Source: Patescibacteria group bacterium (GTDB taxonomy: Bacteria > Patescibacteriota > Microgenomatia > UBA8517). From it: 64,000 nucleotides of DNA. This document shows positions 1-64,000 of this stretch, in pieces. The notes under the pieces are model-generated. The model worked only from the letters and a program-made list of their open reading frames with translations, had not been told where the DNA came from and ran no database searches. The stretch covers positions 223,127 through 287,126 of the forward strand of contig DATDRP010000001.1 of the NCBI GenBank assembly GCA_035291665.1, in the 5' to 3' direction. The position numbers were made by a program, and so were the translations under genes. Within the stretch, counting starts at the first letter, position 1; every line of letters starts with the position of its first letter.

Positions 1-1444
1 CAATTTTTTTGGTTAAAGTTGTTACAAGTGTTCGTCTTCCTTTTTTAGTTTCTTTTTTTATCTCTTTAATGACGTCTTTAACCTGATGTCCAACGCTTCT
101 GATTTCGGTTAGAGGATCAGGAATTCCGGTCGGACGGACCAACTGTTGAACAATACTTGTACAATCAATGCTTTGTTTCTTACATCCCCCTGCTTCGTAT
201 GCCTGACTTAATTCCCATTCTGAAGGTGTTGCCGACATAGCTATAAAGCCGTTTATAGATCTTAGAAATTCTTCAAATCGTAATGGTCTGTTATCGAGCG
301 CTGACGGAAGTCTGAAGCCGTAATCAATGAGGGTATTTTTCCTTGCTTGATCACCATTATACATGCCTCTTATTTGAGGGAAAGTCATATGAGATTCATC
401 AATAAATAAAAGCCAGTTATTGCCGTGTTTTTCCTGAAAATAATCCAAAAGTGTATACGGAGCATCCCCGGGATTCCTACCGTCAAAATACCTTGAATAA
501 TTTTCTATCCCTTTTACATATCCGACTTCTTTTATCATACTCATGTCGTAATTGACTCTTTGTGAAATTCTTTGTGCCTCTACGATTTTTCCCTGAGATT
601 CCAAATACTTAATATGCTTTTTAAGGTCTTCGTCTATTTTTTCAAAAGCATTCTCATTCTCGGAAGGATCAGTTATGTAGTGTTTTGCAGGATATAGAAC
701 AAAGTTTGACATATCCTTTTCTATAACTTCGCCGGTTACCGTGTTAATTTGCGAAATATTTTTGATTCGTGTTTCATCGCAATCAAATCTTATCCCTATA
801 TCGGAATATGCCGGGTAAACATCCAGGATATTTCCCCTGACTCTGAAAGTGCCTCTTTTGAAGGAAAAATCGCTTCTTTCGTATTGCAGATCTGTCAACC
901 TGTCAATCATTTGCTTCCTTTGAATCTTCATATTTTTTCCTGTTTCAAAAATAAATTTTCCATATTGTTTCGGCGAACCAATGTTATAGATACATGAAAC
1001 AGATGCAACTACAATCGTGTCGGGACGGGTCAATATATTGGTTGTTGCAGCAAGACGGAGTTTGTCAATGGTTTCATTAATATCAGCATCTTTTTCTATA
1101 TAAGTATCGGTTGAAGGAATATAAGCTTCCGGTTGGTAATAATCATAGTAAGATACAAAATATGAAACTGCATTTTCCGGGAAGAAATCCCGGAATTCCT
1201 GATAAAGCTGTGCCGCGAGAGTCTTGTTATGGGAGATTACCAGTGCGGGCATTGATAATTTGTTAATCACGTTGGCAGCCGTAAAAGTCTTTCCTGAACC
1301 CGTAACACCTAAGAGAACCTGCCGATCAATTTTATTATTAATATTTTGGCATAGTTTATCTATCGCTTTCTGCTGGTCAGGAATTGGTGTGTATGCTGAC
1401 TTTAAAGAAAATTTATTCACAGGCAAACTAAAATTATACCACAT
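1..1444 (-). CDS. uvrB: Excinuclease ABC subunit B (UvrB), N-terminal ~481 aa; C-terminus runs off the window start
   Basis: Minus-strand translation from ATG at 1444..1442 gives MWYNFSLPVNKFSLKSAYTPIPDQQKAIDKLCQNINNKIDRQVLLGVTGSGKTFTAANVINKLSMPALVISHNKTLAAQLYQEFRDFFPENAVSYFVSYYDYYQPEAYIP. This is the classic UvrB N-terminus with a Walker A motif. Not in the ORF track because it is truncated by the window edge. Confidence 0.85.
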   Translation of the reverse strand, partial: MWYNFSLPVNKFSLKSAYTPIPDQQKAIDKLCQNINNKIDRQVLLGVTGSGKTFTAANVINKLSMPALVISHNKTLAAQLYQEFRDFFPENAVSYFVSYYDYYQPEAYIPSTDTYIEKDADINETIDKLRLAATTNILTRPDTIVVASVSCIYNIGSPKQYGKFIFETGKNMKIQRKQMIDRLTDLQYERSDFSFKRGTFRVRGNILDVYPAYSDIGIRFDCDETRIKNISQINTVTGEVIEKDMSNFVLYPAKHYITDPSENENAFEKIDEDLKKHIKYLESQGKIVEAQRISQRVNYDMSMIKEVGYVKGIENYSRYFDGRNPGDAPYTLLDYFQEKHGNNWLLFIDESHMTFPQIRGMYNGDQARKNTLIDYGFRLPSALDNRPLRFEEFLRSINGFIAMSATPSEWELSQAYEAGGCKKQSIDCTSIVQQLVRPTGIPDPLTEIRSVGHQVKDVIKEIKKETKKGRRTLVTTLTKKI

Positions 1445-1451
1445 TCCCCTA

Positions 1452-1480
1452 TTGACATCTTCGGGTAATATTAGTATAAA
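1452..1480 (+). promoter_or_regulatory. Sigma70-type promoter for lexA: TTGACA, 17-bp spacer, TATAAA
   Basis: TTGACA at 1452-1457, 17-bp spacer, TATAAA at 1475-1480, about 80 nt upstream of the lexA ATG. Confidence 0.5.
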
Positions 1481-1482
1481 TT

Positions 1483-1556
1483 AGAGTAGAAGAGCAGGTG
1501 AGCAAGAGAGTAGAAGTTTTTAACTTTTACTCTTACACTCTTTTACTCTTCTACTT
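1483..1556. promoter_or_regulatory. Candidate LexA operator cluster: 27-bp palindrome plus extra AGTAGAAG / CTTCTACT copies
   Basis: Palindrome AGAGTAGAAGTT-ttt-AACTTTTACTCT at 1507-1533 with 11/12 arm complementarity. Direct copy AGAGTAGAAGAG at 1483-1494. Inverted copy ACTCTTCTACT at 1545-1555. All lie between the -10 element and the lexA start codon. Confidence 0.35.
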
Positions 1557-1562
1557 TAATAA

Positions 1563-2186
1563 ATGGCTCCCATAATATATAAAAAACAAAGACAAATTCT
1601 TGATTTCATCAGACAAAAAATTCAATTGGTAGGATCTGCTCCGACTCTTAGGGAAATCGCAGATGCAATAGGCGTATCTTCGCTGGCAACCGTTCACGAA
1701 CATCTGACAACACTTGAAACCAAAGGTCTTATAAAAAGAAAATTCGGTAAAAACAGGGCTATTAAAATATCAGATGAAGAAATGTTTTCACAGGCCGATG
1801 GCGTAGAAGTTCCGATTCTCGGTTATATTGCCGCCGGTGCACCAATTGAACCTTATACCGACCCAAATGCAAGTATGAGCATTCCTCCATCTTTTATGTC
1901 CGGTAAAAAAAGGACATTTCTTCTTCAGGTTAAGGGTGAATCAATGATCGAAGAACAAATTAGAGATGGAGATTATGTTGTGATTGAGCAATCGGAGGGT
2001 GCTAGTAATGGTGATATTGTTGTTGCCCTTCTCGATAACGGAATGGCGACATTAAAAAGATTTTTCAAGGAAGCAACAAGGATCCGACTTGAACCGGCGA
2101 ATGCCGCAATGAGTCCTATTTTTGTCAAAAACGTTAAAATTCAGGGAAAAGTTGTCGGATTAATAAGAAAATATACAAGAAACTAA
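1563..2186 (+). CDS. lexA: LexA repressor (S24 peptidase)
   Basis: N-terminal winged helix-turn-helix. Ala-Gly cleavage site IAAGAP. Ser in GESM and Lys in TLKR form the catalytic dyad. Confidence 0.9.
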   Translation: MAPIIYKKQRQILDFIRQKIQLVGSAPTLREIADAIGVSSLATVHEHLTTLETKGLIKRKFGKNRAIKISDEEMFSQADGVEVPILGYIAAGAPIEPYTDPNASMSIPPSFMSGKKRTFLLQVKGESMIEEQIRDGDYVVIEQSEGASNGDIVVALLDNGMATLKRFFKEATRIRLEPANAAMSPIFVKNVKIQGKVVGLIRKYTRN

Positions 2187-2234
2187 AAATTAAAGATAAA
2201 AAAAGAAGAGTTTTTTTAATCAACCATCAAAGCT

Positions 2235-3503
2235 TCATTTTGATCGGGAAAGTTCGTTTTCTATTGCGAGCAGCCGGTTATATTTTACTACCCGTTCTCC
2301 TCTTGCCGGGGCACCGAATTTTACATAATCTGCACCGACTCCAGTTGCAAAATCGGCTATAAACCAATCGGTTGTTTCACCGGAGCGATGAGAAACAATA
2401 ATTTTCCAATTTGCACCCCTTGCAAGCTTAATAACCTGTAAGGTTTCAGTGACAGTACCAATCTGGTTTGGCTTAACCAAAATGGCATTGCAAGCTTTTT
2501 CTTTTATCGCTTTTTGAACTCTTTCAAAATTTGTTGCAAGAAGATCATCTCCAACCATCAGAATTTGGCCTTGAAATTCATTATAAATTTTCTTCCAGCT
2601 TTCCCAAGCATCTTCCTGGAACATGTCTTCCAATAAAGCAAGGTGGTAGTTTGCATTAATTGATTTATAGTAATCAAGAAGTTCATTGTCTGTCATGGGT
2701 GAAGATTTATCACGGATTGTATAAACGCCGTTTTTATAAAAAACCGATGCAGCTACATCAAGGCCCAAAAAGACATCCTTACCCAAAGAATAATCTGATT
2801 CGTTTATGGATTCGACCATTATTTCCAAAGCATCGGCATTTGTGAATAAATTCGGCGCATATCCTCCCTCATCGCCAACTGAATGTATGGCACCTCTTCT
2901 TTTTAGGTTGCCACCGATCTTCATGTAAATCTCAACTCCCATCCGCAAGCCATCAGAAAATTTCTTTGAGGTTGCAGGTATAACATGGAATTCCTGAAAA
3001 TCCAAGTTTCCGGCTCCATGAAGACCTCCGTTGATCATATTGAAAAGCGGTGTAGAGGCATGAGGACTTGCTGTTATTCCCATATTGGATGCAAGATTAT
3101 AGTAATGTTTGTAAAGTGGGATCCCTTGTGCAATAGCTGCTGTTTTTGAAATTACAACCGATGCTGCAAGTATTGCATTACCTCCGTACTTTGATTTATT
3201 TTTTGTTCCGTCGAGAGAAATCAATTTATTGTCTACTCCGAATTGGTCCGTAATTTCCATGCCAACTAAGGCAGGTCCCAGTATCGTATTTACATTATTT
3301 ACCGCTTTTAAGACTCCTTTCCCCAAATATCTGGGTGAGTCGGTGTCGCGTAGTTCAAGTGCTTCATATGTCCCGGTGGAAGCTCCTGACGGAACAGATG
3401 CGACTCCAACGTGGCCTGTGTCTGTAACACAGACTGCCTCAACCGTAGGTGTTCCGCGGGAATCCAGTATTTCTCTTGCAAAAATATTTTTTACTTTAGC
3501 CAT
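2235..3503 (-). CDS. eno: Enolase (phosphopyruvate hydratase)
   Basis: Begins MAKVKNIFAREILDSRGTPTVEAVCVT and has the full-length enolase signature. 422 aa. Confidence 0.95.
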   Translation of the reverse strand: MAKVKNIFAREILDSRGTPTVEAVCVTDTGHVGVASVPSGASTGTYEALELRDTDSPRYLGKGVLKAVNNVNTILGPALVGMEITDQFGVDNKLISLDGTKNKSKYGGNAILAASVVISKTAAIAQGIPLYKHYYNLASNMGITASPHASTPLFNMINGGLHGAGNLDFQEFHVIPATSKKFSDGLRMGVEIYMKIGGNLKRRGAIHSVGDEGGYAPNLFTNADALEIMVESINESDYSLGKDVFLGLDVAASVFYKNGVYTIRDKSSPMTDNELLDYYKSINANYHLALLEDMFQEDAWESWKKIYNEFQGQILMVGDDLLATNFERVQKAIKEKACNAILVKPNQIGTVTETLQVIKLARGANWKIIVSHRSGETTDWFIADFATGVGADYVKFGAPARGERVVKYNRLLAIENELSRSK

Positions 3504-5782
3504 TATTTTTTAGATTTTGTTACCAGATCCTTCTCTGCTTCATGAATTACATTTCTAACTCTTGTTACAGCATCTGGGTTAACAGATATACTTGTAACTC
3601 CGTAATTAATTAATTTTCTAACAAAATCTTCATAAACGGAAGGGGCTTGTCCGCAAATTGATGTCGTGACCCTTCTTTTGGCACAATGTTTTATCACCCG
3701 CCGTAAGCTCCACATGACGGCAGGAGAACGTTCATTGAATGATTCAGCTACTTCCGCATTGTCTCTGTCGGTACCAGTCACAAGCATCGTTAAGTCATTC
3801 GAACCTATTGAAACTCCATCAATTCCAACATCGATGAATTTATCAATCAGAATAACGTTTATAGGTATTTCTACCATCATCCAAAATTTGAATGTCGGAT
3901 CGTCGAAAAGCCCTTCGGATGCAACCAAGCGCCTGACTTTTTTGAGTTCTTCGGGAGATCTGACAAAAGGAATCATCATCCAAAGATTTTTGTATCTCTT
4001 CCTGACATTTTTAATCGCTTGAAGTTCTAATCCAAAAACATCCGGATTTGTGATATATCTGAAAGCTCCTCTGAATCCGAGCATTGGGTTTGCTTCCTCC
4101 GGTTCCCATGCTTTCCCACCGGGAAGCGATCGGTATTCGTTAGTCTTGAAATCTGTAGCACGATAAACTACAGGCCTCGGACTGAAGTTCTTCGCAAATG
4201 TTTCCATATCTTTACTTAATTTTTCGATAAAGACATTTTGTTTTTTATTTTTAATCGCTTCTTTGGGATGGATTCCGATGTTTGCGATCATAAATTCGGC
4301 ACGTAGGAGTCCAACACCCTGGACGTCCATTTTCGAAACTTCTTTTGCTCTTTCAGGCTCTGCCAAATTAACATAAAGGCGCGTTGCTGTTTTTAAGCCT
4401 TCCTTATATACGTTTACAACAGCTGCGTTTTCCAGATTTGCTTTAACTTTACCGCCTAAAAAGATAAGACCTTTAGAACCGTCTACGGTTACTACAGTAT
4501 TTTCCCTAAGATCGTGTGTTGCTGTTTTGGATCCGACTACGCAAGGAATCCCCAATTCTCTTGAAACAATAGCGGCATGAGATGTTAGACCGCCTTCGTC
4601 AGTTACAATTGCGGACGCTTTTTTCATTGCAGGTACATAATCCGGCGAAGTCATTTTGGCAACCAAAATATCACCGGATCTTACTTTTGATATTTCTTTC
4701 GGTCCGGATAATACTTTTACAGGTCCCGATCCGATTCCCGGACTTGCAGGAGTACCTTGAAGTACAGGTGTCTGGCCGATCAAATCTATTTCATCCTTTT
4801 TCTTGTCCTCTATAGTTGTAATTGTTGTGACAGGCCTGGTCTGAACTATATATATTTTACCTTTTTCGTATGCCCATTCAGAATCCTGAGGGAAATAATA
4901 ATGTTTCTGAAGACTTTCTGAAAGTTTTGCCAATTTTACAATATCTTCATCACTGATCTTCTGGAGCTCGCGTTTGTTTTTCGGTACTTCTTTTTCAATA
5001 TTTTTATCACCTTTTTTTACCAGCATAACCGACTGATCGGAGATCTCTTTTGATAAAAGAGCATGGGTCTCTTTTTGGACCAAATATTTATCGGGTACAA
5101 CTGATCCCTGGACTATCATCTCGCCAAGTCCCCATACAGCCTCGATAATTATCATATCTTTATTATTTGTGACCGGATCAATTGAAAACATTACTCCGGA
5201 AACTTCGGACTGGACCATTTTTTGAATAATTACCGATATTTTGACTTTTGAATGTGCAATTTTATTTTGTTCACGGTAGAAAATAGCTCTTGCAGTGAAA
5301 AGCGATGCCCAACATTCACGAACTGAAACCAAAATGTTATTGAATCCTTGTATGTTCAAAAATGTTGCCTGCTGTCCTGCAAATGAGGCACCGGGTAAAT
5401 CTTCTGCTGTTGCTGATGATCGTACCGCAACCTGAGCTTTTGATAATGGACCTGACAATTTTTTGTATGCAGTTATTATATCTTTCTGGACATCTTCCGG
5501 AATTTCGCTTTTATTGACTATTTTTTGAATTTTTTGCGAAGCTTCATCCAGCTGCCCCGGATCATCAACATCAACTTGTTTCAGATAGTCATTAATCGTA
5601 TTAAAAATTTTATTATGTTCAATAAATTTTTCGTAGGCAGCAACCGTGACTGCGTAACCGTTGGGAACGGGAAAACCAGCCTGAGTCATTTCACCTAGGT
5701 TTGCTCCTTTTCCACCTACCCTGGGTATATCATTTTTATCTATATCTTTGAAAAAGAGTATGTAATCGCCTTGGGCAGTCAT
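3503..5782 (-). CDS. ppsA: PEP synthase / pyruvate phosphate dikinase-family enzyme
   Basis: N-terminal PEP/pyruvate-binding domain. Mobile phospho-His domain GGLTSHAAIVSRELGIPCVVG. C-terminal PEP-utilising TIM barrel. 759 aa, closer to PpsA length than to PPDK. Confidence 0.8.
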   Translation of the reverse strand: MTAQGDYILFFKDIDKNDIPRVGGKGANLGEMTQAGFPVPNGYAVTVAAYEKFIEHNKIFNTINDYLKQVDVDDPGQLDEASQKIQKIVNKSEIPEDVQKDIITAYKKLSGPLSKAQVAVRSSATAEDLPGASFAGQQATFLNIQGFNNILVSVRECWASLFTARAIFYREQNKIAHSKVKISVIIQKMVQSEVSGVMFSIDPVTNNKDMIIIEAVWGLGEMIVQGSVVPDKYLVQKETHALLSKEISDQSVMLVKKGDKNIEKEVPKNKRELQKISDEDIVKLAKLSESLQKHYYFPQDSEWAYEKGKIYIVQTRPVTTITTIEDKKKDEIDLIGQTPVLQGTPASPGIGSGPVKVLSGPKEISKVRSGDILVAKMTSPDYVPAMKKASAIVTDEGGLTSHAAIVSRELGIPCVVGSKTATHDLRENTVVTVDGSKGLIFLGGKVKANLENAAVVNVYKEGLKTATRLYVNLAEPERAKEVSKMDVQGVGLLRAEFMIANIGIHPKEAIKNKKQNVFIEKLSKDMETFAKNFSPRPVVYRATDFKTNEYRSLPGGKAWEPEEANPMLGFRGAFRYITNPDVFGLELQAIKNVRKRYKNLWMMIPFVRSPEELKKVRRLVASEGLFDDPTFKFWMMVEIPINVILIDKFIDVGIDGVSIGSNDLTMLVTGTDRDNAEVAESFNERSPAVMWSLRRVIKHCAKRRVTTSICGQAPSVYEDFVRKLINYGVTSISVNPDAVTRVRNVIHEAEKDLVTKSKK

Positions 5783-5909
5783 ATAATTTCTAATAGCAAA
5801 TAGTGAAAAGTGAAAAGATAAGTTTATCTCTCATGAAAAACCCTTCACTAATCATATTGGCAGAGTTATAAATAATTTTCAATGGCATTTTCCCTACCAA
5901 TTTATACAA

Positions 5910-6992
5910 TCATTTTCCCAAAGGTTGGCCTAATTGAACTTTGAAGTAATCCACCCAGGGAATAGGCGTCGGGTCCTGTTCATACTGCATGGAGAGATAA
6001 AAGTCTAAATAAGCTCCGAATTGAATTACTTCAAATGCCTGCGAAAGAAAATTAGCTGATTTTGGTTTAAAAACTTGGAATTCGATATCGTTTTTACGAA
6101 CAACATTTTGAGTAATACTCATTCTTTTTTGTATACGCTCAGGATACAAATCCGATTCGAAAAATATAAATACTACATTTTCTGCGTTTCCAAATGGGTG
6201 AACAAGTCCTTCCATCAAATGGTGGTTAAGCTCAGGGACAGATACATCAAAACATAAATTTTTTGAATTTTCATTTTGCTGGTTATTAACAACGTGGCTT
6301 GCTCCGACAAGATGCTTCGCGGAAACGAATATGACAATTTTATCCTTAATTTTATTGGAAAGTTCAATTGAAGCATTTGAAATCACTACTTCTTTATTAT
6401 TTACCCTTTTCACTTCTTCCATCGCATTGGTAACACTTTTCAAGTCATCATTCGTAAGATCAATTAAACCCGATTTATATGCAAGTACCATTTGACCAAT
6501 CACCGAATAACCAATCGCCATTCTTGGCTGCTGCGAAGTGTTAAATTTGGGATCAATTTGATAATAAGGAACATGATGCTCCTTCGCCATATCAATTAAT
6601 TTACCTCCCTTGGCAACGACCATCCATTTTGCATTTTTCTGAATCGCTTCCCCGGCATTTTGTATTGTTTCTTCGGTTTCACCTGAATAACTTGAGCAAA
6701 TAACCAGAGAGTTTTCGCTGCAGTATGGAGGGAGATTGTAGTCATTGACCCGAACCAATGGACATTTCAATTTATCAAAATATACTGACTCAATTACCCG
6801 GGCGCCGAGTCCCGACCCGCCCATTCCGCACATAATAATATTTTTTATATCTTTATACGATTCAGGGACCTCTACCTTTCCAGCATCTTCCCAGGCATGT
6901 TCAACTTGTTTGGAAAGATCCTCAACCGATGCATATAGATTTTTGGGGTCATTTTTTTTAATCTTTTCGGATAAGTCCATATTGATTGACAT
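5910..6992 (-). CDS. Bifunctional phosphoglucose/phosphomannose isomerase (SIS domain, archaeal-type PGI/PMI)
   Basis: Motifs MCGMGGSGLG and SYSGETEET. 360 aa. Confidence 0.7.
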   Translation of the reverse strand: MSINMDLSEKIKKNDPKNLYASVEDLSKQVEHAWEDAGKVEVPESYKDIKNIIMCGMGGSGLGARVIESVYFDKLKCPLVRVNDYNLPPYCSENSLVICSSYSGETEETIQNAGEAIQKNAKWMVVAKGGKLIDMAKEHHVPYYQIDPKFNTSQQPRMAIGYSVIGQMVLAYKSGLIDLTNDDLKSVTNAMEEVKRVNNKEVVISNASIELSNKIKDKIVIFVSAKHLVGASHVVNNQQNENSKNLCFDVSVPELNHHLMEGLVHPFGNAENVVFIFFESDLYPERIQKRMSITQNVVRKNDIEFQVFKPKSANFLSQAFEVIQFGAYLDFYLSMQYEQDPTPIPWVDYFKVQLGQPLGK

Positions 6993-7004
6993 TTATTATT
7001 AAAA

Positions 7005-8432
7005 TTAGATTTTAAGGAGATCCTGACTTACTCCAAAATCCCAATTCACATCCTTGTAGCCGCTTATTTTTTCTGCCAAATAAATTCTAAGTTTTTCGTA
7101 CTCTTCAGATGTAATAGCTTCTATTTTGACGGTTATATAAGGACCATTCTGGGAGTACCTGACAACGAACATAGAATTACCGGTTTCAAACCTTACACCG
7201 TCGCCGATATTTTCCCCATCCATGACAATTGCATTCGGATAATCGTTTTTTATTTTACCTGCAAGATCCTTTATCATTTCTGCTTTTTTATCATCCGGGT
7301 AGCCTATTTTTATTTCAGGACTCGAGACATATTTTGGAAGCATTTCTATTAATTCTGAAAGCTTTTTACCGGAACGAGCCATATAGCTTATCAGTCTCAA
7401 AGAAGAATATATTCCGTCATCATGATTATAAAAATCCGCAGAGAAAAAGAAATGACCTGACAGCTCACCGATAAATGCTGCTTTAACTTCCTGATTCTTT
7501 TTCTTAAGAAAAGAATGACCGGTTCTCCACATATATGGAATTCCTCCGTATTTCTCGATAGTTTGGGTTACGGCCAGCGAGCAAAGAGAATTAAACATGA
7601 TCTTGCTTCCTGGATGTTTTTCCAAAATATCAAGAACAAATATTGCCAAAAGCATGTCGTTCCAAATTATTTGCCCTTTTTCATCAACTATTCCTATCCT
7701 GTCTCCATCAGAATCATAACTAAAACCCACATCAGCACCCGCCTCCAAAGTTTCTTTGGATACCCTTTCAGCAAGTTTTGTTGCTGTTGGATCCGGTGCT
7801 CCAAGAGGAAAATTACTGTCAACTTCGGTATGAATCTTTATAACATCCAACCCAAATGCTTCAAAGACATCAGGTACGATTGCGCCTCCTGTAGAATAAC
7901 TTGTATCAACCAATACCCTGAGTTTTTTATCTATATTTATCCTATTTTTAAGATCTGCTATATAATCATTTTTGATATCGCGTTCCTCAATTTTACCTTC
8001 AAAATCACCTTTTTCATAATCCTCATTTTCAACCATCTCCTTCATAATATTCATTTGCTCAGTCACCATCGTTTCCGAGAAATCTACGGATAATTTGGCT
8101 CCGTTATATTCCTTTGGGTTATGAGATGCTGTGATATAAATTCCACCCTTATGCTGAAGGAAATACTGCGACCAATAAAAATTTCCGACAAATGTGAGAC
8201 CAATATTAATCACATTAATTCCGGCCCATGAAAGGCCTCTCATTAAAGCATCGGAGTATTCAATACTGGTCGGGCGTGCATCTCTGCCGACGATTGCAGT
8301 GTCGTCAATCTTATTTCTTTTTAAATACGTCCCATAAGCTTTCCCTAAATGCTCAAAAAACTCTGAAGATAAATCGGTTCCCGATACTCCCCGAAGGTCG
8401 TATGCCCTGAATATTTGGGGGTTCACTTTCAT
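7005..8432 (-). CDS. Phosphoglucomutase/phosphomannomutase
   Basis: Active-site Ser loop TASHNPKEYNG, metal-binding DSDGDR, four-domain length. 475 aa. Confidence 0.85.
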   Translation of the reverse strand: MKVNPQIFRAYDLRGVSGTDLSSEFFEHLGKAYGTYLKRNKIDDTAIVGRDARPTSIEYSDALMRGLSWAGINVINIGLTFVGNFYWSQYFLQHKGGIYITASHNPKEYNGAKLSVDFSETMVTEQMNIMKEMVENEDYEKGDFEGKIEERDIKNDYIADLKNRINIDKKLRVLVDTSYSTGGAIVPDVFEAFGLDVIKIHTEVDSNFPLGAPDPTATKLAERVSKETLEAGADVGFSYDSDGDRIGIVDEKGQIIWNDMLLAIFVLDILEKHPGSKIMFNSLCSLAVTQTIEKYGGIPYMWRTGHSFLKKKNQEVKAAFIGELSGHFFFSADFYNHDDGIYSSLRLISYMARSGKKLSELIEMLPKYVSSPEIKIGYPDDKKAEMIKDLAGKIKNDYPNAIVMDGENIGDGVRFETGNSMFVVRYSQNGPYITVKIEAITSEEYEKLRIYLAEKISGYKDVNWDFGVSQDLLKI

Positions 8433-8439
8433 AGATTGT

Positions 8440-9117
8440 TCATTCTAAGTGTTTTATCAGGAGTAAATCAATAGACTCCTTGAGATTGGCACGGGAGGTT
8501 TTTACTTTGATATCAATCTCGGACATTTCTTCGATAATTTTTTCAACTTCATTTTTATCAAATTTCTTTGCCTGAGAAGAAATTTTTCCGATCCTCCAAG
8601 GTGGATACGGAATGGTTGAACCCTGAAAACTCACCCAATACAAATCCCGGAATAATTTCGCCATGAGTGAAAAAACAAATTCAGGAGCAGTTACCGCTGC
8701 CAGGTCATTAAAAAGTTTTAATGAGTATTTTAAATTTCCGGGATATATTGAATCCAAAAATTTCCAAAGAAGAACCGGAAGATCATATTTTTCAATTTTA
8801 ACAGACTTCGGAAGTGATTTTATTTTTACAGCTGAGAGTAATCCTTCGTTAAAAAATAAAACTGTTGCATCAAGTTTTTTTTCATATGATTTCAAAAATG
8901 CAAGATCTTTTTCCGTCAGATCGCTAAATTTATCAACATATATCAATCTGTCGGCAGAAAATAATAAAGGATTAGTAACGGCATTTTTAAAACCTGTTCC
9001 GTTTTTTGAGACGCTCACAATATCCCATCCCCGTTTTTTGGCAGCTGAGATCATCACATTTTTTCTATGATAGCTTTTTTCAATGTCATCTCCGTGTATT
9101 AAGATGGTATTAATCAT
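8440..9117 (-). CDS. Hypothetical protein, possibly a short DNA polymerase III delta subunit (HolA-like)
   Basis: N-terminus ILIHGDD...ISAAKKRG resembles the HolA N-terminal domain. 225 aa. Weak similarity, inference only. Confidence 0.4.
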   Translation of the reverse strand: MINTILIHGDDIEKSYHRKNVMISAAKKRGWDIVSVSKNGTGFKNAVTNPLLFSADRLIYVDKFSDLTEKDLAFLKSYEKKLDATVLFFNEGLLSAVKIKSLPKSVKIEKYDLPVLLWKFLDSIYPGNLKYSLKLFNDLAAVTAPEFVFSLMAKLFRDLYWVSFQGSTIPYPPWRIGKISSQAKKFDKNEVEKIIEEMSEIDIKVKTSRANLKESIDLLLIKHLE

Positions 9118-9134
9118 GAATCCCTATCTCCTGT

Positions 9135-9593
9135 TCATTCAGAATATTTTTCAATCAATCCGATCACCCGGTCATGGAAATTGCGTTTACCCCGTTTTCT
9201 GATATGTGGAAGAAGTCCTCCTGAAAAATTCTTTGGGATATGAGCCAGTTCATGGAGTATCACCCTATCTTTCTCATAACTTTCCAGCTTATCAAAATGC
9301 TGTGATAAAACCTCGATTATATAGCTGGGTTTTACTTTTAAAGCCATTTGCCAAAGCCGGGATAGACCCCAAATTCTTGCATAGGCTCGTGATTTTGAAT
9401 AATAGGAGCGGTAGTAATAGATATTAGTTGAATCAATGTCGGAATTCAGTTTTTTCAATATAACTTTAACTTTTTTTTCCACATCGTAAGCTTTTTCCCA
9501 CACAACAGGAGATGAAGTTTTCCTGCGTTTTTTTGGAGTCTTTCTTTTATGAGACCTTATAAACCTCAGCACCTTCTTTAACCTCCTTTTCAA
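9135..9593 (-). CDS. Putative zinc metallopeptidase-like protein (HExxH) with a very basic N-terminus
   Basis: HELAH motif followed by a conserved His (LPHIRKR). The N-terminal ~30 aa are Lys/Arg-rich (KRKTPKKRRK). 152 aa. Overlaps the upstream gene by 47 nt. Confidence 0.35.
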   Translation of the reverse strand: MKRRLKKVLRFIRSHKRKTPKKRRKTSSPVVWEKAYDVEKKVKVILKKLNSDIDSTNIYYYRSYYSKSRAYARIWGLSRLWQMALKVKPSYIIEVLSQHFDKLESYEKDRVILHELAHIPKNFSGGLLPHIRKRGKRNFHDRVIGLIEKYSE

Positions 9594-9801
9594 CCTTTAA
9601 TCCTACCATATCACCCTCTTTTGCACTTTCAACATTTGCATGTTCAACCTGCATCGAATCTACCGTTTGCTCAAAAAGGTCCTCTCCGCCTCGTACAAAT
9701 TTTATTTTATCTCCGACTTTCAAATCTGTGAGAATACTCAATATTGCAACCCCGATTTTATCGAAATAATGGTCAACGGTAGCTATTTTCAGATCAGCCA
9801 T
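9547..9801 (-). CDS. Small beta-barrel protein, EF-Tu domain-2-like (hypothetical)
   Basis: 84 aa. The VGDKIKF...EGDMVGLKV pattern is typical of translation-factor domain-2 barrels. Confidence 0.4.
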   Translation of the reverse strand: MADLKIATVDHYFDKIGVAILSILTDLKVGDKIKFVRGGEDLFEQTVDSMQVEHANVESAKEGDMVGLKVEKEVKEGAEVYKVS

Positions 9802-9917
9802 AAAATTCTCACCTCCGTCTAAGAGTCTCCAAATTTACCGGAGAACTCATGTTATATCTAAGACTAATAATCAACTAATCAATTTTAATCTCATCAACTT
9901 CAATTGGATTTGTTATT

Positions 9918-10415
9918 TTATATTTTACTACTTTTCCAAAGATGGCAAAGAGCAACGGCAAGAGCATCAGCACTGTTATCAAAATGGGTTTTTTTATGTT
10001 TTCTGCTTCTGATCTTCGGTCCGAAAATTTCACGCAGACTTTTCTGCATTTCTTTTTTATTTGACCTTCCCGAACCGCTGACAATTTTTTTAATCGTACC
10101 TGGAGCGTATTCTGCAATATCCAATTTCAGCTTGCTAGCACAGTAGATCATTACACCCAACGCCTGCCCAACGGCTATAGCTGTTTTTGCGTTTGTTGCA
10201 AAAAATATCTTCTCGATTGCCATAATGTCGGGTTTATAAGATATAATAATTTTTCGAAGCTCAGTATGGATAACGTTTAACCTCGCACCGGTAAGGCTGT
10301 TTTTATCGGTTTCAATTAATCCAAAGCCTATCACCTCAAATGAATTTTCGGACTGCGTATCGATTATTCCATAACCTGTTGTTGCGGTTCCTGGATCTAT
10401 TCCTAATACCCTCAT
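9918..10415 (-). CDS. ruvC: Holliday junction resolvase RuvC
   Basis: MRVLGIDPGTATTGYGI... with catalytic acidic residues and the C-terminal DALAVALCH motif. 165 aa. Confidence 0.9.
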   Translation of the reverse strand: MRVLGIDPGTATTGYGIIDTQSENSFEVIGFGLIETDKNSLTGARLNVIHTELRKIIISYKPDIMAIEKIFFATNAKTAIAVGQALGVMIYCASKLKLDIAEYAPGTIKKIVSGSGRSNKKEMQKSLREIFGPKIRSRKHKKTHFDNSADALAVALCHLWKSSKI

Positions 10416-10416
10416 A

Positions 10417-10737
10417 TTATCTTTTTGAAGGCCTTTTCCTGAGTACTTTTTTCTTTTCCGAAGATTCGGGAAGAATTGACATCTTTGAAAAAAATTTAAG
10501 ATATATTAACTCTAAAACTCCTAACGTGTTGAAAATCAATAGCGCGACAAACCAATATTTTTGGCTGTTTCTTGCCGATTTCCAAAGAGCGAATCCTTTC
10601 AGAACCAATGCGATTAGCGATAAAACGATAATTAGGTATTGATGACTGCTTATAAAGGCGGTCAAGGCAGTTGAAACATTGTTCATATTTTTCTCAGATA
10701 TTCTACAGTAGCTGCGTCTCTCTTTTCCTGGATCCAA
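10417..10737 (-). CDS. Small membrane protein (hypothetical)
   Basis: Two predicted transmembrane helices. The true start may be the internal Met (MNNVSTALTAF). Confidence 0.35.
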   Translation of the reverse strand: MDPGKERRSYCRISEKNMNNVSTALTAFISSHQYLIIVLSLIALVLKGFALWKSARNSQKYWFVALLIFNTLGVLELIYLKFFSKMSILPESSEKKKVLRKRPSKR

Positions 10738-11384
10738 GCCCTGTATGTTGATGTTAATTTTTCCTGAAATATCTGCAGTCTGATGTTTTCTCTTGCTGCA
10801 TTCAAATCGTCATCTTTTGTGTAAAAATCTTTGTTTTCATCAAGTTTAGCCTGTATTTCTTCATCTGTAACTACAATTTCGTTAGTTAATATTTTTTCAA
10901 GCAATTTTTGAATTTTTACATTCTCAAGTAAATCTTCATTTGTTAATCCCTGAAGTGCCAATAGCTCATCCAAAGTATTACCCTGTTTCTCAACTTCGCT
11001 TCGGAGTTTTTGTATTTCATCGTTGACTTCAGCTTCTGTTACATTGACTCCCTGTTTTTCAGCCTCCTGATAAATTATCTTTTTAGTAATTAAGTCTTCG
11101 AGGATATTTTTTCCTTCTTTCTTCTCCAATTCCCGATAAAATTCTATTTGATTTATGAATTGACCGTTTACGCGGACAACAAAGAAGCGTTTATATAAAT
11201 TAAATGTTAAAAATGTGATAAAAATCACTAAAAAAGAAAGTACTAGTATCTTGAAAAAATGTCCTTCAGAAATCTTTGCAAACCTGAATTTTGTTTTTGA
11301 AATTTTATCAGATGAAACCGATATAGGAGCGGTCTTGGTTTTCTTAACTGCTTTTTTTGTTGTCTTTCGTTTCTTAGCTGGCAT
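10683..11384 (-). CDS. Membrane-anchored SurA N-terminal-domain-like chaperone (lacks the PPIase domain)
   Basis: Lys-rich N-terminus, one transmembrane helix, then a SurA_N-like helical domain (FINQIEFYRELEKKEG...). Confidence 0.5.
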   Translation of the reverse strand: MPAKKRKTTKKAVKKTKTAPISVSSDKISKTKFRFAKISEGHFFKILVLSFLVIFITFLTFNLYKRFFVVRVNGQFINQIEFYRELEKKEGKNILEDLITKKIIYQEAEKQGVNVTEAEVNDEIQKLRSEVEKQGNTLDELLALQGLTNEDLLENVKIQKLLEKILTNEIVVTDEEIQAKLDENKDFYTKDDDLNAARENIRLQIFQEKLTSTYRAWIQEKRDAATVEYLRKI

Positions 11385-11403
11385 ATTTTTTGATTCTGAA
11401 AGT

Positions 11404-11649
11404 TTAAACTTTAAATATTATTTTTGCAAGTATAAATAAAACAATAGCCAAGAAAAATGAACTTCCGAATGGAATATATATTTTATTTGATCCTTTGATT
11501 GAATAAATATCACCGGGAAGAACAAGCGGATTTCCCGGACGCGACGCAACAAAATACATTATTCCAACAGCTATTGCCCAAAGAATAAAGAATAATTTCG
11601 GTCCTGTTATCTTCTGAATTTTTTCAGTATTCTCCATGAAGTTTTCCAT
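11404..11649 (-). CDS. Small membrane protein (hypothetical)
   Basis: 81 aa with two hydrophobic helices. Confidence 0.35.
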   Translation of the reverse strand: MENFMENTEKIQKITGPKLFFILWAIAVGIMYFVASRPGNPLVLPGDIYSIKGSNKIYIPFGSSFFLAIVLFILAKIIFKV

Positions 11650-11871
11650 ATGCTTTTAAATATAAATAAATCCGGATATGTTTACAAGGTGGAAATAGTC
11701 ACAACACAACGGGAAGTTTATTTTAATCTTTTTTGGATTTTTATATTTTTAATTCAGGAGTTAAGATTAAGAAAGATGGAAGCTTTTTCAAAACTCGGCT
11801 TAGAGCATCGTTTTGAGCGACTTCGTCGAGCTTACATTAACTTTTTTGAAACCAGTTGATAAAATTAAAAT

Positions 11872-12666
11872 ATGCAGGAAAGCCGTAATTTACGAAATGA
11901 AAATAGAATATCAAAAAGTTTTTTTAGGATATTAATAATTGCCGGATTAATTTTTGTATATGTATTTAGTAAAAACAGTAATGTAAAAATATCCGATACA
12001 TCACTTGCTCCTACACCCACGTTAATCTCCGAAGAAAATTCTGACATTATAAATATCAACGGCTATAATTTCTATCTTACAGAATTGGAATACTCGTCGG
12101 TAAAGTTAATTTATAACCTTAACTCAAAAGCTCATTCAACCGACCGGGAAGATCTTGAGGACTGCAAATATATATCCAGCACTTTTTTCTATGATAAAAA
12201 TAACCGCGCTCTCGGACTGATTAAAATCGGTAAAAATCAATTGTCTCCAGACCGAAAAAACAATGTTTTGAACGCATATATCAAAACAACAGATCAAAAT
12301 CTTTTTATTGATGATGGGAATGAGTTTACGAATAATCCAGATATTGTTTTCCAATCCGGTCCTTTGGTCAAGCTTAAGGGAGTCTATCAGAATATAAATA
12401 ATGTTTTGGATGAGAATGCCAGACGCGTTCTGATTGCAAAATCAAATGAAAAATCCTTCCTCATACTTCTGGTCGATCCAAATAATCTTTTTTCAGGACC
12501 GAAATTTTCAGAATTAAAGGATGTCTTAAAGTCTTTCGAGAAGATGGAAAATATTACGTTTGACAGTATTGCCAACCTCGACGGAGGATCAGCGTCTGTT
12601 TACAAAAATCAAGAAAATTACTTTACAGAATACTCAACAGTCGGAGGATTTTTGTGTTTTGAGTAA
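11872..12666 (+). CDS. Phosphodiester glycosidase family protein (DUF2233-like)
   Basis: N-terminal membrane anchor. The C-terminal NLDGGSAS motif is characteristic of the uncovering-enzyme-like phosphodiester glycosidase family. Confidence 0.45.
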   Translation: MQESRNLRNENRISKSFFRILIIAGLIFVYVFSKNSNVKISDTSLAPTPTLISEENSDIININGYNFYLTELEYSSVKLIYNLNSKAHSTDREDLEDCKYISSTFFYDKNNRALGLIKIGKNQLSPDRKNNVLNAYIKTTDQNLFIDDGNEFTNNPDIVFQSGPLVKLKGVYQNINNVLDENARRVLIAKSNEKSFLILLVDPNNLFSGPKFSELKDVLKSFEKMENITFDSIANLDGGSASVYKNQENYFTEYSTVGGFLCFE

Positions 12667-12673
12667 GACCCCA

Positions 12674-13021
12674 TCAATCAACGGGTATCAGCTTATAAAT
12701 CACTCTGTTGTCGGTAAATAATATTGATACGACCAAAATCCTAAACAATTCCGTTTTTACTTTTTTTTCTTTTACATACCAAAAGATACTTTTCCTGATG
12801 TGTTCGAGTTTTTTCTTGGTAACGGCTTCTTCAGGGTAACCTTTTTCAAGATTCCATCTGGCTTTCACCTCGACAAAATATAAAATACGTTTTTTATTGC
12901 AAATTATATCGATTTCCCCTGATTTACAACGATAATTTCGCTTGAGAATTTTATATCCATTTTCCACTAATATTTTTATAGCCGTATTTTCGCCAACATT
13001 CCCTCGTTTGACGCTAGTCAT
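12674..13021 (-). CDS. yraN: YraN-family (UPF0102) endonuclease
   Basis: GENTAIKILVENGYKIL...GEIDIIC...VEVK is the restriction-endonuclease-like fold signature. Confidence 0.8.
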   Translation of the reverse strand: MTSVKRGNVGENTAIKILVENGYKILKRNYRCKSGEIDIICNKKRILYFVEVKARWNLEKGYPEEAVTKKKLEHIRKSIFWYVKEKKVKTELFRILVVSILFTDNRVIYKLIPVD

Positions 13022-13098
13022 TAATAAATATTACCTTAAACTAGGAGTGGATATAATCCAATTCTGGGAAACAGTTATTTCTAATTCTTTGAATGACT

Positions 13099-13443
13099 TT
13101 ATTTTCTAAGCTTTTGTCTGGAGTAAATTTTATCAATCTCTCTTTTGGATTTCTTTCGCGTGTAGTAAAGTTTTGCACTTTTCGTTCCTTTGACCCCCTG
13201 CTTGGTAACTTCGATATCGGTAAGTGTTGGTGATTTGGTTGAAAATATTTTTTCGATACCGATATTTTGTTCGCCAACTCTACGGACACTGAATGTCCTA
13301 TTTTTTTCATCGCCTTTTATGGTCAAAACCATACCTGCGAATACCTGTTTCCTGCTCTTCCCGGATTCCATAATTCTTTGGTAAACTTTTACTTTATCGC
13401 CAACTCCTATAATTGTGTCTTTAAATGTAAATGTATTTGACAT
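13099..13443 (-). CDS. rplS: 50S ribosomal protein L19
   Basis: GDKVKVY...FAGMVLTIKG...TFSVRRVG...AKLYYTR. Confidence 0.9.
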   Translation of the reverse strand: MSNTFTFKDTIIGVGDKVKVYQRIMESGKSRKQVFAGMVLTIKGDEKNRTFSVRRVGEQNIGIEKIFSTKSPTLTDIEVTKQGVKGTKSAKLYYTRKKSKREIDKIYSRQKLRK

Positions 13444-13488
13444 ATTTTTTGAAACGAAATGTATTTTACAACAAAACAGTGTATTTAC

Positions 13489-16400
13489 TCAAGAGATACG
13501 TTCATCGCTTCCCAAGACATCGTTTATAAGGCCTGCAATCTGATTATTCCATTTTATCTTAACCGGTAGATCATATCTTTTTGAATTACCTTCAAATAAT
13601 AAACTGACATTCTGATTACCTTTTATTGAATGTAAGAATTTATTTAATTTATTAAGTGTATCGCGTGAACAACTCTTGGGGATTCGAATATAAAGCCGGT
13701 CGCCGGGATTGCCATTTGCTATCTCTTCGGTTTCCATCTTATCCACGATTATCGAATATTCATCGTCTCTTGAATCCAGTTTACCGGTTATGACAAACGG
13801 TTTATTTTCGGCCAGAACATCTTTAAATGACTCATAAACATTTGGAAATATCACAAGTCCGATATCTCCTGTTTCATCAATAGCTTTTGCAAACGCCATT
13901 TCTTTACCCGACTTTTTTGTAATAATTATCCGGATTTCGGATAACACACCCGCAATTTTAATATCAGAAACCAAATCGGGCATTTCGGTCAGTTCTTCAA
14001 CTTTATGCGTGGCGAAAGTTGAAATAGATGCTATTATTTCCTGCAGCGGTTTTGCGGACAATGAAAAGCCCAAAAGCTGCCTTTCAATGCTTTGAATTTC
14101 TTCTTCCGAAAACTCTTCGCTCGAATCCAAAATCTGCTTTGAATTTTGACTTGAACTCATTGAGTCTTCCTGATCCTGAGAGAAAAGTCCCTGCTGGTTC
14201 TTATTGCCTTCTTTCCTGGTGAGTTTTGCCCGCAGCTCTTCCATTGATGCCAGAAGCGTTGCACGATTTCCGAAGAGCTGCATAGCGCCGACCTTAATCA
14301 AACTTTCCAACACTTTTTTGTTAACTTTCCTGCCATCCACCCTAATCAATAAATCGGAAAAATTGTCGAATTTTTTCTCATTCCGGGCCAGCAGAATTGC
14401 TTCTATTGCTGCAGCTCCGACATTTTTTATTGCGTCCAAACCAAAGCGAATAGCAGAGCCGTCAAGCGACTTTGAATCCTTTTCAATAGTGAATCCAATT
14501 CCGCTTTTATTTATGTCAGGCGGAAAAACTTTTATTCCCATTTTCTTTGCTTCTCCTACAGCCATAGAGACTTTTTCCGTATCTTTGCTTTCAGCAGTAA
14601 GAAGAGCACACATATATTCAACTGGGAAGTTCGCCTTCATATAAGCCGTCTGATAAGCAACCATCCCATATGATGCAGCATGGGCTTTATTAAACCCATA
14701 AGATTGAAAAGGTTCAAAAAGTTTCCAAAGATTTTCAGCAAAATTTTTTGTCTGACCATTAGCAACAACTCCTTCAATAAATTTCTGTTTTTGTGCTGCC
14801 ATTTCTTCCGGAATCTTTTTCCCGACAGCCTTTCTGAATTTATCCGCTTCCTCCCAGGAGTATCCGGCTAAATCGAGAGCGCAGAACAATAAATCATCCT
14901 GATAAACAATAAGCCCATAAGAAGCACCCAAAAACTTCTCCATCCTTTTATCAAGGTATGTTACTAGCGAGGGATCCTTTTTCCTTCTTATGTATTCAGG
15001 GATCACAGCTATGGGACCCGGCCGGTATAAAGCTACCATTGCCATCAAATCCTCTACTCTTTCTGGTTTCAAATCGATCAGATATTTTGTCATCCCCGAG
15101 CTTGAAAGTTGGAAAACACCCATGGTTGATCCGTTACCCAGCATTATAAAAGTTTTTTCATCATCAAGAGGTATACTCTTCAAATTAATATCTATACCTC
15201 GATTTTCTTTAACGATCATTACGGCCGCTCCTAAGATTGACAAATTCCTTATTCCCAAAACATCAAATTTTATTAGTCCCACGTCTTCTGCTGCATGCAT
15301 TTCATATTGAGTGATAATTTTTTCTCCTGACGGTTCTTTTTGAACAGGTGTAAAGTTTGTTATTTCGGTAGGTGATATAACAACACCGGCAGCATGTACG
15401 GAAATATGTCTTGCATTGCCTTCAATCTGAATCGCCAAATCAAGGATCTTCTTCGCATCTGCATCAGTATCATAAACATTTTTCAGTTCATCAACAGTGG
15501 CGAGTGCTCTTGGAATTGTTATCGGAAAACCTTGTTTTGGCGGCGGAATTAATTTTGATATCCGGTCTCCCGTCTCGTAAGGGTAGCCTAAAACACGGGC
15601 AACATCCCGAACCGATTGTCGTGAAAGCATTCTTCCGAAGGTACAGATCTGGGCAACTTTATCATGGCCGTATTTCTCCGAAATATAATTTAGAAGTTCC
15701 TCCCTCCTGTCGTCAGCGATGTCCAAATCTATATCGGGTGGACTCGGCCTATAAGGATTTAAAAATCTTTCGAAAGGAAGGTAGTATTTCAGCGGATTAA
15801 CTGTTGTAATTCCGAGAATGAAAGATATTATAGATCCGGCTGCTGAGCCACGGGTATTTGTGATAATCCCTTTTGAGTCGCACCACTGAACCATGTCCAT
15901 GACAATGACAAAATATTCCGAATAGCCTTTATTGGCTATAATTTCCAATTCGTGCTCAATTCTATCTTTTACTACCTTACTAATATTCCCTAACTTGGCT
16001 TTGGCATTTTTTTCAACAAGATCCCTCAAATGTTGGTTTGCATCTTTATTCTTTGGAAGACTTATCTTCGGAAAGAACCATTTCCCCAATGTCGTGATAT
16101 TTAAGTTGCACTTTTCGGAAATCTTTATGGTATTTTGGATTGCATCGGGAAACTCGCGATAAGCATCCGCCATTTCATCCGGAGTTTTGACATAGTAATC
16201 CGGAAAGTCAATAAAGCGGAGTCTTTTGATATCATTTACAGTTTTGCCCGTAGATATGCAAACAGCGGCATCCTGTGCGGTCGCATCGCTTTTTTTTGTG
16301 TAATGAGAGTCGTTGGTGGCAACAAGAGGAATTCCCAAATCTCTGCTTAATTTTATTAAAAGAGGGTTAACCTTTTCTTTAAAATCGTTCATCTTTATAA

Positions 16401-16980
16401 GTTCTGCGCGGATTTGTTCATCTTTTGTTTTTTTGATGACTTCCGCATAATCCCGAAGCTGGAGTTCAATATAAAAATCTTCACCGAAAAGGTCAAGATA
16501 TTTTTGAGTAATTATTTTTGCTTTTTCATAACTTTCTTCAAATAGAGATGCCGGAATTTCTCCCATGCCGCAGGCACTTGTACAAATGAGGTTTTTTGAA
16601 TACTTTTTTAGAAGTTCAAAATCCATTCTTGGACGATAGTAGTAGCCTTCAAGATGTGCTATGGATGTCAATTTCATAAGATTTTTATATCCATCCTCAT
16701 TTTTCGCCAGAAGCAGAAGGTGATAATTTCGGTTGCTGGACCTATCGCGTGATTTCAAATCATTTGAAATATATCCTTCCATCCCAATAATCGGTTTGAT
16801 ATTCATTTCTTTAGCTTTTTTGAAAAACTCAATCACGCCATACATCACTCCGTGATCTGTTACTGCAATTGAATCCATACCGTTGTCTTTCGTGAAATTT
16901 AATAAATCTTTGATTCGGCTTAGACCATCCAGGAGTGAATACTCCGTATGAACATGAAGGTGTACAAATTTATCACTCAT
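13489..16980 (-). CDS. dnaE: DNA polymerase III alpha subunit
   Basis: PHP domain HLHVHTEYSLLDG, polymerase core, and an OB-fold region. 1163 aa. Its start overlaps the gatB stop. Confidence 0.95.
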   Translation of the reverse strand: MSDKFVHLHVHTEYSLLDGLSRIKDLLNFTKDNGMDSIAVTDHGVMYGVIEFFKKAKEMNIKPIIGMEGYISNDLKSRDRSSNRNYHLLLLAKNEDGYKNLMKLTSIAHLEGYYYRPRMDFELLKKYSKNLICTSACGMGEIPASLFEESYEKAKIITQKYLDLFGEDFYIELQLRDYAEVIKKTKDEQIRAELIKMNDFKEKVNPLLIKLSRDLGIPLVATNDSHYTKKSDATAQDAAVCISTGKTVNDIKRLRFIDFPDYYVKTPDEMADAYREFPDAIQNTIKISEKCNLNITTLGKWFFPKISLPKNKDANQHLRDLVEKNAKAKLGNISKVVKDRIEHELEIIANKGYSEYFVIVMDMVQWCDSKGIITNTRGSAAGSIISFILGITTVNPLKYYLPFERFLNPYRPSPPDIDLDIADDRREELLNYISEKYGHDKVAQICTFGRMLSRQSVRDVARVLGYPYETGDRISKLIPPPKQGFPITIPRALATVDELKNVYDTDADAKKILDLAIQIEGNARHISVHAAGVVISPTEITNFTPVQKEPSGEKIITQYEMHAAEDVGLIKFDVLGIRNLSILGAAVMIVKENRGIDINLKSIPLDDEKTFIMLGNGSTMGVFQLSSSGMTKYLIDLKPERVEDLMAMVALYRPGPIAVIPEYIRRKKDPSLVTYLDKRMEKFLGASYGLIVYQDDLLFCALDLAGYSWEEADKFRKAVGKKIPEEMAAQKQKFIEGVVANGQTKNFAENLWKLFEPFQSYGFNKAHAASYGMVAYQTAYMKANFPVEYMCALLTAESKDTEKVSMAVGEAKKMGIKVFPPDINKSGIGFTIEKDSKSLDGSAIRFGLDAIKNVGAAAIEAILLARNEKKFDNFSDLLIRVDGRKVNKKVLESLIKVGAMQLFGNRATLLASMEELRAKLTRKEGNKNQQGLFSQDQEDSMSSSQNSKQILDSSEEFSEEEIQSIERQLLGFSLSAKPLQEIIASISTFATHKVEELTEMPDLVSDIKIAGVLSEIRIIITKKSGKEMAFAKAIDETGDIGLVIFPNVYESFKDVLAENKPFVITGKLDSRDDEYSIIVDKMETEEIANGNPGDRLYIRIPKSCSRDTLNKLNKFLHSIKGNQNVSLLFEGNSKRYDLPVKIKWNNQIAGLINDVLGSDERIS

Positions 16981-18313
16981 GATTATTAAGCTTTGAAATT
17001 ACAAGATCAGAGATAACTTTAACATCTCCTTTGCCGTGTAGTTTTTTCTGAACCATTCCAATCAAATATCCAACTACTGCCGTCTTTCCATTATTATAGT
17101 CTGTCACCGCTTTAACTTCCTCAGCTAATACTTTTTTTACTGCAAGCTCAGTATCCTCGGCTGGTGTAAAATCTTTTTTAATTATTTCTAATAACTTCTT
17201 TATCAGCATTTCCGGTTCCGGATAATTCTTTAGCGCTTTTTTATTTACAATCATATCAGCTACAGTTTTTATTCCTACATTGTATTTTTGGGATAACTTC
17301 ACGGCTTTTTCGAAATAAGAGATTCTGTTTTTATCGGATGCAAGATAATCAGTAAAATCCTGCGAAAGTTCATAATTTTTCTTTAAGCGGGATCTTATTT
17401 GACCCGGAAGTTCGGGTAACTTCAAACTAAGCTTTCTGAGGTGTTCGTCGGTGAATGTGAGTGGAGGTAAATCAGGTTCGGGAAAATATCTGTAATCTTT
17501 TGCTTCCTCTTTACTTCTTTGCGAGTAAGTAGTTTGGGATTTTTCGTTGTAACCTCTGGTTTCCTGAAGAATCTTTTTGGAGTTTTCAAGAAGCTCCTTT
17601 TGACGTTTCAATTCATATTCGATCGCTTCAACTAAAAATTTAAACGAGTTGATATTTTTAAGCTCAATCTTATAATCCGGCAGGTCATATTTACCATCGA
17701 CTGTTTCCGCAAGCGAAATATTTGCCTCCAGCCTCATTGACCCTTTCTGCATTTCTGCATCAGAAATGCCTAGATATCTGACTATGAGCTGGACATCTTT
17801 GAGAAAGTTATTTACAGACGCTGCATCGTGGAAATCCGGTTCTGTCACCATCTCCATCAAAGGCACTCCGCTGCGATTGAAGTCTATGAGACTTGCTGCT
17901 TTACCGTTTACTTTTTCATGGACAAGTTTTGCCGTATCTTCTTCAAGATGAACTCTTCGAATACCTACTCTTCCTCCGTCAGGTGATTCCCAATAACCAT
18001 TGTATGTAAAAGGTAAATCATATTGGCTTGTCTGGAACGCCTTTGGAAGATCGGGATAAAAGTAATGCTTGCGGTCAAATTTCGAAAAAGATCTGATTTT
18101 GCATCCGAATGCAGTACCCATAAGAATTACATATTCAATTGCTTTTTCATTTGCATAAGGAAGGGCTCCGGGCAGACCCAAACACACAGGACAAGTCTGA
18201 GTATTGGGTTTTTTTGCAAAATGATCTGCACTGCATCCGCAAAACATCTTGCTTTCGGTTTTGAGTTCTACATGGACTTCTAAACCGATTATAGGTATAT
18301 AATTTTTATTCAT
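16973..18313 (-). CDS. gatB: Asp/Glu-tRNA amidotransferase subunit B
   Basis: IIGLEVHVELKTESKMFCGC... with the GatB/YqeY C-terminal domain. Confidence 0.95.
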   Translation of the reverse strand: MNKNYIPIIGLEVHVELKTESKMFCGCSADHFAKKPNTQTCPVCLGLPGALPYANEKAIEYVILMGTAFGCKIRSFSKFDRKHYFYPDLPKAFQTSQYDLPFTYNGYWESPDGGRVGIRRVHLEEDTAKLVHEKVNGKAASLIDFNRSGVPLMEMVTEPDFHDAASVNNFLKDVQLIVRYLGISDAEMQKGSMRLEANISLAETVDGKYDLPDYKIELKNINSFKFLVEAIEYELKRQKELLENSKKILQETRGYNEKSQTTYSQRSKEEAKDYRYFPEPDLPPLTFTDEHLRKLSLKLPELPGQIRSRLKKNYELSQDFTDYLASDKNRISYFEKAVKLSQKYNVGIKTVADMIVNKKALKNYPEPEMLIKKLLEIIKKDFTPAEDTELAVKKVLAEEVKAVTDYNNGKTAVVGYLIGMVQKKLHGKGDVKVISDLVISKLNNHE

Positions 18314-18317
18314 ATTT

Positions 18318-19559
18318 TTAAGAGATTAACAATTTAATATCGGACTTTTTTGAGAAATAAAAAATTGCCCAACAATAAGAGGCAATAATGATCAAAAGCA
18401 GCCTCACTCCGAATAACTCCACTAGTGCACCCGAAAAAACAATCGGCAATACCTGCGTAATTGTAATCAAAAACCACATATTGCCGAATATTCTCCCTCG
18501 CAATCCTTCCGGAGTTACTTCCTGCAAGAAAGTCTGAGTAGGAATAATAAGTGCTATAAAAAAAACTCCTACGAACATAATCATAATGAACGATACGATA
18601 ATTCTTATCATAGGAGGTAAATATCCAAGAAAAAGAGAATAGACTGTAAATAATATTCCAAGAGTCATAGAACCGATTTCGATCAGGTTTCTCTTTCTCC
18701 AGCCAATTTTCAGGAATTTCGGAAAGTATGCGGCTCCGATTACAGCTCCTATACCGGCAGGCACTACCAATAACACACCTGAAAGATTAGTATCTACCTT
18801 CAGAATATCTCGGGCTATTATCGGAACACAAACAATTACAACCGCAAAACATGCCTGTATCCCCAGCAAAAGAAAAAAGGGTATATAAATAAACTTTTTA
18901 TTTTTCAAATAACTATAGCCTTCAAAAAGAGTCTTAAAAAATTGAATAAATGAGTTTTCAAAGCTTTCTCTTCCTACATCCTTATTCTTTTCATCAGGAA
19001 TAAATAAAACCGAAATGGTTGCAAAAAACAAAAGCGATCCGCATAACATTAATGAAATATTAAAGCCAAATAAACCATTAATAATGCCTGCGACTGCGAA
19101 GCCCAAAATCAAAGACAGCTGCTGGGTTATAAAAAATAAACTATTGGCGTTCGGCAACTGGGATTTGTCGACGAGTTTTGGAACCATCGCACTTTCGGAT
19201 GGTCCATAAAATTGATTCAAAAGACTGTAAAAAAATGTAACTCCATAAAGTAAGAAAACATTATTACGGACAATAAATGAAGAAAAAGCGATTACCAGAA
19301 ACTGACCAAGATTGGTTAGGATTAAAACTTTCCTTTTGTCAACGATGTCCACCATCGCGGATGCAATCGGTCCCACTAGGATTGTCGGTAATGCATAGGA
19401 AATCCACAAAAAAGATACAGCGAGTGTTGAACCCGTGTGATTGAAAAGCCTGATGAGAATCAAAAAATTCATCATATTTATTGCCACTTGCGAGAAGATT
19501 TGCGACATCCACAAATACTTAAATTTAGTTTTTGTTAGGAGTCTTGTTATTTCTGACAT
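18318..19559 (-). CDS. MFS transporter
   Basis: About 12 transmembrane helices and an MFS-like loop motif. 413 aa. Inserted between gatA and gatB. Confidence 0.7.
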   Translation of the reverse strand: MSEITRLLTKTKFKYLWMSQIFSQVAINMMNFLILIRLFNHTGSTLAVSFLWISYALPTILVGPIASAMVDIVDKRKVLILTNLGQFLVIAFSSFIVRNNVFLLYGVTFFYSLLNQFYGPSESAMVPKLVDKSQLPNANSLFFITQQLSLILGFAVAGIINGLFGFNISLMLCGSLLFFATISVLFIPDEKNKDVGRESFENSFIQFFKTLFEGYSYLKNKKFIYIPFFLLLGIQACFAVVIVCVPIIARDILKVDTNLSGVLLVVPAGIGAVIGAAYFPKFLKIGWRKRNLIEIGSMTLGILFTVYSLFLGYLPPMIRIIVSFIMIMFVGVFFIALIIPTQTFLQEVTPEGLRGRIFGNMWFLITITQVLPIVFSGALVELFGVRLLLIIIASYCWAIFYFSKKSDIKLLIS

Positions 19560-19579
19560 GGATCTTTTTATTACTTTTA

Positions 19580-20989
19580 TTACTTTAAAGATGCGAACTT
19601 TGGTTCATACCCGCTTTCCTTTTCAAATTTTTCTCCCAAATTAAATAGCATTTCTTCACTAAACCGAGGTCCCATTAGCTGGAAACCCAAAGGAAGGCTT
19701 TCTTTTGAAAAACCAAAGGGAATTGCCAGAGACGGTATACCAGCCAGGTTTGCGGTGGCTGCGTAAATATCCGTAAGGTACATTTTCAAAGGATCGTTAA
19801 TTTTTTCTCCTAATTTAAAAGGCGGCGTGGGTGCAACGGGAGCGATAATCGCATCTACTTTTTTCAAAACATCGTCTACTTCGGATTTTATGATCGTACG
19901 TACTTTCATTGCTTTCAAATAATAAGCATCATAATATCCCGAAGACAATACAAACGATCCCAATATGATTCTTCTTTTGGCTTCACTACCAAATGAATCC
20001 CTTGAATTTCCATAGCGAATGCCATCGTATCTGCCAAGATTTGATGATACTTCGGCGGGCTGGATGATGTAGTAAACCGATAAACCGTATTTTGTATGGG
20101 GAAGGCTAATCTCAACCGTTTCCACTCCCAGATCTTTAAAAATTAAAATTGCTTTTTTAATATTATCTTCAACCGATTTATCAATACCCTTGACAAAAAA
20201 TTCCTTTGGTATTCCGATTCTTAATTTTTTATTTTTATCAAATATATAATCTGAAGTTTTCAGTGTAGAATCGTATCCATCCGGTCCTTTGGTTACGTTG
20301 AAAACTCTTCTTGCATCCTCAACAGTATTCGTGAGATGTCCGATAGAGTCCAGTGAAGATGCCATAGCCACAATCCCATATCTTGAAACCGAACCATAAG
20401 TCGGTTTGAATCCGACTTTATAGCAATAGTTAGCAGGCAAACGGATTGACCCGCAAGTATCAGTACCTGTTGTTACCTGACAAAATTGTGCTGCTAGTGA
20501 AGCACCCGACCCACTTGAGGATCCGCCGGGTGTGTAATCAAAATTCCAGGGATTTTTTGTGCTCCCGAAATCTGAATTCTCACCGCTCGAACCGTGCGCC
20601 CAGGCATCACAGTTCAACTTTCCTATCGTGATACAACCCGCTTTTTCCAGTCTTTCTACAACGGTTGCATTATAAGCCGGTATGTAGTTGTCAAGTACTT
20701 TTGATGCAGCAGTCGTTCGGACTCCTTTCGTTAAAAATAAATCTTTAAACGCGATAACTGTCCCTAAAAGTGGATACTCCTTTTCCGGATCCTTTGTACC
20801 TTCCGAAATTAACTTATCGATCCATCTCGCCTTCTCATAGGCGGCATTTTCGGTAATAGTAATAAAGGAATTAATATTATTATCAAACTTATTAATTCGA
20901 TCCAAAAAGTAATCCACCAAATTAACGGCTTTATAATTTCCTGATTTTAAATTATTGAGATTGTCTTTGATGCTTACAGAAGGAATCAT
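19580..20989 (-). CDS. gatA: Asp/Glu-tRNA amidotransferase subunit A (amidase signature)
   Basis: GGSSSGSGA amidase signature. 469 aa. Confidence 0.95.
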   Translation of the reverse strand: MIPSVSIKDNLNNLKSGNYKAVNLVDYFLDRINKFDNNINSFITITENAAYEKARWIDKLISEGTKDPEKEYPLLGTVIAFKDLFLTKGVRTTAASKVLDNYIPAYNATVVERLEKAGCITIGKLNCDAWAHGSSGENSDFGSTKNPWNFDYTPGGSSSGSGASLAAQFCQVTTGTDTCGSIRLPANYCYKVGFKPTYGSVSRYGIVAMASSLDSIGHLTNTVEDARRVFNVTKGPDGYDSTLKTSDYIFDKNKKLRIGIPKEFFVKGIDKSVEDNIKKAILIFKDLGVETVEISLPHTKYGLSVYYIIQPAEVSSNLGRYDGIRYGNSRDSFGSEAKRRIILGSFVLSSGYYDAYYLKAMKVRTIIKSEVDDVLKKVDAIIAPVAPTPPFKLGEKINDPLKMYLTDIYAATANLAGIPSLAIPFGFSKESLPLGFQLMGPRFSEEMLFNLGEKFEKESGYEPKFASLK

Positions 20990-20994
20990 ATTTA

Positions 20995-21321
20995 TTACAT
21001 TTCTTTATTTTCCAAAATCATTCCGACCTTGAAGTATCCGTTATAAACATTTCCCGATTGTGAAATAGCGTCATTTTGTGTGAGGGAAGGTCTTCGAATG
21101 TCTTTCCTTTTTTTATTAATTAGCCCTGTTGTTTGACTCGTGGGTTCAACCGATTCAGTATCAATTTCTGCAAGCTCATTTATATAGTTAATAACTTCAC
21201 CCAACTGTTTTGTAAAAATCTTAATTTCGCTTGCGTTCAAATTCAGCTTTGACAGCTTTGCAACATGTTCAATATTAATATTTTCGGATTTACTTGATTT
21301 CATCGCAGTCATAAAAACCAA
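20995..21321 (-). CDS. gatC: Asp/Glu-tRNA amidotransferase subunit C
   Basis: HVAKLSKLNL...FTKQLGEVINYINEL. 108 aa, immediately upstream of gatA. Confidence 0.8.
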   Translation of the reverse strand: MVFMTAMKSSKSENINIEHVAKLSKLNLNASEIKIFTKQLGEVINYINELAEIDTESVEPTSQTTGLINKKRKDIRRPSLTQNDAISQSGNVYNGYFKVGMILENKEM

Positions 21322-21492
21322 ACAAATATAACCATATATTAAACCGATAATGAGGTTTGCACAACGTCAGGAAGCACGTTATCTTTTTTTGACCATTTTG
21401 TTGGCGAAGTACAGTATGAGAATGGCGCCAAATAGGCTGACCCCGATCACAACTATACCCAGAGTGTATACCATCTTTTAAAGATAAACTAA

Positions 21493-22467
21493 TTACGCCA
21501 TTGATTCAAGTGCTTTTATCCGATCTTCTATCGGAGGGTGCGTGTTGAAAAGCCCCGAGAACCAGGATACCGCTCCTTTAATGTTACCTCTAAAAGGATT
21601 AACGATGTACAAATGGGCTGTTGCTTTATTGGCCGCCTCTAGAGGTTCGGTATCGCTCTCGAGTTTTTTTAGAGCGGAGATCATCGAATTAGGCTGTCTT
21701 GTTATTTCGACTGACCCTGCATCGGCCATAAATTCTCTTCTTCTTGAAATTGCCAATCTGATAAGCTGGGCAATAATCGGTGAAACGACTGCAAATATAA
21801 TCCCCAGAATCAATATTATTGCTCCGATTGATCCTTCATTGTCTGAATTTTTCCTTCCTCCGCCAAAATATCTTACCCTCAAAAGCCAATCTGCCATTAA
21901 AGCAATAATTCCTACCATTACGGATACGATAGACATCAAACGCATATCATAATTTTTAATATGTGATAATTCGTGAGCAAGAACTGCTTCCAGTTCGGAT
22001 CTGGTCATTTTATCCAAAAGTCCGGAGGTGGCACATATTACCGCATGGTCATAATCTCTTCCGGTGGCAAACGCATTAGGCGCAGAATCGTCGATTACAT
22101 ATATCTTGGGTTTCGGTAAACCCTGTGAGATGGCAAGGTTTTCGGTAACTGTGTAAAAATCGAAGTATTCTTTTCTATCAGCTTCTTTTGCTCCTGAAAT
22201 AGACAAAACTATTTTATCGCTGTAATAGTAGCTGACAAAGGTTGAAATACCTGAAAATGTTAAAGCGATTCCAAGGTATCCGAAACCACCGGGCTGATAC
22301 CCCATATAGATTCCAAAGGTTTGAGTCAGGATGTAAATAACAAAAGCAGCAAATAAGAAAAACCCAGCAATAACAATAAAACTTTTTATCTCATTAGACT
22401 GTCTAACCTCATAAATATTTTTCATATGTAGGCGTGCAAGAGTGGAAGAGCATAAGAAAATACCCAT
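21493..22467 (-). CDS. htpX: Membrane zinc metalloprotease HtpX (M48)
   Basis: HELSHIKNYD, with four transmembrane helices. Confidence 0.9.
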   Translation of the reverse strand: MGIFLCSSTLARLHMKNIYEVRQSNEIKSFIVIAGFFLFAAFVIYILTQTFGIYMGYQPGGFGYLGIALTFSGISTFVSYYYSDKIVLSISGAKEADRKEYFDFYTVTENLAISQGLPKPKIYVIDDSAPNAFATGRDYDHAVICATSGLLDKMTRSELEAVLAHELSHIKNYDMRLMSIVSVMVGIIALMADWLLRVRYFGGGRKNSDNEGSIGAIILILGIIFAVVSPIIAQLIRLAISRRREFMADAGSVEITRQPNSMISALKKLESDTEPLEAANKATAHLYIVNPFRGNIKGAVSWFSGLFNTHPPIEDRIKALESMA

Positions 22468-22507
22468 AAAAATAAAAAAACTAATGCCCCCCCTTTGTCC
22501 TTCTGAT

Positions 22508-23092
22508 TTACTCTAAATTTACTTTCGGTGTTTTTGTAGACTCGCGGGTAACTTTTGTTGCTTCACCTGCCTCGTCCATTTTCAATCCTTCTACTTCCGA
22601 AAAACCGAACATATTAGCGATTACATTAGATGGAAAAGTCGCCCTTTTAACGTTAAAGTCGGCACTCAAATCGATCAAAAGTCTCCGGGCGTACATCACT
22701 TTATCTGATGTGTCGCGAAGCTCATTCATAAGATTTTGAACGACTTCCGAGCCTTTAATTTCAGGATTGCTTTCGACGACTACTTTAATATCAGGAAGCA
22801 TTCCTGCAAGCTTCGCTCCTGCATCCGCCATTTTCTGGAGATCGCCTGATTCGACGGCTCTATTGATTGCCTTTCTGGCGTCAGCCAACTTTTCAAATAT
22901 TCCTTTTTCGTGTTTAAGATATCCTTTTGCTGACGATTCCAAATTCGGAATCAATTCAGATTGACGCTTTAGTTGGTTTCCAATTTCTTGAATTGAAGCC
23001 TTGATCCTGGCTTTACTCGAAACAAAAAAGTTGTAAACCGAAACTGCATAAAAGAATAATAATGCGAGTGGAATTACAAGTATCCAAATCAT
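22508..23092 (-). CDS. lemA: LemA family protein
   Basis: N-terminal transmembrane helix plus the LemA domain. Conserved pairing with htpX. Confidence 0.85.
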   Translation of the reverse strand: MIWILVIPLALLFFYAVSVYNFFVSSKARIKASIQEIGNQLKRQSELIPNLESSAKGYLKHEKGIFEKLADARKAINRAVESGDLQKMADAGAKLAGMLPDIKVVVESNPEIKGSEVVQNLMNELRDTSDKVMYARRLLIDLSADFNVKRATFPSNVIANMFGFSEVEGLKMDEAGEATKVTRESTKTPKVNLE

Positions 23093-23105
23093 AAATTAAT
23101 CACCT

Positions 23106-23157
23106 CTCTCCGAGCCGGAGGCTCTCCGAGCCGGAGGCCTTTAAATGAAATAGGCCT
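23106..23157. repeat. Tandem 2x16-bp palindromic repeat (CTCTCCGAGCCGGAGG) plus a flanking AGGCCT-stem hairpin
   Basis: Units at 23106-23121 and 23122-23137, each a CTCCG-agc-CGGAG hairpin. The AGGCCT(n11)AGGCCT stem is at 23135-23157. These are GC-rich islands in AT-rich DNA, 14 nt upstream of the lemA start and overlapping its SD region (GAGAGGTGA on the minus strand). Confidence 0.5.
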
Positions 23158-23171
23158 TCTTGCTTCAGATA

Positions 23172-23420
23172 TTATTGAACCTCAAGCGATTTAATGAAAT
23201 TATACTTTTTATCACTATGGTTTTTCAATTGGTACTCAAACCATCGCGCGTTATTACGGGTTTCAAATGTTTTAAACCCAATCAATTTCAACGGTATTCT
23301 GTTTTTCGTAGAAATCACTTTTCCTTTATTGTGCAGCATTAGTCTTTTATTAATATTTTCTGTTTGACCTATGTAATATTTGTTATCCTTCAAACTTTTT
23401 AATAAATATACATAAAACAT
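23172..23420 (-). CDS. GIY-YIG nuclease superfamily protein (YhbQ/UPF0213-like)
   Basis: FYVYLLKS..DNKYYIGQTENINKRLMLHNKGK. 82 aa. Confidence 0.8.
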   Translation of the reverse strand: MFYVYLLKSLKDNKYYIGQTENINKRLMLHNKGKVISTKNRIPLKLIGFKTFETRNNARWFEYQLKNHSDKKYNFIKSLEVQ

Positions 23421-23436
23421 TTTAATTTGTGAATTT

Positions 23437-25248
23437 TTATTTTAATAGCAAATTTTTTATTTCCTCTAAACTTTTTGCAGTAATAATATTTTTCTTTTCT
23501 GCCCAACCGCGCCTGGCAACGTAGACTGCATACTTCATATTATCCATGTGGTCAGCGTGATGAGCATCAGTACCTGTTGTTAGTAGAATTCCCATTTTCA
23601 CCGCTTCATGAATAAGATAGTCGGGCAAATCCAACCTCATCGGATCAGCATTAATCTCCAGATACTTATGATTTTTAAGACAGAATTTGAATATTAATTC
23701 CCAATCAACGTCTATTCCCTCGCGTTCATTCAACTTCCTTCCTGTCGGATGAGCGAATATTTTAACTTTCGGGTGCGATAAAGCACCGATGACCCTTTTG
23801 GTTGCTTCTTTTTTGGTTTGTTTAAAGCTTGAATGAATTGATACAAGTGCAAAATCCAAAATATCCAAACAAGATTCTGTTATGGGAATATTCCCATCGG
23901 ATAAAATATCTATTTCGAGGCTATTGAATACATATTTTACGCTTTGTTTTTCATCTAATGAGTAATTAACTTTATCAATTATTTCTTTACGTTTTTGAAG
24001 AAGACTCCTTATCTGAGAACTATTATGGCTGCCCATCGAAGGGTTGTGATCAGTTAATGCCAGATATTCGTATCCAAGAAGATTCGCTTTTTTAACTAGT
24101 TCTGTCATAGATGACAACCCCAAATCATGACTAGTTTGAGTATCGAAGTCACTATGAATCTGAAGATCGCCTTTGATGTCGGATAAATTAATGAGGTCTG
24201 GAAGCTTTCCATCAAGCGCAGCTTTTATTTCCCCACTGTCCTCCCTCAACTCTGGCGGAATCCAATCAAGTCCCAGATAATTATAAAAGCCTTCCTCATT
24301 TTCGAATTCTTTCACTTTTTCGCTATTAACTATTTTTATTCCGTATTCGCTTAAACTTAGGCTTGGTTTTAGGCTTCTTGCATATTCACGTAAAGCGATG
24401 TTATGGTGTTTGCTGCCCGTAAAGTGCTGAAGAACCGATCCATATTGACCAGGAGGACAAACCATTAAGTCAACTTGTATGTTCCCCGGAATAATAATTG
24501 AGGCTGTTTTATCCCCTTTTTCCAAAATTCTGGATTTATTTTTATAATTACAGAAATGTCCGATTGTTATTGACGGTTTTGTCGTCGCACAGGCAATGTC
24601 AATGTCTCCCACTGTAGATGCTTTCCTGCGAAGACTACCAAGTGCATCGACTTCCCGAACATTCAAATCTTCTTTCATCCACGAAATAATATTCGAGGCT
24701 ATTTCTTCAGCGTAGTTGAGAAGGTGCCGTTTTTCCCTTGATGAGTACTCTTTGATTGATTTGATGATGCTTTCCTGGGAATCGGCTCCGAATCCCTCAA
24801 GTATTTCGATCTTCCCTTTTTCTGCGGCTTTTAAGAGTTTCGAAACTGCATTGGGGGATTTTATTTCAAGTAAGGTCACAAGTTGATATGCCGTCTTCGG
24901 ACCCACGCCTTCAATCGGTAAAAGTTCAAATACCGCATCGGGTATTCCTTTGAAAAGTTCATCAAAATGTTTTGACTTTCCTGTAGAAAATATTTCTTTA
25001 AGATGTCCGGCAATTGATTTTCCAACTCCCGGAATTTCATCAAGTTTTCCGTCATCATATAAATCCTTTGCTTCAGAGCTCAAATGTTCAACAGCTGTTG
25101 CTGCTCGGTCATATGCAATGATTTGGAACTTGTACTTATTTTTATCCTTAATCTGATATGCAGCCGAAACATCTTCCAATAGATTTGAAAGATCAATATT
25201 GTTAATGTTTTTTGAGATTTTTACCATAATCATATTGTATATCAGCAT
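23437..25248 (-). CDS. polX: Family X DNA polymerase with PHP domain (PolX)
   Basis: HhH motifs and a Pol-beta-like nucleotidyltransferase core (GSLRR..TVGDIDI). C-terminal PHP phosphoesterase (HAHP...TDHN). Confidence 0.85.
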   Translation of the reverse strand: MLIYNMIMVKISKNINNIDLSNLLEDVSAAYQIKDKNKYKFQIIAYDRAATAVEHLSSEAKDLYDDGKLDEIPGVGKSIAGHLKEIFSTGKSKHFDELFKGIPDAVFELLPIEGVGPKTAYQLVTLLEIKSPNAVSKLLKAAEKGKIEILEGFGADSQESIIKSIKEYSSREKRHLLNYAEEIASNIISWMKEDLNVREVDALGSLRRKASTVGDIDIACATTKPSITIGHFCNYKNKSRILEKGDKTASIIIPGNIQVDLMVCPPGQYGSVLQHFTGSKHHNIALREYARSLKPSLSLSEYGIKIVNSEKVKEFENEEGFYNYLGLDWIPPELREDSGEIKAALDGKLPDLINLSDIKGDLQIHSDFDTQTSHDLGLSSMTELVKKANLLGYEYLALTDHNPSMGSHNSSQIRSLLQKRKEIIDKVNYSLDEKQSVKYVFNSLEIDILSDGNIPITESCLDILDFALVSIHSSFKQTKKEATKRVIGALSHPKVKIFAHPTGRKLNEREGIDVDWELIFKFCLKNHKYLEINADPMRLDLPDYLIHEAVKMGILLTTGTDAHHADHMDNMKYAVYVARRGWAEKKNIITAKSLEEIKNLLLK

Positions 25249-25303
25249 TCAAAATTTTCTTCTTATTGCTTATTACTTGAATATGTTCTAAATTTATTTT
25301 TTA

Positions 25304-25654
25304 ATGGCAGCACGTCCGGAGAATGATCAATATTCAACTACAATAAATTGGAAAAGCAACAAACAGGAAATATTGGGTCGAAAAGGTCCGGCAAACGATA
25401 GTGAATTTGGTGGTATAGTGATAAACCCGGGAAATGATTTGCAAATAAGAATTGAGGCTGACACTTTGATTTTAACCTCAAATCGAACAACCATATTCTT
25501 AAATTTTCCGGAATCTGTACAAAACACTCTTCAGAAAATGACCCCCACACCAAAATCATTGCTCAAGGTTCAGGGATATTTCATGCAATCAGACCTTCCG
25601 GAAGAAATTAAAAATGCTGTCATTGAGATGTTCAACGTCTTTGATAATATTTGA
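25304..25654 (+). CDS. Hypothetical protein
   Basis: 116-aa ORF with no recognisable motif. Confidence 0.3.
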   Translation: MAARPENDQYSTTINWKSNKQEILGRKGPANDSEFGGIVINPGNDLQIRIEADTLILTSNRTTIFLNFPESVQNTLQKMTPTPKSLLKVQGYFMQSDLPEEIKNAVIEMFNVFDNI

Positions 25655-25735
25655 GAGTTTTCGAGTCTCGAAACAGAAAAAATTTATTCCCGAAGTTATC
25701 TTGACCAAGGGGGCTTCATATAGTTAAATTAGCAC

Positions 25736-26056
25736 ATGGCACTTACAAAGACAGATATAGACAGGATAGATAAAAGATTTAATAGACGCTTGAAAAAACA
25801 AAAAGTAGAAATTCTTACTAAACTGGATTCGCAAAAAGAAGATATTCTGTTACGTATGGATTCACAAAAAGAAGATATTCTTGAAGAGATGGATAACAAA
25901 CTACAACACCTCAAAGGCGACTTTTTTGAGAGAATCGACCCGATACTTAAAGAAGTAATGACAGCAAGAGAAGAAAGACCTTTAATTGAAAATCGGCTTG
26001 AAATTTTAGAAAAAATTCATCCCAAAGGAAAACACATTTTATCATCCCAAACTTAA
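25736..26056 (+). CDS. Hypothetical coiled-coil protein with an internal tandem repeat
   Basis: 106 aa. The L(D/M)DSQKEDIL repeat is encoded by the 33-bp DNA tandem repeat. Confidence 0.35.
   Translation: MALTKTDIDRIDKRFNRRLKKQKVEILTKLDSQKEDILLRMDSQKEDILEEMDNKLQHLKGDFFERIDPILKEVMTAREERPLIENRLEILEKIHPKGKHILSSQT
25825..25890 (+). repeat. 33-bp tandem repeat (2 units) within a CDS
   Basis: GGATTCGCAAAAAGAAGATATTCTGTTACGTAT / GGATTCACAAAAAGAAGATATTCTTGAAGAGAT. Confidence 0.6.
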
Positions 26057-26066
26057 GCATATTAAG

Positions 26067-26100
26067 CTGAGTTTACGGATTCGACAATCCGATAGGTTGA
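26067..26100. repeat. Direct repeat copy A (degenerate tRNA-Asp 3'-end-like, att-like)
   Basis: ACGGATTCGACAATCCGATAGGTTGAATCG. About 30 nt shared with copy B at 27085-27117. Confidence 0.5.
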
Positions 26101-26226
26101 ATCGGAATACCAGAGGAACTGCGAACATACTGGACAGGCATTAGTATTCGAACTTCGAACTTTGTGGCATAAAATAAGTACTTTTGAGATTGGGAAAATC
26201 CAACAATTCCTCAATCCACAGTCTGC

Positions 26227-26967
26227 TTATTCTTTATCAGCTATTTGACTACTTTTCTTGTATCGAAGCCAAACACTACCTTTTGCCATTCGTTTTACAT
26301 CAGTCAAAAAGTAATCAGTAACATCTAGCGGTTCTTCAACTTTTCGTTCAAATAATGAAGGGGCGTTGCTTCTGTTTACAACTTTAGGAGTCATGAGGAG
26401 GCTGATTTCATCAATCATGTCAGCAGCCATGACTGATCCGTTTAGAAGTCCACCTCCTTCAAGCAGAAGAGTTTCCACATTCATTTTCTCTCTCATTGAA
26501 GCAAATAGTTTTGGAAAATCAATGTCTTCTTCTCCCGCAACCAAATAAGATATTTCCTTATCTTGCAAAGACTGGAGATATTCTTTTGGTGTAGCTTCTG
26601 TGACAACTATTACTAAGTGTAAAGGGTCGGCAACGTTTGAGAGTTTTATTGAGTTTTTTTCCCAGCGAAGCAATCCCTTTGTGTCGACCCCAAACATATA
26701 CAAGTTACCTTCGTGTTGAGCAATGAAGTCGGATGTGTCAATTTGTTGAGATGCAGTGGATAAGGGTTGTGCTTCACTACTTGCAAACATTTGCATTGTA
26801 ACTCTGCCACACATCCAAGCGGTATGGGAAGGAAGCATGTCTTCGGTTTCTGTGTATAGCCCAAAAAACTCATCGCTCATGATATCTACACCGTTTCCAC
26901 CAGTTATCTTTCCATCAATGGTGCTCATCATGTGACAAATGATATACGGTCTTTCTGCATTAGCCAT
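26227..26967 (-). CDS. Dihydrofolate reductase-family protein (RibD C-terminal domain)
   Basis: N-terminal IICHMMSTIDGKITG and C-terminal LLLEGGGLLNGSVMAADMIDEISLLMTPKV are RibD_C/DHFR-like. 246 aa. Confidence 0.65.
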   Translation of the reverse strand: MANAERPYIICHMMSTIDGKITGGNGVDIMSDEFFGLYTETEDMLPSHTAWMCGRVTMQMFASSEAQPLSTASQQIDTSDFIAQHEGNLYMFGVDTKGLLRWEKNSIKLSNVADPLHLVIVVTEATPKEYLQSLQDKEISYLVAGEEDIDFPKLFASMREKMNVETLLLEGGGLLNGSVMAADMIDEISLLMTPKVVNRSNAPSLFERKVEEPLDVTDYFLTDVKRMAKGSVWLRYKKSSQIADKE

Positions 26968-27075
26968 ATTGGAATTATATCAAGAAATAGCCGTTAAAGT
27001 CTCGTCCAAGTCTTTGGTTTATGAAGACAAAATGATGAGTGTTGATGCAGAGTTCAATGATGGCTAAACTAAGGT

Positions 27076-27117
27076 TTGCAGGGCTGACGGGATTCGACAA
27101 TCCGATAGGTTGAATCG
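27076..27117. repeat. Direct repeat copy B: 17-nt exact match to the tRNA-Asp 3' end plus a 30-nt match to copy A
   Basis: GGGCTGACGGGATTCGA at 27080-27096 is identical to tRNA-Asp positions 29270-29286. The following CAATCCGATAGGTTGAATCG is shared with copy A. Confidence 0.6.
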
Positions 27118-27223
27118 AAAGGCCGGCATGGAAGAACTGTAAAAGTATTAAGAGGGTTTGGAATATAAAATACGGAGCATCCCTTCAATAAAGTCAAAAG
27201 ATAACTAAGTCTCTTTCGGCACA

Positions 27224-27739
27224 CTACTCACCACCCACTTCTGTGATAATAGTCTTGAGCTTATTTCGTACGTCCTGATTGTATTTACCTGCTCTGCCAT
27301 CCTTGTTTATCTCAATTTCTAGCCCGGGAATGTTAAGTTTTTCAAGATGTTCGACAATAGTTATCTGGTCATTATCCCTGAAACCGGCTACAATTTCAGT
27401 GCTCAAAAGTTTGCCATATTCACGATAAAAGTATTCATTTGGATAATACTCCATCAAATTTCCTGAGTCCTTTCGTCCGTGGATATCGAAAACTACCTTA
27501 ATATTCTCTTTTTTTAGAATGCTATCGATTTTTTTACGAAACGGGGAATCTGTATACCAATTGGGGTCCTTCTGAATCTTTGTTGATACTAAAGCCCAAC
27601 ACTTTGTGGATTTAGCGAGCTTTCTTGCAATTTGACCTGTTCCAATATCACCTAGTTTTAAATTACCAGATCTTATTTGGGAATAAGCATGAGATGCAAT
27701 TAACAATACGGGTGTAGTACCTTTAATTAAATCCCACAT
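27224..27739 (-). CDS. Hypothetical protein, possibly N-formylglutamate amidohydrolase / succinylglutamate desuccinylase-like fold
   Basis: 171 aa. LLIASHAYSQ...GDIGTG...VFDIHGRK resembles the metal-site motifs of that fold. Weak. Confidence 0.4.
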   Translation of the reverse strand: MWDLIKGTTPVLLIASHAYSQIRSGNLKLGDIGTGQIARKLAKSTKCWALVSTKIQKDPNWYTDSPFRKKIDSILKKENIKVVFDIHGRKDSGNLMEYYPNEYFYREYGKLLSTEIVAGFRDNDQITIVEHLEKLNIPGLEIEINKDGRAGKYNQDVRNKLKTIITEVGGE

Positions 27740-27859
27740 TATATTGAGTATATCAATAATTCCGGTTATTTCAGGTAATAAACTAACCTAACATCAAATA
27801 CAGTAACTTTTATTCGTAAAATTATTTACAAAATCATCTTTGAGTGGGAAAATACTTTC

Positions 27860-28396
27860 GTGGTGGAACAAAAAACGAAAACAACAGATCCGCAAGGAGA
27901 GCTACTCACGCAGGTTAATGAGTATAATCAGGTAATAGGAAGTATAAGTAGGGGTGAAGCTCACGAAAAAAAAGGAGTTTTTTACCGGACAATTTATGTT
28001 TTGGTAAAAAACGATCAAGATCAAGTTCTTATTCAAAAAAGAAGTTCAACTAAAGATTTGTATCCAGACTGTTGGGACTTATCGGTTGGGGGGCATGTAA
28101 ATTTTGGTCAAAGCTACGAAGCAACGGCAGTAAGAGAACTAGAAGAAGAATTAGGCTTACATGTTTCAGAAGAAGACCTAATAACAAAAGGTAAGGTTTT
28201 AGTTAGACTTCCAAGTTCGGGTGAATACTTCAATGTTTTTGAATACAACCTAAAACCGAACGAGACTATCGCTGCTTCCGAAGAAGAAATTGGAGATACA
28301 AAATGGTTGACAATTGAAGAAATTAAGAACTCGATGAAAGATAAACCAATGAAATGGTATCCAAGACCGGAACAGACCATTGCTGCTTTATATTAA
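27860..28396 (+). CDS. NUDIX hydrolase
   Basis: Nudix box GGHVNFGQSYEATAVRELEEELGL. Confidence 0.8.
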   Translation: MVEQKTKTTDPQGELLTQVNEYNQVIGSISRGEAHEKKGVFYRTIYVLVKNDQDQVLIQKRSSTKDLYPDCWDLSVGGHVNFGQSYEATAVRELEEELGLHVSEEDLITKGKVLVRLPSSGEYFNVFEYNLKPNETIAASEEEIGDTKWLTIEEIKNSMKDKPMKWYPRPEQTIAALY

Positions 28397-28556
28397 ATTC
28401 CACCATTGACCCTAAAATCGTATTCAGAAGATCTAGTCTCGTTAAGTGTAAATAGTTTTTCGAAGCTAAAATTTTCTACCGGCTCTGGTTAACTATCTCC
28501 GGAACTTATATTTAACCTATCCATAACCGATTTATGTATAATCGAATTGATATTTT

Positions 28557-29000
28557 ATGGATATTGTAACAGAAACAATTAAACTTGGTTTCCCACTTGG
28601 TAGTTATGTAGTAATAGGAAGTGGTCATATTGTTGCTTTAGGACTTAAAGATGGACACGACATAGACATATTGGTTAAGAAAACGTTATTTGATAAATGT
28701 AAAAATGAGGGGTGGGAAGTTAAGAAGTGGACATACCCAGAAATGTTAGGCAAAATTTATTTAAGAAAAGGAATTTATGAACTCTATTTGGAGGCGAAAA
28801 TTGACGATTTCAAACCCACTACGGATGATTTAATTCAAAGAGCAGTGTTAATCGGTGGTGTCCCATTTGCTTCTCTCGAAGACATTCTTAAACTAAAAAG
28901 AGGTTATTTGAAGAATAATCCTAAACACTTAAAAGATATTGAGATAATTGAAAGATATTTGGCCTCAAAGAGTTCTACATCCCGTAAAGACTATGTTTAA
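28557..29000 (+). CDS. Hypothetical protein, possible minimal nucleotidyltransferase fold
   Basis: GSYVVIGSG...DGHDIDILV resembles the Pol-beta-superfamily GS...D.D motif. Weak. Confidence 0.35.
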   Translation: MDIVTETIKLGFPLGSYVVIGSGHIVALGLKDGHDIDILVKKTLFDKCKNEGWEVKKWTYPEMLGKIYLRKGIYELYLEAKIDDFKPTTDDLIQRAVLIGGVPFASLEDILKLKRGYLKNNPKHLKDIEIIERYLASKSSTSRKDYV

Positions 29001-29232
29001 GCATTGCTTTTAATCTCCTCCACCCCGCTGTTGTCTTGAAATACTTTTCACACTCAACAGCATCCTTTTTGGACTTAAAAGAGGAATAATAAATTAATTC
29101 ATACGGAATATGAAGCTTAGTTGCTTTATTTTCACCTTTGTTATGACTGATAATTCTTTTCTTTAAATCGGGCGTATAACCCAAATATAGTTTTTTATCT
29201 TTTAGGCTTTGAAGAATGTAGAAGTAAAACAT
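28975..29232 (-). CDS. GIY-YIG nuclease superfamily protein (YhbQ/UPF0213-like), second paralog
   Basis: FYFYILQS..DKKLYLGYTPDLKKRIISHNKGE. 85 aa, immediately downstream of tRNA-Asp. Confidence 0.8.
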   Translation of the reverse strand: MFYFYILQSLKDKKLYLGYTPDLKKRIISHNKGENKATKLHIPYELIYYSSFKSKKDAVECEKYFKTTAGWRRLKAMLKHSLYGM

Positions 29233-29266
29233 CTAGGCGGGCTACGTTCAGTTTACATGAACGTAG

Positions 29267-29340
29267 CGGGGCTGACGGGATTCGAACCCGCGACCTCTTC
29301 CGTGACAGGGAAGCACTCTGGCCAGTTGAGCTACAGCCCC
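29267..29340 (-). tRNA. tRNA-Asp (anticodon GTC)
   Basis: Folded manually: acceptor GGGGCUG/CAGCCCC, anticodon stem CUUCC/GGAAG with loop CUGUCAC, T-loop TTCGAAT. 74 nt, CCA not encoded. A 10-bp stem hairpin at 29241-29267 abuts the 3' end. Confidence 0.85.
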
Positions 29341-29470
29341 AAACTTAAATCGCAGAAGAATTATAGCTGATCTATGAAATCTGGACAATAGACGATGTGT
29401 TTCAGATGTTTTACAAATCTCATTTTCAAATTTTATTGATTTTAAATACTCACTATGCCAGTATTAAATA

Positions 29471-30010
29471 TTGGGAAGTATTAATAGAACGGGGGTGATC
29501 TATTTGAAAAATATATTTATTGTTTCGGCAGTATTGGTATTTTTTGCTCTTCTTGCCCTATCTTTGAGACCAACTACAAAAGTTGCCGGAGTCTCGGATT
29601 CAAATGGTATGCCTCTGTATGTGATTATTGAAGTTAACTGGGACGGAACAGGCATGGGTGACTGGAAAGTTTGGGGTCCCAAAAATGAACCGGTTGTCGG
29701 TACAGGTACAGTTTTGTCCGAATGTACGGAATGTCTTGAGATGAACTATAATTTTGAATTCAAGGGAAAGACGGTTCAGTTTAATGAAACTTATGTTTCT
29801 ACTGTTGACGGAAAACCTCAATCCCATAAAGTTGTCTTGACAGACACAGACGGTGATGGATCTTATACAGGATCATTACCAGCAGCCAGATATAATTTAC
29901 AGGAAGGATATATCTATTTGGACAGGATTGATTATGAGGCTGAATTTGGTAATGGAAAAGTGTCATCATTCAGATATTTTGAGTACGAGCATAAGAAATT
30001 ACTTAAGTAG
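29471..30010 (+). CDS. Secreted or membrane-anchored hypothetical protein
   Basis: N-terminal signal/anchor IFIVSAVLVFFALLALS. 179 aa. Confidence 0.45.
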   Translation: MGSINRTGVIYLKNIFIVSAVLVFFALLALSLRPTTKVAGVSDSNGMPLYVIIEVNWDGTGMGDWKVWGPKNEPVVGTGTVLSECTECLEMNYNFEFKGKTVQFNETYVSTVDGKPQSHKVVLTDTDGDGSYTGSLPAARYNLQEGYIYLDRIDYEAEFGNGKVSSFRYFEYEHKKLLK

Positions 30011-30114
30011 TCACGCTATACCTTAATTTTCAGCGAATTTAAATTCGGTATAACGAATCAATCCTCTGGATAATCGGATAGAGTAAGTGTCTAATGGAGA
30101 AGTGGAAATAATAT

Positions 30115-30714
30115 TTAGTCCTCTTGTGTGTAAATGACGCTTTTACAATATTGAACACCCTTTTCCCACCAACCTCGAATCAATACTCCCACGACCTTAC
30201 CCTCTTTAGTAAGCAACGGAGAACCCGAACAGCCAGGATAAGCTGTCTGTATTTCTTCAGATCCTATATGGTCTACTGTATTTTCATAGCTCCTGTTTAT
30301 TGTTTTTCGTGGATGTGTTTCCAAAGAAAGGCAACCCACATGTGTAGGTTTAACTTCGACTCGGGCACGCTCCCAACCGTTATAAGTTGAATAAATTATT
30401 TCTAAATTTTCACCACTTAAAAGATCATTATCTGATCCATGTTCAAGACCGTCACGATTTATTTCCGGGAGTTCAGATTCAGCAATGTCCTTCCATCCTT
30501 TTTTTTGAAATTGAAGGTTTACAATTGTGCTTGATCCATCATGGGCTTTTGCTTTAAGATTTCTTTGATCAGTGCCTTCAAAAGCAACATGAGCCGCAGT
30601 CGTTAAAACTGTTCTTCCATTTCGTTTGACCCTAAAACCGTTACCTAAAAATCTCTCATTACCATCTTCTCCGACATCATAAAGTTCAAATAAATGTTGT
30701 TCTAACTCTGACAT
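30115..30714 (-). CDS. Trypsin-like serine peptidase (S1 family), no signal peptide
   Basis: His motif LTTAAHV. Ser motif GCSGSPLL, the GDSGGP equivalent. 199 aa. Apparently cytoplasmic. Confidence 0.6.
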   Translation of the reverse strand: MSELEQHLFELYDVGEDGNERFLGNGFRVKRNGRTVLTTAAHVAFEGTDQRNLKAKAHDGSSTIVNLQFQKKGWKDIAESELPEINRDGLEHGSDNDLLSGENLEIIYSTYNGWERARVEVKPTHVGCLSLETHPRKTINRSYENTVDHIGSEEIQTAYPGCSGSPLLTKEGKVVGVLIRGWWEKGVQYCKSVIYTQED

Positions 30715-30780
30715 AATATAGATATTATATTACTATTATAGGTTAAATTCAAAAATGAACAGAGGCATATTCCGTCAGTT

Positions 30781-31221
30781 TTAATAATTCATTACCGATT
30801 TATAATCAGGATTAAGTCTTGGCCAGTATTTTTGAGGCAGATCGATTGTCTCAAAACCCTTTTTTCTTGCAATTCTTTCAATTCTTTTGCTGGGTACAAA
30901 CTTCAAGCAATGAACACCAGCCAGTGCTTGCATTGTCAATGAGCTGATCACCGTATCACATTGTTCACAAGACAAGGGTAAATATAAGCTATCGTTTTCT
31001 ACAATTCTACCTGAACAGGCTGATTTTGGATTTCCTCTTTGAAATACAGTGAATCCACTACTCAAATCTTCATGTTTAAAAGGTCTTATATCAAAATTTA
31101 TCCCGCTTGCCGCTTCTCCCATGAATTCATTGTGCGTAAGAGTGCAGCTGCCATCATTCTTACAATACTGACAATATGGAAAATATCCTCCTTTAATCTC
31201 ATTGCTCTTTTCAACGTTCAT
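30781..31221 (-). CDS. Cys-rich hypothetical protein
   Basis: CQYCKNDGSC near the N-terminus plus a CEQC pair. 146 aa. Its N-terminus is paralogous to the divergent neighbour. Confidence 0.4.
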   Translation of the reverse strand: MNVEKSNEIKGGYFPYCQYCKNDGSCTLTHNEFMGEAASGINFDIRPFKHEDLSSGFTVFQRGNPKSACSGRIVENDSLYLPLSCEQCDTVISSLTMQALAGVHCLKFVPSKRIERIARKKGFETIDLPQKYWPRLNPDYKSVMNY

Positions 31222-31418
31222 AGAAATTAAAACGAATTATATATCTAATTTTAAATGAGTATAAAGTTTTTTACTTTAAGTTTAGTATTTTTGCGGATTG
31301 TACTTGGTAAATTACGATGGTAATCTTGTGAAAGACACAATCAACAATAAGTGATTCGATTCCGACATCTCTCTTAACTTTCCACCCGTACGATTAGTCA
31401 ATTTTTTTATAGATCGAA

Positions 31419-31736
31419 ATGGCCAATGTAGAGAAACAAAGATGTGCTTTTAGTAAAAATGGTGATTGTCTGGCTGAATCAGCAAAACAATATATCAAAA
31501 AAATAGATGAAACTTTTCTCATATCCGGGATCGATCCTGTCAAATCCGGTGTTGAGCCAGAAATATTGGAAAAATACGAACCGGTTTTCAGGAGCCTGTA
31601 TTACGATACTACAGTTGCTACCGGTTTTAAGATAAGAGTTTACTTTTGTGAAGGCTGTGATAATTTCCCGAGCGATGGGAATGATTACTTCTCAAAAATC
31701 AAAAATTCGGGTGAAGCTCCAAGAGACTCCAAATGA
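31419..31736 (+). CDS. Cys-motif hypothetical protein, N-terminal paralog of 30781..31221
   Basis: MANVEKQRCAFSKNGDC versus MNVEKSNE..CQYCKNDGSC. Also CEGC. The 3' end overlaps the convergent FNR-like gene, so the true stop or length is uncertain. Confidence 0.35.
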   Translation: MANVEKQRCAFSKNGDCLAESAKQYIKKIDETFLISGIDPVKSGVEPEILEKYEPVFRSLYYDTTVATGFKIRVYFCEGCDNFPSDGNDYFSKIKNSGEAPRDSK

Positions 31737-32359
31737 CCTCTAATTTCTTTTACAAAGGGTTTCGGACCGCAGACATAAAAATGTTTCGAATAATCGTTGA
31801 TATGTTTTGATAAGAAATTACTGTCAATTCTTCCGTTTTCATAGTTTTCACGCTTTTCTCTTGTTAAAGTCAGGATCAAATTCTGAGGACTTTTTTTGAA
31901 CACATCTTTCCATTCATCTTCAAGAATCACATCGGATGAAGTCTTATTTGAAAAAATAAGTTTGTTATTCCCCAGAAGTCCCCTGCTTCGAAGCATCCGG
32001 AGAATTGCGATAAATGGGGTTACTCCCGCACCACCTGCAATAAACACTCCTTCTCCATCATAATGAATTGCTCCAAACGGTTTTGTGATTAACAATTCCG
32101 AACCGTTATCCAAAGCATGTATCCTTTTTGTGATACCTTGATGGTCATCATATCTTTTTATTGTAAATTCAAGGTCCTCGGCGCTTTCCAAACTTGTAAA
32201 AGTAAAGGGTCTGGTTTCGTCTTTGAGGTCTGGGGTATTAATAGACATGTCTATTGCTTGTCCTGGTGTGTAAGTGAAGCTGGAAGGTTTTTCAATAATA
32301 AATCTCTTTACGTCATGGGTTAACTGAACTGAATCGATAAGCTTTACTTTATAGCTCAT
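31685..32359 (-). CDS. Ferredoxin-NADP reductase-like FAD/NAD(P)-binding oxidoreductase
   Basis: FAD-binding RPFTFTS (RxYS-type) and NAD-binding GGAGVTP. 224 aa. Confidence 0.7.
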   Translation of the reverse strand: MSYKVKLIDSVQLTHDVKRFIIEKPSSFTYTPGQAIDMSINTPDLKDETRPFTFTSLESAEDLEFTIKRYDDHQGITKRIHALDNGSELLITKPFGAIHYDGEGVFIAGGAGVTPFIAILRMLRSRGLLGNNKLIFSNKTSSDVILEDEWKDVFKKSPQNLILTLTREKRENYENGRIDSNFLSKHINDYSKHFYVCGPKPFVKEIRGHLESLGASPEFLIFEK

Positions 32360-32439
32360 TATTCATATATTACATTTATAATCGAATTTGTGTCAAAAAG
32401 AAGTGAAAGTTTTTTATAGACCGAATCACTATTGACAAA

Positions 32440-32458
32440 TTTATACTCATAGTATAAA
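32440..32458. promoter_or_regulatory. Perfect 8-bp inverted repeat TTTATACT-cat-AGTATAAA overlapping the putative promoter of the LysM gene
   Basis: TTGACA at 32432-32437. The palindrome arms overlap the -10 TATAAA at 32453-32458. Confidence 0.35.
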
Positions 32459-32495
32459 TTTGCACTCAACAAATGGTCTTGCCCGAAATTAATCA

Positions 32496-33128
32496 ATGGA
32501 CCTGAAAAAGCTTCTCAAAACAATTAAGTTGAACGAATCCAGCATAAGCATGATATTGGGTGTAATTGTAATTGTTATCACGGGATATTTTTTGGTAAAT
32601 CTTTTCAAGAAAAATGAAGGTGAAACAATTCCTCCCGTAGGTATTGAAGAAGAGAAAGTCGCAACTGGTGGAACCCATATTGTTAAAAAAGGGGAAGATC
32701 TTTGGAAAATTGCTGAGAATTATTACCAGGACGGTTACAAATGGGTTGACATTGCCGAAGCAAATAAACTGGAAAGCCCATACCTCATAACCGAAGGACA
32801 AGAACTAAAAATTCCTGACCTTAATAAGCTTGCAGCAGTAACCACAACACCAACAGTCACAGGAACTATTGTCGCAACACCCGCACAAGCAATAACCGCA
32901 ACCGAAAAAATCTCACCCGCTATTGCTGCTCAGCCTGAATCAAAAGGCGGAGTCACATCGAGTACCGGTGCCGGAAAGACGTATGTTGTACAGCACGGCG
33001 ACTCGCTTTGGAAAATCGCCGAAGCACAATATAACGATCCCTACCGATGGGTCGACATCGCAAAAGCCAACAGCTTGAAAAACCCCAGCATCATCCACGC
33101 TGGAAATACATTTGTCATCCCCGAATAA
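32496..33128 (+). CDS. LysM domain protein (2 LysM repeats), membrane-anchored
   Basis: N-terminal transmembrane helix and two LysM repeats (..GEDLWKIAENYY..., ..GDSLWKIAEAQY...). Confidence 0.8.
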   Translation: MDLKKLLKTIKLNESSISMILGVIVIVITGYFLVNLFKKNEGETIPPVGIEEEKVATGGTHIVKKGEDLWKIAENYYQDGYKWVDIAEANKLESPYLITEGQELKIPDLNKLAAVTTTPTVTGTIVATPAQAITATEKISPAIAAQPESKGGVTSSTGAGKTYVVQHGDSLWKIAEAQYNDPYRWVDIAKANSLKNPSIIHAGNTFVIPE

Positions 33129-33205
33129 TCCACAAATATAAGCCCGTTTCATTTTGAATTTGAAAGCCTTTCCACTATAATTTCAGGTATATCTGTACCT
33201 ATTAT

Positions 33206-33276
33206 GCGGGATTAGTTAAGCGGCCTAACGCTACCTTCCCAAGGTAGAGAAACGGGTTCAACTCCCGTATCCCGCT
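33206..33276 (+). tRNA. tRNA-Gly (anticodon CCC)
   Basis: Folded manually: acceptor GCGGGAT/ATCCCGC, D-stem GTTA/TAAC, anticodon stem CTACC/GGTAG with loop TTCCCAA, T-arm ACGGG-TTCAACT-CCCGT. 71 nt. Confidence 0.7.
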
Positions 33277-33360
33277 CTCGTTGCACTCGATCGGGGTACT
33301 TACGTTTATGATGCAATTTAAAGTCTTGCAGGTTATGCTTACAACTCCCGTATCCCGCTC
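33258..33360 (+). repeat. Duplicated tRNA-Gly 3' end (19 bp, CAACTCCCGTATCCCGCTC), second copy 66 bp downstream
   Basis: Exact copies at 33258-33276 and 33342-33360. Confidence 0.7.
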
Positions 33361-33998
33361 CAATCAACAGTTTTCTACATAAATGTACAGAAAGTTACTA
33401 GAAACTACCTAAAAACGATCATAAAATGAGTTATAATTGAATTATGCAAATACTTGTTTTTCTTGGATTTCTTATGCTCATAGTTCTTTCTTTGAAAGGT
33501 AAACTATGGGCTTATATTGCCACCATTGTTTTAGGTTCATTGTATTTTCCTGCCAGTGTCGGTTTTCAGTTGAATATTAAAACTTGTGAGGTATTTTTCG
33601 ACCTGCCGCTTGCGATATATTCTTTGACTAATTATAAGCACATCATATTGTTTGCTATATTTTTTCTAATGACAAGAAGGCAAGTCAAGAAGAGTGGTTG
33701 GGTAAGTTTTGGCTGGGGAGCTTTAGGAACACTACTATTTGCTCTAATAATAGAACTTTTACAGGGGTGGACCGGAGATGGTCATTGTCGCATGAGAGAT
33801 CTTGTTCCAGACTTCGCTGGCGTTCTACTGGGACAAATGACGTATAGTTTATGGACGACCATTAAACGTACAAAACAGCGAAGGATTTAATACCCATATG
33901 TTCTTTAAGAAAACTAAGCTAGAGTTCCAAACTAGGCTCTATAAGAGGTCTTAGGTTCGAGCAAAGCATGGTGACCAGTTCTCGTTGCACTCGATCGG
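33277..33998 (+). repeat. 20-bp direct repeats (TCTCGTTGCACTCGATCGGG) bracketing the VanZ-like gene
   Basis: Copy 1 abuts the tRNA-Gly 3' end at 33277-33296. Copy 2 is at 33979-33998. Confidence 0.7.
33444..33890 (+). CDS. VanZ-like family membrane protein
   Basis: Four transmembrane helices. IELLQGWTGDGHCRMRDLVPDFAGVLLG is the VanZ-like signature. Confidence 0.6.
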   Translation: MQILVFLGFLMLIVLSLKGKLWAYIATIVLGSLYFPASVGFQLNIKTCEVFFDLPLAIYSLTNYKHIILFAIFFLMTRRQVKKSGWVSFGWGALGTLLFALIIELLQGWTGDGHCRMRDLVPDFAGVLLGQMTYSLWTTIKRTKQRRI

Positions 33999-34062
33999 GT
34001 TATTATCATTGAAAGTACAATTAAACTTGACATTAGTAGTAGAACTTTTCTAATATAGATAT

Positions 34063-34311
34063 ATGCAAATGTTTAATCTTCATAAAAGTAAAATTTATTT
34101 AGTAGTTTTTATCGTAACTGCTTCAATACTCGCCTGGGGTGTTTGGAACAATTACAGGCCTCAAATGGTGTATGCAAGCTGTGCGGACATTGCAGAAAAG
34201 ACTTCAAACTTAAGATCCCGGAAAGATTTTCTTAAAACCGATACTTCGAAGGATTTTGAAGAAGTCTTCAACGAATGCCTTTCAGATGCCGGTTATTTTG
34301 AAGTTAAGTAA
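34063..34311 (+). CDS. Small membrane-anchored hypothetical protein
   Basis: 82 aa with one N-terminal transmembrane helix. A TTGACA promoter-like hexamer sits about 30 nt upstream. Confidence 0.35.
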   Translation: MQMFNLHKSKIYLVVFIVTASILAWGVWNNYRPQMVYASCADIAEKTSNLRSRKDFLKTDTSKDFEEVFNECLSDAGYFEVK

Positions 34312-34390
34312 ATTCTCCTTTTCCAAAAATCCGATCAGATTCCTTGGTATCTCACATTTTGCTATAATCAACCAAAGAAGGACGTTATAA

Positions 34391-34463
34391 GCCTACGTAG
34401 CTCAGTTGGTAGAGCAACGGTATCGTAAACCGTGGGTCGTCGGTTCAATTCCGACCGTAGGCT
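34391..34463 (+). tRNA. tRNA-Thr (anticodon CGT)
   Basis: Folded manually: acceptor GCCTACG/CGTAGGC, D-arm TAGCTCAGTTGGTAGAGC, anticodon loop ATCGTAA, T-loop TTCAATT. 73 nt. Confidence 0.85.
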
Positions 34464-34485
34464 CAAGATACTATTAAAAATTAAT

Positions 34486-35202
34486 ATGCCAAATTATTAC
34501 TCCCGCAGAAGCAAAGTCCAGGATAAAAAAAATAAATCGAGCGCTTTCATCCTATTTTCTCTGACAATTGTAATTTTAATTCTTGTTTTTTTCTACGGAA
34601 TACCTGCGATGATTAAATTTGCCGTTTTTATTGCCGATCTTAAGAAAACTTCGCAGGTTGATGAATCTTCTGACACTCTCGCCCCTTCAACGCCGAGGAT
34701 TGATTCGATTTCTGAATTCACCAATAACGCCGACCTGGAAATCGTCGGTTATACGGAATCGGGGGCAATTGTCACCATCTATTACAATAATAAAAATGAA
34801 GAAACCGTTGCCAATAATGAAGGCGGTTTCAGGTTCAAAATTAGCTTAAAAGAAGGATTAAATACTTTTTCATTTATCTCAAAAGATTCTTCCGGAAATG
34901 AGAGTCCGCGGTCAAAAACACAAACCGTTACATATGACAAAACTCCGCCTTCATTAGACATCAAATCCCCCCCCGACAATGGAAACGTATATGGGGATAT
35001 TAACAAAAATCTTGAAATTACAGGTACAACTGACCCCGAAATCAAAATCTATGCTAACGACAGATTGACAAGCTCGGATGAAAATGGAAACTTTAAAATC
35101 CGAGTATATTTATCGGAAGGAGCAAACAGCATTACGCTGAAAGCTGTTGACAATGCGCAAAACGAAACAGAAAAGTCTCTAACTATCAATTTTTATCCTT
35201 AA
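34486..35202 (+). CDS. Membrane-anchored protein with bacterial Ig-like repeats
   Basis: Start moved to ATG 34486, because the tracked ORF start at 34432 overlaps tRNA-Thr. N-terminal transmembrane helix and two Ig-like beta-sandwich repeats. The C-terminus overlaps the convergent gene. Confidence 0.5.
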   Translation: MPNYYSRRSKVQDKKNKSSAFILFSLTIVILILVFFYGIPAMIKFAVFIADLKKTSQVDESSDTLAPSTPRIDSISEFTNNADLEIVGYTESGAIVTIYYNNKNEETVANNEGGFRFKISLKEGLNTFSFISKDSSGNESPRSKTQTVTYDKTPPSLDIKSPPDNGNVYGDINKNLEITGTTDPEIKIYANDRLTSSDENGNFKIRVYLSEGANSITLKAVDNAQNETEKSLTINFYP

Positions 35203-36352
35203 CTCTTACGGACAGAGCTCCCAATATCAGTACTAGTGGAACGGCAACATACGGGTAAAACAAAGTATTGTTAAAGAAAGAATGAACAAAGAGTGAGGCA
35301 AATAATGGCTTTACCAAAATTAAATCGCTTTTATAAATCTTCCCATAGATCTTTTGCCCCAAATCAATAAAAAGCAAAAGTCCTATTACACCGGTTGTAG
35401 AAAGAATATATAACATACTCGAATCGCTTCCGGCGCAGGAACGGGATTGTGTCTGAAACTCGCCCCGATAAGCGCAAAGATTGTTGTAACCAATTCCAAA
35501 AAGCGGATTTTGATAAATTATATTTGAAAATTCTTTATAATTTCTTATCCTGGTGAATACACTGTGAAGCCTTTCAAGTTTAACTCCCTCGCTTTGGTAT
35601 CTGGGAAGAAAAAGAATAAAAAAAACAGAAAATAGGAAAATCAGGAAATACTTCCAATGAAGTTTTTGTCTTAAAAATGCCACTGCTAAAAGTATAAATA
35701 GTCCAAGGTATGTTGCTCTTGAGTAGGTAAAAAGTATTGATATCACCAGAAAGATTATTGTAAGTAAATACTTTCGGTTTTTTGACCGGACAAAAAAATA
35801 GTTGGCAATGGAAATTCCGATCAAGAATAGCGCACCCAAATAGTTCGGATCCAACATTGTGGAAGTCATTCTATAAAGGTGGTCATCCCAGCCCAAAAAC
35901 TTAAGTTCGGTAAGGTTGGGAAAGATAAAATACTGAATCCATCCGAATACACTTAGTACTAAAACGGAGATTAGTAGATACAATAATAACTTATGTTTTT
36001 CAAACTGTTTTGAAATGCTTTCCCTGACAACAATAAACAAGCAAAAGTAAATTATCAAGCGAACGAAATAAAAACTCCCGATAAAGACTTGAGATGGATT
36101 GAATTTCAGAAGCGAAAGAAAATTGATAAAAACTATATAAACAATGATAGAACCAAAAAGTAATTTAAATTTTTTATAATAAGGCTTTATAAATATTACA
36201 GAAAGCAATGCTACCGCATCTATTGCCAGAAGGTTAAGGTGGTTGAACCCGAATAGGTTGTCAATTCTTACCAATTGCCCAAGAGGCAACACCGTTAGAA
36301 TCAAAACAAGGACTATAATTTTCAGATTAACTTTCATGCTTTTTGGTATCAA
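35186..36352 (-). CDS. O-antigen ligase / Wzy_C-family polytopic membrane protein
   Basis: About 10 transmembrane helices and a periplasmic loop with YSRATYLG (O-antigen ligase-like). 388 aa. Confidence 0.55.
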   Translation of the reverse strand: MIPKSMKVNLKIIVLVLILTVLPLGQLVRIDNLFGFNHLNLLAIDAVALLSVIFIKPYYKKFKLLFGSIIVYIVFINFLSLLKFNPSQVFIGSFYFVRLIIYFCLFIVVRESISKQFEKHKLLLYLLISVLVLSVFGWIQYFIFPNLTELKFLGWDDHLYRMTSTMLDPNYLGALFLIGISIANYFFVRSKNRKYLLTIIFLVISILFTYSRATYLGLFILLAVAFLRQKLHWKYFLIFLFSVFFILFLPRYQSEGVKLERLHSVFTRIRNYKEFSNIIYQNPLFGIGYNNLCAYRGEFQTQSRSCAGSDSSMLYILSTTGVIGLLLFIDLGQKIYGKIYKSDLILVKPLFASLFVHSFFNNTLFYPYVAVPLVLILGALSVRVKDKN

Positions 36353-37076
36353 GAAAATACTGCGACCAGGATAAAAATGAATGAAGAGACATGATAGCCG
36401 CGATCACAAATCCATGTATGCCATCCAAAAATCCAAATTTAAAAAAATAATTATCAATGAATTTTAAACCGGGATACAATAATACTTTTATAAAGCCGGG
36501 GTTCTTACCTTCCTTCTGATTGTCAATTGCATGCATCCGGGAATATTCATTAATTTTTGATATAAAGTCAAAAAGGTTTTTGTTTGAATCGTGGTAGAGT
36601 GGAAATGTTGCCTCTGTAACCGCGCCTTCCACATCCCAGTACTCATGAACGCTCCTTTTCCAGGTGCCGGTTCCCTTTTTAGCCATGCGGACAAGCCTGA
36701 CTATAGCGTTTTCACCATGGTAAATATATTTACCCAGAAATTTATCAATTCTTTGAAATTTTACCCCATTAATATCGGAACTTTTTATTAGTTCCCGAAT
36801 AACTTGCTTCAATTTAACCGATACACGCTCATCAGCATCAAGAAATAGTATCCACTCACCGCTTGCCTTTCCCAGTGCATAGTTTCTCTGGTCGGAAAAA
36901 CTTTTGAATTGCCGGGAAATTACAACAACATCCAGAGATTTCGCCAAATCAACCGTCTTATCGGTTGACCCGCCATCGCAAACTATTATCTCATCACAAA
37001 AATCCAAATTATGAATTGCAGATCTTATATTCTCCTCTTCGTCCTTTGTGATAATTATTCCCGTCAGCTTTGTCAT
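36327..37076 (-). CDS. Glycosyltransferase family 2
   Basis: GIIITKDEEENI...CDGGSTDKT...LDADERV motif set (DxD). 249 aa. Confidence 0.8.
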   Translation of the reverse strand: MTKLTGIIITKDEEENIRSAIHNLDFCDEIIVCDGGSTDKTVDLAKSLDVVVISRQFKSFSDQRNYALGKASGEWILFLDADERVSVKLKQVIRELIKSSDINGVKFQRIDKFLGKYIYHGENAIVRLVRMAKKGTGTWKRSVHEYWDVEGAVTEATFPLYHDSNKNLFDFISKINEYSRMHAIDNQKEGKNPGFIKVLLYPGLKFIDNYFFKFGFLDGIHGFVIAAIMSLHSFLSWSQYFLDTKKHES

Positions 37077-37082
37077 TTTTAC

Positions 37083-37820
37083 TCAGAATATTTTATAATT
37101 TACGATTTTACCCTTTGTTAATAAATATTTAAGGCAAACTTGAAGGGTTTTTACTCCGTAGATCACGGAATTTTTCAATGATATGGATGATGCGTCATCA
37201 AAATATCTGACGGGGATCGAAATTTCACCGATCCGAAAACCGTTGTAGACCGCAGAGAAAAGAAATTCCTGGTCAAAAACGAAGTCATCGGAAAATTTGG
37301 TGTAAGGAAGCTCTTTCAGTGTATTGGCTTTGTATGCCCGGAAACCCGTATGGAATTCTCCCAAATTTGTACCCAATATGATATTTTCAATTGCAGTTAA
37401 AATCCTATTTGAAATATACTTATAAAACGGCATTCCGTTCTCCAACGCTTCGCGTCTTGTGCGAATTCTATTCCCAAGCATAATATCCACCCACCCGTCC
37501 ATAAGCGGCCGGATCAGCTCTTCTGTCATTGAGCTGTCATATTGGTAATCTGGGTGGATCATCACAACAATATCTGCATGACTTTTTAAAGCTTGGTCAT
37601 AACAAGTCTTTTGGTTGCCGCCGTAGCCGGTATTTATTCCATGTACGACAACATTAATCCCCAGCTTCTTCGCAACCTCAACTGTTTTATCGGCACTTAC
37701 ATCATCAACCAAAATAATATTTTTCGGTATCCGTAATGATTTCGGAATGTCGTTAAAGGTTTTAATTAATGTTTTTTCGGCATTGTATGCCGGCATAACA
37801 ATCACGACTTTTTTATTCAT
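37083..37820 (-). CDS. GT2 polyprenol-phosphate sugar synthase-like (DPM1/Ppm1-like)
   Basis: VVIVMPAYNAEKTL...VDDVSADKT...IHPDYQYD. About 245 aa, soluble, typical DPM1 architecture. Confidence 0.75.
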   Translation of the reverse strand: MNKKVVIVMPAYNAEKTLIKTFNDIPKSLRIPKNIILVDDVSADKTVEVAKKLGINVVVHGINTGYGGNQKTCYDQALKSHADIVVMIHPDYQYDSSMTEELIRPLMDGWVDIMLGNRIRTRREALENGMPFYKYISNRILTAIENIILGTNLGEFHTGFRAYKANTLKELPYTKFSDDFVFDQEFLFSAVYNGFRIGEISIPVRYFDDASSISLKNSVIYGVKTLQVCLKYLLTKGKIVNYKIF

Positions 37821-37958
37821 AAAAATGTAAGATATCCTGATTTTATCACCACCTTGCTTAAAACCACGTATTCATGCCGTCGATGTATCAAGTTTTCGCG
37901 ATTAACGAAGTTAATCACTGGTGTCAAACTTCCACAATCTTTAGACTGTGGAAGTTTA

Positions 37959-40226
37959 TCAGATTCTTGACCTGAGAAGACTTTTGTACACTTTTACTCC
38001 CCCTTCCGTAAATATAAGATCCTGATTCGGAAGTTCAAACTCTCCCTCAACGATTGTGTAGGTCAATATGGCGTCTGAATTGCCTCTTATCCTTACTTCT
38101 CCTACCTTCACCGGTTCATTCCCTAAATACCAAAGAAGATATTGATAATTTTCAGCAAAATCTCCTCCGAATTGGTCATCTTTTCCCATCCGTTTCAGGT
38201 TATACGGTAAGCTTCCTGCATCTTTGATAATCCCATCGGACAGCTTTTTTTGTAATAAATACGGTACGCTTCCGTTGTCAATATGAGATCCACTCATGAA
38301 AAGCCAATATATCGAAAAAGACCATTTCAGTGATGAGAAAACTGCAAACAATAAAACGGTTATCAATAAGAATCGTATTTTATTGGAAGATAGTTCCAAA
38401 AAAAGTCCGATAATTAAAATAGGTATAAAAAATACAGGCAAATAGTAATGTAGAGGAGGTTTGCCATGAACAAATATTGATAAATAACCCAGTAATAAAA
38501 ATAGATAAAAAAGTTTTATTAATTTTTTATTTCTTGCATTCAAATTCGCTGACCGAAAATAAAAAAAACCGGATATAACTAAAATGAAGATTATCAATCC
38601 GAGTTCCTGGTTTTGAACTGTAAAAATGCTGGCTATGAAGTCATATAAAGACTTAATATTTGAAGATATTACATCTGACGTAGCGTTATTTTTCGGATAA
38701 AAACCCAAAAATCCGGCGATCCTGTATGGAATCCAAAGAAAAATATTTTTTGTCATTTGGAAGCCATTCTTGGCATCGTACACCAAAGAAGGAAGAACCG
38801 GGATCAACATTCCCCACGTAAAATATTTCCAAAATACCTTCGACTTCAAATATCCCAAAACCAAATAACAAAAAAACATTGGCGGAATAAGAATGAGGAC
38901 GCTAAGATGAAAATTCAACATTAGTCCGAATATCAAAAATACAGCGAAGAGGTACTTCTTTTTGGTCAATGATTTCATGAAAAAATGGAAAAACGGGAAA
39001 AATAAAACCAAAACCAGCGAAAAAAACATGCTTGCTTGCGATAGTTGAATGAAGGGGGCGGACACAGAAACTATCAAACTGGTGAGTAGTGCAGAGCCTT
39101 TTGTCATCCATTTCGAAACATATATATAATTCAAAAGAATTACCAAAGACGACATGGATGCCATGAATAAAGCCGGTGTGAACGGATTAAATTTTGAATA
39201 TTTGAAAATCGGAATCATTAGCCAATAATATAAAGGTCCGAATCTCATCCAGGGGTGTGAAGTTTGAGGACCAACCAAAGGAAGAATTCCTCGTACCATA
39301 TAGTTTTTTAATTCAACGTAAACATGTCCCAGCTCACCATGAAGTGTAAAATTTTCTTCCAGCCGGAAAAACCTTAAAAATATTCCTAACGCAAAAACGA
39401 GGAGAAACATTACATCAAATTTTGAGAACCGGCAAAAGCCTTCAACCAAGAGAGCCGGAAGTAGTCCAAAGTATTTCTTGAAATAATAAAAACGGCTGTT
39501 TTGGAATATTTTGTCGGGGGTTTTTGATTCGGAGGAATTTTCCTGATGATATGCAACCGATTCATTAACGACGTGTTCAGAATATCCCAGTTTTTTCAAG
39601 CGTTTACCAAGATCATATTCTTCAAAATATAAAAACATCTTCTCATCGAATCCACCGGCTTCCAAAAATAATTCCTTATTTACCATAACCACAGATCCCT
39701 GAACAGCATCTACTTTTATTCCTCGCGAGCTATTCTGTAAAGGTCTGTAAAATTGTTGCGCAACTTTATTATTCGGAAACACCTTGTTGATAAAACTCAG
39801 TGCAAATATACCCTTGAGAGGGGTAAGTTCTGAATACCCATGGACGGTCGGGGTTTCAAGTTCTTCATCTGAAAAAAGTCTCGGGGCGGCAACGGCCGAT
39901 TTCTTATTTTTCAACATAAAAGCCAGAAGTTTATCTGCATTTTCCCGGTCAATTCTAGCGTCAGGATTAAGAATAAGGACAAATTTTCCATTTGAGTTTT
40001 TTATACCCAAATTGTTCCCTCCCCCATAACCAGTATTTTTTACGTTTCGAATATATTTGATGTCGGGAGATATTTTCCGAAGTCCTTTTTTGAGATTCTT
40101 GGACTTCCCGTTATCAACCACCACAACTTCAACACCCTTCAGGTTGCCAAAATAAGATAGGCATCCAAGAGTTTCCCGATTACTTTTATACGAAACTATA
40201 ACAATTGAATATCCCCTTTGCTTCAT
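37959..40226 (-). CDS. Fusion: N-terminal GT2 domain plus C-terminal ~12-TM GT-C-like membrane domain
   Basis: N-terminus SIVIVSYKS...VVDNGKS...NPDARID (GT2). From residue ~250 a polytopic membrane region with a C-terminal periplasmic domain. 755 aa. Confidence 0.7.
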   Translation of the reverse strand: MKQRGYSIVIVSYKSNRETLGCLSYFGNLKGVEVVVVDNGKSKNLKKGLRKISPDIKYIRNVKNTGYGGGNNLGIKNSNGKFVLILNPDARIDRENADKLLAFMLKNKKSAVAAPRLFSDEELETPTVHGYSELTPLKGIFALSFINKVFPNNKVAQQFYRPLQNSSRGIKVDAVQGSVVMVNKELFLEAGGFDEKMFLYFEEYDLGKRLKKLGYSEHVVNESVAYHQENSSESKTPDKIFQNSRFYYFKKYFGLLPALLVEGFCRFSKFDVMFLLVFALGIFLRFFRLEENFTLHGELGHVYVELKNYMVRGILPLVGPQTSHPWMRFGPLYYWLMIPIFKYSKFNPFTPALFMASMSSLVILLNYIYVSKWMTKGSALLTSLIVSVSAPFIQLSQASMFFSLVLVLFFPFFHFFMKSLTKKKYLFAVFLIFGLMLNFHLSVLILIPPMFFCYLVLGYLKSKVFWKYFTWGMLIPVLPSLVYDAKNGFQMTKNIFLWIPYRIAGFLGFYPKNNATSDVISSNIKSLYDFIASIFTVQNQELGLIIFILVISGFFYFRSANLNARNKKLIKLFYLFLLLGYLSIFVHGKPPLHYYLPVFFIPILIIGLFLELSSNKIRFLLITVLLFAVFSSLKWSFSIYWLFMSGSHIDNGSVPYLLQKKLSDGIIKDAGSLPYNLKRMGKDDQFGGDFAENYQYLLWYLGNEPVKVGEVRIRGNSDAILTYTIVEGEFELPNQDLIFTEGGVKVYKSLLRSRI

Positions 40227-40307
40227 ATCTGTTTAAAATCGCTCATATCGCTTCATCTTTGCAAATAATATTTTGGATATCTATAATACTTCTAACCAAA
40301 AGTTGAA

Positions 40308-42194
40308 TTAATTGTGCGCTATTACATGTCCATTTACTGAAGTGGTTGGTATAACAGTCATCAATGCACCAGGTTGATTGTCATAAACTATATTATTGTT
40401 ATCCGTATCTCTGATCTGGATACGTATACCACCCCCATCAATACCGATTACGAAGAAAGTGTAATTACCCAAACCGTTAATTGTACCTGTTCCGGTAAGA
40501 GTTGCCATGTTGTTTGATATAACCAATGAAGAAAGAGTCGTTGCATTGAATTCCAAGTTTGCTGCTGGAAAGGTCATGGTAAATTGTCGGTTTTCTACAG
40601 GTATTGTACCTTGATATTTATAAGCCAAACCGAATCTGACTATCCCAGTAAGATTTTGGTCTTGCGGATAGGCACCGGAGGGTGAGCTATAATTCTGACC
40701 TGCGGTGAAGAGACCTTGGCTGGTAGGATTAAAAACAGACACAAATTGATAGGTTGATGAATTGCTAGTACTCGCGCTGTCAGTAACTGTAAGTACAACT
40801 GTATAAACCCCCGCAGAAGAATATGTGTGAGTATCAGTAATTGTACCAAATCCGTTTTCTTCTGTAACAGTCCCGTTTGTTGAAATACCATCTCCCCAAT
40901 CCCATACGGCAGTATGATCATCACCTGCGTTTGAGTCAGAGAAATATGTTGAGGCGACCATCTCTGTATTTACTTGAATAGGATTTGAAAACACATTGAT
41001 TGACCCGACACTTGGTGCTACATTTTTAAAAAGATATCCCATGCTGAAATCCTCATAAACTGTCTGAGCAGTGTGACCACCCCTCCTAAGTCCTCCAAAA
41101 CCAACTTCAGTAAGTGATGTATCAGTAGCATATATAACTTGAGATCCATCAACGTACCCTCTAATTTGATTCCCATTGACTTCAATCCGTAAAGTATGGA
41201 ATATATCAGAGGACAGGGGCAGGAGTTCGCCATCAAGTGCTGACCAAGCGCCATTTATTTTTTTATACAAATGAACTTGATCCTTCCCGATTTGGAGTAG
41301 ATAGAAGTTATTAACATCAACAAATCGTGCTAGAACTGCAGTGAAGTCATTAGTATTACTTTTTGTATCTACTTGAACATAATAATCTGCTAATTTTGGT
41401 GTAATACTATTATGGATAATGGATTCATCTTGAGTTTGAGAAGGAATCACTAATTGATTGGAATTTATAGCCCAATCACTACTATCCTCCACCCAACCGT
41501 TGCCCAAATCCGTCGAATCAGGATCGTCAAAACCATCACTAAAAAAACTATTAGAGGGGATAGGCGTGGGTGTTGGTGCGGGAGTAGATAATTCTCCAAC
41601 TTCGTAGTTATTGAAATTGAGTACACCTATTTCACCACCCCGTCTAAGACCTCCATATCCAGAGTTCGTAATTGAGCCGTCATTTGCACTAGCTACTAAA
41701 ACATTATCAATAAATCCACTAATTTGACTCCCAACAACTTCAATTCTGTAGGAATTAAAAGTGTTTGCTTGACGATCAAAAGGTCCACTGTAAAGAATAG
41801 TCCAACCTCCGTTAACTCTTTTCCATAATTGAGCAAACCCTTTTCCCGATTGGAATAAATAAAAATTGTTCGTATCGGTAAAACGAGCTAAAACCGCAAT
41901 AAAATCTACTTTTTCACTTGCAGATTCGTCAACTTGAACATAATAATCTGGAGATGAAGGAGTATTCGTATTGTGAACAATAGCTTCAACCTGAACTGGC
42001 GGAACAAGAATATTATTATTTATTGTCCAATCTCCCAAATCTTCCACCCATCCATCTCCCAAAATTGACGTATCGGCGCGATCAAAGTTATCGCTAACAA
42101 TAATTGCAGCAGAAATAGATTCTGCAGAAAATAATCCAAGAATACTAATAAACGAGAGAATTACTAAATCTTTAAAGAAGATTTTTATGTTCAT
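40308..42194 (-). CDS. Secreted protein: 2x LamG/DUF1080-like repeats, a PKD domain and a conserved C-terminal module
   Basis: Signal peptide. Repeated SD(N/G)FD..D...LG(D/N)GWVED..DW.IN.N.LV domains. PKD signature WDWGDG..HTY..GVYTVVLTVTD. The C-terminal ~150 aa are homologous to the C-terminus of 47683..49887. Confidence 0.6.
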   Translation of the reverse strand: MNIKIFFKDLVILSFISILGLFSAESISAAIIVSDNFDRADTSILGDGWVEDLGDWTINNNILVPPVQVEAIVHNTNTPSSPDYYVQVDESASEKVDFIAVLARFTDTNNFYLFQSGKGFAQLWKRVNGGWTILYSGPFDRQANTFNSYRIEVVGSQISGFIDNVLVASANDGSITNSGYGGLRRGGEIGVLNFNNYEVGELSTPAPTPTPIPSNSFFSDGFDDPDSTDLGNGWVEDSSDWAINSNQLVIPSQTQDESIIHNSITPKLADYYVQVDTKSNTNDFTAVLARFVDVNNFYLLQIGKDQVHLYKKINGAWSALDGELLPLSSDIFHTLRIEVNGNQIRGYVDGSQVIYATDTSLTEVGFGGLRRGGHTAQTVYEDFSMGYLFKNVAPSVGSINVFSNPIQVNTEMVASTYFSDSNAGDDHTAVWDWGDGISTNGTVTEENGFGTITDTHTYSSAGVYTVVLTVTDSASTSNSSTYQFVSVFNPTSQGLFTAGQNYSSPSGAYPQDQNLTGIVRFGLAYKYQGTIPVENRQFTMTFPAANLEFNATTLSSLVISNNMATLTGTGTINGLGNYTFFVIGIDGGGIRIQIRDTDNNNIVYDNQPGALMTVIPTTSVNGHVIAHN

Positions 42195-42287
42195 TAAATA
42201 TTATTAAAAGTAGTACAATTAATATACTATATTTATAACTTGTCGATAGACTTGTCAAGAAGTATAGAAAACCCAACTAAGTATATT

Positions 42288-43415
42288 TTATTCTAAAACT
42301 AATTTATCAAAATACCTCTCCAAATTAATAATATATTTTTCCCAAGTAAAATGTTGTTCAACATGTTTTCCAGCCATATCACCCAATGTATCTCTAACTT
42401 TTAAATTGGAAAATAAGAACTCTATTTTTGATGCTAATGCTTTTGGTGATCTCGGTAACAAAAATCCAGTTTTTTTATCTAAAATAGTTTCTTTATATCC
42501 ACCTTCAGAAACTGCGATTACAGGAGTAGAACAAGCCATGGCTTCCAGCGCAGTTAATCCAAAAGGTTCATTTCTCGAAAGACACAACAGACATAAAGCG
42601 TTAGAATATATTTTTGCCAAATCCTTATCACTTTCTATTATTTTTTGCCCCCGATCAAAACCCAATTCAATCCAACTTAATTTTTTCGAGTCTTTCAGCA
42701 AACTCTTAACCTTTAAATACGTATCGTATCCCTTCTCCATATTTCTTTTACCAATATAAAGAACGTATTTATTATTATTATTCTCAGAATTTTTGAAAAT
42801 ATCAGTATCCGCACCCAGATGAATAACTGTCGCACTTTTTTTGTAGAAAGTTTTAACCTGGTTTGCTATATATTTTGAACTCGTAATTATCTTCTGGGCA
42901 GATCTCGCGTTTACCAAATCAACATTTTTTCGTAATTTTCTGGTCAAATATTCATATAATTTTTTATGTAATGGTAAATTCATATCAATTTTCAAATAGT
43001 CTTCATATGCAATACGAAGCAGTTCATGACAATGATAAACATTTTTTGTTTTAAGGTATCGCAAAATAAATGGAGATTCTGTCCAACGATCTGAGTGAAC
43101 TAAAACTAAATCATATCTCTTTTCATCAATATCTCTTGCAATTCTTTTGTGAACCTTTCTCAAACTTATAAAATTCATAAAATCTACGGTTACTCTTTTT
43201 TTAAAACCATGTTTCTCATCAGGAACATTAAAAGCATATATATAAATTTTATTTAAAAAGCTCTTCATATCCTTATAATTAATGTTATTAAAACAATACA
43301 TATCGAGTTTATGATTTTCAGATAACCCTTTCACTTGTTCGTATACAGTTCTCATTGCTCCCCCATCTGGCAAATTTTGAAATATCGCAATTTTCATATC
43401 TACTTTATAGCCCAA
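42288..43415 (-). CDS. Glycosyltransferase family 4 (GT-B)
   Basis: EPFGLTALEAMACSTPVIAVSEGG (E-x7-E). 375 aa. Confidence 0.8.
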   Translation of the reverse strand: MGYKVDMKIAIFQNLPDGGAMRTVYEQVKGLSENHKLDMYCFNNINYKDMKSFLNKIYIYAFNVPDEKHGFKKRVTVDFMNFISLRKVHKRIARDIDEKRYDLVLVHSDRWTESPFILRYLKTKNVYHCHELLRIAYEDYLKIDMNLPLHKKLYEYLTRKLRKNVDLVNARSAQKIITSSKYIANQVKTFYKKSATVIHLGADTDIFKNSENNNNKYVLYIGKRNMEKGYDTYLKVKSLLKDSKKLSWIELGFDRGQKIIESDKDLAKIYSNALCLLCLSRNEPFGLTALEAMACSTPVIAVSEGGYKETILDKKTGFLLPRSPKALASKIEFLFSNLKVRDTLGDMAGKHVEQHFTWEKYIINLERYFDKLVLE

Positions 43416-44224
43416 ATAAAAAGCCAGTTTCCTGGTGAATCGTATGATTTCTTATAAACATGCAATAATGTTTCATAAATGAAAGTGGATATCAATTTTT
43501 TAGGAAACAACTTCCCATAGGGTGAATCTTTAAGATATGACCACAGTTCTCTTTTATAAACTCTTAAAGTTGTCATCCTGAATAAAATCCACCACGTTCG
43601 CATCCAATCATCAGGGTCGTAAGTCTTTGTATAAACTTTCGAAAAACCAACATCTTTCAATATCTTCACCCAATCGTCTTCACTCTTATAGTGATAATGA
43701 TTTACTCGTTTGTTATATCTTTTTAATTTGTCTTCCTTTAAATCCAATTTAAACATCGTTTTCAGAAAACGATCATTTGTGGTTGTTAATATAAACGATC
43801 CACCCTTTTTCAGTACTCGAGATGCTTCTTTGACAGATTCCAAATCATTTTTTATATGTTCGAATGTGCTGTTACTGACTATAGTAGAAAAATACTCGTC
43901 TTCAAAAGGTATTTTATCGGCCGATGTCAGAATTGTTTTTTTATATAAACCGGATTTTCTGGCTAATTTGATCAATCTTCTGTCATTGTCCAAGGCTACA
44001 TCAATATTTTTACCTTCAAATAAATACCTATCCATTCGTCCATCAGAACAGCCAATGTTAAGGGTAGGTTTCACAAATTTAATATTTTTCCAAATTGCTA
44101 TTTCAGGGGCTCTTAAAAAAGCATCACAAGGAGCAAACCAAAAATTTACAAGTAACGAAAATAAATAATCGGATTTTAAATTTTTTTTCTTAAATATTTC
44201 AGCAAGCTTTTTTGAGTATTGCAT
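43400..44224 (-). CDS. Class I SAM-dependent methyltransferase
   Basis: LNIGCSDG (motif I) and VLKKGGSFILTT (motif III). 274 aa. Confidence 0.7.
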   Translation of the reverse strand: MQYSKKLAEIFKKKNLKSDYLFSLLVNFWFAPCDAFLRAPEIAIWKNIKFVKPTLNIGCSDGRMDRYLFEGKNIDVALDNDRRLIKLARKSGLYKKTILTSADKIPFEDEYFSTIVSNSTFEHIKNDLESVKEASRVLKKGGSFILTTTNDRFLKTMFKLDLKEDKLKRYNKRVNHYHYKSEDDWVKILKDVGFSKVYTKTYDPDDWMRTWWILFRMTTLRVYKRELWSYLKDSPYGKLFPKKLISTFIYETLLHVYKKSYDSPGNWLFIWAIK

Positions 44225-45038
44225 AAAAATCGTTTCCCCAAAATACGTTAAAAGGAAAATATTTACTTAATGGTGACAAATATAACATAAAATTATAAAC
44301 AGCATCTTTCCAAGATAACACCGTGTTATTTACAGTTACATTCGTTGAATGAATTTTGCCTTTAAAATTGGTTTGTTTGAATAAATTCCATAGTGAAATA
44401 TAATCAGGCTCATTGATATGCATTATCTTATGGTAATGAGTTCTAAACAATTTCGGATGAATTAATCTGGGATATTCCTTATTGAAGACAAATTTGTATA
44501 CAACAGATATAAATAAACTCACAGGATAACACCAATACTTGTATATATAGATATTAAACCATTTATTGGGTGCAGTATGAATAAATAACAATCCATCTTT
44601 TTTCAACAAGTTATTAATTTTCCCGAATACGACGATTTGCTCATCTGGATATAAATGTTCCAATACTTCCGTCATAACGACAAGGTCATATTTTTGGATT
44701 GTTTTTAACTTTTTAATATCTAAGTGCTTGAAAGCGACTCTTCGTTGTACACTTTTTGGCCATCTTCTTTTCGCATCAACAGCCAGTTTAATAGCATCTT
44801 CAGAATAATCGATTCCTAAAACTTTGCCTCCAGTAAGTTTCGACATCCACAAAGCGAGTTCACCTCTTCCACAACCGATATCCAAAATTCTCTGATCTAC
44901 TTTCAAAGGAATTAAATCAAGTATTTTTTTCAGACGTACATCAATTACTTTACCAAAAGTTTTTCCAAATATTTCATACCCCGACGCATCATTAAGGTAA
45001 TATTCTTTTGTATAAAGATTGGGTTCGACTCTTTTCAT
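44199..45038 (-). CDS. Class I SAM-dependent methyltransferase
   Basis: ILDIGCGRGELAL, VLGIDYSEDAI, LLKKDGLLFIHT. 279 aa. Confidence 0.75.
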   Translation of the reverse strand: MKRVEPNLYTKEYYLNDASGYEIFGKTFGKVIDVRLKKILDLIPLKVDQRILDIGCGRGELALWMSKLTGGKVLGIDYSEDAIKLAVDAKRRWPKSVQRRVAFKHLDIKKLKTIQKYDLVVMTEVLEHLYPDEQIVVFGKINNLLKKDGLLFIHTAPNKWFNIYIYKYWCYPVSLFISVVYKFVFNKEYPRLIHPKLFRTHYHKIMHINEPDYISLWNLFKQTNFKGKIHSTNVTVNNTVLSWKDAVYNFMLYLSPLSKYFPFNVFWGNDFYAILKKAC

Positions 45039-46258
45039 TAAGATCTGAAAATCCTAAATATATTAAAAATGTTTAATAGAAGTGAAGCCACTGTTCCAAG
45101 CAAAACTGAATACACTGTTCCGTTTAATCCATAATTAATAGTTAGCGGATAAATTGTACTCGCCATTACAAATAATGCCGTAAAAGTGTAAAGAGTTACA
45201 TATTTTTGAAGTTTCAAAGAGTGGAATAAGGGATTACACGCGATAACAATTGATCTTAATACTCCAAATACAGCCAACGATTTCAGTATTGGAATTACAC
45301 CATACCACATGTCTCCAAGTAAAATCTTTACAATCATTTCAGGAAAAAAGTAGATTATTAATCCAACCGGAAATATTAACATTATTGTTACAATTAAAGT
45401 TTTTGAAAAGGCTTTCAATAACCTATTACGATCTTCAGATATTTTTACAAATATGGGAAAAGATACCGTATTCATTACATTTGTTACTTCAGTCAAAGGA
45501 AGTGTGGATATTTTATAAGCAACCTGATAAATTCCCAAACTGCTTTTTTCCATCAACTTTCCGACTAATGCATCATCACCATCCGTAAATAAAAAGTTAA
45601 ATATGGAACTGAGGGTAACCCATTTACCTCGATTAGTTATACTTTTGAGATTATACTTATTAAAACTTAATGTCGGTTTGAGCGACAGCATTAAAAAAGA
45701 CAATACAACTTCCGTAATGGCTCCGAATATTAGTCCGTAAACTAAACTGATTGGGTTTTTCAGTATGATCGTAAAAAACAGTGTGAATGTTAAGTCCACT
45801 ATTAAAACAATCGAACTGATAATAAATTCACCTTTAAACTTTAAATCTTTTATGAGAGTCGATCTTGCTGGATTAATAAATCCACGTATTAATGCAACCA
45901 GAGCAATTAGTCTTATTAAGATTACCGATTCTTCTGAGTTGAAAAAGGTTGAAACAAGCGAGGCGGATAAAAAAATTATAAAAAAGATTAAAACGCCTCG
46001 TAAAATTGAAATTAACCATGCTGTGTCAATATATTTTTCTAAATTTTCTTTCTCCTGAATAATAACTACTCCTATTCCTGTTTCCGTTATTGTCTCCAAA
46101 AAGGATAGCGTCAAAGTTGCAATTCCCAAAACACCAAACTGAAACGGAGTAAGTAATCTTGCTAAAATAATAATTCTCAAAAAAGCAAGTATTCTACTAA
46201 AAAGCCGGAAACTACCCATCCAACCAATTCCCGCTAACCCTGTTTTTGTGTATCCCAT
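45038..46258 (-). CDS. Wzx-type polysaccharide flippase (MOP superfamily)
   Basis: 12-14 transmembrane helices with the polysaccharide-biosynthesis-protein N/C pattern. 406 aa. Confidence 0.7.
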   Translation of the reverse strand: MGYTKTGLAGIGWMGSFRLFSRILAFLRIIILARLLTPFQFGVLGIATLTLSFLETITETGIGVVIIQEKENLEKYIDTAWLISILRGVLIFFIIFLSASLVSTFFNSEESVILIRLIALVALIRGFINPARSTLIKDLKFKGEFIISSIVLIVDLTFTLFFTIILKNPISLVYGLIFGAITEVVLSFLMLSLKPTLSFNKYNLKSITNRGKWVTLSSIFNFLFTDGDDALVGKLMEKSSLGIYQVAYKISTLPLTEVTNVMNTVSFPIFVKISEDRNRLLKAFSKTLIVTIMLIFPVGLIIYFFPEMIVKILLGDMWYGVIPILKSLAVFGVLRSIVIACNPLFHSLKLQKYVTLYTFTALFVMASTIYPLTINYGLNGTVYSVLLGTVASLLLNIFNIFRIFRS

Positions 46259-46419
46259 GTTTTTATATTCCTATATAGTTCAATTGTATTATACCCAGAA
46301 TGAAATTACCGTGAATTCAACTATCAAAAAAAATATAAAATATTGACACAATGTAATTTAAAGAGTAAAAAAGGAAGTATGTTATTTAAGAATTACTATA
46401 GTACTTAAATAACGGTATA

Positions 46420-46443
46420 GACCGCTTTTCGGCGGTCTTTTTT
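46420..46443 (+). terminator. Terminator-like hairpin plus T-run inside the 5' leader of the 46506 gene
   Basis: GACCGC-ttttcg-GCGGTC at 46420-46437, followed by TTTTTT at 46438-46443. Confidence 0.4.
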
Positions 46444-46505
46444 ATTGCTTTCGCACTGACGCCACAAAGTGCATAAAGATAGGCGTTAGAAGGAGGTGAT
46501 ATCAA

Positions 46506-46781
46506 ATGAATATTAAAAAGTTCGTAATTAGTGCTTCTACCGCAGCAGTTGCACTTAGTATTATGGCAATTCCAGTATTAGCTGTAGTGCCGGGGGCAGC
46601 AGTCAAAAATGACAATGCTAACCCGAATGCTTGTTGGGGAATGGATAGGGCATTCTATGCTAGTGAGGGATTTTTCCCGGAAAACATGGATATTAAGCAG
46701 TCTTTCCCAGGTAGTGATCTTAGTACTCAACTTCAGGATTGGGTAGCAACATATTGTGTAGCACACGGTCCTGTATTGTAA
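46506..46781 (+). CDS. Small secreted protein (signal peptide), hypothetical
   Basis: Strong SD AGGAGGTGA 7 nt upstream. N-terminal signal KKFVISASTAAVALSIMAIPVLA. 91 aa. Confidence 0.55.
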   Translation: MNIKKFVISASTAAVALSIMAIPVLAVVPGAAVKNDNANPNACWGMDRAFYASEGFFPENMDIKQSFPGSDLSTQLQDWVATYCVAHGPVL

Positions 46782-46808
46782 TAAATGTAGTAAGTATAAA
46801 ATTAAATT

Positions 46809-46840
46809 GCAGGGGAGAGAAAGCAACCCCTGCTTTTTTT
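46809..46840 (+). terminator. Rho-independent terminator
   Basis: GCAGGGG-loop-CCCCTGC stem followed by TTTTTTT, 28 nt after the stop of the 46506 gene. Confidence 0.7.
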
Positions 46841-46856
46841 GAAATCAAGTAGAATT

Positions 46857-47522
46857 TTATTCTGTTGTTATAACTATCGTAGGAGTCACTTTATCAGACA
46901 AATCGCTTTCGATTGGAGGTGTAATTATTAAAGTAGGAATCACTTCGACTTCTTCAGGTAATAGTTCTAAATTCGTAGCCTCTGTTATCAACAATGTTCT
47001 TGTTTCTTCATGATACTTTCCTGTTGCAAAAATACGTCTTCCAATAAATTCACTCAGATCAATATTTTCAGGAACTTCGAGGTTAATAGCTTCTGATGAA
47101 CTTGTAGTTAAATAATAACGATTTGACAAAAACGCTCGACGTAAAATACCAGTAAATGCAGTATTCCGATAACCAGAAGAATCAGATAATGGCTCCTTGA
47201 CTTCTTCAGAAGTATAAACAAAAAACGGTACTTTGAATGGTAATACAAATTTTCCTATACCCAAAGTGACAGTAAGAATTATTATAGAGATTGCGATCGC
47301 TGTTATTGGTCGAACCCTTACCCTCAGATCAATTCCTTCATTACCAACAATTTTAGCCCACCAGCTTTTTATATATGTGATAGGGTTAGTAATTTTTACA
47401 TCAACTAGCGGTGGTTCTTTTTTGCGTAAATCAGGTTTGATTTGTTTAGCTGTTACAACACCCTCCATATAAACCTTTTCAATTTTCTCTTCGAGTTCCT
47501 TTTTTACAACCTTTACAACCAT
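46857..47522 (-). CDS. Membrane-anchored hypothetical protein
   Basis: 221 aa with one central transmembrane helix (AIAISIIILTVTLGI). Confidence 0.4.
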   Translation of the reverse strand: MVVKVVKKELEEKIEKVYMEGVVTAKQIKPDLRKKEPPLVDVKITNPITYIKSWWAKIVGNEGIDLRVRVRPITAIAISIIILTVTLGIGKFVLPFKVPFFVYTSEEVKEPLSDSSGYRNTAFTGILRRAFLSNRYYLTTSSSEAINLEVPENIDLSEFIGRRIFATGKYHEETRTLLITEATNLELLPEEVEVIPTLIITPPIESDLSDKVTPTIVITTE

Positions 47523-47682
47523 TGATTAAATGTAATACGAATATTTTATTGTTGCAATAATAATATCTGAATTGAAAACTGGATTTTAAGCGCTTATTAT
47601 TCCGAAAAAGAAGCCAGATATAAATAAGGCATTTGATATTACGAGATATTACATCTTGTAATTAAAAACTATACGTGATATT

Positions 47683-49887
47683 TTGAGTTACTTAGTTCTA
47701 CGTATGCGGAGTTTTGTCTTGAAGTTAATCAAATCTCTCCTCCTTTTATTTTCATTTTCAATTTTTACAACTCCAACAATTATTAAAGCCCAGGATTTTA
47801 TTTGGCTGCCAACAAGTTTGGTTGGTGCACCAACGCCAAGAAGAGCTTACGGAACAGTTTGGACAGGTTCAGAAATGTTGGTATGGGGAGGATTTCCGGA
47901 AGGATGGGTTTGCTCGTTTAAAACAGGAGGCAGGTACAACCCAATTACAGACACTTGGAGACCGATTTCAACAATTAATGCGCCATCTCCCCGTAGGCAT
48001 TTTCAGGCTGTTTGGTCCGGGACGGAAATGTTGGTATGGACCGGAGCAAATGAATCTTTTTGTCCTGATGGAGCACAATTCCCCGCAGACGGAGGACGCT
48101 ACAATCCTGTCACTGACACTTGGACACCTATTTCAACGGTAAATGCCCCAAGTCCTAGGTGGACAACCGGAGCTGTTTGGACCGGAACGGAAATGATAGT
48201 TTGGGGAGGAAGGGGTTCAACATTGTCAGAACCTTTGTTGAATAGAGGAGCCCGTTATAATCCTATCACTGATACCTGGACTACAATGTCAAACGTTGGA
48301 GCCCCCTCTCCCAGGTCTACGGAATACCAAATGTTCTGGACTGGTAGTGAACTAATTGTATGGGGCGGCGGGCCAAGTTCCTCTCCAGAACCAGACGGAG
48401 CCATTTATAATCCTGCAACTGACTCTTGGAGACCAATGAATTCAGGTGATCCCAATGCGGGCTTTACAAATTATTCAGGCGCTTGGACAGGTTCGGAATT
48501 GGTAACATGGAGCGGATGGAACAAATACAATGTATTGGTACAAACGGGTCAAATTTATAACCCCGTAACAGATACATGGCGGCCAATGACCACTCTTAAT
48601 TCCCCAGCTGCCAGAGGGTTAATACCCACATGGACAGGAACTGAGTTATTTATTTGGGGCGGCGTTGTCGGGGCGAATTGGATGGATAATGGTGGTTTAT
48701 ATAATCCTACAACCGATACCTGGAGACCCACATCGGATCTAAATAACCTCTCTGCCCGCGGAGATACATTTCCGATATGGACCGGAAATGAAGTTATCGT
48801 TTGGGGTGGAGCTCTCACAACATATAATCCTTGGCATGAATATATTTACAATACAGGCGCAAGATTCAAGATCCACTATAACTCACCGCCAACTGTATCA
48901 TCGGGAGGTCCATATTCCGTTAACGAAGGAGACTCAGTTGATCTCACTGCAAATGGATCCGATCCGGATAACGATACATTATCTTACACTTGGGATCTCG
49001 ATAACAACGGCACCTTTGAAACCTCAGGACAAACTGTTTCATTCTCAGCTGTAAATTTGGATGGCCCCGGTATATCAAATGTCGCAGTCAAAGTTACCGA
49101 TGGTGGCGGTCTGACTGCTACAGATCAAACGAGTATCGATATTTTAAATGTTCAACCTACGGTTATCTCAATAAATGCACCACTAGACCCGGTCCTGATT
49201 AATACCGCTATTAACACTAGTGGAACGTTTACGGATCCATCATATTCTGATCTGCATACTGCCATATGGGATTGGGGAGATGGTTTTTCTTCTGAAGGAA
49301 ATGTTGATGAGTTGTATAATTCAGTTGCAGCTTCGCATACTTATCTAACTCCCGGAGTCTATGAAATCAAATTAACAGCAACCGACGACGATTCCGGATC
49401 GGGTAATTTAATTTATCAATATGTTGTAGTATACGATTCCAATGTAAACGGAGGTTTTGTAACTGGTGCAGGAACTATCATTTCCCCGCTCGGAGCTTAT
49501 ACTTCCGATTATTCAATGACCGGTATTGCGAGATTTGGATTTATATCAAAATACCAACCGGGCGCATCATCCCCGACCGGAACTACTCAGTTTCGATTCC
49601 AGACAGCGAAATTTGATTTTGCAAGTAAAGATTATCAATGGTTGGTTGTTGCAGGAGCTCAAGCAAAATTTAAGGGTACCGGAACAGTTAATGGTTCCGG
49701 CAATTATGGTTTTCAGATTTCAGCAACGGATGGTTTGATACAGGGTGGTGGCGATATCGATAAATTCAGAATAAAAATATGGGATCTGAACAACAATAAT
49801 TTTGTTGTATACGATAACCAATTAGGATCAAACGACAATACAAACCCTACAACTGAACTATTGGGTGGAAATATCGTAATTCACTAA
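47683..49887 (+). CDS. Secreted Kelch-type beta-propeller protein with PKD domains and the shared C-terminal module
   Basis: Signal peptide; the likely start is the internal Met at about 47704. Nine or more repeats of YNP.TDTW(R/T)P...AP.PR......WTG.E...WGG. PKD signature WDWGDG...HTY..GVYEIKLTATD. The C-terminal ~150 aa match 40308..42194. Confidence 0.7.
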   Translation: MSYLVLRMRSFVLKLIKSLLLLFSFSIFTTPTIIKAQDFIWLPTSLVGAPTPRRAYGTVWTGSEMLVWGGFPEGWVCSFKTGGRYNPITDTWRPISTINAPSPRRHFQAVWSGTEMLVWTGANESFCPDGAQFPADGGRYNPVTDTWTPISTVNAPSPRWTTGAVWTGTEMIVWGGRGSTLSEPLLNRGARYNPITDTWTTMSNVGAPSPRSTEYQMFWTGSELIVWGGGPSSSPEPDGAIYNPATDSWRPMNSGDPNAGFTNYSGAWTGSELVTWSGWNKYNVLVQTGQIYNPVTDTWRPMTTLNSPAARGLIPTWTGTELFIWGGVVGANWMDNGGLYNPTTDTWRPTSDLNNLSARGDTFPIWTGNEVIVWGGALTTYNPWHEYIYNTGARFKIHYNSPPTVSSGGPYSVNEGDSVDLTANGSDPDNDTLSYTWDLDNNGTFETSGQTVSFSAVNLDGPGISNVAVKVTDGGGLTATDQTSIDILNVQPTVISINAPLDPVLINTAINTSGTFTDPSYSDLHTAIWDWGDGFSSEGNVDELYNSVAASHTYLTPGVYEIKLTATDDDSGSGNLIYQYVVVYDSNVNGGFVTGAGTIISPLGAYTSDYSMTGIARFGFISKYQPGASSPTGTTQFRFQTAKFDFASKDYQWLVVAGAQAKFKGTGTVNGSGNYGFQISATDGLIQGGGDIDKFRIKIWDLNNNNFVVYDNQLGSNDNTNPTTELLGGNIVIH

Positions 49888-49914
49888 TAATTTAAAAAAT
49901 CAGCTTCCAAAATT

Positions 49915-50871
49915 TTAAACACTTATTATTCCGGAGAAGAAGCCGGCCATAACTGCGATATCCGAAGCAAATTGAAGTCCGATTCCGCAAAGCCCTGCTT
50001 TTGCGTCATGCGTTTCAAAATAAACCTTTCTGAACGCCCAGAAGCAGTAAAAAACAAATAAAAGAACAAATGGAAATTCCAAAACCTGCCAGATAATTGT
50101 TGCAAGAAGCAAATACAAACCAACTATATAACGAAGAAACACCAATGAGACTTTTATATTGTGGGTAGAAAGTTTTTTTACAGGATGCCACCAAATCCCC
50201 GACATGGCATCTCCTTTTGCATATAAATAGATTTTCTTGATGGCTTCAGAAAATGAAGTCGGAAGTTTCCAGTAAACTATTGCGTTTTTTACACGTACAA
50301 TTTTTGCCCCCGTTTTTATTATCTTGTAATTAAAAAGGGTATCCTCTGCCGTATCTTTTATGTCTTCCGGAAATCCGCCGACTTTCTGCCAAAGAGTTTT
50401 TCTGAAAGCTAAAGATCGGGCTGAAGCAACGAAAGAAGAACTGAATTTTGAAGGCGGAATTCCCAAGAATACAGATAGGGCTTTCCGGAAAGAGCTTTTT
50501 CCGCCTATCATTTCGTAAAATCCAGCCACCAAATCCACGCTTGCATCATCGAATGGTTTGGTGATCCTTTTATACCAGTTTTTATCGGCTATGCAGCCAG
50601 CATCGGTCGTAACGATGACATCTCCACCCGATGCGCGAATACCAATATTTCTTGCCTGCGAGCGGGAAGTGTTGAACTCAAAGAGTTTTATGTTTTTGCT
50701 GATCGATTGATACCTTTTTATAATATCAACCGTTTTGTCATCCGATCCCCCATCAACAAATATCATCTCGTAAGGTTTTTCCGTTTGCGTCAGAAGTGAT
50801 TCCAATAGAGCTGCTACAGAAGGTTCTTCGTTTAATACCGTGATCACCAATGAAGCTCTCATTAATGGCAA
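49915..50871 (-). CDS. Glycosyltransferase family 2, membrane-anchored at the C-terminus
   Basis: SLVITVLNEE...FVDGGSDDKT...TDAGC. 318 aa. Confidence 0.8.
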   Translation of the reverse strand: MPLMRASLVITVLNEEPSVAALLESLLTQTEKPYEMIFVDGGSDDKTVDIIKRYQSISKNIKLFEFNTSRSQARNIGIRASGGDVIVTTDAGCIADKNWYKRITKPFDDASVDLVAGFYEMIGGKSSFRKALSVFLGIPPSKFSSSFVASARSLAFRKTLWQKVGGFPEDIKDTAEDTLFNYKIIKTGAKIVRVKNAIVYWKLPTSFSEAIKKIYLYAKGDAMSGIWWHPVKKLSTHNIKVSLVFLRYIVGLYLLLATIIWQVLEFPFVLLFVFYCFWAFRKVYFETHDAKAGLCGIGLQFASDIAVMAGFFSGIISV

Positions 50872-50913
50872 TTATAAGGCTAATTTAAGCTTTTGCAAAG
50901 GCTGTTCCCAAAT

Positions 50914-53568
50914 TTATTTACTAATCTCTTCCGAATAGGATTTTATAAGTTCAATCAGTCTTGCGTCGCCAAGATCAATTGGTGATATACCAAAATTGTC
51001 ATCCGACGAAAGCGACCAGTTCCACAGCAAGATCCCATCGACTTCTTTTGCTTTTGCCTGTTTCAAAAGTGATTCATACAGTGTGTATCGATCAATTCCC
51101 CCATTATCTTCAGGCTTTTTGGAAAAACCGACTTCTTCGATAAGAAGCGGTATTGATGCTGAATCAGAAAAATTATCCCACCTGGCGACCACCTCATGAT
51201 CAATCAAGGAACGCTCGGATTTTACATTATCAAGATAATAATGCGCTGTCATTACTGAAATTTCTGCTAAATTATCCAGATCATCAATCATCGGACCCGT
51301 TGCATATGGCATAAGTTCATTATCCGTCAGAAAGCCTTCTGACCCGGTAAGAATCAAATGCGACGGGTCGATCGATCTCACAAATTTCGACATCTCATCA
51401 ATCCAGCCGACAACTTTATCGGAAGCGGCTACGCTCGAGCTTCTGGGTTCGTTCATAAGCTCCCATGCAAAGACTACCGGGTCGTCCTTGTAGGCAACGG
51501 CGCTTAACGAATTCGATCTTGTGAGTATCTTAAAAACAAAATTTTTATAGATATTTTTTGATTTTTGAGAATCAAAAAACTTATCTTTATCAATAGCTTC
51601 AACTGATTTGATGCCATCCCATTCCAAATATTTATCAACTCCCCCATAAGCCTCCCAATAATTGGCAAAAACGGGAATAACTTTCATATCCAAACGGTCG
51701 GCAACTGCGAAAATATAGTCAATTGCAGCAAGCCTGTCCTCATTATAAACACCCGGTTCCGGTTGGATAGCGCCTTCAAAACCCTCTCCGAAGATCCAAA
51801 AACGAACAACTTTTATACCGTTGTCCTTCGCAGAGGATAAAGTTGCAGATATATCAGCCGGGGATTTGTATATAAGGTCATATGAATTTACGCCTATGAA
51901 TTTAAATTTTTTATCGTTCAGCCAAAGTTCGCCATTCTTCGCATAGATTGTGTCCCTGGGGTGTTCTTTTCTTTTGTAAATTATTAGGTCGTCAAATTCT
52001 TTGACCTCATCAAAAGTTCGCAAAAACTTTGAGTTGCCGTCTTTGACCAACTTAATATACATCGGATTGTACTCGTTGCCTTTTGGCAGTATGAGCCACG
52101 TTGCATAAATACTCGGATCGATAATTGACGTTTCCCAGTACCTGCCTGTTCCTTCATGGATATATCTTTTCAGGGGGAAACCCATATCAAAGGCTAAGGA
52201 ACTGTTAACCATTGATAACATAATCAGCTCATCATTATTATTCATATTCACTTTTGCCCAATCGGACACAACCCGGGTATTCGAAGCGCTCGAACCGATT
52301 AATCCGTCTTTCAGAGTAATTACGTAATTTTCTTTAATTAACATAATCGGCTGAATGATGATAAGAAGTACCGTGAAATATTTCATAAATTTGCTTTTCG
52401 AAATAAGATATGATATATAAACCGAAATTGCCGGTAACATCATCAAACCGTAGCGGACGTTGAAAATACCCGCGGTAGTCCCCAAGTACGGATCCAGAAC
52501 TAATTCTGGAACATTTATCGTTGAATAACCCTGGTACAAAGAAACAATATTAAAAATCATCGGTGTCATTAAAACTAAAAGCGATAAATTATTTACAAAA
52601 TCTTTCTTTCGTAAATAAATATAAAACCCAAATATCGTAAATAACGTGAAGAAAAAACCGAAATTGTCAACCAATGACCATCCATAAGTTAAAACAGCCA
52701 TAACCAAATCTTTTTTGGCATATAAACCGCCTGCTTTCTCAATTAATTCCTGTTGAGCATGCGCAGAGTATTGACCCAACGCAAAATAAAAAGGGTCTTT
52801 AAAAATAAAAGCATTCCAGACTATCCAAAGGGCAATCCCCAATCCGGAAAGAGTCATAAATAGGGAAAGTTTTCCAATCGTATTAGAAACAAAATTTTTT
52901 AATTCAATAGTTTTAACATTCCCCAAGCGTCTTGACAGGTAGGTTTTGACTTCAATCAGAAATAATATTAATCCCGTAAAAGCAAATTGGAACCAGCCGT
53001 CATATCTTGTTAAAATCGCGAAAAATAAATATAAAGACATTAACAAGATATCGTTTAAATGTTTTTCTTTTTCCCACTTGAGTAAGTGATATGCCGATGC
53101 CAAGGAAAAAAACATTAGGGGAACCTCTGTCATCGGTGTTGTCTGCATATATAGTACATTTAAGTTTGTGGCAAATATCAGAAATCCTAAGAAAGCAATA
53201 ATTTTATTTTTGAAAATATAATTAATCAAACCATAAACATATAAAGAAGCTAAGATATATGCGATCATTGAAAAGACGGCACCGGCTAGCCCTGTTTGCC
53301 AAAGCCAATCATTCCATACCAGCGTCATAGTTAAAACATGCGTCAGAGGAAGCCAAACCGAACCGAGTTGCGCCAAACCGGGTTTTAAATTATCTGTAAC
53401 CAAGCGGGCAATATTCATATGCGCTCTTGCATCGCTATAGGCAAGGATTATGTTGTACTTGAATGAAATAAAAAGAGAAATCAAGCTCAACACGATTGAG
53501 ATAGAAAAAATCAGCTTCCAAGTGGGTTTAAATTTAAATATTTTGAAATCGATTGTTTTACTTTTCAT
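50914..53568 (-). CDS. Fusion: N-terminal polytopic GT-C/ArnT-PMT-like membrane domain plus C-terminal GH5 glycoside hydrolase
   Basis: N-terminal ~480 aa has 10+ transmembrane helices, with the first loop AYSDARAHMNIAR resembling the ArnT/PMT DE-loop. C-terminal GH5: VRFWIFGEG, acid/base ELMNEPR, nucleophile region LLIEEVGFS. 884 aa. Confidence 0.65.
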   Translation of the reverse strand: MKSKTIDFKIFKFKPTWKLIFSISIVLSLISLFISFKYNIILAYSDARAHMNIARLVTDNLKPGLAQLGSVWLPLTHVLTMTLVWNDWLWQTGLAGAVFSMIAYILASLYVYGLINYIFKNKIIAFLGFLIFATNLNVLYMQTTPMTEVPLMFFSLASAYHLLKWEKEKHLNDILLMSLYLFFAILTRYDGWFQFAFTGLILFLIEVKTYLSRRLGNVKTIELKNFVSNTIGKLSLFMTLSGLGIALWIVWNAFIFKDPFYFALGQYSAHAQQELIEKAGGLYAKKDLVMAVLTYGWSLVDNFGFFFTLFTIFGFYIYLRKKDFVNNLSLLVLMTPMIFNIVSLYQGYSTINVPELVLDPYLGTTAGIFNVRYGLMMLPAISVYISYLISKSKFMKYFTVLLIIIQPIMLIKENYVITLKDGLIGSSASNTRVVSDWAKVNMNNNDELIMLSMVNSSLAFDMGFPLKRYIHEGTGRYWETSIIDPSIYATWLILPKGNEYNPMYIKLVKDGNSKFLRTFDEVKEFDDLIIYKRKEHPRDTIYAKNGELWLNDKKFKFIGVNSYDLIYKSPADISATLSSAKDNGIKVVRFWIFGEGFEGAIQPEPGVYNEDRLAAIDYIFAVADRLDMKVIPVFANYWEAYGGVDKYLEWDGIKSVEAIDKDKFFDSQKSKNIYKNFVFKILTRSNSLSAVAYKDDPVVFAWELMNEPRSSSVAASDKVVGWIDEMSKFVRSIDPSHLILTGSEGFLTDNELMPYATGPMIDDLDNLAEISVMTAHYYLDNVKSERSLIDHEVVARWDNFSDSASIPLLIEEVGFSKKPEDNGGIDRYTLYESLLKQAKAKEVDGILLWNWSLSSDDNFGISPIDLGDARLIELIKSYSEEISK

Positions 53569-55111
53569 AATTATTTTTTAAGTCTTTTGTTAATATTATT
53601 AACGTCGGTAGTGACAATACTAAAACAATTAAAGCAACGAGTGCTATATAAAAGGTTCTTGCATCAGTATATGATTTCAAATAATTCTGAAATACAAACG
53701 ATTTTGATTTTCCTTCAAAGATTAATAGAATGTTCCTATCAAAAGAATACAACTCAGTTCTACCCGTCACCAATTGAAGACCGATTGCTTCATATTTAGG
53801 AGGATTTTTACTTGATGATATGGCTCCGGCAGTATTAACTGCTACCGAATAAATAAGAGCTAAATAAAATACTGCAAACAAGAATTTGTTTTTATTTTCA
53901 GATAAAAATGTTGAAAGAAGAATTGACAGCATCGCATAGGAAGGTACCAAGTAGCGGGACCCGAAAGACCATCCGCCTATTCCGAAAGATGAATATAGTG
54001 AAATATTGGTGATTGTAACTGACAATAACAAATAAGTAAAAGCTTTATTTTTCTTTCTCAAATTATTGATGCCTAAAAGTCCGAAAATAAGTACCGGAGT
54101 GAAAAAAAGTAATCCCCTGTCAACACTTAAAAGGTGCTCATATGCCCCCTGCGGTATATAGCTTAAATTAAATAATCCGCTGATTGATTTTCCGTCTGAA
54201 CTTTCCGATTCTTCTTCGCTTAACTCCTCAAACTTTTTTAATTGCGTGACTGATCCTGATAATTTGAACGGATTGCCATAGGAGTATTTATTAAATAACA
54301 GTAACGCCGATAAAGGTATAAGGATCGCAATTATTGGCAGTATCTGTTTTAAAGATAGAGTAAATCTAATTCTGTCTTCAGTTGCGGCGACATTGAATAA
54401 CCGGACTACTCCCAAAATTCCAACCGGCAATAACATAAAGAAATTGGGGAAATCAATAATAATTGATAACGAGCAAATGAAAAAAACAAAGATTATTCCT
54501 AAGAATCTTTTTGAAGTTAACAGAATATAACATGCCAAAAGCAATAAAAATGTTGACACATGATGCTGGAATAACGACACCGCATATGTAAAGGCTGGTG
54601 TTGCAAAAATAAAAATACCTGAACTAATCAATGAAACCGCCTTATTTGATGTCAACCTGAGGCAGATTTTATAAATTACAATTGTATTAAGAAATGCAAA
54701 TAAAGTAATAACCAAATAACCCCCAAGTTGTGTTGCATTAAATAACTTACCCAAATAAAATCCGGGAATTAATAAATATGAGATACCGGGAACAAACAAT
54801 GATACAAATTTTCCATTCACATAACCTAAATCCGGTAAAGAAAATTTCGCCAGCTCGTTATCCAGGAAAATTGATTTATTCTCTAAAATCGAATACGTCA
54901 GGGCAAAACGCGCCCGTTCAGGCGAAAGTTCAAAAGGACCGCTATCGGACCATTCTTTCAAATTTAATTCAGTTTCATTCGGGACTCCCGGTAGTCCGCG
55001 AACACTAAGCAAAAGAATTAATAAAATAAAAAAGAAAAAAACAGCAGTTATCAATCGTTCAATTAGTTTCATATTTTCATTTAGTTGTTGCGACAATTTC
55101 CCATATTCCAC
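53558..55111 (-). CDS. GT-C-like polytopic membrane glycosyltransferase (GT39/ArnT-like)
   Basis: 517 aa with about 12 transmembrane helices and the typical large first periplasmic loop. Confidence 0.5.
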   Translation of the reverse strand: MEYGKLSQQLNENMKLIERLITAVFFFFILLILLLSVRGLPGVPNETELNLKEWSDSGPFELSPERARFALTYSILENKSIFLDNELAKFSLPDLGYVNGKFVSLFVPGISYLLIPGFYLGKLFNATQLGGYLVITLFAFLNTIVIYKICLRLTSNKAVSLISSGIFIFATPAFTYAVSLFQHHVSTFLLLLACYILLTSKRFLGIIFVFFICSLSIIIDFPNFFMLLPVGILGVVRLFNVAATEDRIRFTLSLKQILPIIAILIPLSALLLFNKYSYGNPFKLSGSVTQLKKFEELSEEESESSDGKSISGLFNLSYIPQGAYEHLLSVDRGLLFFTPVLIFGLLGINNLRKKNKAFTYLLLSVTITNISLYSSFGIGGWSFGSRYLVPSYAMLSILLSTFLSENKNKFLFAVFYLALIYSVAVNTAGAISSSKNPPKYEAIGLQLVTGRTELYSFDRNILLIFEGKSKSFVFQNYLKSYTDARTFYIALVALIVLVLSLPTLIILTKDLKNNYEK

Positions 55112-55973
55112 GATTAATTTTTGATCGTTTTTTTGTCAGATCGGAATATTTATTAACAAGAAAAATATATACCGCCAATAGAGGGTGTTTTAAAAATTCT
55201 TCAATTCCATACCGCAGATACATCGATTTCGGTATTGAAAGTTCCCGGTCAACCAGATTTTTAGGGAAGATATCATATAGCTGTTCTTTGCTTAACTTGA
55301 ATCTGCGTGCCTGCTTGATATGGTCCTTTAATGAAGATGGCAGATTGTAATAAACAACCGCCTCCGGCACAAATCGATATACAAAACTTTCTTGAATGCA
55401 TTTCAGGTAAATATATCTGTCGTTACATACTACATTTCCGGGAATCGATGCTATGTTTTTGATGAATTCCCGTCTGAATGCAAGCATTGGTCCGGTTGCA
55501 GAAAAGATGTTGTTTCCACCCCGGAGAGTTCTTTTTATTTTTCGATAGATATTTACCGATAACAGATTCGCTCTCGCAATAAGCGATGTGCTTTCTACTG
55601 GAACAATATCACCCCCGCACATTGAAATACGTTCATCTGAACGCATTACCCTTACAACGCTTTCGATTGTGTGTTCAGAAAACACTACATCAGCATCCGT
55701 TTGTATCAAAATATCACTATCAAACTTTTTATATAACTCCCGCAGCCTCGTCATCTGACCAAGGTTGTCTTTGTTGTCAACAATTTCTATCTTCGGATTT
55801 TTAAGATTTTGGACAATTTCAACAGTTTTGTCGGTGGACCCATCAGAAATAATTAATACCTTATTGAGCTTGAAGTTTCGGCCTTTCTGCCTCACAACAG
55901 AGTTGATAAACTTGAGAATATTTCTTTGCTCATTAAAGGCGCTCAAACCCACTGTTACGGATAGCGTTTTCAT
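55077..55973 (-). CDS. Glycosyltransferase family 2
   Basis: LSVTVGLSAFNEQ...IISDGSTDKT...QTDADV. 298 aa. Confidence 0.8.
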   Translation of the reverse strand: MKTLSVTVGLSAFNEQRNILKFINSVVRQKGRNFKLNKVLIISDGSTDKTVEIVQNLKNPKIEIVDNKDNLGQMTRLRELYKKFDSDILIQTDADVVFSEHTIESVVRVMRSDERISMCGGDIVPVESTSLIARANLLSVNIYRKIKRTLRGGNNIFSATGPMLAFRREFIKNIASIPGNVVCNDRYIYLKCIQESFVYRFVPEAVVYYNLPSSLKDHIKQARRFKLSKEQLYDIFPKNLVDRELSIPKSMYLRYGIEEFLKHPLLAVYIFLVNKYSDLTKKRSKINRGIWEIVATTK

Positions 55974-55975
55974 AT

Positions 55976-56890
55976 TCAGATTTTCTTGGAACTTAAAGAA
56001 AAATCCCAGATTGAATATCTCCTATTGGAGTATTTTTTGTTAAAAAAATTATATATATAAATTAATATATAACCTAAAAATAAAGGATGTGTAATAATAT
56101 TTTTCAGGAATGCATAAACCCATATTAATACCGGTACCTTATATTCTTTTTCAATGAGATTTTTATTGTATATTTTTAGAAGTTTTTTCTTTCCCTCATA
56201 ATATCTATCACTTTGTTTTTTATAATCCTGGAAAACGGATGGAGATCTGAATATTATTTTCGGTTTTTTAATAAACTTAAAAAGAAAGCCCTTTTTCAAA
56301 CATTTCAAATATGAATATGCATCTTCAGGGTATTTATCATCCCAAACAAAATTTTTATAAAATCTTCTAAAAAATAGTCTTCCCCTACCGTGACACATAT
56401 AAATATTGTTGCCTTGTTTCCAGGTTTTATATGCAAATTTCTTAAATTCCCGTCCATCGACTATTACCCTTTCAAAAAATGATTTCGGGGTGGCGCTGAC
56501 TGTTTCAACACTGACTATCCCGACATTATCTTTATCGAATAATTTAATCTCACTTATTAAATTTTCTAAAAAATATTTATCAGGAAGTAATACATCCGCG
56601 TTCAATAAGAGTAAAAGATCGGAATTCGATTTCTTTATTATTTCGTTTTGAACGTTTGGCTGACCACTCCTTTTATTCATAATCATGTATTCAAACTTAG
56701 TGTGTTTAATGGTTTTTAATATGGTGTTGGTATTGTCAGTCGAAGAATCTGAAACAACTAAAATTTTTTGGAGTTCAAAGTTATACTCCTTTTGTAAAAA
56801 CAGGCTTTTTATAATCTTTTCAATATTACCCTCCTCATTATAAGCGGGAATTCCTATTGTTAATGTTGGTTTGTTATTTCTATTTACCAT
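55976..56890 (-). CDS. Glycosyltransferase family 2
   Basis: LTIGIPAYNEEGNI...VVSDSSTDNT...LNADVLL. 304 aa. Confidence 0.75.
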   Translation of the reverse strand: MVNRNNKPTLTIGIPAYNEEGNIEKIIKSLFLQKEYNFELQKILVVSDSSTDNTNTILKTIKHTKFEYMIMNKRSGQPNVQNEIIKKSNSDLLLLLNADVLLPDKYFLENLISEIKLFDKDNVGIVSVETVSATPKSFFERVIVDGREFKKFAYKTWKQGNNIYMCHGRGRLFFRRFYKNFVWDDKYPEDAYSYLKCLKKGFLFKFIKKPKIIFRSPSVFQDYKKQSDRYYEGKKKLLKIYNKNLIEKEYKVPVLIWVYAFLKNIITHPLFLGYILIYIYNFFNKKYSNRRYSIWDFSLSSKKI

Positions 56891-58496
56891 TGGTCGAAAT
56901 TATTTTTTTTATATACAAAAATGTAGGTGAAATTTTTAATTTGAATAAATCTTCACCGTCATTGTGTTTTACATTAATTCTTTGAATTTTAAATCGGTTG
57001 TCTTTTAATTTTGAATAATAATTATTTTCTGTTGTAAACGCTGCTTTAAATTTATTTACCTTTAATAATTTAACCATATTTTCATTGTGTTGTCCGTGAG
57101 GATAAGCAAAATATTTAGTTTTTATTCCAATATATTTTGACAGTAACATTTTTGACAAAATAATATCAACCGAAGCTTCTTCCGGGCTTATTTGGGTCAT
57201 ATCCCGGTGAGTATGGTTATGGGATCCGATCGTCCACCCTTCGGCTTTAAGGCGTTTCAAATCGAGTACATTCAAATATACTTTACCTTGTTTCTTATTC
57301 ATCAAATTATTGCTATTTATAAACACAGTTGGTTTGATAGCCAATTTATTTAGTTCTTCAACAATAGACAAAACACTCTTCAATCCGTCATCAAATGTAA
57401 GCATATAATTTCCTTTGAACTTATTTGCGAAGCTGAAAAATCTGTCAGGAAGAACGAATCGATATATATTGTTAATATAATTAATCTGACGAATAAAAGT
57501 GTTCTTGTCTACCGTATAGTCATCGTCATGATTTCCTATTTCATGATAATTAATTACTAATAAATCAATCTTTCTGACAAGAAATTTATCGCTCAAGGCA
57601 AATATTAATACGCTGAATTTAATACTAAACTTAACAAGTGTATCGATTGTTTTTTGGTTCTTTTGATATATCATTCCAACAATAAAGGCAATCAATTCAA
57701 TAAGTTTGACAAAACAATAACCAAAAAATACAAACGGTTCTTTGTAAATGTTCTCAACGTTTTTGAAAATATTCTTGATACTTCTGTCATACAAATTTAT
57801 TCTTTTTATCCCTTCAGTTCCTTTTGAGGCCACCCTGATGGAATAAAATCCCATCCAAAATTTTTTAATCATACTTTGGATCAATGTAAAATGGTCAAAA
57901 GATATATGAATTGGATTTTTTAAACGGCTAATTTTTAAGTTTTTCTTGTTTAAATTAATCCAAAATCCCCATTCATCAGATTGGCCGTAAAATTTGTTAA
58001 AAGGAAGCTGATGCTCAGAAAAAAGAGATCTTTTGAAAATCCTGGGAGTTTCTGAGTTCTGGTCTTTTACATAGAGACCCTTTTCGAACGTATAAATTCT
58101 GGACAAAACATTTTTATTGATAATCCCTTTTTCGGTTATATAATAAGCATCGGCAATCATTCGTAAACTCAAAATTTCATCTACCAGCTCTTTTGTCAAA
58201 ATCATATCGTGATCAATATATAAAATATATTTTCCCGATGAGTTCAGGAAACCTTTATTTCTTGCATCATTTTTTTCACCCTGGAAAGTTATAAATTTCA
58301 AATTATGAAGTTTGTAGCTTTTAATCAGATCGGCAACTTCTCCTCCGGCGACAATCACCAATTCCACCAAATTGCTTTTAATTTCTGAAAGAGCTTTTAA
58401 GCACTCTTTCAACTGCATCGGATTACCTTTTATACAAAGATTTATAGATATTTTACGATTTTGAAGAGTTTTCATATTATTCTTTCTCCGTTGCAA
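56880..58496 (-). CDS. Fusion: GT2-like N-terminal domain plus C-terminal polysaccharide deacetylase (CE4/NodB)
   Basis: N-terminus VIVAGGE...YIDHDM (GT2-like). Membrane segment. C-terminal NodB motifs LTFDDGLKS...HNHTHRD. 538 aa. Confidence 0.7.
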   Translation of the reverse strand: MQRRKNNMKTLQNRKISINLCIKGNPMQLKECLKALSEIKSNLVELVIVAGGEVADLIKSYKLHNLKFITFQGEKNDARNKGFLNSSGKYILYIDHDMILTKELVDEILSLRMIADAYYITEKGIINKNVLSRIYTFEKGLYVKDQNSETPRIFKRSLFSEHQLPFNKFYGQSDEWGFWINLNKKNLKISRLKNPIHISFDHFTLIQSMIKKFWMGFYSIRVASKGTEGIKRINLYDRSIKNIFKNVENIYKEPFVFFGYCFVKLIELIAFIVGMIYQKNQKTIDTLVKFSIKFSVLIFALSDKFLVRKIDLLVINYHEIGNHDDDYTVDKNTFIRQINYINNIYRFVLPDRFFSFANKFKGNYMLTFDDGLKSVLSIVEELNKLAIKPTVFINSNNLMNKKQGKVYLNVLDLKRLKAEGWTIGSHNHTHRDMTQISPEEASVDIILSKMLLSKYIGIKTKYFAYPHGQHNENMVKLLKVNKFKAAFTTENNYYSKLKDNRFKIQRINVKHNDGEDLFKLKISPTFLYIKKIISTNGK

Positions 58497-61400
58497 ATGC
58501 AGGTGCAGCTTGGGTTATTTTATGTTCATGAATATTCATAAGAATATTCAAAAACCTTTCTGACTGTACTACCCAAGAATAATTTCTGGACCATTCATAG
58601 GCGTTTTTTGAAAGGATCTTCCTGTATCCGTCCATTGTTGTCAGTCCGACAATCGCTTTAGCTAAGATATCAGAATTTTCCAAAGGCACCAAAAGGCCCG
58701 TTAAGCCGTCGGCAACGGAATCCCGAAGCCCGTTTGTGTCTGAAGCGATCACCGGTGTTCCCGACGCATTTGCTTCAACAACAGTAATTCCCCACCCTTC
58801 AAAAGATGAAGGCTGGATCATTGCCCAGGAACGGGCAAGGATTTCTCTTTTTTCCTTTTCACTCACAAAACCTTTAAATTCAATATTTTCCTGCAAACCA
58901 AGCTTCTCGGTTAACAATTTGAGCTTTTCTTCCGATTCTCCCCGTCCGGCAACTATAAATTTCGCATTGGGTATATCTTTTACAACATCTCTGAAAGCTT
59001 TAATTGCAATGTCAACATTTTTATAATCCATCACACGACCCAAATATGAATATGTTGGTACTTCATATTTTTTCATTCTTGAAAAATCTCTCAAATTAAT
59101 TCCCGGATTAATGACATTGATGTTTTCACCGAGAGTCATATTTTCCTTGAGAATATCGTTTTTACTGGACTCCGATACGGTAACAACTTCAACATTTCTA
59201 TACACATTGGGCATCAGTTTCCCTTCAAGAAAACTTGCAAAATACGAAAACGGAAAAATGAGGTGTTTCCTGAAAATTGCCTGATGAACATGATGAATCA
59301 GAAGAACTTTTGGTAAATTTGAAAACAATGGTGAATAAAAAGGAATCCCATTTTCACAATCGACGACAAAGTCAAATTTTCCTCTCATTTTCAGAATATA
59401 ATATATCGGTACCCAAGCATATAAAGTAAAAAACCCGCCTCTTCGTATAATATTAACTCCTTTCAATTTTTCGTCGAATTTGTTTTTACCGTCATTGCCG
59501 CAGAATATTGTTACTCCGTAGCCCTTTTTGACCCACTTTTTTGCAAGCTCGTTAACATATACTTCAGCACCACCTGCCCATCTGTGCTTTATGTCTCTCC
59601 AGTTAAGGATAAGAATATTCAGTCTATTATCTGAATGTGAAACATTTAAAGGCTTTAGCAAATACAATAAAGACACCAGGTTAATCCTCAATGACGTCAT
59701 TTTTACAGTCAGAATATGAAGTGCAAATGTTGAGACAAAATACGATAGCGATGCTGCATAGATAGAACTGACAATTTGTCCAATAGTATCGTGGTTTTGA
59801 ATGATGTATAAAACCTCAAATGCGCTGATCAAAAAACCCAAAAGAGAAAAAGAGTACTGCTTTTTGACTTGGTGATAGGAAACAATTGTCGTTGCCAGAG
59901 TAAACGCAGCAATCGCAAGCGCATAATGCGGTAGATATTCAATAATCTGATAAGCTTTATTTCCAAATAGAAATGGCGCAGAAAGGGTTGAAAATACACC
60001 CAATCCGATATACGAAATTACGATAACTCCGAAGGTTAACCCAAAGATAGCATAAAATGTTTTTAAGCTATCTTTACCTTCACCAATTTTCCTGGCAACC
60101 ACAGGTGTAACAAAACTCGGGAAGAGACTTCCCAAAAAGAAGATCATTTTTCCGCAAAGGGAAAGTATTGCATATTTCCCGGCACTTTCCGGATCCAGAA
60201 GAAAAGTTGCCAATACAACATCAGCGCTCAAAAAGAATGCGACTGTAAACCTATTCAAAAGAGTTGTCAAATAAAATTTGAAGGGAAAATCCGCTTTTAC
60301 TTTAACCCCCCTGCGAATTTTGTTTTCGGGTATTTTCGAAACAATAAACCAGCCAATCAGGAGCGACATAAATAATGAAAACGGCTGATTGTAATAAATG
60401 AGATTAACATTACCAAGAGTTACGGACACAAACGCACCCAGCAGTTTGATAATCGGTACAATAATAGTAATCGCAGCCAGCATGTTGAACTTATGGTTAC
60501 CGCTTAAAAATCCCTGATCAACTGCGGTAATTGCAGAAATAATCAAAGTCGGTGCAACAACGAACAAGGCTAAATCGTTATCATACAAACCCTTTTCTGA
60601 TAAGAATAGCGAACCTATTGCCCAAATAATTCCTACCGGAAGTAATATCAAAAAAGCATATTTTCTGTATTTTGACCAATAATCTTTCCTAATGCCTCCG
60701 CGCCTACCCAATAAATATGCAGCTTTGTAAGAAACTGTGATCAACAGCGTTGCCGTTACGACACTTATAATAAGGTATGCATTAGTCATCAGGCTGGCTG
60801 ATCCGAATTCGGAATAAGTCAAAACCCTACCCAAATAGGCGTTATAAATGTAATTAAGGATGTTGGCGATAATATTCGAAACAATTAAAAGTCCTCCCCC
60901 GAATAGCAAAGTATTAACTTTTCCGAAGATATTGATCGGACTCAAGCGGTTTTTTACTGCAGAATAGCTTGTAAACTCGTGAGAGTCGGATTTCGAATCA
61001 TAGAGAATTTTTTCGGTTGGTTTTTTATTAAAAGTTAATACATTAACGTTGGGAATTAAATTTTTAAGATATGCAAAAGAAATATTAATTTTCGGAAATT
61101 CAAACGTTGGAATAATTGTAATTTCAGGAATAAATGCAACTTTAACTTTGTTCTCGGCTTGTAAATGCAAACCATGTTTGGTTTTCTCCCAATAGTATGG
61201 TTTTGCGATTAATTGATAAAAAGCAATAAAGGCAGCCACGAATGAAAGCATCCAATAAAAAGGAATAAAAAATACATACTGTATTAAGTTCCAATAATTG
61301 CGTTTAGCAAGTCCAATCATATTGGAATAAAAATATGTAAAATTTCCGAAAACCATTGTAAAGACTGCGATATAGAAAATATAAGGCGGATACAAAGCTT

Positions 61401-63288
61401 GAATTTGCGGACCCACAAATCGGTAGAGTGTAAAATAAGCAAGCGTCATCAGCCATAAAAACGGATTAATCAGAATAAATACCATTCTCATTGCTATGAT
61501 CAACTGAAAAAGAACAGCATGCAGTTTAAATTCCCTGAAAAACTCTACAGGTTTACGCATATGAACAAAATATGTTTGCATGTATCCTTTGATCCAACGG
61601 GAGCGTTGTCTTATCCAGCTTTTTATTTTACTATTGGCTTCTTCGAAAGTTACGGAATCAATAATCGCACTTTTATACCCTTTTTTAAATAGCCTTGTTC
61701 CCAAATCACAATCTTCCGTAACATTAAATGCATCCCAGCCGTTTAAAGATTTCAAAACCTCTGTTTTAAAATGATTGCTGGTTCCCCCAAGAGGAATGAA
61801 GGTATCAAAAGACTGAAGACCGGGAAGAGCAATATCAAACCAGAATGAATACTCGGAAGTGAACAATTTGGTCAACAAATTCTGATCCTGATTATAGTAA
61901 TTAAGTTTTGATTGAAGACAAATTGTATTCCTGTCTACCTGCCTGAAAGCAAGAAATGCTTTTTTGAGCTGCAATGGATCGGGTTTATCCTCTGCATCAT
62001 AAATAACAAGATAATCACCTGTTGCTTGATTCAGACCGAAATTACAGGCTTTGGGTTTAGTCTTTGGAAGTGAGGCCGGTACAATTAATATTTTATAATA
62101 AGGAGGAAGCTTCAGATCATACGCTTTATTAATAGTAACCGTGTCATCTTCCTCCAAAAGTAGCAACACTTCAAGTTTGTCTTTCGGCCAATCTATTGAT
62201 TCAATTCCTGATACAAATTGTTTTATAACTTCAGCCTCTTTGTATAAAGGACATAAAATAGTGTAGACGGGTAATTTACTGTCATCTATGTCTGCAATCT
62301 GTGATGGCGAAATTGAGATTTCTTTTGATTTCTTCAAAGATCGGAAAATAGTCACGCCTGTAAACAAAAAATCCGATAAATAGATATACGACAATATTCC
62401 TATCAACAACGTAAGTGTTACTTTAGTAAAAAATATAAGTCCGATGACAAACGTAAATCCAAAAAAAGTCAAAACCAGTTTTTGAATCGGTGTAAAGGTT
62501 TTAACTGCCGATAGTTCAGGATCAAGAGCGGAGTGTGTAATATATTTCTTTCCATTGAAAAAATATCCTTGACCGTCGATACTATCAAACTTATATGCTT
62601 TATTCCCCCTGAGCTTAAGTTTTATCGATTCCCCAGCAATTTGTTTGCCCGCTTTTATAAAATCTATTTTTGAAATACCGGCTTTACGCGGTGAAAAACT
62701 AATTTTTATTGTATCAATTTTGTATCCACTTGCCAGGCACGCTTTAAGGATCGGCATGTCGATTGTCCATTCTTTCACATCGTTTTCACTCAGAAGATCG
62801 ATAACTTCGTGCCTGAAAGCCTTAAGTCCCGATTGAGTATCGCAATCAAATCCGTGAAGTAACTTCTCAAAAATGAGCTTATTCATTGCACTACCCAAGC
62901 GTCTTAGGATTGAGGTCTTTTTACCTGATCTATTCGCGACAACTACTCCAGTATTCTCATCCTCGAGCTTCTGAAGCATTTCAGGAATGGCTTCAGGAGG
63001 ATATTGAAGGTCTCCATCGATCATAACCAGCATCTTTCTGTCTGAAACACTTGAGGCTTCCAAAATGCTGTAAGCTTTTCCCTGACGACCTTTTTTCGTT
63101 AAAAGAATAATTGGGTAAAACTGCTTCAATGCCGAAACCATTGATGCCGTGTTATCCTCGGAAAGGTCGTCCACAAATATAATCCTATATTCATATTTAC
63201 TAGCCAAACTAACATGAATGCGTTTGACCAGTTCAAATATATTTTGTGCTTCATTTTTTACCGGAACAATTACATCAACCTTATTCAT
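58477..63288 (-). CDS. Giant multidomain synthase: GT2, processive GT2 (D, DxD, TED, QxxRW), about 14 transmembrane helices, GT4
   Basis: 1603 aa. Domain 1: VIVPVKNEAQNI...FVDDLSEDNT...IDGDLQYP. Domain 2: ILCPLYKEAEV, YDAEDKPDP, VTEDCDLG, QRSRWIKG, which is the cellulose/chitin/PNAG-synthase motif set. Long polytopic region. C-terminus EGWGITVVEANASGTPVIASDTNG (GT4 E-x7-E). Confidence 0.75.
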   Translation of the reverse strand: MNKVDVIVPVKNEAQNIFELVKRIHVSLASKYEYRIIFVDDLSEDNTASMVSALKQFYPIILLTKKGRQGKAYSILEASSVSDRKMLVMIDGDLQYPPEAIPEMLQKLEDENTGVVVANRSGKKTSILRRLGSAMNKLIFEKLLHGFDCDTQSGLKAFRHEVIDLLSENDVKEWTIDMPILKACLASGYKIDTIKISFSPRKAGISKIDFIKAGKQIAGESIKLKLRGNKAYKFDSIDGQGYFFNGKKYITHSALDPELSAVKTFTPIQKLVLTFFGFTFVIGLIFFTKVTLTLLIGILSYIYLSDFLFTGVTIFRSLKKSKEISISPSQIADIDDSKLPVYTILCPLYKEAEVIKQFVSGIESIDWPKDKLEVLLLLEEDDTVTINKAYDLKLPPYYKILIVPASLPKTKPKACNFGLNQATGDYLVIYDAEDKPDPLQLKKAFLAFRQVDRNTICLQSKLNYYNQDQNLLTKLFTSEYSFWFDIALPGLQSFDTFIPLGGTSNHFKTEVLKSLNGWDAFNVTEDCDLGTRLFKKGYKSAIIDSVTFEEANSKIKSWIRQRSRWIKGYMQTYFVHMRKPVEFFREFKLHAVLFQLIIAMRMVFILINPFLWLMTLAYFTLYRFVGPQIQALYPPYIFYIAVFTMVFGNFTYFYSNMIGLAKRNYWNLIQYVFFIPFYWMLSFVAAFIAFYQLIAKPYYWEKTKHGLHLQAENKVKVAFIPEITIIPTFEFPKINISFAYLKNLIPNVNVLTFNKKPTEKILYDSKSDSHEFTSYSAVKNRLSPINIFGKVNTLLFGGGLLIVSNIIANILNYIYNAYLGRVLTYSEFGSASLMTNAYLIISVVTATLLITVSYKAAYLLGRRGGIRKDYWSKYRKYAFLILLPVGIIWAIGSLFLSEKGLYDNDLALFVVAPTLIISAITAVDQGFLSGNHKFNMLAAITIIVPIIKLLGAFVSVTLGNVNLIYYNQPFSLFMSLLIGWFIVSKIPENKIRRGVKVKADFPFKFYLTTLLNRFTVAFFLSADVVLATFLLDPESAGKYAILSLCGKMIFFLGSLFPSFVTPVVARKIGEGKDSLKTFYAIFGLTFGVIVISYIGLGVFSTLSAPFLFGNKAYQIIEYLPHYALAIAAFTLATTIVSYHQVKKQYSFSLLGFLISAFEVLYIIQNHDTIGQIVSSIYAASLSYFVSTFALHILTVKMTSLRINLVSLLYLLKPLNVSHSDNRLNILILNWRDIKHRWAGGAEVYVNELAKKWVKKGYGVTIFCGNDGKNKFDEKLKGVNIIRRGGFFTLYAWVPIYYILKMRGKFDFVVDCENGIPFYSPLFSNLPKVLLIHHVHQAIFRKHLIFPFSYFASFLEGKLMPNVYRNVEVVTVSESSKNDILKENMTLGENINVINPGINLRDFSRMKKYEVPTYSYLGRVMDYKNVDIAIKAFRDVVKDIPNAKFIVAGRGESEEKLKLLTEKLGLQENIEFKGFVSEKEKREILARSWAMIQPSSFEGWGITVVEANASGTPVIASDTNGLRDSVADGLTGLLVPLENSDILAKAIVGLTTMDGYRKILSKNAYEWSRNYSWVVQSERFLNILMNIHEHKITQAAPAFATEKE

Positions 63289-63608
63289 AGAAAAAAAAAT
63301 AGCCTCAACGGCTATTAAATAATTATAGGATATTATACTTAATTAAGTCTTCAAAATCAAGCTAAAAGGTCAATATGTTGACAATATTTACTCATATTAA
63401 ATTGCTGGCAGGATGTTTCTATACTTTATGGGTTAATAACCGTTTAGAATAACCCCGTTATAACCTGCGAAAACAGTATATCAATTCCGTGTCTATAATC
63501 AAGAAACATTAAATAAAATCCTACGAAGGTATTAGAAAATAAAGTTTTTTATTTGAGAAAATGGAAGCTTTCAAACTGTGAATCACACTCAAACTTTGGC
63601 CATGAACT

Positions 63609-64000
63609 TTATGATTTGTTGCTTTTTATTTTATCGGCCATATAATTATTAACCTTAAGGAGCGATTCAAACGTTCCCGCATCTTCCCACAAACCATCAA
63701 TTATATTCACTTTCAGATTACCTTTCTTCAGATAAATATTATTTATATCAGTAATTTCCAACTCACCGCGTTTTGATGGTTTTAAATTTTTTGAATAACT
63801 GACAACTTTTGAATCATAAACATATAACCCGGTAACTGCAAAATTACTTTTGGGTTTATTCGGTTTTTCCTCAATACTTACTGCTTTCATTTGCGAATCA
63901 AACTCGACTACGCCAAACCTATCCGGATCCGGAACTTTTTTGGCAAATATCATACCGCCACTCCGGAATTTCTCAATATCCGATTCAAAATTATCATCAA
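63609..64000 (-). CDS. rmlA: Glucose-1-phosphate thymidylyltransferase-like sugar nucleotidyltransferase (C-terminal part; N-terminus beyond the window end)
   Basis: In-frame upstream translation continues to the window edge (DDNFESDIEKFRSGGMIFAKKVPDPDRFGVVEFD...), matching the RmlA core and C-terminus. Confidence 0.7.
   Translation of the reverse strand, partial: DDNFESDIEKFRSGGMIFAKKVPDPDRFGVVEFDSQMKAVSIEEKPNKPKSNFAVTGLYVYDSKVVSYSKNLKPSKRGELEITDINNIYLKKGNLKVNIIDGLWEDAGTFESLLKVNNYMADKIKSNKS

What the first reader, a model, noticed from the sequence alone, without database searches (positions are those of the whole stretch)
40308..49887. Two large secreted proteins embedded in the glycan locus share a PKD domain plus a novel ~150-aa C-terminal module
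The proteins at 40308..42194 (LamG/DUF1080-like x2) and 47683..49887 (Kelch beta-propeller) differ completely in their N-terminal parts. Their C-terminal ~250 aa align: WDWGDG...HTY..GVY...T(V/A)TD, then (Y/I)YQ(F/Y)V.V(F/Y)...G.FT(A/G)...(P/S).GAY...TGI(V/A)RFG...KYQ, ...GTGT(I/V)NG.GNY.F......GG......I.I.D.(D/N)NN..VYDNQ.G. A shared C-terminal module on otherwise unrelated exoproteins is typical of a sorting, anchoring or secretion-recognition domain, as with T9SS CTDs, LPXTG or PEP-CTERM. Sitting between the GT, methyltransferase and flippase genes, these proteins are candidates for the glycosylated surface proteins of this organism. The module does not match any sorting domain I can name.
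Basis: seen in the sequence. Interest (0 to 1): 0.65.

Follow-up and report, generated by a model that had tools for sequence, protein, structure and literature searches.

The report
Widespread PKD-plus-beta-barrel C-terminal protein cassette
Two secreted proteins in this candidate-phyla-radiation bacterium end in the same ~250-residue unit, a PKD domain plus a ~150-residue all-beta domain; this unit is widespread in bacteria and archaea, has no known function, and looks like an ordinary extracellular domain rather than a new sorting signal.

Summary
Proteins A (40308..42194, minus strand) and B (47683..49887, plus strand) have unrelated N-terminal parts. Their last ~250 residues align at 41% identity (E 2e-42).

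The shared unit is a PKD domain plus a ~150-residue module. The module has no Pfam match, no PDB sequence match and no significant Foldseek match. AlphaFold2 models it confidently as nine meandering beta strands.

It is not private to these two genes. At least 575 loci in species-representative genomes carry it, across 15 or more bacterial phyla and several archaeal lineages, at about 64% identity. It sits on secreted proteins with very varied N-terminal parts (propellers, LRR, beta-helix, Ig-like). It is a sub-threshold relative of the NCBIfam domain NF041523 (post-COAP-1), which has no known function.

The sorting-signal reading is not supported:
- In all 11 loci from Bacteroidota and related phyla, a genuine T9SS sorting domain follows the module.
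- In Planctomycetes a metzincin-like domain follows it.
- No neighbouring gene co-occurs with it.
- It has no transmembrane or basic tail.
- Close homologues in related bacteria are not in glycan loci.

Most likely it is a single-copy terminal binding or retention domain. That function is inferred, not shown. Interest is moderate to low.

The parts
40308..42194 (-). Protein A gene, 628 aa: signal peptide, two LamG-like/3-keto-disaccharide-hydrolase domains, PKD, C-terminal module
   Evidence: ORF; Pfam hits; N-terminus MNIKIFFKDLVILSFISILGLFSAESISAA reads as a signal peptide (from the sequence, inferred)
41073..41519 (-). Protein A, second LamG-like (PF06439, 3keto-disac_hyd) domain, aa 226-374. 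The first copy lies at about aa 35-200 (about 41595..42092)
   Evidence: two stretches, 33.9 bits against a cut-off of 26.8; the internal repeat SDNFDRAD..GDGWVEDLGDWTINNN / SDGFDDPD..GNGWVEDSSDWAINSN is visible
40752..41024 (-). Protein A, PKD domain of the cassette (aa 391-481)
   Evidence: PF18911 37.6 bits; the AlphaFold2 model matches ColG, PrtV and Epp PKD structures at target-normalised TM-score 0.73-0.82
40311..40751 (-). Protein A, C-terminal module (aa 482-628), the divergent CPR-specific 'A-type' subfamily
   Evidence: 55-67% identical cassettes in Levyibacteriota, Woesebacteria and other proteins with different N-terminal parts; same nine-strand layout in the AlphaFold2 model, pLDDT 88.5
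47683..49887 (+). Protein B gene, 734 aa: signal peptide, Kelch propeller, PKD/Big_9-like domain, PKD, C-terminal module
   Evidence: ORF; Pfam hits; the same 734-aa gene is called on public contigs
47827..48813 (+). Protein B, Kelch beta-propeller (aa 49-377)
   Evidence: PF24681 76.3 bits, plus Kelch_1 and Kelch_2
48880..49137 (+). Protein B, first PKD/Big_9-like Ig domain (aa 400-485), not part of the shared cassette
   Evidence: PF22352 and PF17963
49147..49413 (+). Protein B, PKD domain of the cassette (aa 489-577)
   Evidence: PF18911 65.6 bits; aligns with the protein A PKD
49414..49884 (+). Protein B, C-terminal module (aa 578-734), close to the consensus of the whole family
   Evidence: 64% identical to the family consensus; 74% identical to a Roizmanbacteria homologue; NF041523 at 23.7 bits, E 5e-5; AlphaFold2 pLDDT 92.8, nine beta strands

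Best explanation
Both proteins are Sec-exported, multi-domain extracellular proteins. Each ends in one copy of a conserved ~250-residue cassette, made of a particular PKD subtype followed by a ~150-residue, nine-strand, meander all-beta domain. That domain is distantly related to NCBIfam NF041523 (post-COAP-1).

The cassette is a mobile, widely shuffled passenger domain. It is joined to many different ligand-binding N-terminal parts throughout Bacteria and Archaea. It is not a secretion or sortase signal.

Proposed mechanism:
1. The signal peptide directs export (inferred from the sequence).
2. The variable N-terminal part supplies specific binding: the Kelch propeller in B, the two LamG-like lectin-fold domains in A (inferred from the domain families).
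3. The constant PKD-plus-module cassette supplies a common, non-catalytic function at the C-terminal end. This is most likely non-covalent binding or retention, to a widely available cell-surface or matrix ligand or to other copies of itself (inferred; no direct evidence).

A and B are not recent duplicates. B carries the family-wide type of the module and A carries a divergent CPR-specific type. Their position inside the glycan gene cluster is probably incidental.
For: **Homology of the cassette.** 41% identity, E 2e-42.

**Distribution.**
- 476 word-index hits at 55-67% identity.
- At least 575 module-confirmed loci in GTDB species representatives. They span CPR, Chloroflexota, Acidobacteriota, Planctomycetota, Bacteroidota, Gemmatimonadota, Verrucomicrobiota, Nitrospirota, Actinomycetota, Firmicutes, and Methanosarcinaceae, Thermoplasmata, Methanoperedens and Nitrososphaera.
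- Mean archaeal-bacterial identity is 64%, against 65.5% within bacteria.
- 143 of the top 150 cluster representatives carry the whole cassette.

**Architecture.**
- There is one module per protein, never in tandem.
- It lies within 12 residues of the C-terminus in 186 of 212 proteins.
- Crude scoring finds a signal peptide in 78 of 150 representatives.

**Partner domains.** 60 Pfam families occur in 67 proteins, mostly propellers, LRR, beta-helix, cadherin-like and Ig-like domains. Matrixin, VWA and multicopper oxidase also occur.

**Passenger domain, not a signal.**
- 11 of 11 FCB-group loci have a TIGR04183 T9SS CTD above its cut-off after the module.
- Planctomycete versions continue into an HExxHxxGxxH domain.
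- No neighbour family recurs across loci.

**Fold.**
- pLDDT is 92.8 for the module and 88.5 for PKD plus module (pTM 0.73).
- The strand KFRIKIWD alternates hydrophobic and charged residues, which fits a soluble barrel or sheet (read from the sequence).

**Relation to NF041523.** 119 of 121 family members match it at E<=0.01, and P0074 scores 43.8 bits against the 40-bit cut-off.

**Two subtypes.** The protein A cassette is 55-67% identical to other CPR proteins with different N-terminal parts. The protein B module is 74% identical to that of a Roizmanbacteria Kelch protein.
Against: - No experiment, solved structure or paper addresses this domain. The binding or retention role is therefore inference only.
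- A constant module at the extreme C-terminus of 88% of otherwise unrelated exoproteins is also exactly the pattern of a sorting or anchoring domain.
- A ligand common to archaeal, CPR, single-membrane and double-membrane envelopes is hard to name.
- The A-type subfamily has lost several residues that are nearly invariant in the main family (GGGW, K121, W123, D116). This weakens the idea of one shared binding site.
- The 80 loci used for the identity comparison were chosen by exact conserved peptide patterns. This biases them towards conserved members.
Confidence: 0.55

Rival explanations
1. The cassette is a purely structural element. It would act as a stable folding nucleus, a protease-resistant cap or a rigid stalk base at the C-terminal end of long extracellular proteins, with no ligand of its own.
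For: - Conserved positions are dominated by glycines and aromatic residues: 14 nearly invariant Gly, plus Y, F and W. This is typical of tightly curved beta-barrels.
- The A-type subfamily changes many conserved polar residues but keeps the predicted fold.
- In T9SS cargo the module lies directly before the CTD, where spacer Ig-like domains usually lie.
Against: - Spacer or stalk domains such as PKD and Ig normally repeat in tandem and diverge quickly. This module is always single.
- It keeps about 64% identity between archaea and bacteria, which suggests a constraint beyond folding.
- Polar residues R119, D106, Y133-D134-N135 and the terminal His are invariant or nearly so.
Confidence: 0.22
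2. The module would be a C-terminal sorting, covalent-anchoring or secretion-recognition domain, read by a dedicated machine as T9SS CTDs, LPXTG and PEP-CTERM signals are.
For: - It is at the extreme C-terminus in 186 of 212 proteins.
- It is shared by exoproteins with 60 or more different partner domain families.
- Several copies occur per genome: two here, and four or more loci in one Pirellula metagenome-assembled genome.
Against: - It is found unchanged in archaea, CPR, and bacteria with one or two membranes. No known sorting machinery has that range.
- A genuine T9SS CTD follows it in 11 of 11 FCB-group loci.
- It is internal in Planctomycetes.
- It has no transmembrane helix or basic tail, and its last residues form a confident beta strand of the fold.
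- No neighbour family is conserved across 80 loci.
Confidence: 0.08
3. The module is a small enzyme, or a cofactor- or metal-binding domain, whose activity is the common function of these proteins.
For: - Invariant or nearly invariant D106, D116, R119, K121, D134, N135, H157 and Y47.
- Conservation across the two domains of life is unusually high for an extracellular non-enzyme.
- The weak fold neighbours are ligand-binding up-and-down barrels such as nitrophorins, BcnA and avidins.
Against: - There is no significant match to any enzyme family or structure.
- The CPR A-type subfamily, including protein A, has lost K121, W123, D116 and the GGGW motif yet is maintained in many proteins.
- The N-terminal partners are mostly binding scaffolds, not substrates or co-enzymes.
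Confidence: 0.07

Closest known systems
NCBIfam NF041523, post-COAP-1 domain (curated model, no described function)
   Same: It is homologous over model positions 1-98 of 115. The protein B module matches at E 5e-5. 119 of 121 family members match at E<=0.01, and some pass the 40-bit cut-off.
   Different: A and B are below the cut-off (B 23.7 bits, A no hit). Here the domain follows a PKD domain rather than a choice-of-anchor P domain; NF040603 was hit by only 1 of 121 members, weakly. That 'COAP' stands for choice-of-anchor P is my reading of the name and is not documented in any paper found.
T9SS type A C-terminal sorting domain (TIGR04183 / PF18962)
   Same: A constant C-terminal all-beta domain on many unrelated secreted proteins, with several copies per genome.
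   Different: There is no sequence or profile match. The module is about twice as long. It is not restricted to the FCB group, and a genuine T9SS CTD follows it in those lineages.
PKD-containing C-terminal extensions of secreted proteases and collagenases (ColG/ColH PKD plus collagen-binding domain; PrtV and Epp PKD)
   Same: A PKD domain followed by a terminal non-catalytic beta domain that, in those enzymes, mediates substrate binding. The PKD half superposes at target-normalised TM-score 0.73-0.82.
   Different: The terminal module here is not a collagen-binding or PPC domain. It has no Pfam or PDB match.
Calycin-type up-and-down beta-barrels (lipocalins and nitrophorins, BcnA/YceI-like, avidins, NHBA C-terminal barrel)
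   Same: The best, though non-significant, Foldseek neighbours. All are meander barrels of 8-10 antiparallel strands of about the same size.
   Different: TM-scores are only 0.29-0.45 and E is 0.5 or worse. There is no sequence similarity. Membership is not established.
Archaeal 'surface layer' proteins with beta-propeller, PKD and beta-helix domains (Methanosarcina; PDB 1L0Q, Jing et al. 2002, cited from memory)
   Same: The same repertoire of N-terminal partners (propellers, beta-helix, PKD) appears in module-bearing proteins, and Methanosarcinaceae loci carry the module.
   Different: I did not test whether the solved protein carries this module. The solved fragment covers only the propeller and PKD.

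Membership tests
NCBIfam NF041523 post-COAP-1 domain | HMM score at or above the curated cut-off of 40 bits | tested here: not met
   Protein B module 23.7 bits (16.8 in the full-length protein); protein A no hit. Homologues straddle the cut-off: P0074 43.8, P0013 34.1, P0128 33.3 bits.
NCBIfam NF041523 post-COAP-1 domain | Significant homology over most of the model | tested here: met
   Protein B module E 5e-5 over model positions 1-98 of 115. 119 of 121 family members match at E<=0.01, best 7.6e-13. Protein A is linked only transitively, through B and the family.
NCBIfam NF041523 post-COAP-1 domain | Position after a choice-of-anchor P (NF040603) domain, as the name implies | tested here: not met
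   The module is preceded by PKD in A, B and nearly all homologues. NF040603 was hit by 1 of 121 members at E 1e-3.
PKD domain (PF18911 / PF00801), first half of the cassette | Pfam score above the gathering threshold, and the PKD fold | tested here: met
   Protein A 37.6 bits and protein B 65.6 bits against a cut-off of 27. The model superposes on ColG, PrtV and Epp PKD at target-normalised TM-score 0.73-0.82.
   No Pfam hit at E<=10. Foldseek with the module alone returns no Ig or PKD hits. In the two-domain model only the PKD half matches.
T9SS type A sorting domain (TIGR04183 / PF18962) | HMM match at the C-terminus | tested here: not met
   No hit for A or B. Genuine CTDs (25.3-42.4 bits against a cut-off of 23) lie after the module in 11 of 11 FCB-group loci.
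Sortase, exosortase or archaeosortase signals (LPXTG, PEP-CTERM, PGF-CTERM) | Short motif followed by a hydrophobic helix and a basic tail at the extreme C-terminus | tested here: not met
   Protein A ends ...TTSVNGHVIAHN and protein B ends ...ELLGGNIVIH. These residues form the last beta strand of a confident globular model.
Sorting domain with a dedicated machine (generic) | A conserved co-located or co-varying processing or secretion gene | tested here: inconclusive
   No neighbour family recurs across 80 loci with up to 6 kb of flank on each side, beyond generic ABC ATPases in 4 loci. Genome-wide co-variation could not be computed with these tools.
Calycin / lipocalin-like beta-barrel superfamily | Significant structural superposition (TM-score of about 0.5 or more) | tested here: inconclusive

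The most novel reading that the evidence does not exclude
The PKD-plus-barrel cassette is a previously unrecognised, envelope-independent surface-retention or adhesion module with a new fold. It would be spread by horizontal transfer across Bacteria and Archaea. It would tether many different secreted binding proteins to cells or to a matrix, by binding a widely available ligand or by self-association. In function it would resemble dockerin or SLH modules, but it would work in CPR bacteria, archaea, and bacteria with one or two membranes alike.
Probability: 0.2. Interest if true: 0.65.

Novelty: new member of a known kind. Interest (0 to 1): 0.35.

Why it matters
For this window, the result turns a putative new sorting system into two ordinary secreted multi-domain proteins. 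Each carries a common terminal cassette that has not been characterised.

More generally, the cassette is one of the more widespread and best conserved extracellular domains still lacking a Pfam family, a solved structure or a function. It occurs in hundreds of species-representative genomes at least. Identity between archaeal and bacterial copies is about 64%.

If it proves to be a general surface-retention or adhesion unit, it would explain how anchorless exoproteins stay cell-associated in CPR bacteria and archaea. It would also improve the annotation of the many proteins now labelled only 'PKD domain-containing protein'.

Tried and rejected
**Searches that found nothing**
- Pfam on the isolated modules at E<=10: no hit.
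- PDB sequence search with one module and with a module-only profile: nothing significant. There were weak, non-significant matches (E 0.14-1.2) of the 'GNYGF..TA.DG...FRIKIWD.NNN' hairpin to cadherin F-G strands. I treat these as motif resemblance, not homology.
- Foldseek of the module against PDB and the viral BFVD library: no hit with E<=0.001.
- Literature searches for post-COAP-1, choice-of-anchor P, NF041523, and PKD surface proteins in Patescibacteria: nothing relevant.

**Tools unavailable**

**Ideas rejected**
- *Transmembrane beta-barrel*, prompted by OmpA and designed-barrel hits. Strands alternate hydrophobic and charged faces (KFRIKIWD), and the domain occurs in archaea and single-membrane bacteria.
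- *Stand-alone ~170-aa versions of the module*. These start inside the PKD domain and lack signal peptides, so they are most likely truncated gene calls.
- *Conserved-neighbour search for a sortase-like partner*. The only recurrent 'families' were alternative-frame ORFs inside the module's own coding region.
- *Link to the glycan locus*. The homologues in Roizmanbacteria and Gottesmanbacteria lie beside TPR, ABC-transporter, Fic and TspO genes.

**Caveat on counts**
- The counts (26,706 / 12,902 / 6,632 proteins) are upper bounds. The profile included the PKD domain, and 7 of the top 150 hits are multi-PKD proteins without the module.


Full report
**1. The observation**

The two ORFs are present as described: protein A at 40308..42194 on the minus strand (628 aa), and protein B at 47683..49887 on the plus strand (734 aa).

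Pfam gives these domains:
- A has two 3-keto-disaccharide-hydrolase (DUF1080, LamG-like) stretches and one PKD domain (aa 403-481).
- B has a Kelch propeller (aa 49-377), a PKD/Big_9-like domain (aa 400-485) and a PKD domain (aa 505-575).

Both N-termini read as cleavable signal peptides. This is inferred from the sequence.

BLASTP aligns only the C-terminal ~250 residues, at 41% identity and E 2e-42. The last ~150 residues alone still match at 36% identity, E 2e-18, and the window holds no further copy.

The flanking genes are GT2, GT4, two SAM methyltransferases, a Polysacc_synt_3 flippase, a PMT-like/GH5 fusion and multi-glycosyltransferase fusions. The rest of the window carries housekeeping genes: enolase, PPDK, DnaE, GatA/B and PGM.

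**2. What the shared region is**

The first half is a genuine PKD domain. It scores above the Pfam thresholds. The AlphaFold2 model superposes on the ColG, PrtV and Epp PKD structures at target-normalised TM-score 0.73-0.82.

The second half, the 'module', has no match in any of these searches:
- Pfam, even at E<=10.
- PDB sequences, by single sequence or by profile.
- Foldseek against PDB or BFVD, at a significant level.

AlphaFold2 nevertheless models it with high confidence:
- The protein B module alone has pLDDT 92.8 and pTM 0.87.
- Protein A's PKD plus module has pLDDT 88.5 and pTM 0.73.
- Both show nine antiparallel strands in a simple meander.

The weak fold neighbours are all small up-and-down barrels, namely nitrophorins, BcnA, avidins, the NHBA C-terminal barrel and designed barrels. 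Their TM-scores reach only 0.29-0.45. So the module is not a second PKD or Ig sandwich.

Conserved positions are rich in glycines and aromatic residues. A few polar residues are also conserved: Y47, D106, R119, Y133-D134-N135 and the terminal His.

The only named relative is NCBIfam NF041523, 'post-COAP-1 domain':
- The protein B module scores 23.7 bits (E 5e-5) against a 40-bit cut-off. Protein A has no hit.
- 119 of 121 family members match at E<=0.01.
- Typical members straddle the cut-off at 43.8, 34.1 and 33.3 bits.

No paper in the library mentions this domain.

**3. Distribution**

- The word-index search found 476 proteins at 55-67% identity to the protein B module.
- A scan of one genome per GTDB species, using peptide patterns from inside the module and confirmed by tblastn, found at least 575 loci.
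- The best 80 loci span:
  - CPR (Roizmanbacteria at 74% identity, Gottesmanbacteria);
  - other bacteria: Chloroflexota, Acidobacteriota, Planctomycetota, Bacteroidota, Rhodothermales, Ignavibacteria, Gemmatimonadota, Verrucomicrobiota, Nitrospirota, Actinomycetota, Firmicutes, Omnitrophota, KSB1, Binatia and Methylococcaceae;
  - archaea: Methanosarcinaceae, Thermoplasmata, Methanoperedens, Methanobacteriota, Nitrososphaera and Nitrosopumilaceae.
- Among these loci, mean archaeal-bacterial identity (64%) equals identity within bacteria (65.5%) and within archaea (66%). This points to strong constraint, horizontal spread, or both. The sample is biased towards conserved members.
- A profile search of 1.84 billion cluster representatives returned thousands of hits. 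143 of the top 150 carry the complete 250-residue cassette. The raw counts are inflated by multi-PKD proteins.

**4. Architecture**

Among 212 full-length module-bearing proteins:
- The module occurs once per protein, never in tandem.
- It ends within 12 residues of the C-terminus in 186 proteins.

Other features:
- The preceding PKD is a specific conserved subtype (NVAP.VG.I.AP.DPV..GT....A.FTDPG..DTHTA.WDWGDG), so the unit of shuffling is PKD plus module.
- N-terminal partners are extremely diverse: 60 Pfam families in 67 proteins. They include FG-GAP, PD40, NHL and LVIVD propellers, LRR, beta-helix/NosD, cadherin-like, Big_9, He_PIG, DUF11 and fn3. Kelch, SdrD-B-like, VWA, matrixin and multicopper oxidase also occur.
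- About half of the representatives show an obvious signal peptide by a crude hydrophobicity test.

Proteins A and B are not recent paralogues:
- B carries the family-wide consensus type (64% identical to the consensus).
- A carries a divergent type (41% to the consensus). Its closest relatives, at 55-67% identity, are CPR proteins from Levyibacteriota, Woesebacteria and others with different N-terminal parts.

**5. Is it a sorting signal?**

Five results argue that it is not.

- (a) All 11 loci from T9SS-bearing FCB-group lineages carry a TIGR04183 type A sorting domain, above its cut-off, after the module. These lineages are Bacteroidota, Rhodothermales, Ignavibacteria, KSB1 and Eisenbacteria. 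The lineage's own signal is therefore added to the module, which is part of the cargo.
- (b) In Pirellula and other Planctomycetes the module is internal, followed by ~240 residues with an HELGHKLGLEH metzincin motif. In Caldilineaceae a short linker ending (I/V)FLPLVT(R/Q) follows it.
- (c) The domain occurs essentially unchanged across all envelope types and both prokaryotic domains. No known sorting machinery has that range.
- (d) Its last residues (..GGSIVIH) form a confident terminal beta strand of the fold. There is no hydrophobic helix or basic tail.
- (e) No neighbouring protein family recurs across 80 loci.

The glycan-locus context is not conserved either. The Roizmanbacteria Kelch-PKD-module homologue lies beside TPR and ABC-transporter genes, and the Gottesmanbacteria homologue lies beside Fic and TspO genes.

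**6. Most likely mechanism**

*Shown:* the cassette is a conserved, single-copy, usually terminal, globular extracellular domain pair. It is shuffled among secreted proteins that mostly consist of binding scaffolds.

*Inferred:*
- The variable N-terminal part provides specific recognition.
- The constant cassette provides a shared non-catalytic function.
- That function is most plausibly non-covalent binding or retention, to a broadly available surface or matrix component or to itself.

Three features favour a functional terminal unit over a passive spacer: it is always single-copy, it is always terminal or adjacent to the anchor, and it is highly conserved.

The main rival is a purely structural cap or folding nucleus. 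A catalytic or cofactor-binding role and the sorting-signal idea are less likely. The rival entries give the reasons.

**7. Comparison with known systems and novelty**

The module works somewhat like other constant C-terminal modules on variable exoproteins, such as dockerins, SLH or cell-wall-binding modules, PKD plus collagen-binding domain in collagenases, and T9SS CTDs. It is a member of none of them.

Its only family link is to the uncharacterised NCBIfam post-COAP-1 domain, as a sub-threshold relative. For that reason I class the finding as a new member of a known but functionally blank kind. It is not categorically new.

The domain family itself is a worthwhile target. It is very widespread, has no Pfam entry, no solved structure and no significant Foldseek neighbour.

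**8. Verdict**

The sorting-domain interpretation is not supported. The proposed link to glycosylation has no evidence. Interest is 0.35.

Noticed in passing
L005 and L007 (Caldilineaceae), ends of the module-bearing ORFs; also P0235 and P0239: After the module comes a ~25-residue Gly/Ala/Asp-rich linker. The protein then ends in (I/V/L)FLPL(V/L)T(R/Q) or LFLPLLNAD. This may be a lineage-specific C-terminal motif or sorting signal in Chloroflexota. It had no NCBIfam hit.
   Followed up: partly
L011, L023, L024, L026, L028, L072, L074 (Pirellula and other Planctomycetes); P0231, P0256: In Planctomycetes the module is followed by a conserved ~240-residue tail with an HELGHKLG(L/I)EH metzincin-type zinc motif. 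It gives only weak hits to metalloprotease models. This is an uncharacterised peptidase-like domain fused downstream of the cassette.
   Followed up: partly
window 50914..53568 (-): An 884-aa protein fuses an N-terminal multi-pass PMT/GT-C-like glycosyltransferase region (PMT_2, PMT) to a C-terminal GH5 cellulase/mannosidase domain (GH5_mannosidase). This is an unusual synthase-hydrolase fusion within the glycan locus.
   Followed up: no
window 58477..63288 (-) and 37959..40226 (-): A giant 1603-aa fusion of two GT2 domains and one GT4 domain. Separately, a 755-aa GT2 domain fused to a large polytopic membrane region.
   Followed up: no
window 42001..50000: G+C rises sharply from 0.30-0.31 across the GT4, methyltransferase and flippase genes (42-46 kb) to 0.43 across the protein B gene (48-50 kb). 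The window average is about 0.36. This could reflect horizontal acquisition of the protein B gene, or its Gly/Thr/Trp-rich composition.
   Followed up: no
window 46857..47522 (-): A 221-aa ORF with one predicted transmembrane segment and no Pfam hit. It is transcribed divergently from the protein B gene and is also called as a gene on the public contig.
   Followed up: no
window 40752..41024 (-) and 49147..49413 (+); many homologues: The PKD part of the cassette gives sub-threshold hits to NCBIfam NF058578, 'CPR pilus system RbmA-like protein PamR': 28-31 bits here and up to 81.7 bits in P0128, against a cut-off of 300. This probably reflects shared PKD/Ig repeats only.
   Followed up: no
P0271, P0297, P0300 (homologues of the N-terminal part of protein A): The double LamG-like/DUF1080 region of protein A also occurs, at 49-53% identity, fused to alpha/beta-hydrolase (PGAP1 / LCAT / Palm_thioest-like) domains in proteins that lack the cassette. 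So the N-terminal part is shuffled independently as well.
   Followed up: partly

What the first reader, a model, noticed from the sequence alone, without database searches (positions are those of the whole stretch)
50914..53568. Polytopic GT-C-like membrane domain fused to a GH5 glycoside hydrolase
The C-terminal ~400 aa have the GH5 acid/base motif (NEP in WELMNEPR) and nucleophile region (EEVGF). The N-terminal ~480 aa are a 10+-TM domain reminiscent of ArnT/PMT-type transferases. Synthase-dependent EPS systems usually carry a separate periplasmic hydrolase such as BcsZ, PslG or PelA. Here the hydrolase is tethered to, or fused with, a membrane transferase-like domain, suggesting coupled trimming and transfer at the membrane surface.
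Basis: partly seen in the sequence, partly recalled or inferred. Interest (0 to 1): 0.6.

Follow-up and report, generated by a model that had tools for sequence, protein, structure and literature searches.

The report
Membrane glycosyltransferase fused to mannanase-like hydrolase
One 884-residue membrane protein joins a lipid-sugar-type (GT-C fold) glycosyltransferase to an intact beta-mannanase-type hydrolase predicted to face outward; the same unstudied chimera sits beside a conserved polysaccharide synthase in three bacterial phyla, one with a cultured species.

Summary
ORF 50914-53568 (-) encodes 884 aa. Residues 541-884 are a GH5 barrel closest to subfamily-7 beta-mannanases, and every GH5 signature residue, including E707 and E812, is invariant in 43 compared homologues. 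Residues 1-412 form an 11-helix domain whose only significant structural matches are GT-C glycosyltransferases (DPY19, STT3, ArnT, ALG12, PglB); transporters do not match. Helix count, charge distribution and natural N-terminal GT2 fusions indicate an N-in/C-out topology, so the GH5 domain should be extracytoplasmic.

It belongs to a conserved module: an ArnC-like polyprenyl-phosphate sugar synthase (GT2a), a PgaC/BcsA-like synthase (GT2b, 49-65% identical across phyla), a second remote GT-C paralogue, and this GT-C. Natural fusions link the parts: GT2+GT-C+GH5, GT2a+GT2b+GT-C, and paralogue A+B. The GH5 fusion occurs in Patescibacteria, Dormibacterota and Actinomycetota, including cultured Symbioplanes lichenis.

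Most likely the GT-C domain adds a lipid-carried sugar to a beta-glycan made by GT2b, while the GH5 domain grips or cuts that backbone. This coupling is inferred, not shown, and the polymer is unknown. I found no paper describing the architecture. I rate it a new variant of known kinds, of moderate interest.

The parts
50914..53568 (-). Whole ORF: 884-aa GT-C + mid domain + GH5 fusion protein, including the stop codon
   Evidence: ORF list and translation. About 48 full-length homologues. AlphaFold2 model pLDDT 89.5.
52333..53568 (-). aa 1-412: 11-TM GT-C-fold membrane domain. The long first outer loop (aa 38-93) carries invariant Y44, D46, H50 and the QLGSVWLPL motif.
   Evidence: Foldseek hits to DPY19, STT3, ArnT, ALG12, AglB, PglB and ALG9 at E=1.7e-6 to 1e-3, TM 0.43-0.54. 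PMT_2 scores 25.4 bits. Helices and positive-inside charge count.
53431..53433 (-). Codon of D46, the candidate catalytic/base aspartate at the start of the first outer-loop helix (motif AY[SN]DARAH)
   Evidence: Invariant in A2 (44 sequences) and in all distant homologues. The position is analogous to the EL1 Asp of ArnT, PglB and PMT (established knowledge; not superposed here).
51949..52332 (-). aa 413-540: extracytoplasmic alpha/beta domain that also ends the stand-alone family members. D421 is invariant; the IHEGTG motif is conserved in Patescibacteria only.
   Evidence: Present in 80/84 loci. Secondary structure from the model. Conservation.
50917..51948 (-). aa 541-884: GH5 (beta/alpha)8 domain, subfamily-7-like beta-mannanase type
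   Evidence: phmmer against PDB: 9m20 1.3e-42, 8gf3 (BlMan5_7) 5.6e-42, 3pz9, 1rh9. Foldseek: 8gf3 E=3.9e-23, target-normalised TM 0.86. Pfam PF00150 1.1e-16.
51448..51450 (-). Codon of E707, the GH5 acid/base (NEP motif)
   Evidence: Invariant in 32+11 sequences. Codon checked.
51133..51135 (-). Codon of E812, the GH5 nucleophile (EEVGF motif)
   Evidence: Invariant in 32+11 sequences. Codon checked.
53558..55111 (-). Upstream partner 'polyA': a 517-aa polytopic protein that is a remote GT-C paralogue. Its stop codon overlaps the fusion's start by 11 nt.
   Evidence: hhalign against the GT-C family: probability 87.9%, E=3.2e-6 over 304 columns. NCBIfam LA_3751/LA_3752 putative GT, 5.6e-16, below cutoff. 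Directly upstream in 71/84 loci. Fused to the GT-C in P0075, P0102 and L035. Overlap read.
58477..63288 (-). 1603-aa multi-domain glycosyltransferase. GT2a is aa 1-240 (62569-63288). GT2b synthase is aa 330-700 (61189-62301). A polytopic Wzx-like region is aa 700-1230 (59599-61191). GT4 is aa 1230-1603 (58480-59598).
   Evidence: Pfam and NCBIfam. GT2a: ArnC-like 1.3e-19, plus AglJ and PgfS. GT2b: PgaC_IcaA 4.3e-32, BcsA 2e-10; motifs DAED431, TED524, QRSRW561. Mid region: Polysacc_synt at only 20.2 bits. GT2b is conserved at 49-65% identity in 53/84 loci.
55077..58496 (-). Three further cluster genes between the big GT and polyA: GT2 + CE4 polysaccharide deacetylase (56880-58496), GT2 (55976-56890) and GT2 (55077-55973)
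   Evidence: Pfam. Homologues present in 32-53 of 84 loci.

Best explanation
The gene encodes a bifunctional envelope enzyme with both active sites outside the cytoplasmic membrane. It is the last component of a conserved glycan-assembly module.

Shown: the domain folds, the catalytic-residue conservation, the synteny, and the natural fusions between the parts.

Inferred mechanism:
(1) The cytoplasmic ArnC-like GT2a loads a sugar onto polyprenyl phosphate.
(2) The lipid-linked sugar is flipped, possibly by the Wzx-like region of the 1603-aa protein.
(3) The PgaC/BcsA-like GT2b polymerises and extrudes a beta-linked glycan.
(4) The GT-C domain, probably paired with its paralogue polyA, transfers the lipid-carried sugar to that glycan or its anchor on the outer face. 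D46 and the other invariant outer-face residues would do this chemistry.
(5) The rigidly attached GH5 domain binds the beta-glycan backbone and cleaves or trims it. In doing so it takes the place that a non-catalytic carbohydrate-binding module occupies in other GT-C enzymes.
For: Folds and residues:
- GT-C fold by Foldseek, with only GT-C enzymes significant.
- GH5_7-like fold and sequence.
- D46, E148, R188-Y189-D190-W192, Q272-Q273 and N370-R372-Y373-G374 in the GT-C part are invariant across Patescibacteria, Dormibacterota and Actinomycetota. So are R589, N706, E707, H776, E812 and W849 in GH5; position 778 is Y or F.

Topology:
- 11 model helices. K+R make up 10 of 33 residues in inside loops and 8 of 137 in outside loops. 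All invariant polar residues lie on the outer side.
- A cytoplasmic-type GT2 is fused to the N terminus in P0052, P0071 and P0140.

Gene neighbourhood:
- GT2b is present in 53/84 loci at 49-65% identity. It lies immediately upstream of the GT-C gene wherever polyA is absent.
- polyA is directly upstream in 71/84 loci.

Natural fusions:
- GT2(ArnC/AglJ/PpgS-like)+GT-C+GH5.
- GT2a+GT2b+GT-C in P0192.
- polyA+GT-C in P0075, P0102 and L035.

Precedents:
- C-terminal acceptor-binding CBMs occur in the GT-C enzymes ORF12/GT136, EmbC and AftD (PMC11127046).
- Other C-terminal hydrolase modules occur on the same or related membrane domains: Glyco_hydro_cc in P0143, and GH8 on a PMT-type domain.
Against: - There is no experimental datum for any family member.
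- Pfam PMT_2 is just below threshold for the query, and profile searches find no solved GT-C by sequence. Donor use therefore rests on fold plus gene fusions.
- Polymer identity is unresolved and internally discordant. The GH5 is mannanase-like, but the synthase is PgaC-like and CE4 deacetylases are present.
- Most family members (about 68 of 84 loci) lack GH5, so transfer does not need it.
- The full-length model has pTM of only 0.75.
- The flippase assignment is weak (20.2 bits).
Confidence: 0.55

Rival explanations
1. The GH5 domain acts mainly as a transglycosylase. It cuts the nascent beta-glycan and grafts it onto another chain, a wall polymer, or an acceptor primed by the GT-C domain. 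The protein would then anchor or cross-link the polymer rather than trim it.
For: GH5 is a retaining family, and GH5_7 mannanases are known to transglycosylate (established knowledge). The catalytic pair is intact. The domain is tethered at the membrane next to a transferase. Monoderm lineages need a way to attach secreted polymers.
Against: Nothing in the sequence separates a hydrolase from a transglycosylase. No acceptor has been identified. A sortase and other anchoring genes appear near only some homologues.
Confidence: 0.15
2. Lipoglycan reading. GT2b makes a membrane glycolipid anchor rather than a free polymer. The two GT-C paralogues elongate it outside with lipid-carried sugars, as in lipomannan assembly. 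The GH5 domain sets chain length or releases the glycan.
For: GT2b also matches GT21, the ceramide/diacylglycerol glycosyltransferase type. Two GT-C paralogues plus a polyprenyl-phosphate sugar synthase resemble Ppm1 with MptA/MptB (established knowledge). The host phyla are monoderm and include Actinomycetota.
Against: GT-C elongation from beta-polyprenyl-phosphate hexose gives alpha-linkages, which a GH5 should not cleave. GT2b carries the full processive-synthase motif set D, DxD, TED, QxxRW.
Confidence: 0.1
3. The GH5 domain is only a carbohydrate-binding module that positions the acceptor, and catalysis is irrelevant.
For: C-terminal domains of other GT-C enzymes are non-catalytic binders. 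Most family members lack GH5.
Against: Every GH5 signature residue, including both catalytic glutamates, is invariant in all 43 compared sequences at 27-49% overall identity across three phyla. Such conservation is not expected of a domain reduced to binding.
Confidence: 0.08
4. It is a nutrient-scavenging mannanase, and the polytopic region is merely a membrane anchor descended from a dead GT-C.
For: Patescibacteria are thought to depend on external or host-derived polymers. The GH5 domain is closest to degradative endo-mannanases.
Against: Invariant outer-face polar residues in the membrane domain persist across phyla. Synteny with biosynthetic GTs is tight, and there are natural fusions to GT2 and GT2b. 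An 11-TM anchor would be needless for that purpose.
Confidence: 0.07
5. It is an artefact: two adjacent genes joined by a sequencing or assembly error.
For: None found.
Against: The same continuous architecture appears in dozens of independent assemblies from JGI, ENA, NCBI and Logan, including an isolate genome. The model shows a short structured junction.
Confidence: 0.01

Closest known systems
Three-component extracytoplasmic glycosylation systems (GtrA/GtrB/GtrC, ArnC/ArnT, CsbB/GtcA/YfhO, and the GT136 ORF12 system of Citrobacter youngae; PMC11127046)
   Same: A GT2 polyprenyl-phosphate sugar synthase works with a polytopic GT-C whose active site and C-terminal accessory domain lie outside the membrane, and the accessory domain engages the acceptor glycan. 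Here GT2a is ArnC-like, and GT2 is even fused to the GT-C in P0052, P0071 and P0140.
   Different: The accessory domain here is a catalytically intact GH5, not a CBM. There is a second GT-C paralogue as partner. The system is welded to a processive-type GT2 synthase. The flippase is only weakly identifiable. The GT-C family itself hits no solved GT-C by sequence.
Dedicated hydrolases of synthase-dependent exopolysaccharide systems (BcsZ GH8, PslG, PelA, PgaB C-terminal domain; plant KORRIGAN)
   Same: A glycoside hydrolase is genetically and presumably physically coupled to a membrane GT2 synthase with D, DxD, TED and QxxRW motifs.
   Different: Those hydrolases are soluble, lipoprotein or single-pass proteins, or are fused to deacetylases. 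None is fused to a polytopic GT-C transferase. The organisms here are not expected to have the outer-membrane export parts, and none was looked for. The GH family also differs: it is GH5 of the mannanase type.
GH5 subfamily 7 endo-beta-1,4-mannanases (BlMan5_7 8gf3, Thermotoga petrophila 3pz9, tomato LeMAN4a 1rh9, soybean GmMAN19-1 9m20)
   Same: The (beta/alpha)8 fold matches with target-normalised TM 0.82-0.86 and 26-28% identity. The NEP acid/base, the nucleophile Glu, and the R, H, Y and W signature residues are all shared.
   Different: Those enzymes are secreted and degradative. This domain is the C terminus of an 11-TM transferase in a biosynthetic cluster. Its substrate is untested, and the neighbouring synthase and deacetylases do not obviously predict mannan.
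Heteromeric GT-C pairs (Pmt1-Pmt2, EmbA-EmbB)
   Same: Two paralogous GT-C proteins are encoded together: polyA and this protein. hhalign gives 87.9% probability. The genes overlap by 11 nt and are fused in some genomes.
   Different: The paralogues are far more divergent, detectable only at profile level. No complex has been demonstrated. polyA is absent from the Dormibacterota and Actinomycetota versions.
Cyclic beta-1,2-glucan synthase Cgs (GT84 + GH-like cyclisation domain + GH94), recalled from my own knowledge and not tested here
   Same: It is a precedent for synthesis and glycoside-cleaving or transglycosylating domains in one membrane polypeptide controlling polymer length.
   Different: Cgs domains are cytoplasmic, the GT is a Leloir type, and there is no sequence relationship.

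Membership tests
Glycoside hydrolase family 5 (clan GH-A) | (beta/alpha)8 barrel fold | tested here: met
   Foldseek against PDB: 8gf3 E=3.9e-23 with TMt 0.86; the top 21 hits are GH5 beta-mannanases or beta-mannosidases. Model pLDDT is about 90-97 in most of this region.
Glycoside hydrolase family 5 (clan GH-A) | Acid/base Glu in the N-E-P motif (strand 4) and nucleophile Glu (strand 7) | tested here: met
   N706-E707-P708 and E812 are invariant in 32 fusion proteins and 11 distant homologues.
Glycoside hydrolase family 5 (clan GH-A) | Remaining GH5 signature residues (Arg, His, Tyr, Trp around subsite -1) | tested here: met
   R589, H776 and W849 are invariant. Position 778 is Y, or F in Actinomycetota and one Dormibacterota (L016).
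Glycoside hydrolase family 5 (clan GH-A) | Retaining beta-glycosidase activity | not testable with these tools
   This needs an enzyme assay.
GH5 subfamily 7 (beta-mannanases) | Clusters with GH5_7 rather than with other GH5 subfamilies | tested here: inconclusive
   The best PDB hits are all mannanases or mannosidases, several of them GH5_7 (8gf3 is named BlMan5_7), at E=1e-42 to 1e-15, while cellulases score 0.05 or worse. Homologues hit Pfam GH5_mannosidase PF26410. No dbCAN or CAZy subfamily model or tree was available, and identity is only 26-28%.
GT-C fold glycosyltransferases | Polytopic (8-13 TM) architecture with the GT-C helix arrangement | tested here: met
   11 TM helices in the model. 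Foldseek finds only GT-C enzymes at E<1e-3: DPY19 1.7e-6, STT3, ArnT TM 0.53, ALG12, AglB, PglB, ALG9. Transporters have probability <0.1.
GT-C fold glycosyltransferases | Long first extracytoplasmic loop carrying a conserved acidic catalytic residue | tested here: met
   The loop spans aa 38-93 and has short helices. D46 is invariant. Its equivalence to the ArnT, PglB or PMT Asp was not checked by superposition.
GT-C fold glycosyltransferases | Lipid-phosphate-linked sugar donor | not testable with these tools
   The evidence is indirect only. ArnC/AglJ/PpgS-like GT2 domains are fused to the N terminus in P0052, P0071 and P0140, and an ArnC-like GT2a is present in the cluster.
Pfam PMT_2 / CAZy GT39-GT83-type families | Score above the curated Pfam gathering threshold | tested here: not met
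   The query scores 25.4 bits against the 26.1 cutoff for PMT_2, and 20.2 against 22.7 for PMT. Some homologues pass, e.g. L010 at 27.5 and P0042 at 34.2. Profile searches hit no solved ArnT or PMT sequence. It is best treated as a separate, unnamed GT-C family.
Three-component extracytoplasmic glycosylation system | Polyprenyl-phosphate sugar synthase (GT2) encoded with the GT-C | tested here: met
   aa 2-212 of the 1603-aa protein match ArnC at 1.3e-19, and also AglJ and PgfS, with a DGDLQ motif at residue 91. All scores are below equivalog cutoffs, so the class is assigned but the sugar is not.
Three-component extracytoplasmic glycosylation system | Dedicated flippase for the lipid-linked sugar | tested here: inconclusive
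   aa 700-1230 of the 1603-aa protein match Polysacc_synt at only 20.2 bits, E=4.4e-4. A bona fide Wzx-type gene lies at 45038-46258, but its conservation in the related loci was not tested.
Synthase-dependent exopolysaccharide system | Membrane GT2 synthase with D, DxD, TED and Q(R/Q)xRW motifs | tested here: met
   DAED431, TED524 and QRSRW561. PgaC_IcaA 4.3e-32 and BcsA 2e-10.
Synthase-dependent exopolysaccharide system | c-di-GMP receptor and outer-membrane export components | not tested
   No PilZ or porin-type domain appeared in the Pfam scans of the cluster genes, but these components were not specifically searched for.

The most novel reading that the evidence does not exclude
GT-C-glycoside hydrolase chimeras form a general, unrecognised class of 'build-and-cut' envelope enzymes. 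The examples seen are GH5 here, GH8 on a PMT-type domain in more than 120 Patescibacteria clusters, and Glyco_hydro_cc in P0143. In this reading the retaining hydrolase domain works as a transglycosylase or length-setter on a synthase-made beta-glycan, while the GT-C domain supplies a lipid-derived branch or primer. That would be a new route for assembling and anchoring wall polymers in Patescibacteria, Dormibacterota and some Actinomycetota.
Probability: 0.15. Interest if true: 0.8.

Novelty: new variant of a known kind. Interest (0 to 1): 0.55.

Why it matters
GT-C enzymes and polymer-trimming hydrolases are each well known, but they are normally separate proteins. A covalent fusion with both catalytic centres conserved across three phyla implies that making one bond and breaking another on the same polymer are coupled at the membrane surface.

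The envelope glycans of Patescibacteria (CPR) are essentially uncharacterised. This module, with its highly conserved GT2b synthase, is a candidate core pathway for them. The GH5 version also occurs in a cultured actinomycete, Symbioplanes lichenis TISTR 2343, and in an Actinoplanes MAG. The question can therefore be tested genetically, which is rarely possible for CPR biology.

On the practical side, many 'cellulase' or 'GH8/GH5' genes counted as carbon-degradation capacity in CPR metagenome surveys may in fact be biosynthetic accessory domains.

Tried and rejected
- A simple Kyte-Doolittle scan split and missed helices. I replaced it with helices from the AlphaFold model plus charge counting.
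- Profile searches of the GT-C family (A2) and the polyA family (A3) against PDB sequences found nothing. GT-C assignment therefore rests on fold.
- The downstream GT2 (49915-50871) was considered as the donor synthase. It is conserved in only 9/84 loci and is not specifically ArnC-like, so I dropped it in favour of GT2a.
- BLAST could not say which window GT2 corresponds to the GT2 of the triple fusions: 21-31% identity to several. NCBIfam class assignment was used instead.
- The polytopic C-terminal half of ORF 37959-40226 showed no relation to this GT-C family.
- The GT-C+GH8 fusion seen in L001 is not present in this window.
- Six literature searches found no description of a GT-C/GH fusion.
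- My first alignment and full-length model omitted Met1, so their numbering is offset by -1. All positions given here are corrected.
Full report
OBSERVATION. The ORF is real and lies exactly where stated: 50914-53568 on the minus strand, ATG start, 884 aa. Its start overlaps the stop of the upstream gene by 11 nt. Note that my first alignment (A1) and the full-length model were built without Met1. Their numbering is therefore one lower, and all positions below are corrected.

C-TERMINAL DOMAIN. Pfam assigns aa 553-852 to PF00150 (GH5) at E=1.1e-16. Homologues also carry PF26410, GH5_mannosidase. Against PDB sequences, the best matches are endo-beta-1,4-mannanases:
- soybean 9m20, 1.3e-42
- Bacillus BlMan5_7 8gf3, 5.6e-42
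- Thermotoga petrophila 3pz9
- tomato 1rh9

Cellulases appear only at E of 0.05 or worse. The AlphaFold2 model is confident (pLDDT 89.5) and superposes on these mannanases with target-normalised TM of 0.82-0.86. In an alignment of 32 fusion proteins at 31-48% identity, R589, N706, E707, H776, E812 and W849 are invariant and Y778 is nearly so. The same holds in 11 more distant homologues at 27-41% identity, where only Y778 is replaced, by F, in four of them. The domain therefore has every sequence hallmark of an active retaining GH5 of the mannanase branch. I could not confirm subfamily 7 formally because no dbCAN model was available.

N-TERMINAL DOMAIN. Pfam PMT_2 and PMT score just under their thresholds: 25.4 against 26.1 bits, and 20.2 against 22.7 bits. 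A model of aa 1-540, built on 44 family members, has pLDDT 90 and pTM 0.91. In Foldseek against PDB, every hit with E<1e-3 is a GT-C glycosyltransferase: C-mannosyltransferase DPY19, STT3 of OST, ArnT (TM 0.53), ALG12, AglB, PglB and ALG9. AftB, Emb and Pmt follow further down. MFS, MATE and other transporters have probability below 0.1.

The model gives 11 TM helices. Loops assigned to the cytoplasm hold 10 K/R in 33 residues, while outer loops hold 8 in 137. All invariant polar residues lie in outer loops or at the outer ends of helices. They are Y44, D46, H50, Q67, E148, R188, Y189, D190, W192, Q272, Q273, N370, R372 and Y373. D46 sits at the start of the first outer-loop helix, which is where ArnT, PglB and PMT carry their catalytic Asp according to established knowledge; I did not superpose them. 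An N-in/C-out topology places the 413-540 alpha/beta domain and the GH5 domain outside the membrane. Natural proteins support this independently, because in them a cytoplasmic-type GT2 domain precedes TM1 (see below).

DISTRIBUTION. A word-indexed search found about 48 full-length fusions (32-49% identity, 850-900 aa), named Gottesmanbacteria or Roizmanbacteria where named. It also found hundreds of ~540-aa proteins that stop after the mid domain. An exhaustive HMMER search of 1.84 billion representatives gave 720 hits at E of 1e-30 or better. Among the top 150 were about 13 full-length fusion representatives at 50% clustering, plus fragments spanning the junction.

A scan of one genome per species found 589 relatives. 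Full-length GT-C+GH5 matches occur in:
- Patescibacteria-type MAGs
- two Dormibacterota (L010, L016)
- an Actinomycetota MAG (L018)
- an Actinoplanes MAG (L028)
- the isolate Symbioplanes lichenis TISTR 2343 (L042)

Source annotations read 'hypothetical protein', 'cellulase family glycosylhydrolase' or 'Glycosyl transferase family 2/Cellulase'. Six literature searches found no paper describing the architecture.

CONTEXT. I compared the window's cluster proteins with 84 related loci by tblastn.
- polyA. The upstream 517-aa polytopic protein (53558-55111) is present in 71 loci, nearly always ending where the GT-C gene begins. Profile-profile comparison shows it is itself a remote paralogue of the GT-C domain (87.9% probability, E=3.2e-6, 304 columns).
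- GT2b. The segment at aa 330-700 of the 1603-aa protein (58477-63288) is the best conserved element, at 49-65% identity even in Actinomycetota and Dormibacterota. It is present in 53 loci, and many of the remaining loci are cut short by contig ends. It lies immediately upstream of the GT-C gene wherever polyA is missing. It carries DAED, TED and QRSRW motifs and scores best against PgaC/IcaA (4.3e-32) and BcsA (2e-10).
- GT2a. The N-terminal 212 aa of the same protein are ArnC/AglJ/PgfS-like (1.3e-19), which is the polyprenyl-phosphate sugar synthase class.
- Possible flippase. The polytopic stretch at aa 700-1230 gives only a weak Wzx-type hit (20.2 bits).

Four kinds of natural fusion tie the parts together:
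- GT2(ArnC/AglJ/PpgS-like)+GT-C+GH5 in P0052, P0071 and P0140. In Symbioplanes a GT2 domain lies just upstream in the same reading frame.
- GT2a+GT2b+GT-C in P0192.
- polyA+GT-C in P0075, P0102 and L035.
- GT-C plus other C-terminal modules: Glyco_hydro_cc, CarboxypepD_reg, DUF5719 and a LamG-like lectin.

MECHANISM. What is shown: two conserved catalytic domains in one polypeptide, the fold of each, and their genetic coupling to GT2a, GT2b and polyA. The outward position of both active sites is predicted, not measured. What is inferred: the pathway is of the 'three-component' type described for Gtr, ArnC/ArnT, CsbB/YfhO and the GT136 system, in which the C-terminal periplasmic domain of the GT-C binds the acceptor glycan (PMC11127046). 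Here that position is taken by an intact hydrolase.

Stereochemistry from established knowledge adds a constraint. GT2 enzymes invert, so GT2a should give a beta-linked polyprenyl-phosphate sugar and GT2b a beta-linked polymer. A GT-C inverts again and gives an alpha-linkage. GH5 cleaves beta-linkages. The two domains of this protein therefore most probably act on different bonds of one polymer. The GT-C would add an alpha-linked branch or primer, and the GH5 would grip or cut the GT2b backbone. I give this reading 0.55 overall, and less for the specific division of labour.

OPEN PROBLEMS.
- The polymer is unknown and the hints conflict. The GH5 is mannanase-like, but the synthase is PgaC-like and CE4 deacetylases sit in 32/84 clusters.
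- GH5 and polyA tend to be alternatives. Nine of 13 loci lacking polyA have the GH5, against five of 71 loci with polyA (L008 has both only through a second, separate GT-C copy). The window's lineage has both on one gene pair.
- Most family members lack GH5, so it is an accessory.
- The inter-domain geometry could not be examined.

Rival readings are not excluded and are scored in the report sections: transglycosylase, lipoglycan pathway, binding-only module and scavenging enzyme. An assembly artefact is excluded.

COMPARISON AND VERDICT. The protein is a member of GH5 by all testable criteria and of the GT-C fold class by structure. It fails the curated PMT_2 threshold and hits no solved GT-C by sequence, so I do not file it in GT39/GT83. 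It works like a three-component GT-C system grafted onto a synthase-dependent polysaccharide system, and the hydrolase that such systems usually encode separately is fused to the GT-C.

A parallel and much more abundant fusion exists in Patescibacteria: a PMT-type GT-C joined to GH8, in more than 120 clusters. The architecture is therefore a recurrent solution and not a one-off. I rate it a new variant of known kinds, with interest about 0.55. It is not categorically new, but it is undescribed, widespread and testable in a cultured actinomycete.

Noticed in passing
L001:13857-16502 (-), next to a GT21/GT2 synthase at L001:16495-17886 (-): A second, independent GT-C+hydrolase chimera: PMT/PMT_2 membrane domain + GH8 (BcsZ-type), 881 aa. 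It lies 1.2 kb from the GH5 fusion homologue in the same genome. Its membrane domain is only about 22% identical to ours over 120 aa. A database search returned 120 listed full-length relatives (42-54% identity) in Woese-, Roizman-, Pacebacteria and others. It is not present in this window.
   Followed up: partly
window 53558-55111 (-): The upstream 517-aa polytopic protein has no Pfam hit and is weakly LA_3751/LA_3752-like. It is a remote paralogue of the GT-C domain (hhalign 87.9%) and is fused to it in P0075, P0102 and L035:1651-4863. This suggests a heteromeric GT-C pair.
   Followed up: partly
window 58477-63288 (-): A 1603-aa single polypeptide strings together an ArnC-like GT2, a PgaC/BcsA-like synthase GT2, a polytopic Wzx-like region and a GT4. 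The synthase part is 49-65% identical across Patescibacteria, Dormibacterota and Actinomycetota, which is unusually high for these phyla.
   Followed up: partly
window 40308-42194 (-) and 47683-49887 (+): Two large, apparently secreted proteins in the cluster share a 250-aa C-terminal module: a PKD domain plus an unassigned domain, 41% identity, E=2e-42. One is LamG/3-keto-disaccharide-hydrolase-like + PKD; the other is Kelch propeller + PKD. A LamG-like domain of the same kind is appended after the GH5 in homologue P0042.
   Followed up: partly
84 related loci (L001-L084), table: The fused GH5 and the polyA paralogue look largely mutually exclusive. GH5 is present in 9 of 13 loci without polyA, but in only a handful of the 71 loci with it. 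The window's lineage is one of the few with both.
   Followed up: no
window 37959-40226 (-): A 755-aa protein has an N-terminal GT2 fused to a large polytopic C-terminal half of unknown family. It shows no detectable relation to the GT-C family studied here.
   Followed up: partly
window 35186-46258: The glycan cluster extends well beyond the finding. It includes a Wzy_C/O-antigen-ligase-like protein (35186-36352), two GT2s (36327-37820), a GT4 (42288-43415), two methyltransferases (43400-45038) and a Wzx-type flippase (45038-46258). The first 35 kb of the window hold housekeeping genes such as DnaE, GatA, GatB and a PEP-utilising pyruvate dikinase/PEP synthase-type enzyme, plus three tRNAs.
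   Followed up: no
record titles of L005, L012, L015, L017 and others: Many third-party-assembled MAGs carrying this Patescibacteria-type gene cluster are titled 'uncultured Gammaproteobacteria' or 'Pseudomonadales'. These titles look like mislabels and should not be used for taxonomic distribution.
   Followed up: no

What the first reader, a model, noticed from the sequence alone, without database searches (positions are those of the whole stretch)
56880..58496. GT2-like + CE4 (NodB) deacetylase fusion immediately downstream of the synthase, PgaC/PgaB or IcaA/IcaB-like logic
The NodB motifs TFDDG and HNHTHRD identify a polysaccharide deacetylase. The neighbour is a processive GT2. This pairing is the hallmark of poly-N-acetylglucosamine-type (PNAG/PIA) or chitin-oligomer pathways, which produce a partially deacetylated polymer. 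Here the deacetylase is fused to an extra GT2-like domain and a membrane segment, an arrangement I do not recognise from characterised systems.
Basis: partly seen in the sequence, partly recalled or inferred. Interest (0 to 1): 0.6.

Follow-up and report, generated by a model that had tools for sequence, protein, structure and literature searches.

The report
GT2-like/CE4 deacetylase fusion, likely cytoplasmic
A real gene in an uncultured (probably Patescibacteria) bacterium fuses a glycosyltransferase-like domain to an apparently intact sugar deacetylase; the deacetylase folds like biofilm-polysaccharide deacetylases but most likely works inside the cell as a tailoring step of a conserved surface-glycan gene cluster.

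Summary
ORF 56880..58496 (-) encodes a GT2-type GT-A domain, a hydrophobic helix, an amphipathic helix and a CE4 deacetylase. The probable start is the ATG at 58475.

The CE4 half has NodB2 topology, like IcaB, PgaB and PplD. Every catalytic position is intact: H318, D369/D370, H426/H430, R506. The N half keeps the DxD motif and an acidic DE pair, but has AGG where GT2 enzymes have DDG.

The PNAG-like interpretation is only partly supported.
- The neighbouring synthase is not a PgaC/IcaA orthologue.
- The closest CE4 relatives lack signal peptides or membrane anchors.
- Those relatives are repeatedly fused to domains that need cytoplasmic cofactors: APH-like kinases, GT2, GT4, a pyruvyl transferase and a methyltransferase.
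- The same hydrophobic helix precedes a SAM methyltransferase in related N-module fusions.

Both halves occur as separate, optional genes in one conserved cluster: megasynthase, tandem GT2s, a 517-aa membrane protein, and a GT-C enzyme. They are joined only here.

Best reading: a membrane-associated enzyme on the cytoplasmic face that adds a sugar to a membrane-bound glycan intermediate and N-deacetylates it before export. This is a new variant of a known kind and of moderate interest. No biochemistry exists for it.

The parts
56880..58475 (-). Fusion gene from the likely ATG start (M8) to the stop codon; 531 aa. The maximal ORF extends to the TTG at 58496.
   Evidence: ORF list. GGAG at 58486-58489 lies 10 nt upstream of the ATG at 58475, and the upstream gene's stop is at 58477-58479. 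AF2 model has mean pLDDT 92.5 and pTM 0.75.
57882..58454 (-). GT2-type GT-A domain (residues 15-205, numbered from the TTG).
   Evidence: Pfam PF00535, E 2.9e-9. Foldseek hits to TarS, TarP, hyaluronan synthase, SunS, WrtF and GtrB, E 6e-10 to 3e-7. The family alignment shows invariant residues.
58341..58349 (-). AGG (residues 50-52), at the position where GT2 enzymes have DDG/SDG for nucleotide binding.
   Evidence: Family consensus is EIIVVG. The hhalign alignment against the neighbouring GT2 family places 'VVg' opposite 'ViSDGStD'.
58206..58214 (-). DHD (residues 95-97), the DxD metal and donor-binding motif of the GT-A domain.
   Evidence: Both Asp residues are invariant in the N-module family; coordinates checked.
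57972..57977 (-). D174-E175 within the FGxLDEWGF motif; candidate catalytic-base region, equivalent to the GT2 'ED' motif.
   Evidence: E is invariant and D nearly invariant in A1; DEWGF is invariant in A3. The assignment as catalytic base is an inference.
57741..57884 (-). Helical subdomain after the GT-A core (residues 205-252), carrying conserved Arg residues.
   Evidence: Helices H198-245 in the AF2 secondary structure, M8 numbering. R225 and R231 (M8 numbering) are nearly invariant.
57660..57737 (-). Hydrophobic helix 1 (residues 254-279, PFVFFGYCFVKLIELIAFIVGMIYQK): a membrane anchor, probably not membrane-spanning.
   Evidence: Maximum KD19 of 2.26. It is conserved across the N-module family with an invariant Lys. 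In ten family members it is followed by about 250 or more further residues; six of these are Pfam-confirmed SAM methyltransferase fusions.
57582..57656 (-). Amphipathic helix 2 (residues 281-305), homologous to the N-terminal helix of the stand-alone CE4 relatives.
   Evidence: Alignment A2. AF2 helix 274-298 in M8 numbering.
56889..57563 (-). CE4 deacetylase domain with NodB2 topology (residues 312-536).
   Evidence: Pfam PF01522, E 3.1e-19. PDB sequence hits 6dq3, 4v33, 4wcj. Foldseek top hits are 4wcj, 6dq3, 4hd5, 4v33, 6go1, 3vus, 4u10, 4f9d and 5bu6, which is the NodB2 set defined in PMC10967932.
57543..57545 (-). H318, the motif MT5 ('NYH') catalytic histidine, placed first in the sequence as in NodB2 enzymes.
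   Evidence: Invariant in A2 and A5. It corresponds to PplD H105 (PMC8807736).
57384..57398 (-). TFDDG (MT1). D369 positions the catalytic water and D370 is a metal ligand.
   Evidence: Invariant in A2 and A5. Aligned to 'TFDD' of 6dq3. Corresponds to PplD D167/D168 (PMC8807736).
57207..57221 (-). HNHTH (MT2). H426 and H430 are metal ligands.
   Evidence: Invariant in A2 and A5. Aligned to DHTVNH of 6dq3. Corresponds to PplD H223/H227.
57093..57107 (-). AYPHG (MT3 in its NodB2 form, without the Arg).
   Evidence: Y, P and G are invariant or nearly invariant. The NodB2 consensus is AYPYG (PMC10967932).
56979..56981 (-). R506, the C-terminal Arg that in NodB2 enzymes holds the catalytic Asp in place.
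   Evidence: Invariant in A2 and A5. It corresponds to PplD R302; the spacing from the second Asp is 136 residues here and 134 in PplD (PMC8807736).
58477..63288 (-). Upstream 1603-aa megaprotein with four modules: a GT2 (DPM1/ArnC-like), a processive-type GT2 (TED, QRSRW), a region of about 10-12 membrane helices resembling Wzx, and a GT4.
   Evidence: Orthologues at 55-61% identity occur in L041 and L022.
55976..56890 (-). Downstream GT2 (304 aa); its start overlaps the end of the fusion gene by 11 nt. It belongs to the tandem 'IPAYNEE' GT2 family of the conserved cluster.
55077..55973 (-). Second tandem GT2 (298 aa).
53558..55111 (-). 517-aa polytopic membrane protein of the LA_3751/LA_3752 putative glycosyltransferase family; a conserved partner in the cluster.
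   Evidence: NCBIfam NF047440, E 5.6e-16, below its cut-off. Conserved synteny.
50914..53568 (-). 884-aa protein: a GT-C-like membrane domain (weak PMT_2/PMT hits) fused to a GH5 domain. Its N-terminal half is the conserved last gene of the cluster.

Best explanation
This is a genuine bifunctional tailoring enzyme of a conserved surface-glycan gene cluster. The cluster was found in Patescibacteria MAGs of the Microgenomates type and in unclassified metagenome contigs.

Anatomy:
- The N-terminal half is a GT2-type GT-A glycosyltransferase module. It is held at the cytoplasmic face of the membrane by a hydrophobic helix that probably does not span the bilayer.
- The C-terminal half is a metal-dependent CE4 de-N-acetylase with NodB2 topology and a complete active site.

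Proposed mechanism:
1. The GT module adds an N-acetylated sugar to a membrane-bound intermediate, most likely polyprenyl-phosphate-linked. Alternatively it only binds such an intermediate.
2. The fused CE4 removes the acetyl group on the cytoplasmic side, leaving a free amine.
3. The product is then flipped, perhaps by the Wzx-like module of the adjacent megaprotein.
4. The two conserved GT-C-like membrane proteins transfer or extend it outside the cell.

What is shown and what is inferred:
- Shown: the domain identities, the intact catalytic residues, the membership of the conserved cluster, and the separate occurrence of the two halves elsewhere.
- Inferred from relatives: the cytoplasmic location.
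- Hypothesis: the substrate, the sugar, the donor and the order of steps.
For: 1. Domains and fold. Pfam calls both domains. The AF2 model has pLDDT 92.5 and pTM 0.75. The N half matches GT-A GT2 enzymes and the C half matches every solved NodB2 CE4.

2. Active sites.
- CE4: H318, D369/D370, H426/H430, Y465-P466-G468 and R506 are invariant or nearly invariant in 14- and 30-sequence alignments. They map onto PplD H105, D167/D168, H223/H227, S264 and R302 (PMC8807736).
- N-module: DxD, DEWGF and several Arg/Lys residues are invariant. That argues for a catalytic module rather than a decayed one.

3. Cluster membership.
- At least six distinct loci carry [tandem GT2][N-module][TM517-like][GT-C-like] with no CE4 in the flanks available.
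- Three further distinct loci (L039/40, L041/42, L043) carry a stand-alone CE4 of the same subfamily in the same cluster without the N-module.
- L003 has both as separate genes.
- Megaprotein orthologues sit upstream in L041, L022 and L013.

4. Cytoplasmic location.
- 75 of 82 stand-alone CE4 homologues have no TM-like or signal-like segment before the YH motif.
- Among 30 longer homologues, 15 are fused to APH-type kinases, 5 to GT2, and 1 each to GT4, a pyruvyl transferase and an FkbM methyltransferase. More than half have no hydrophobic segment at all, including the GT2+CE4 protein P0044; P0115 also has none.
- The hydrophobic helix of the N-module is directly followed by a SAM methyltransferase domain in six Pfam-confirmed fusions.

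5. Precedent. HfsH is a cytosolic CE4 proposed to deacetylate lipid-linked holdfast precursors before flipping (PMC5362036). ArnD is a membrane-associated NodB-fold esterase (PMC10967932).
Against: - All characterised NodB2 enzymes (PgaB, IcaB, BpsB, PplD) act outside the cytoplasm. PplD has exactly a 'TM helix, linker, CE4' layout (PMC8807736).
- The helix at residues 254-279 is hydrophobic enough (KD19 2.26) to span a membrane. That would put the CE4 outside the cell.
- No dedicated topology predictor and no model coordinates or PAE map were available.
- The N-module lacks the first nucleotide-binding Asp (AGG in place of DDG), so its donor, and even its catalytic activity, are uncertain.
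- The two modules occur without each other in most related clusters, so the deacetylated residue need not be the one the N-module adds.
- No initiating phosphoglycosyl transferase was identified in the window.
- The sugar composition of the product is unknown.
Confidence: 0.55

Rival explanations
1. PNAG-like logic. The processive GT2 of the 1603-aa neighbour makes and exports a HexNAc polymer. The helix at residues 254-279 spans the membrane, and the CE4 domain partially de-N-acetylates the polymer outside the cell, as PgaB, IcaB and PplD do.
For: - The CE4 half is closest in sequence and fold to IcaB, PplD and PgaB.
- The gene abuts a processive-type GT2 with TED and QRSRW motifs. TIGR03937 (PgaC_IcaA) is that protein's best NCBIfam hit.
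- Helix 254-279 has TM-like hydrophobicity.
- PplD has a TM helix, a linker and then the CE4 domain (PMC8807736).
- Stand-alone CE4 genes of this subfamily also lie downstream of megaprotein orthologues (L041).
Against: - The PgaC_IcaA score is 111.6 bits against a cut-off of 422, and the nearest solved relative of the synthase module is BcsA.
- PgaB and IcaB models score 26 and 29 bits against cut-offs of 322 and 248.
- Close CE4 relatives lack signal peptides or anchors and are fused to kinases, GTs and methyltransferases that need cytoplasmic cofactors.
- The same hydrophobic helix precedes SAM methyltransferases in N-module fusions.
- No PgaA, PgaD, IcaC or IcaD-type family appeared in the Pfam or NCBIfam scans of the neighbouring genes.
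Confidence: 0.2
2. ArnC/ArnD/ArnT-type route, a specific sub-case of the best explanation. The GT module makes a polyprenyl-phosphate-HexNAc monosaccharide and the CE4 converts it to polyprenyl-phosphate-HexN. After flipping, the GT-C-like proteins use this as donor to decorate an extracellular polymer or protein with an amino sugar.
For: - Two GT-C-like membrane proteins are invariant partners in the cluster.
- The CE4 is probably cytoplasmic and membrane-tethered.
- ArnD is a membrane-associated NodB-fold esterase acting in lipid A modification (PMC10967932).
- From general knowledge of the Arn pathway and of Francisella and Bordetella lipid A GalN/GlcN modification: a GT2 makes the lipid-linked sugar, a deacylase unmasks the amine, and a GT-C transfers it.
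Against: - No ArnD family match appeared at E <= 0.01, and ArnD is NodB1-like rather than NodB2 (PMC10967932).
- Foldseek ranks TarS and TarP far above GtrB for the N-module: GtrB is rank 41 with TMq 0.43.
- The N-module has one hydrophobic helix, not the two-TM hairpin of GtrB and ArnC.
- Most related clusters have the GT-C pair without any CE4.
Confidence: 0.15
3. The fusion is an artefact: a frameshift or assembly error joined two adjacent genes. Alternatively, one of the two halves is a decayed, non-catalytic domain.
For: - The two halves are separate genes in all other loci examined.
- The junction between helix 1 and helix 2 is only about 3-5 residues long.
- The ENA and JGI contigs are 100% identical to the window, so they are not independent populations.
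- The GT module lacks the DDG motif.
Against: - The reading frame is continuous and the same sequence is found in two separate assemblies.
- AF2 confidence stays at 83-91 across the junction.
- All CE4 catalytic residues, and the DxD and DE motifs of the N-module, are intact and are family-invariant.
- AGG in place of DDG is a feature of the whole N-module family, not a lesion private to this gene.
Confidence: 0.05

Closest known systems
PplD (Streptococcus pyogenes; PDB 6DQ3), de-N-acetylase of the rhamnopolysaccharide linkage-unit GlcNAc
   Same: - Best PDB sequence hit, E 7e-8 over residues 328-512, and Foldseek rank 2, TMt 0.80-0.83.
- Same NodB2 motif order.
- Same catalytic set: His (MT5), Asp-Asp, His-x3-His, AYPxG and a C-terminal Arg (PMC8807736).
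- A hydrophobic helix precedes the CE4 domain.
   Different: - PplD is an extracellular enzyme anchored by an N-terminal TM helix and has no GT domain.
- Here the CE4 follows a cytoplasmic GT-A domain, and its closest relatives look cytoplasmic.
- Sequence identity is about 20%.
IcaB and PgaB (and BpsB), the PNAG de-N-acetylases
   Same: - NodB2 topology. IcaB from Ammonifex degensii (4WCJ) is the top Foldseek hit, E 7.6e-14 and TMt 0.78.
- The TIGR03933 IcaB model aligns over almost its full length, positions 31-239 of 245.
- The gene neighbours a processive GT2.
   Different: - Scores are far below the family cut-offs: 28.8 against 248, and 26.2 against 322.
- No signal peptide or lipobox.
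- No C-terminal PNAG-binding domain as in PgaB.
- No PgaA/PgaD/IcaC/IcaD-type family appeared in the scans of the neighbouring genes.
- The location is probably cytoplasmic.
HfsH (Caulobacter holdfast deacetylase)
   Same: - A CE4 enzyme reported to be cytosolic. It is proposed to deacetylate lipid-linked oligosaccharide precursors assembled by GTs before flipping (PMC5362036).
- This is the same logic as the mechanism proposed here.
   Different: - The NF050820 score is 22.8 bits against a cut-off of 400.
- HfsH is a stand-alone protein.
- Its topology class was not compared here.
NodC/NodB (chitooligosaccharide synthase plus deacetylase)
   Same: A QxxRW-type GT2 paired with a CE4 deacetylase that acts before export. 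The cytoplasmic action of NodB is stated from general knowledge.
   Different: - NodB has NodB1 topology.
- TIGR04243 scores 20.7 bits against a cut-off of 240.
- No NodA-type acyltransferase is present.
- The two proteins are not fused.
ArnC/ArnD/ArnT pathway
   Same: A GT2, a membrane-associated NodB-fold esterase and a GT-C transferase encoded in one locus. The amine is unmasked on a lipid-linked sugar (PMC10967932 for ArnD; the rest of the pathway from general knowledge).
   Different: - No ArnD family match.
- ArnD is NodB1-like and is a deformylase.
- The N-module is not ArnC-like in its membrane helices.
[quoted passage not shown] IgtG), and the uncharacterised homologues P0044 and P0115
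   Same: The same two Pfam families occur in one polypeptide. P0044 and P0115 carry a CE4 of the same subfamily C-terminal to a GT2.
   Different: - IgtG is a protein with four TM helices that iteratively glycosylates a lasso peptide (PMC11912497). It was not compared by sequence here.
- P0044 and P0115 have canonical GT2 domains with the DxGSTD motif and no hydrophobic helix.
- P0115 has a TPR linker.

Membership tests
CE4 / NodB homology domain (PF01522) | Profile match above the curated threshold | tested here: met
   69.6 bits against a cut-off of 23.1, E 3.1e-19, residues 364-483.
CE4 / NodB homology domain (PF01522) | Asp-His-His metal triad, plus the catalytic Asp (MT1) and His (MT5) | tested here: met
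   D370, H426, H430, D369 and H318 are invariant in A2 and A5. They align to the PplD residues (PMC8807736).
NodB2 topology class (PgaB/IcaB/BpsB/PplD/BA0330) | MT5 comes first in the sequence; MT3 is AYPxG without Arg; the Arg is supplied from a C-terminal position; MT4 is absent | tested here: met
   The order is NYH(318), TFDD(367), HNHTH(426), AYPHG(464), R506. The criteria are taken from PMC10967932. The absence of MT4 was judged only by the lack of a DxxDW-like motif.
NodB2 topology class (PgaB/IcaB/BpsB/PplD/BA0330) | Closest solved structures are NodB2 members | tested here: met
   Foldseek ranks 1-12 are 4wcj, 6dq3, 4hd5, 4v33, 6go1, 3vus, 4u10, 4f9d and 4f9j; 5bu6 is rank 34.
PgaB (TIGR03938) | Equivalog score; C-terminal PNAG-binding domain; lipoprotein signal; PgaA/PgaC/PgaD partners | tested here: not met
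   26.2 bits against a cut-off of 321.9, covering only residues 312-382. The protein ends right after the CE4 domain, and the N-terminus is a GT-A domain. The synthase scores 111.6 against 422 for PgaC_IcaA.
IcaB (TIGR03933) | Equivalog score; secreted protein; icaADBC gene context | tested here: not met
   28.8 bits against a cut-off of 248.35. No signal peptide. No IcaC or IcaD-type family appeared in the Pfam or NCBIfam scans of the neighbouring genes.
NodB (TIGR04243) | Equivalog score; NodB1 topology | tested here: not met
   20.7 bits against a cut-off of 240. The topology is NodB2.
HfsH (NF050820) | Equivalog score | tested here: not met
   22.8 bits against a cut-off of 400.
ArnD | Family profile match; NodB1-like fold | tested here: not met
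   No ArnD model appears among the NCBIfam hits at E <= 0.01. The fold neighbours are NodB2.
GT2 (PF00535), GT-A fold | Profile match above threshold, and GT-A fold | tested here: met
   37.5 bits against a cut-off of 23.3. Foldseek hits to TarS, TarP, hyaluronan synthase and others with probability 1.00 and TMq 0.5-0.6.
GT2 (PF00535), GT-A fold | DxD motif and an acidic catalytic-base region | tested here: met
   DHD (95-97) and D174/E175 are conserved across the family.
GT2 (PF00535), GT-A fold | First nucleotide-binding Asp after strand 2 (the DDGS/SDGSTD motif) | tested here: not met
   AGG at residues 50-52. The family consensus is 'EIIVVG'. hhalign places it opposite 'ViSDGStD' of the neighbouring GT2 family.
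GT2 (PF00535), GT-A fold | Glycosyl transfer from a nucleotide sugar | not testable with these tools
   Requires a biochemical assay.
NCBI architecture 'bifunctional polysaccharide deacetylase/GT2' (IgtG-like) | Sequence similarity to IgtG-type proteins, and four TM helices | not tested
   Known here only from PMC11912497. This protein has a single strongly hydrophobic helix.

The most novel reading that the evidence does not exclude
NodB2-type CE4 deacetylases, so far known only as extracytoplasmic enzymes acting on PNAG or cell-wall glycan, include a large uncharacterised cytoplasmic clade. In this clade the CE4 is wired to kinases, glycosyltransferases and methyltransferases.

In this organism the CE4 is docked, through a GT2-derived membrane-associated module with an altered nucleotide pocket, onto a megasynthase-flippase/GT-C assembly line. 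There it would turn a polyprenyl-linked HexNAc into a HexN before export. That would define a new pre-export amino-sugar tailoring pathway for the cell surface of Patescibacteria.
Probability: 0.2. Interest if true: 0.6.

Novelty: new variant of a known kind. Interest (0 to 1): 0.38.

Why it matters
If the proposed mechanism is right, three things follow.

- It extends the NodB2 class of CE4 enzymes from extracellular polymer deacetylation to cytoplasmic, pre-export tailoring.
- It functionally links two uncharacterised protein families, the 'VVG-type' GT2 module and the cytoplasmic NodB2 CE4 clade, to one conserved glycan-assembly cluster found mainly in uncultured Patescibacteria. Their surface chemistry is essentially unknown and probably matters for attachment to hosts.
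- Free amines introduced by deacetylation change surface charge and resistance to lysozyme and cationic peptides in other bacteria (PMC8807736).

Practically, the fusion is a convenient single polypeptide for testing the substrates of both families. If the mechanism is wrong, this remains an ordinary though rare domain fusion in a hypervariable glycan locus.

Tried and rejected
- The word-indexed homologue search with the whole protein found only the protein itself plus distant CE4 hits. The exhaustive HMMER search was needed to see that the halves exist separately.
- The search for related loci with the 14-sequence alignment failed because no stretch was conserved enough. It worked with 7 closer sequences.
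- Model coordinates and PAE are not exposed. Domain packing and the orientation of helix 254-279 could not be inspected; pTM 0.75 is only a weak hint of a fixed inter-domain arrangement.
- I tested whether the N-module is a close paralogue of the tandem 'IPAYNEE' GT2 genes. hhalign gives only 88.7% probability over the N-terminal 105 columns at 12% identity, so I rejected this.
- A PDB sequence search with the 517-aa membrane protein gave nothing, and Pfam gave nothing.
- I considered a pseudoenzyme CE4 and rejected it because all catalytic positions are conserved.
- I considered a peptidoglycan deacetylase of PgdA type and rejected it. The PgdA and PdaB models match only the motif core, far below their cut-offs. 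The fold class is NodB2, not NodB1, and there is no export signal.
- Literature searches for Patescibacteria + deacetylase + glycosyltransferase, and for ArnD + NodB, returned nothing in the held library.
- I ran no further search on taxonomic placement. 'Patescibacteria/Microgenomates-like' rests on the titles of related loci and one named homologue (P0061).

Full report
OBSERVATION

The ORF 56880..58496 on the minus strand is real, at 538 aa from a TTG start.
- Pfam places a Polysacc_deac_1 (CE4) domain at residues 364-483 (E 3.1e-19). It places a Glycos_transf_2 match at residues 28-109 (E 2.9e-9). Both are above their curated thresholds.
- Between the two domains lies a strongly hydrophobic helix at residues 254-279, with a maximum Kyte-Doolittle 19-residue score of 2.26. 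A second, amphipathic helix follows at 281-305.
- The upstream 1603-aa gene ends at 58477. An ATG at 58475 (M8), preceded by GGAG at a 10-nt spacing, is the most plausible start.
- The public gene call (P0001, 512 aa) starts at M27. That removes the first beta-strand of the GT-A fold.
- The same sequence is present in an ENA contig of 352 kb and a JGI contig. Both are 100% identical to the window.

THE TWO HALVES

An AlphaFold2 model built on a 50-sequence alignment is confident throughout: pLDDT 92.5, pTM 0.75, and 83-91 across the junction.

C-terminal half (CE4):
- Its Foldseek neighbours are IcaB (4WCJ), PplD (6DQ3), BC0361/BA0330 (4HD5, 4V33), BA0331 (6GO1), PgaB (3VUS, 4F9D, 4F9J), AaPgaB (4U10) and BpsB (5BU6). 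These are exactly the proteins a recent structural survey groups as the 'NodB2' topology of CE4 (PMC10967932).
- The sequence shows the NodB2 hallmarks described there. MT5 comes first (LVINYH, H318), then MT1 (TFDD, D369/D370), MT2 as H-x3-H (H426, H430), and MT3 as AYPHG without Arg. An Arg is supplied from near the C-terminus (R506).
- These positions are invariant in alignments of 14 close homologues and of 30 multidomain homologues.
- They correspond one-to-one to PplD H105, D167/D168, H223/H227, S264 and R302. The roles of those residues were established by structure, and for H105 and D167 also by mutagenesis (PMC8807736).
The domain looks catalytically competent.

N-terminal half (GT2-like):
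- It is a GT-A fold GT2. The separate model has pLDDT 90.6 and pTM 0.87. Foldseek hits include TarS, TarP, hyaluronan synthase, SunS, WrtF, RmlT and GtrB.
- It belongs to a distinct subfamily, which I call the N-module. This subfamily keeps the DxD motif (DHD 95-97), an FGxLDEWGF motif at the position of the GT2 'ED' catalytic region, several Arg residues, and a C-terminal hydrophobic helix with an invariant Lys.
- It has 'EIIVVG' where GT2 enzymes have 'VDDGS'; in this protein the residues are AGG 50-52.
- A profile-profile alignment against the neighbouring tandem GT2 family shows 'VVg' opposite 'ViSDGStD', and no counterpart of 'YNEE'. DxD aligns with DxD.
- The strong conservation of the acidic motifs argues for a working enzyme with an altered nucleotide pocket. 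This is an inference.

DISTRIBUTION

An exhaustive HMMER search of 1.84 billion representative proteins found the two halves almost always apart.
- The N-module occurs as stand-alone proteins of 270-290 aa; the best is P0016 at 43% identity.
- The N-module also occurs fused to a SAM-dependent methyltransferase, in proteins of about 545 aa. Six are confirmed by Pfam.
- The CE4 half occurs as stand-alone proteins of 250-280 aa and as the C-terminal part of proteins of about 600 aa.
- A protein sharing both halves would outscore single-half hits. The only one is P0115 (519 aa), with a canonical GT2, a TPR linker and a CE4.
- This particular fusion therefore appears unique to this population. GT2+CE4 fusions as such are not unique: P0044, P0115, and 5 of 30 long homologues carry them. 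[quoted passage not shown]

GENOMIC CONTEXT

Related loci from reference genomes are Patescibacteria MAGs labelled Gottesmanbacteria, Woesebacteria and Levyibacteriota, plus two contigs labelled Gammaproteobacteria.

Mapping the window's proteins onto these and onto metagenome loci shows a conserved block. It consists of [tandem 'IPAYNEE' GT2 genes][N-module][a polytopic protein of about 510 aa like window 53558-55111][a GT-C-like protein of about 545 aa like the N-half of window 50914-53568].
- The block occurs in at least six distinct loci. Orthologues of the 1603-aa megaprotein lie upstream where the contig reaches that far.
- None of these loci has a CE4 in the available flanks, except L003. 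There a CE4 of the same subfamily lies 5.8 kb upstream on the same strand.
- Conversely, three distinct loci found through stand-alone CE4 homologues (L039/40, L041/42, L043) show the CE4 inside the same cluster. It sits next to GT4, methyltransferase and APH-like kinase genes, between a megaprotein orthologue (61% identity in the synthase module) and the GT2/517-aa-like/GT-C-like trio. These loci have no N-module.

The N-module and the CE4 are therefore two optional tailoring components of one conserved assembly line, and only here are they joined.

The fusion gene region also has the lowest G+C in the window: 28% for 56-58 kb, against about 36% overall. Such low G+C is, from general knowledge, typical of the variable part of glycan loci.

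The rest of the window carries chromosomal housekeeping genes: enolase, PPDK, DnaE, GatA/B and LexA.

WHERE DOES THE CE4 ACT?

This is the point that decides between mechanisms. Four lines of evidence place the CE4 in the cytoplasm.
1. Of 82 stand-alone homologues with at least 19 residues before the YH motif, 75 have no TM-like segment. The median maximum KD19 is 1.02. Their N-terminus is a charged amphipathic helix homologous to helix 281-305 here.
2. Among 30 longer homologues, the partner domains are APH-type kinases (15), GT2 (5), GT4, a polysaccharide pyruvyl transferase and an FkbM methyltransferase (1 each). All of these need cytoplasmic cofactors. More than half of these proteins have no hydrophobic segment at all.
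3. In the N-module family, the hydrophobic helix is directly followed by a SAM methyltransferase with an intact glycine-rich motif, and no second hydrophobic helix intervenes. In those proteins the helix cannot be membrane-spanning.
4. The pTM of 0.75 for the two-domain model hints at a defined inter-domain arrangement. This is weak evidence, because PAE could not be inspected.

I therefore consider the CE4 cytoplasmic, tethered to the inner face of the membrane by helix 254-279.

The counter-argument is that all characterised NodB2 enzymes are extracytoplasmic. PplD has a TM-linker-CE4 layout (PMC8807736), and helix 254-279 is hydrophobic enough to span a bilayer. My hydropathy analysis is crude, and no dedicated predictor was available.

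MECHANISM

Best-supported reading (confidence 0.55):
1. The protein is a membrane-associated, cytoplasmic-face bifunctional tailoring enzyme.
2. The GT module adds a sugar to a membrane-bound glycan intermediate, probably polyprenyl-phosphate-linked.
3. The CE4 removes an N-acetyl group before the intermediate is flipped.
4. The two GT-C-like proteins then handle it outside the cell.

A flipping step is plausible for two reasons.
- The megaprotein contains a region of about 10-12 helices with a weak but nearly full-length match to the Wzx/MOP family. Polysacc_synt scores E 3e-4 over positions 4-246 of 274, below the gathering score.
- It also carries a DPM1/ArnC-like GT2, a processive-type GT2 and a GT4.

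Precedents for deacetylation before export are HfsH, reported cytosolic and proposed to act on lipid-linked holdfast precursors (PMC5362036), and ArnD, a membrane-associated NodB-fold esterase (PMC10967932). NodB is a further precedent from general knowledge.

The general biochemical rationale is that amino sugars are installed as N-acetyl sugars and then unmasked. This comes from established knowledge.

The sugar, the donor, the acceptor and the order of steps are hypotheses.

Rivals:
- The PNAG-like extracellular model: 0.2.
- An ArnC/ArnD/ArnT-type monosaccharide-donor route, which is a sub-case of the best explanation: 0.15.
- An artefact or a decayed domain: 0.05.

COMPARISON WITH KNOWN FAMILIES

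- The CE4 half is a member of CE4 and of the NodB2 topology class; those criteria were tested and met.
- It is not a member of the PgaB, IcaB, NodB, HfsH, PgdA or PdaB equivalog families. All score roughly 3-20% of their cut-offs. No ArnD model matched at all.
- The synthase next door is not PgaC/IcaA: 111.6 bits against a cut-off of 422. BcsA is its nearest solved relative at E 1.6e-10.
- The N half is GT2 by profile and fold but fails one canonical feature, the first nucleotide-binding Asp.
- In short, the enzyme probably works chemically like PplD or IcaB, as a Zn-type NodB2 de-N-acetylase. Its place in the pathway is more like HfsH, NodB or ArnD.

VERDICT

- The PgaC/PgaB-type interpretation is partly supported: the fold class and the neighbourhood fit, but orthology and location do not.
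- Novelty: a new variant of a known kind. It is a unique fusion of two uncharacterised subfamilies, and it points to a cytoplasmic branch of NodB2 deacetylases.
- Interest is moderate, at 0.38. Domain fusions among glycan-tailoring enzymes are common, and nothing here overturns a principle. The cytoplasmic NodB2 clade and the conserved Patescibacteria glycan cluster are nonetheless worthwhile, testable leads.

Noticed in passing
window 58477-63288 (-): A 1603-aa four-module megaprotein. It combines a DPM1/ArnC-like GT2 (residues 1-230), a processive-type GT2 with TED and QRSRW motifs (about 326-696), a region of about 10-12 helices with a weak, nearly full-length Wzx/Polysacc_synt match (E 3e-4, below the gathering score), and a C-terminal GT4. 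Orthologues at 55-61% identity occur in L041 (1538 aa), L022 and L013. A synthase, a flippase-like region and two other GTs in one polypeptide is unusual.
   Followed up: partly
window 50914-53568 (-): An 884-aa protein whose N-terminal half is a GT-C-like polytopic domain (weak PMT_2/PMT hits) and whose C-terminal half is a GH5 glycoside hydrolase (a precomputed hit also to GH5_mannosidase). Orthologues in all related loci are about 540-560 aa and lack the GH5 domain.
   Followed up: partly
window 53558-55111 (-): A 517-aa polytopic protein with no Pfam or PDB match. It has a sub-threshold NCBIfam match to the LA_3751/LA_3752 putative glycosyltransferase family. In every related locus it is paired with the GT-C-like gene.
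   Followed up: partly
P0026, P0034, P0038, P0057, P0124, P0160; loci L016, L017, L025, L027: In other genomes the same 'VVG-type' GT2 module, including its hydrophobic helix, is fused to a SAM-dependent methyltransferase. The module appears to be a platform to which different sugar-modifying domains are attached.
   Followed up: partly
P0033, P0051, P0131, P0142, P0152 and others (alignment A5): Half (15 of 30) of the longer homologues of this CE4 subfamily are fusions of an APH-type kinase and the CE4, mostly without any hydrophobic segment. Separate APH-like genes sit next to the stand-alone CE4 in L041 and L043. A kinase-deacetylase pairing in glycan clusters is unexplained.
   Followed up: no
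window 35186-46258: A second glycan locus. It contains a Wzy_C-family protein (35186-36352), three GT2 genes including one of 755 aa, a GT4, two SAM methyltransferases and a Wzx-type flippase (Polysacc_synt_3, 45038-46258). The 42-46 kb stretch has about 30% G+C.
   Followed up: no
window 56001-58000: The lowest G+C in the window (28.2%, against about 36% overall) coincides with the fusion gene and the first tandem GT2. This fits a variable or horizontally exchanged part of the cluster.
   Followed up: no
window 47683-49887 (+) and 40308-42194 (-): Large proteins with Kelch beta-propeller and PKD/Ig domains (734 aa), and with PKD plus a lectin-like 3-keto-disaccharide-hydrolase domain (628 aa), flank the glycan clusters.
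   Followed up: no
window 58418-58496: The public gene call for the fusion protein (P0001, 512 aa) starts at M27 and omits the first beta-strand of the GT-A domain. The ATG at 58475 with an upstream GGAG is the better start.
   Followed up: yes
L005 and L008 (genome contigs): Two contigs carrying the N-module cluster are labelled 'uncultured Gammaproteobacteria'. Their gene order matches the Patescibacteria loci, so they may be mis-binned contigs.
   Followed up: no
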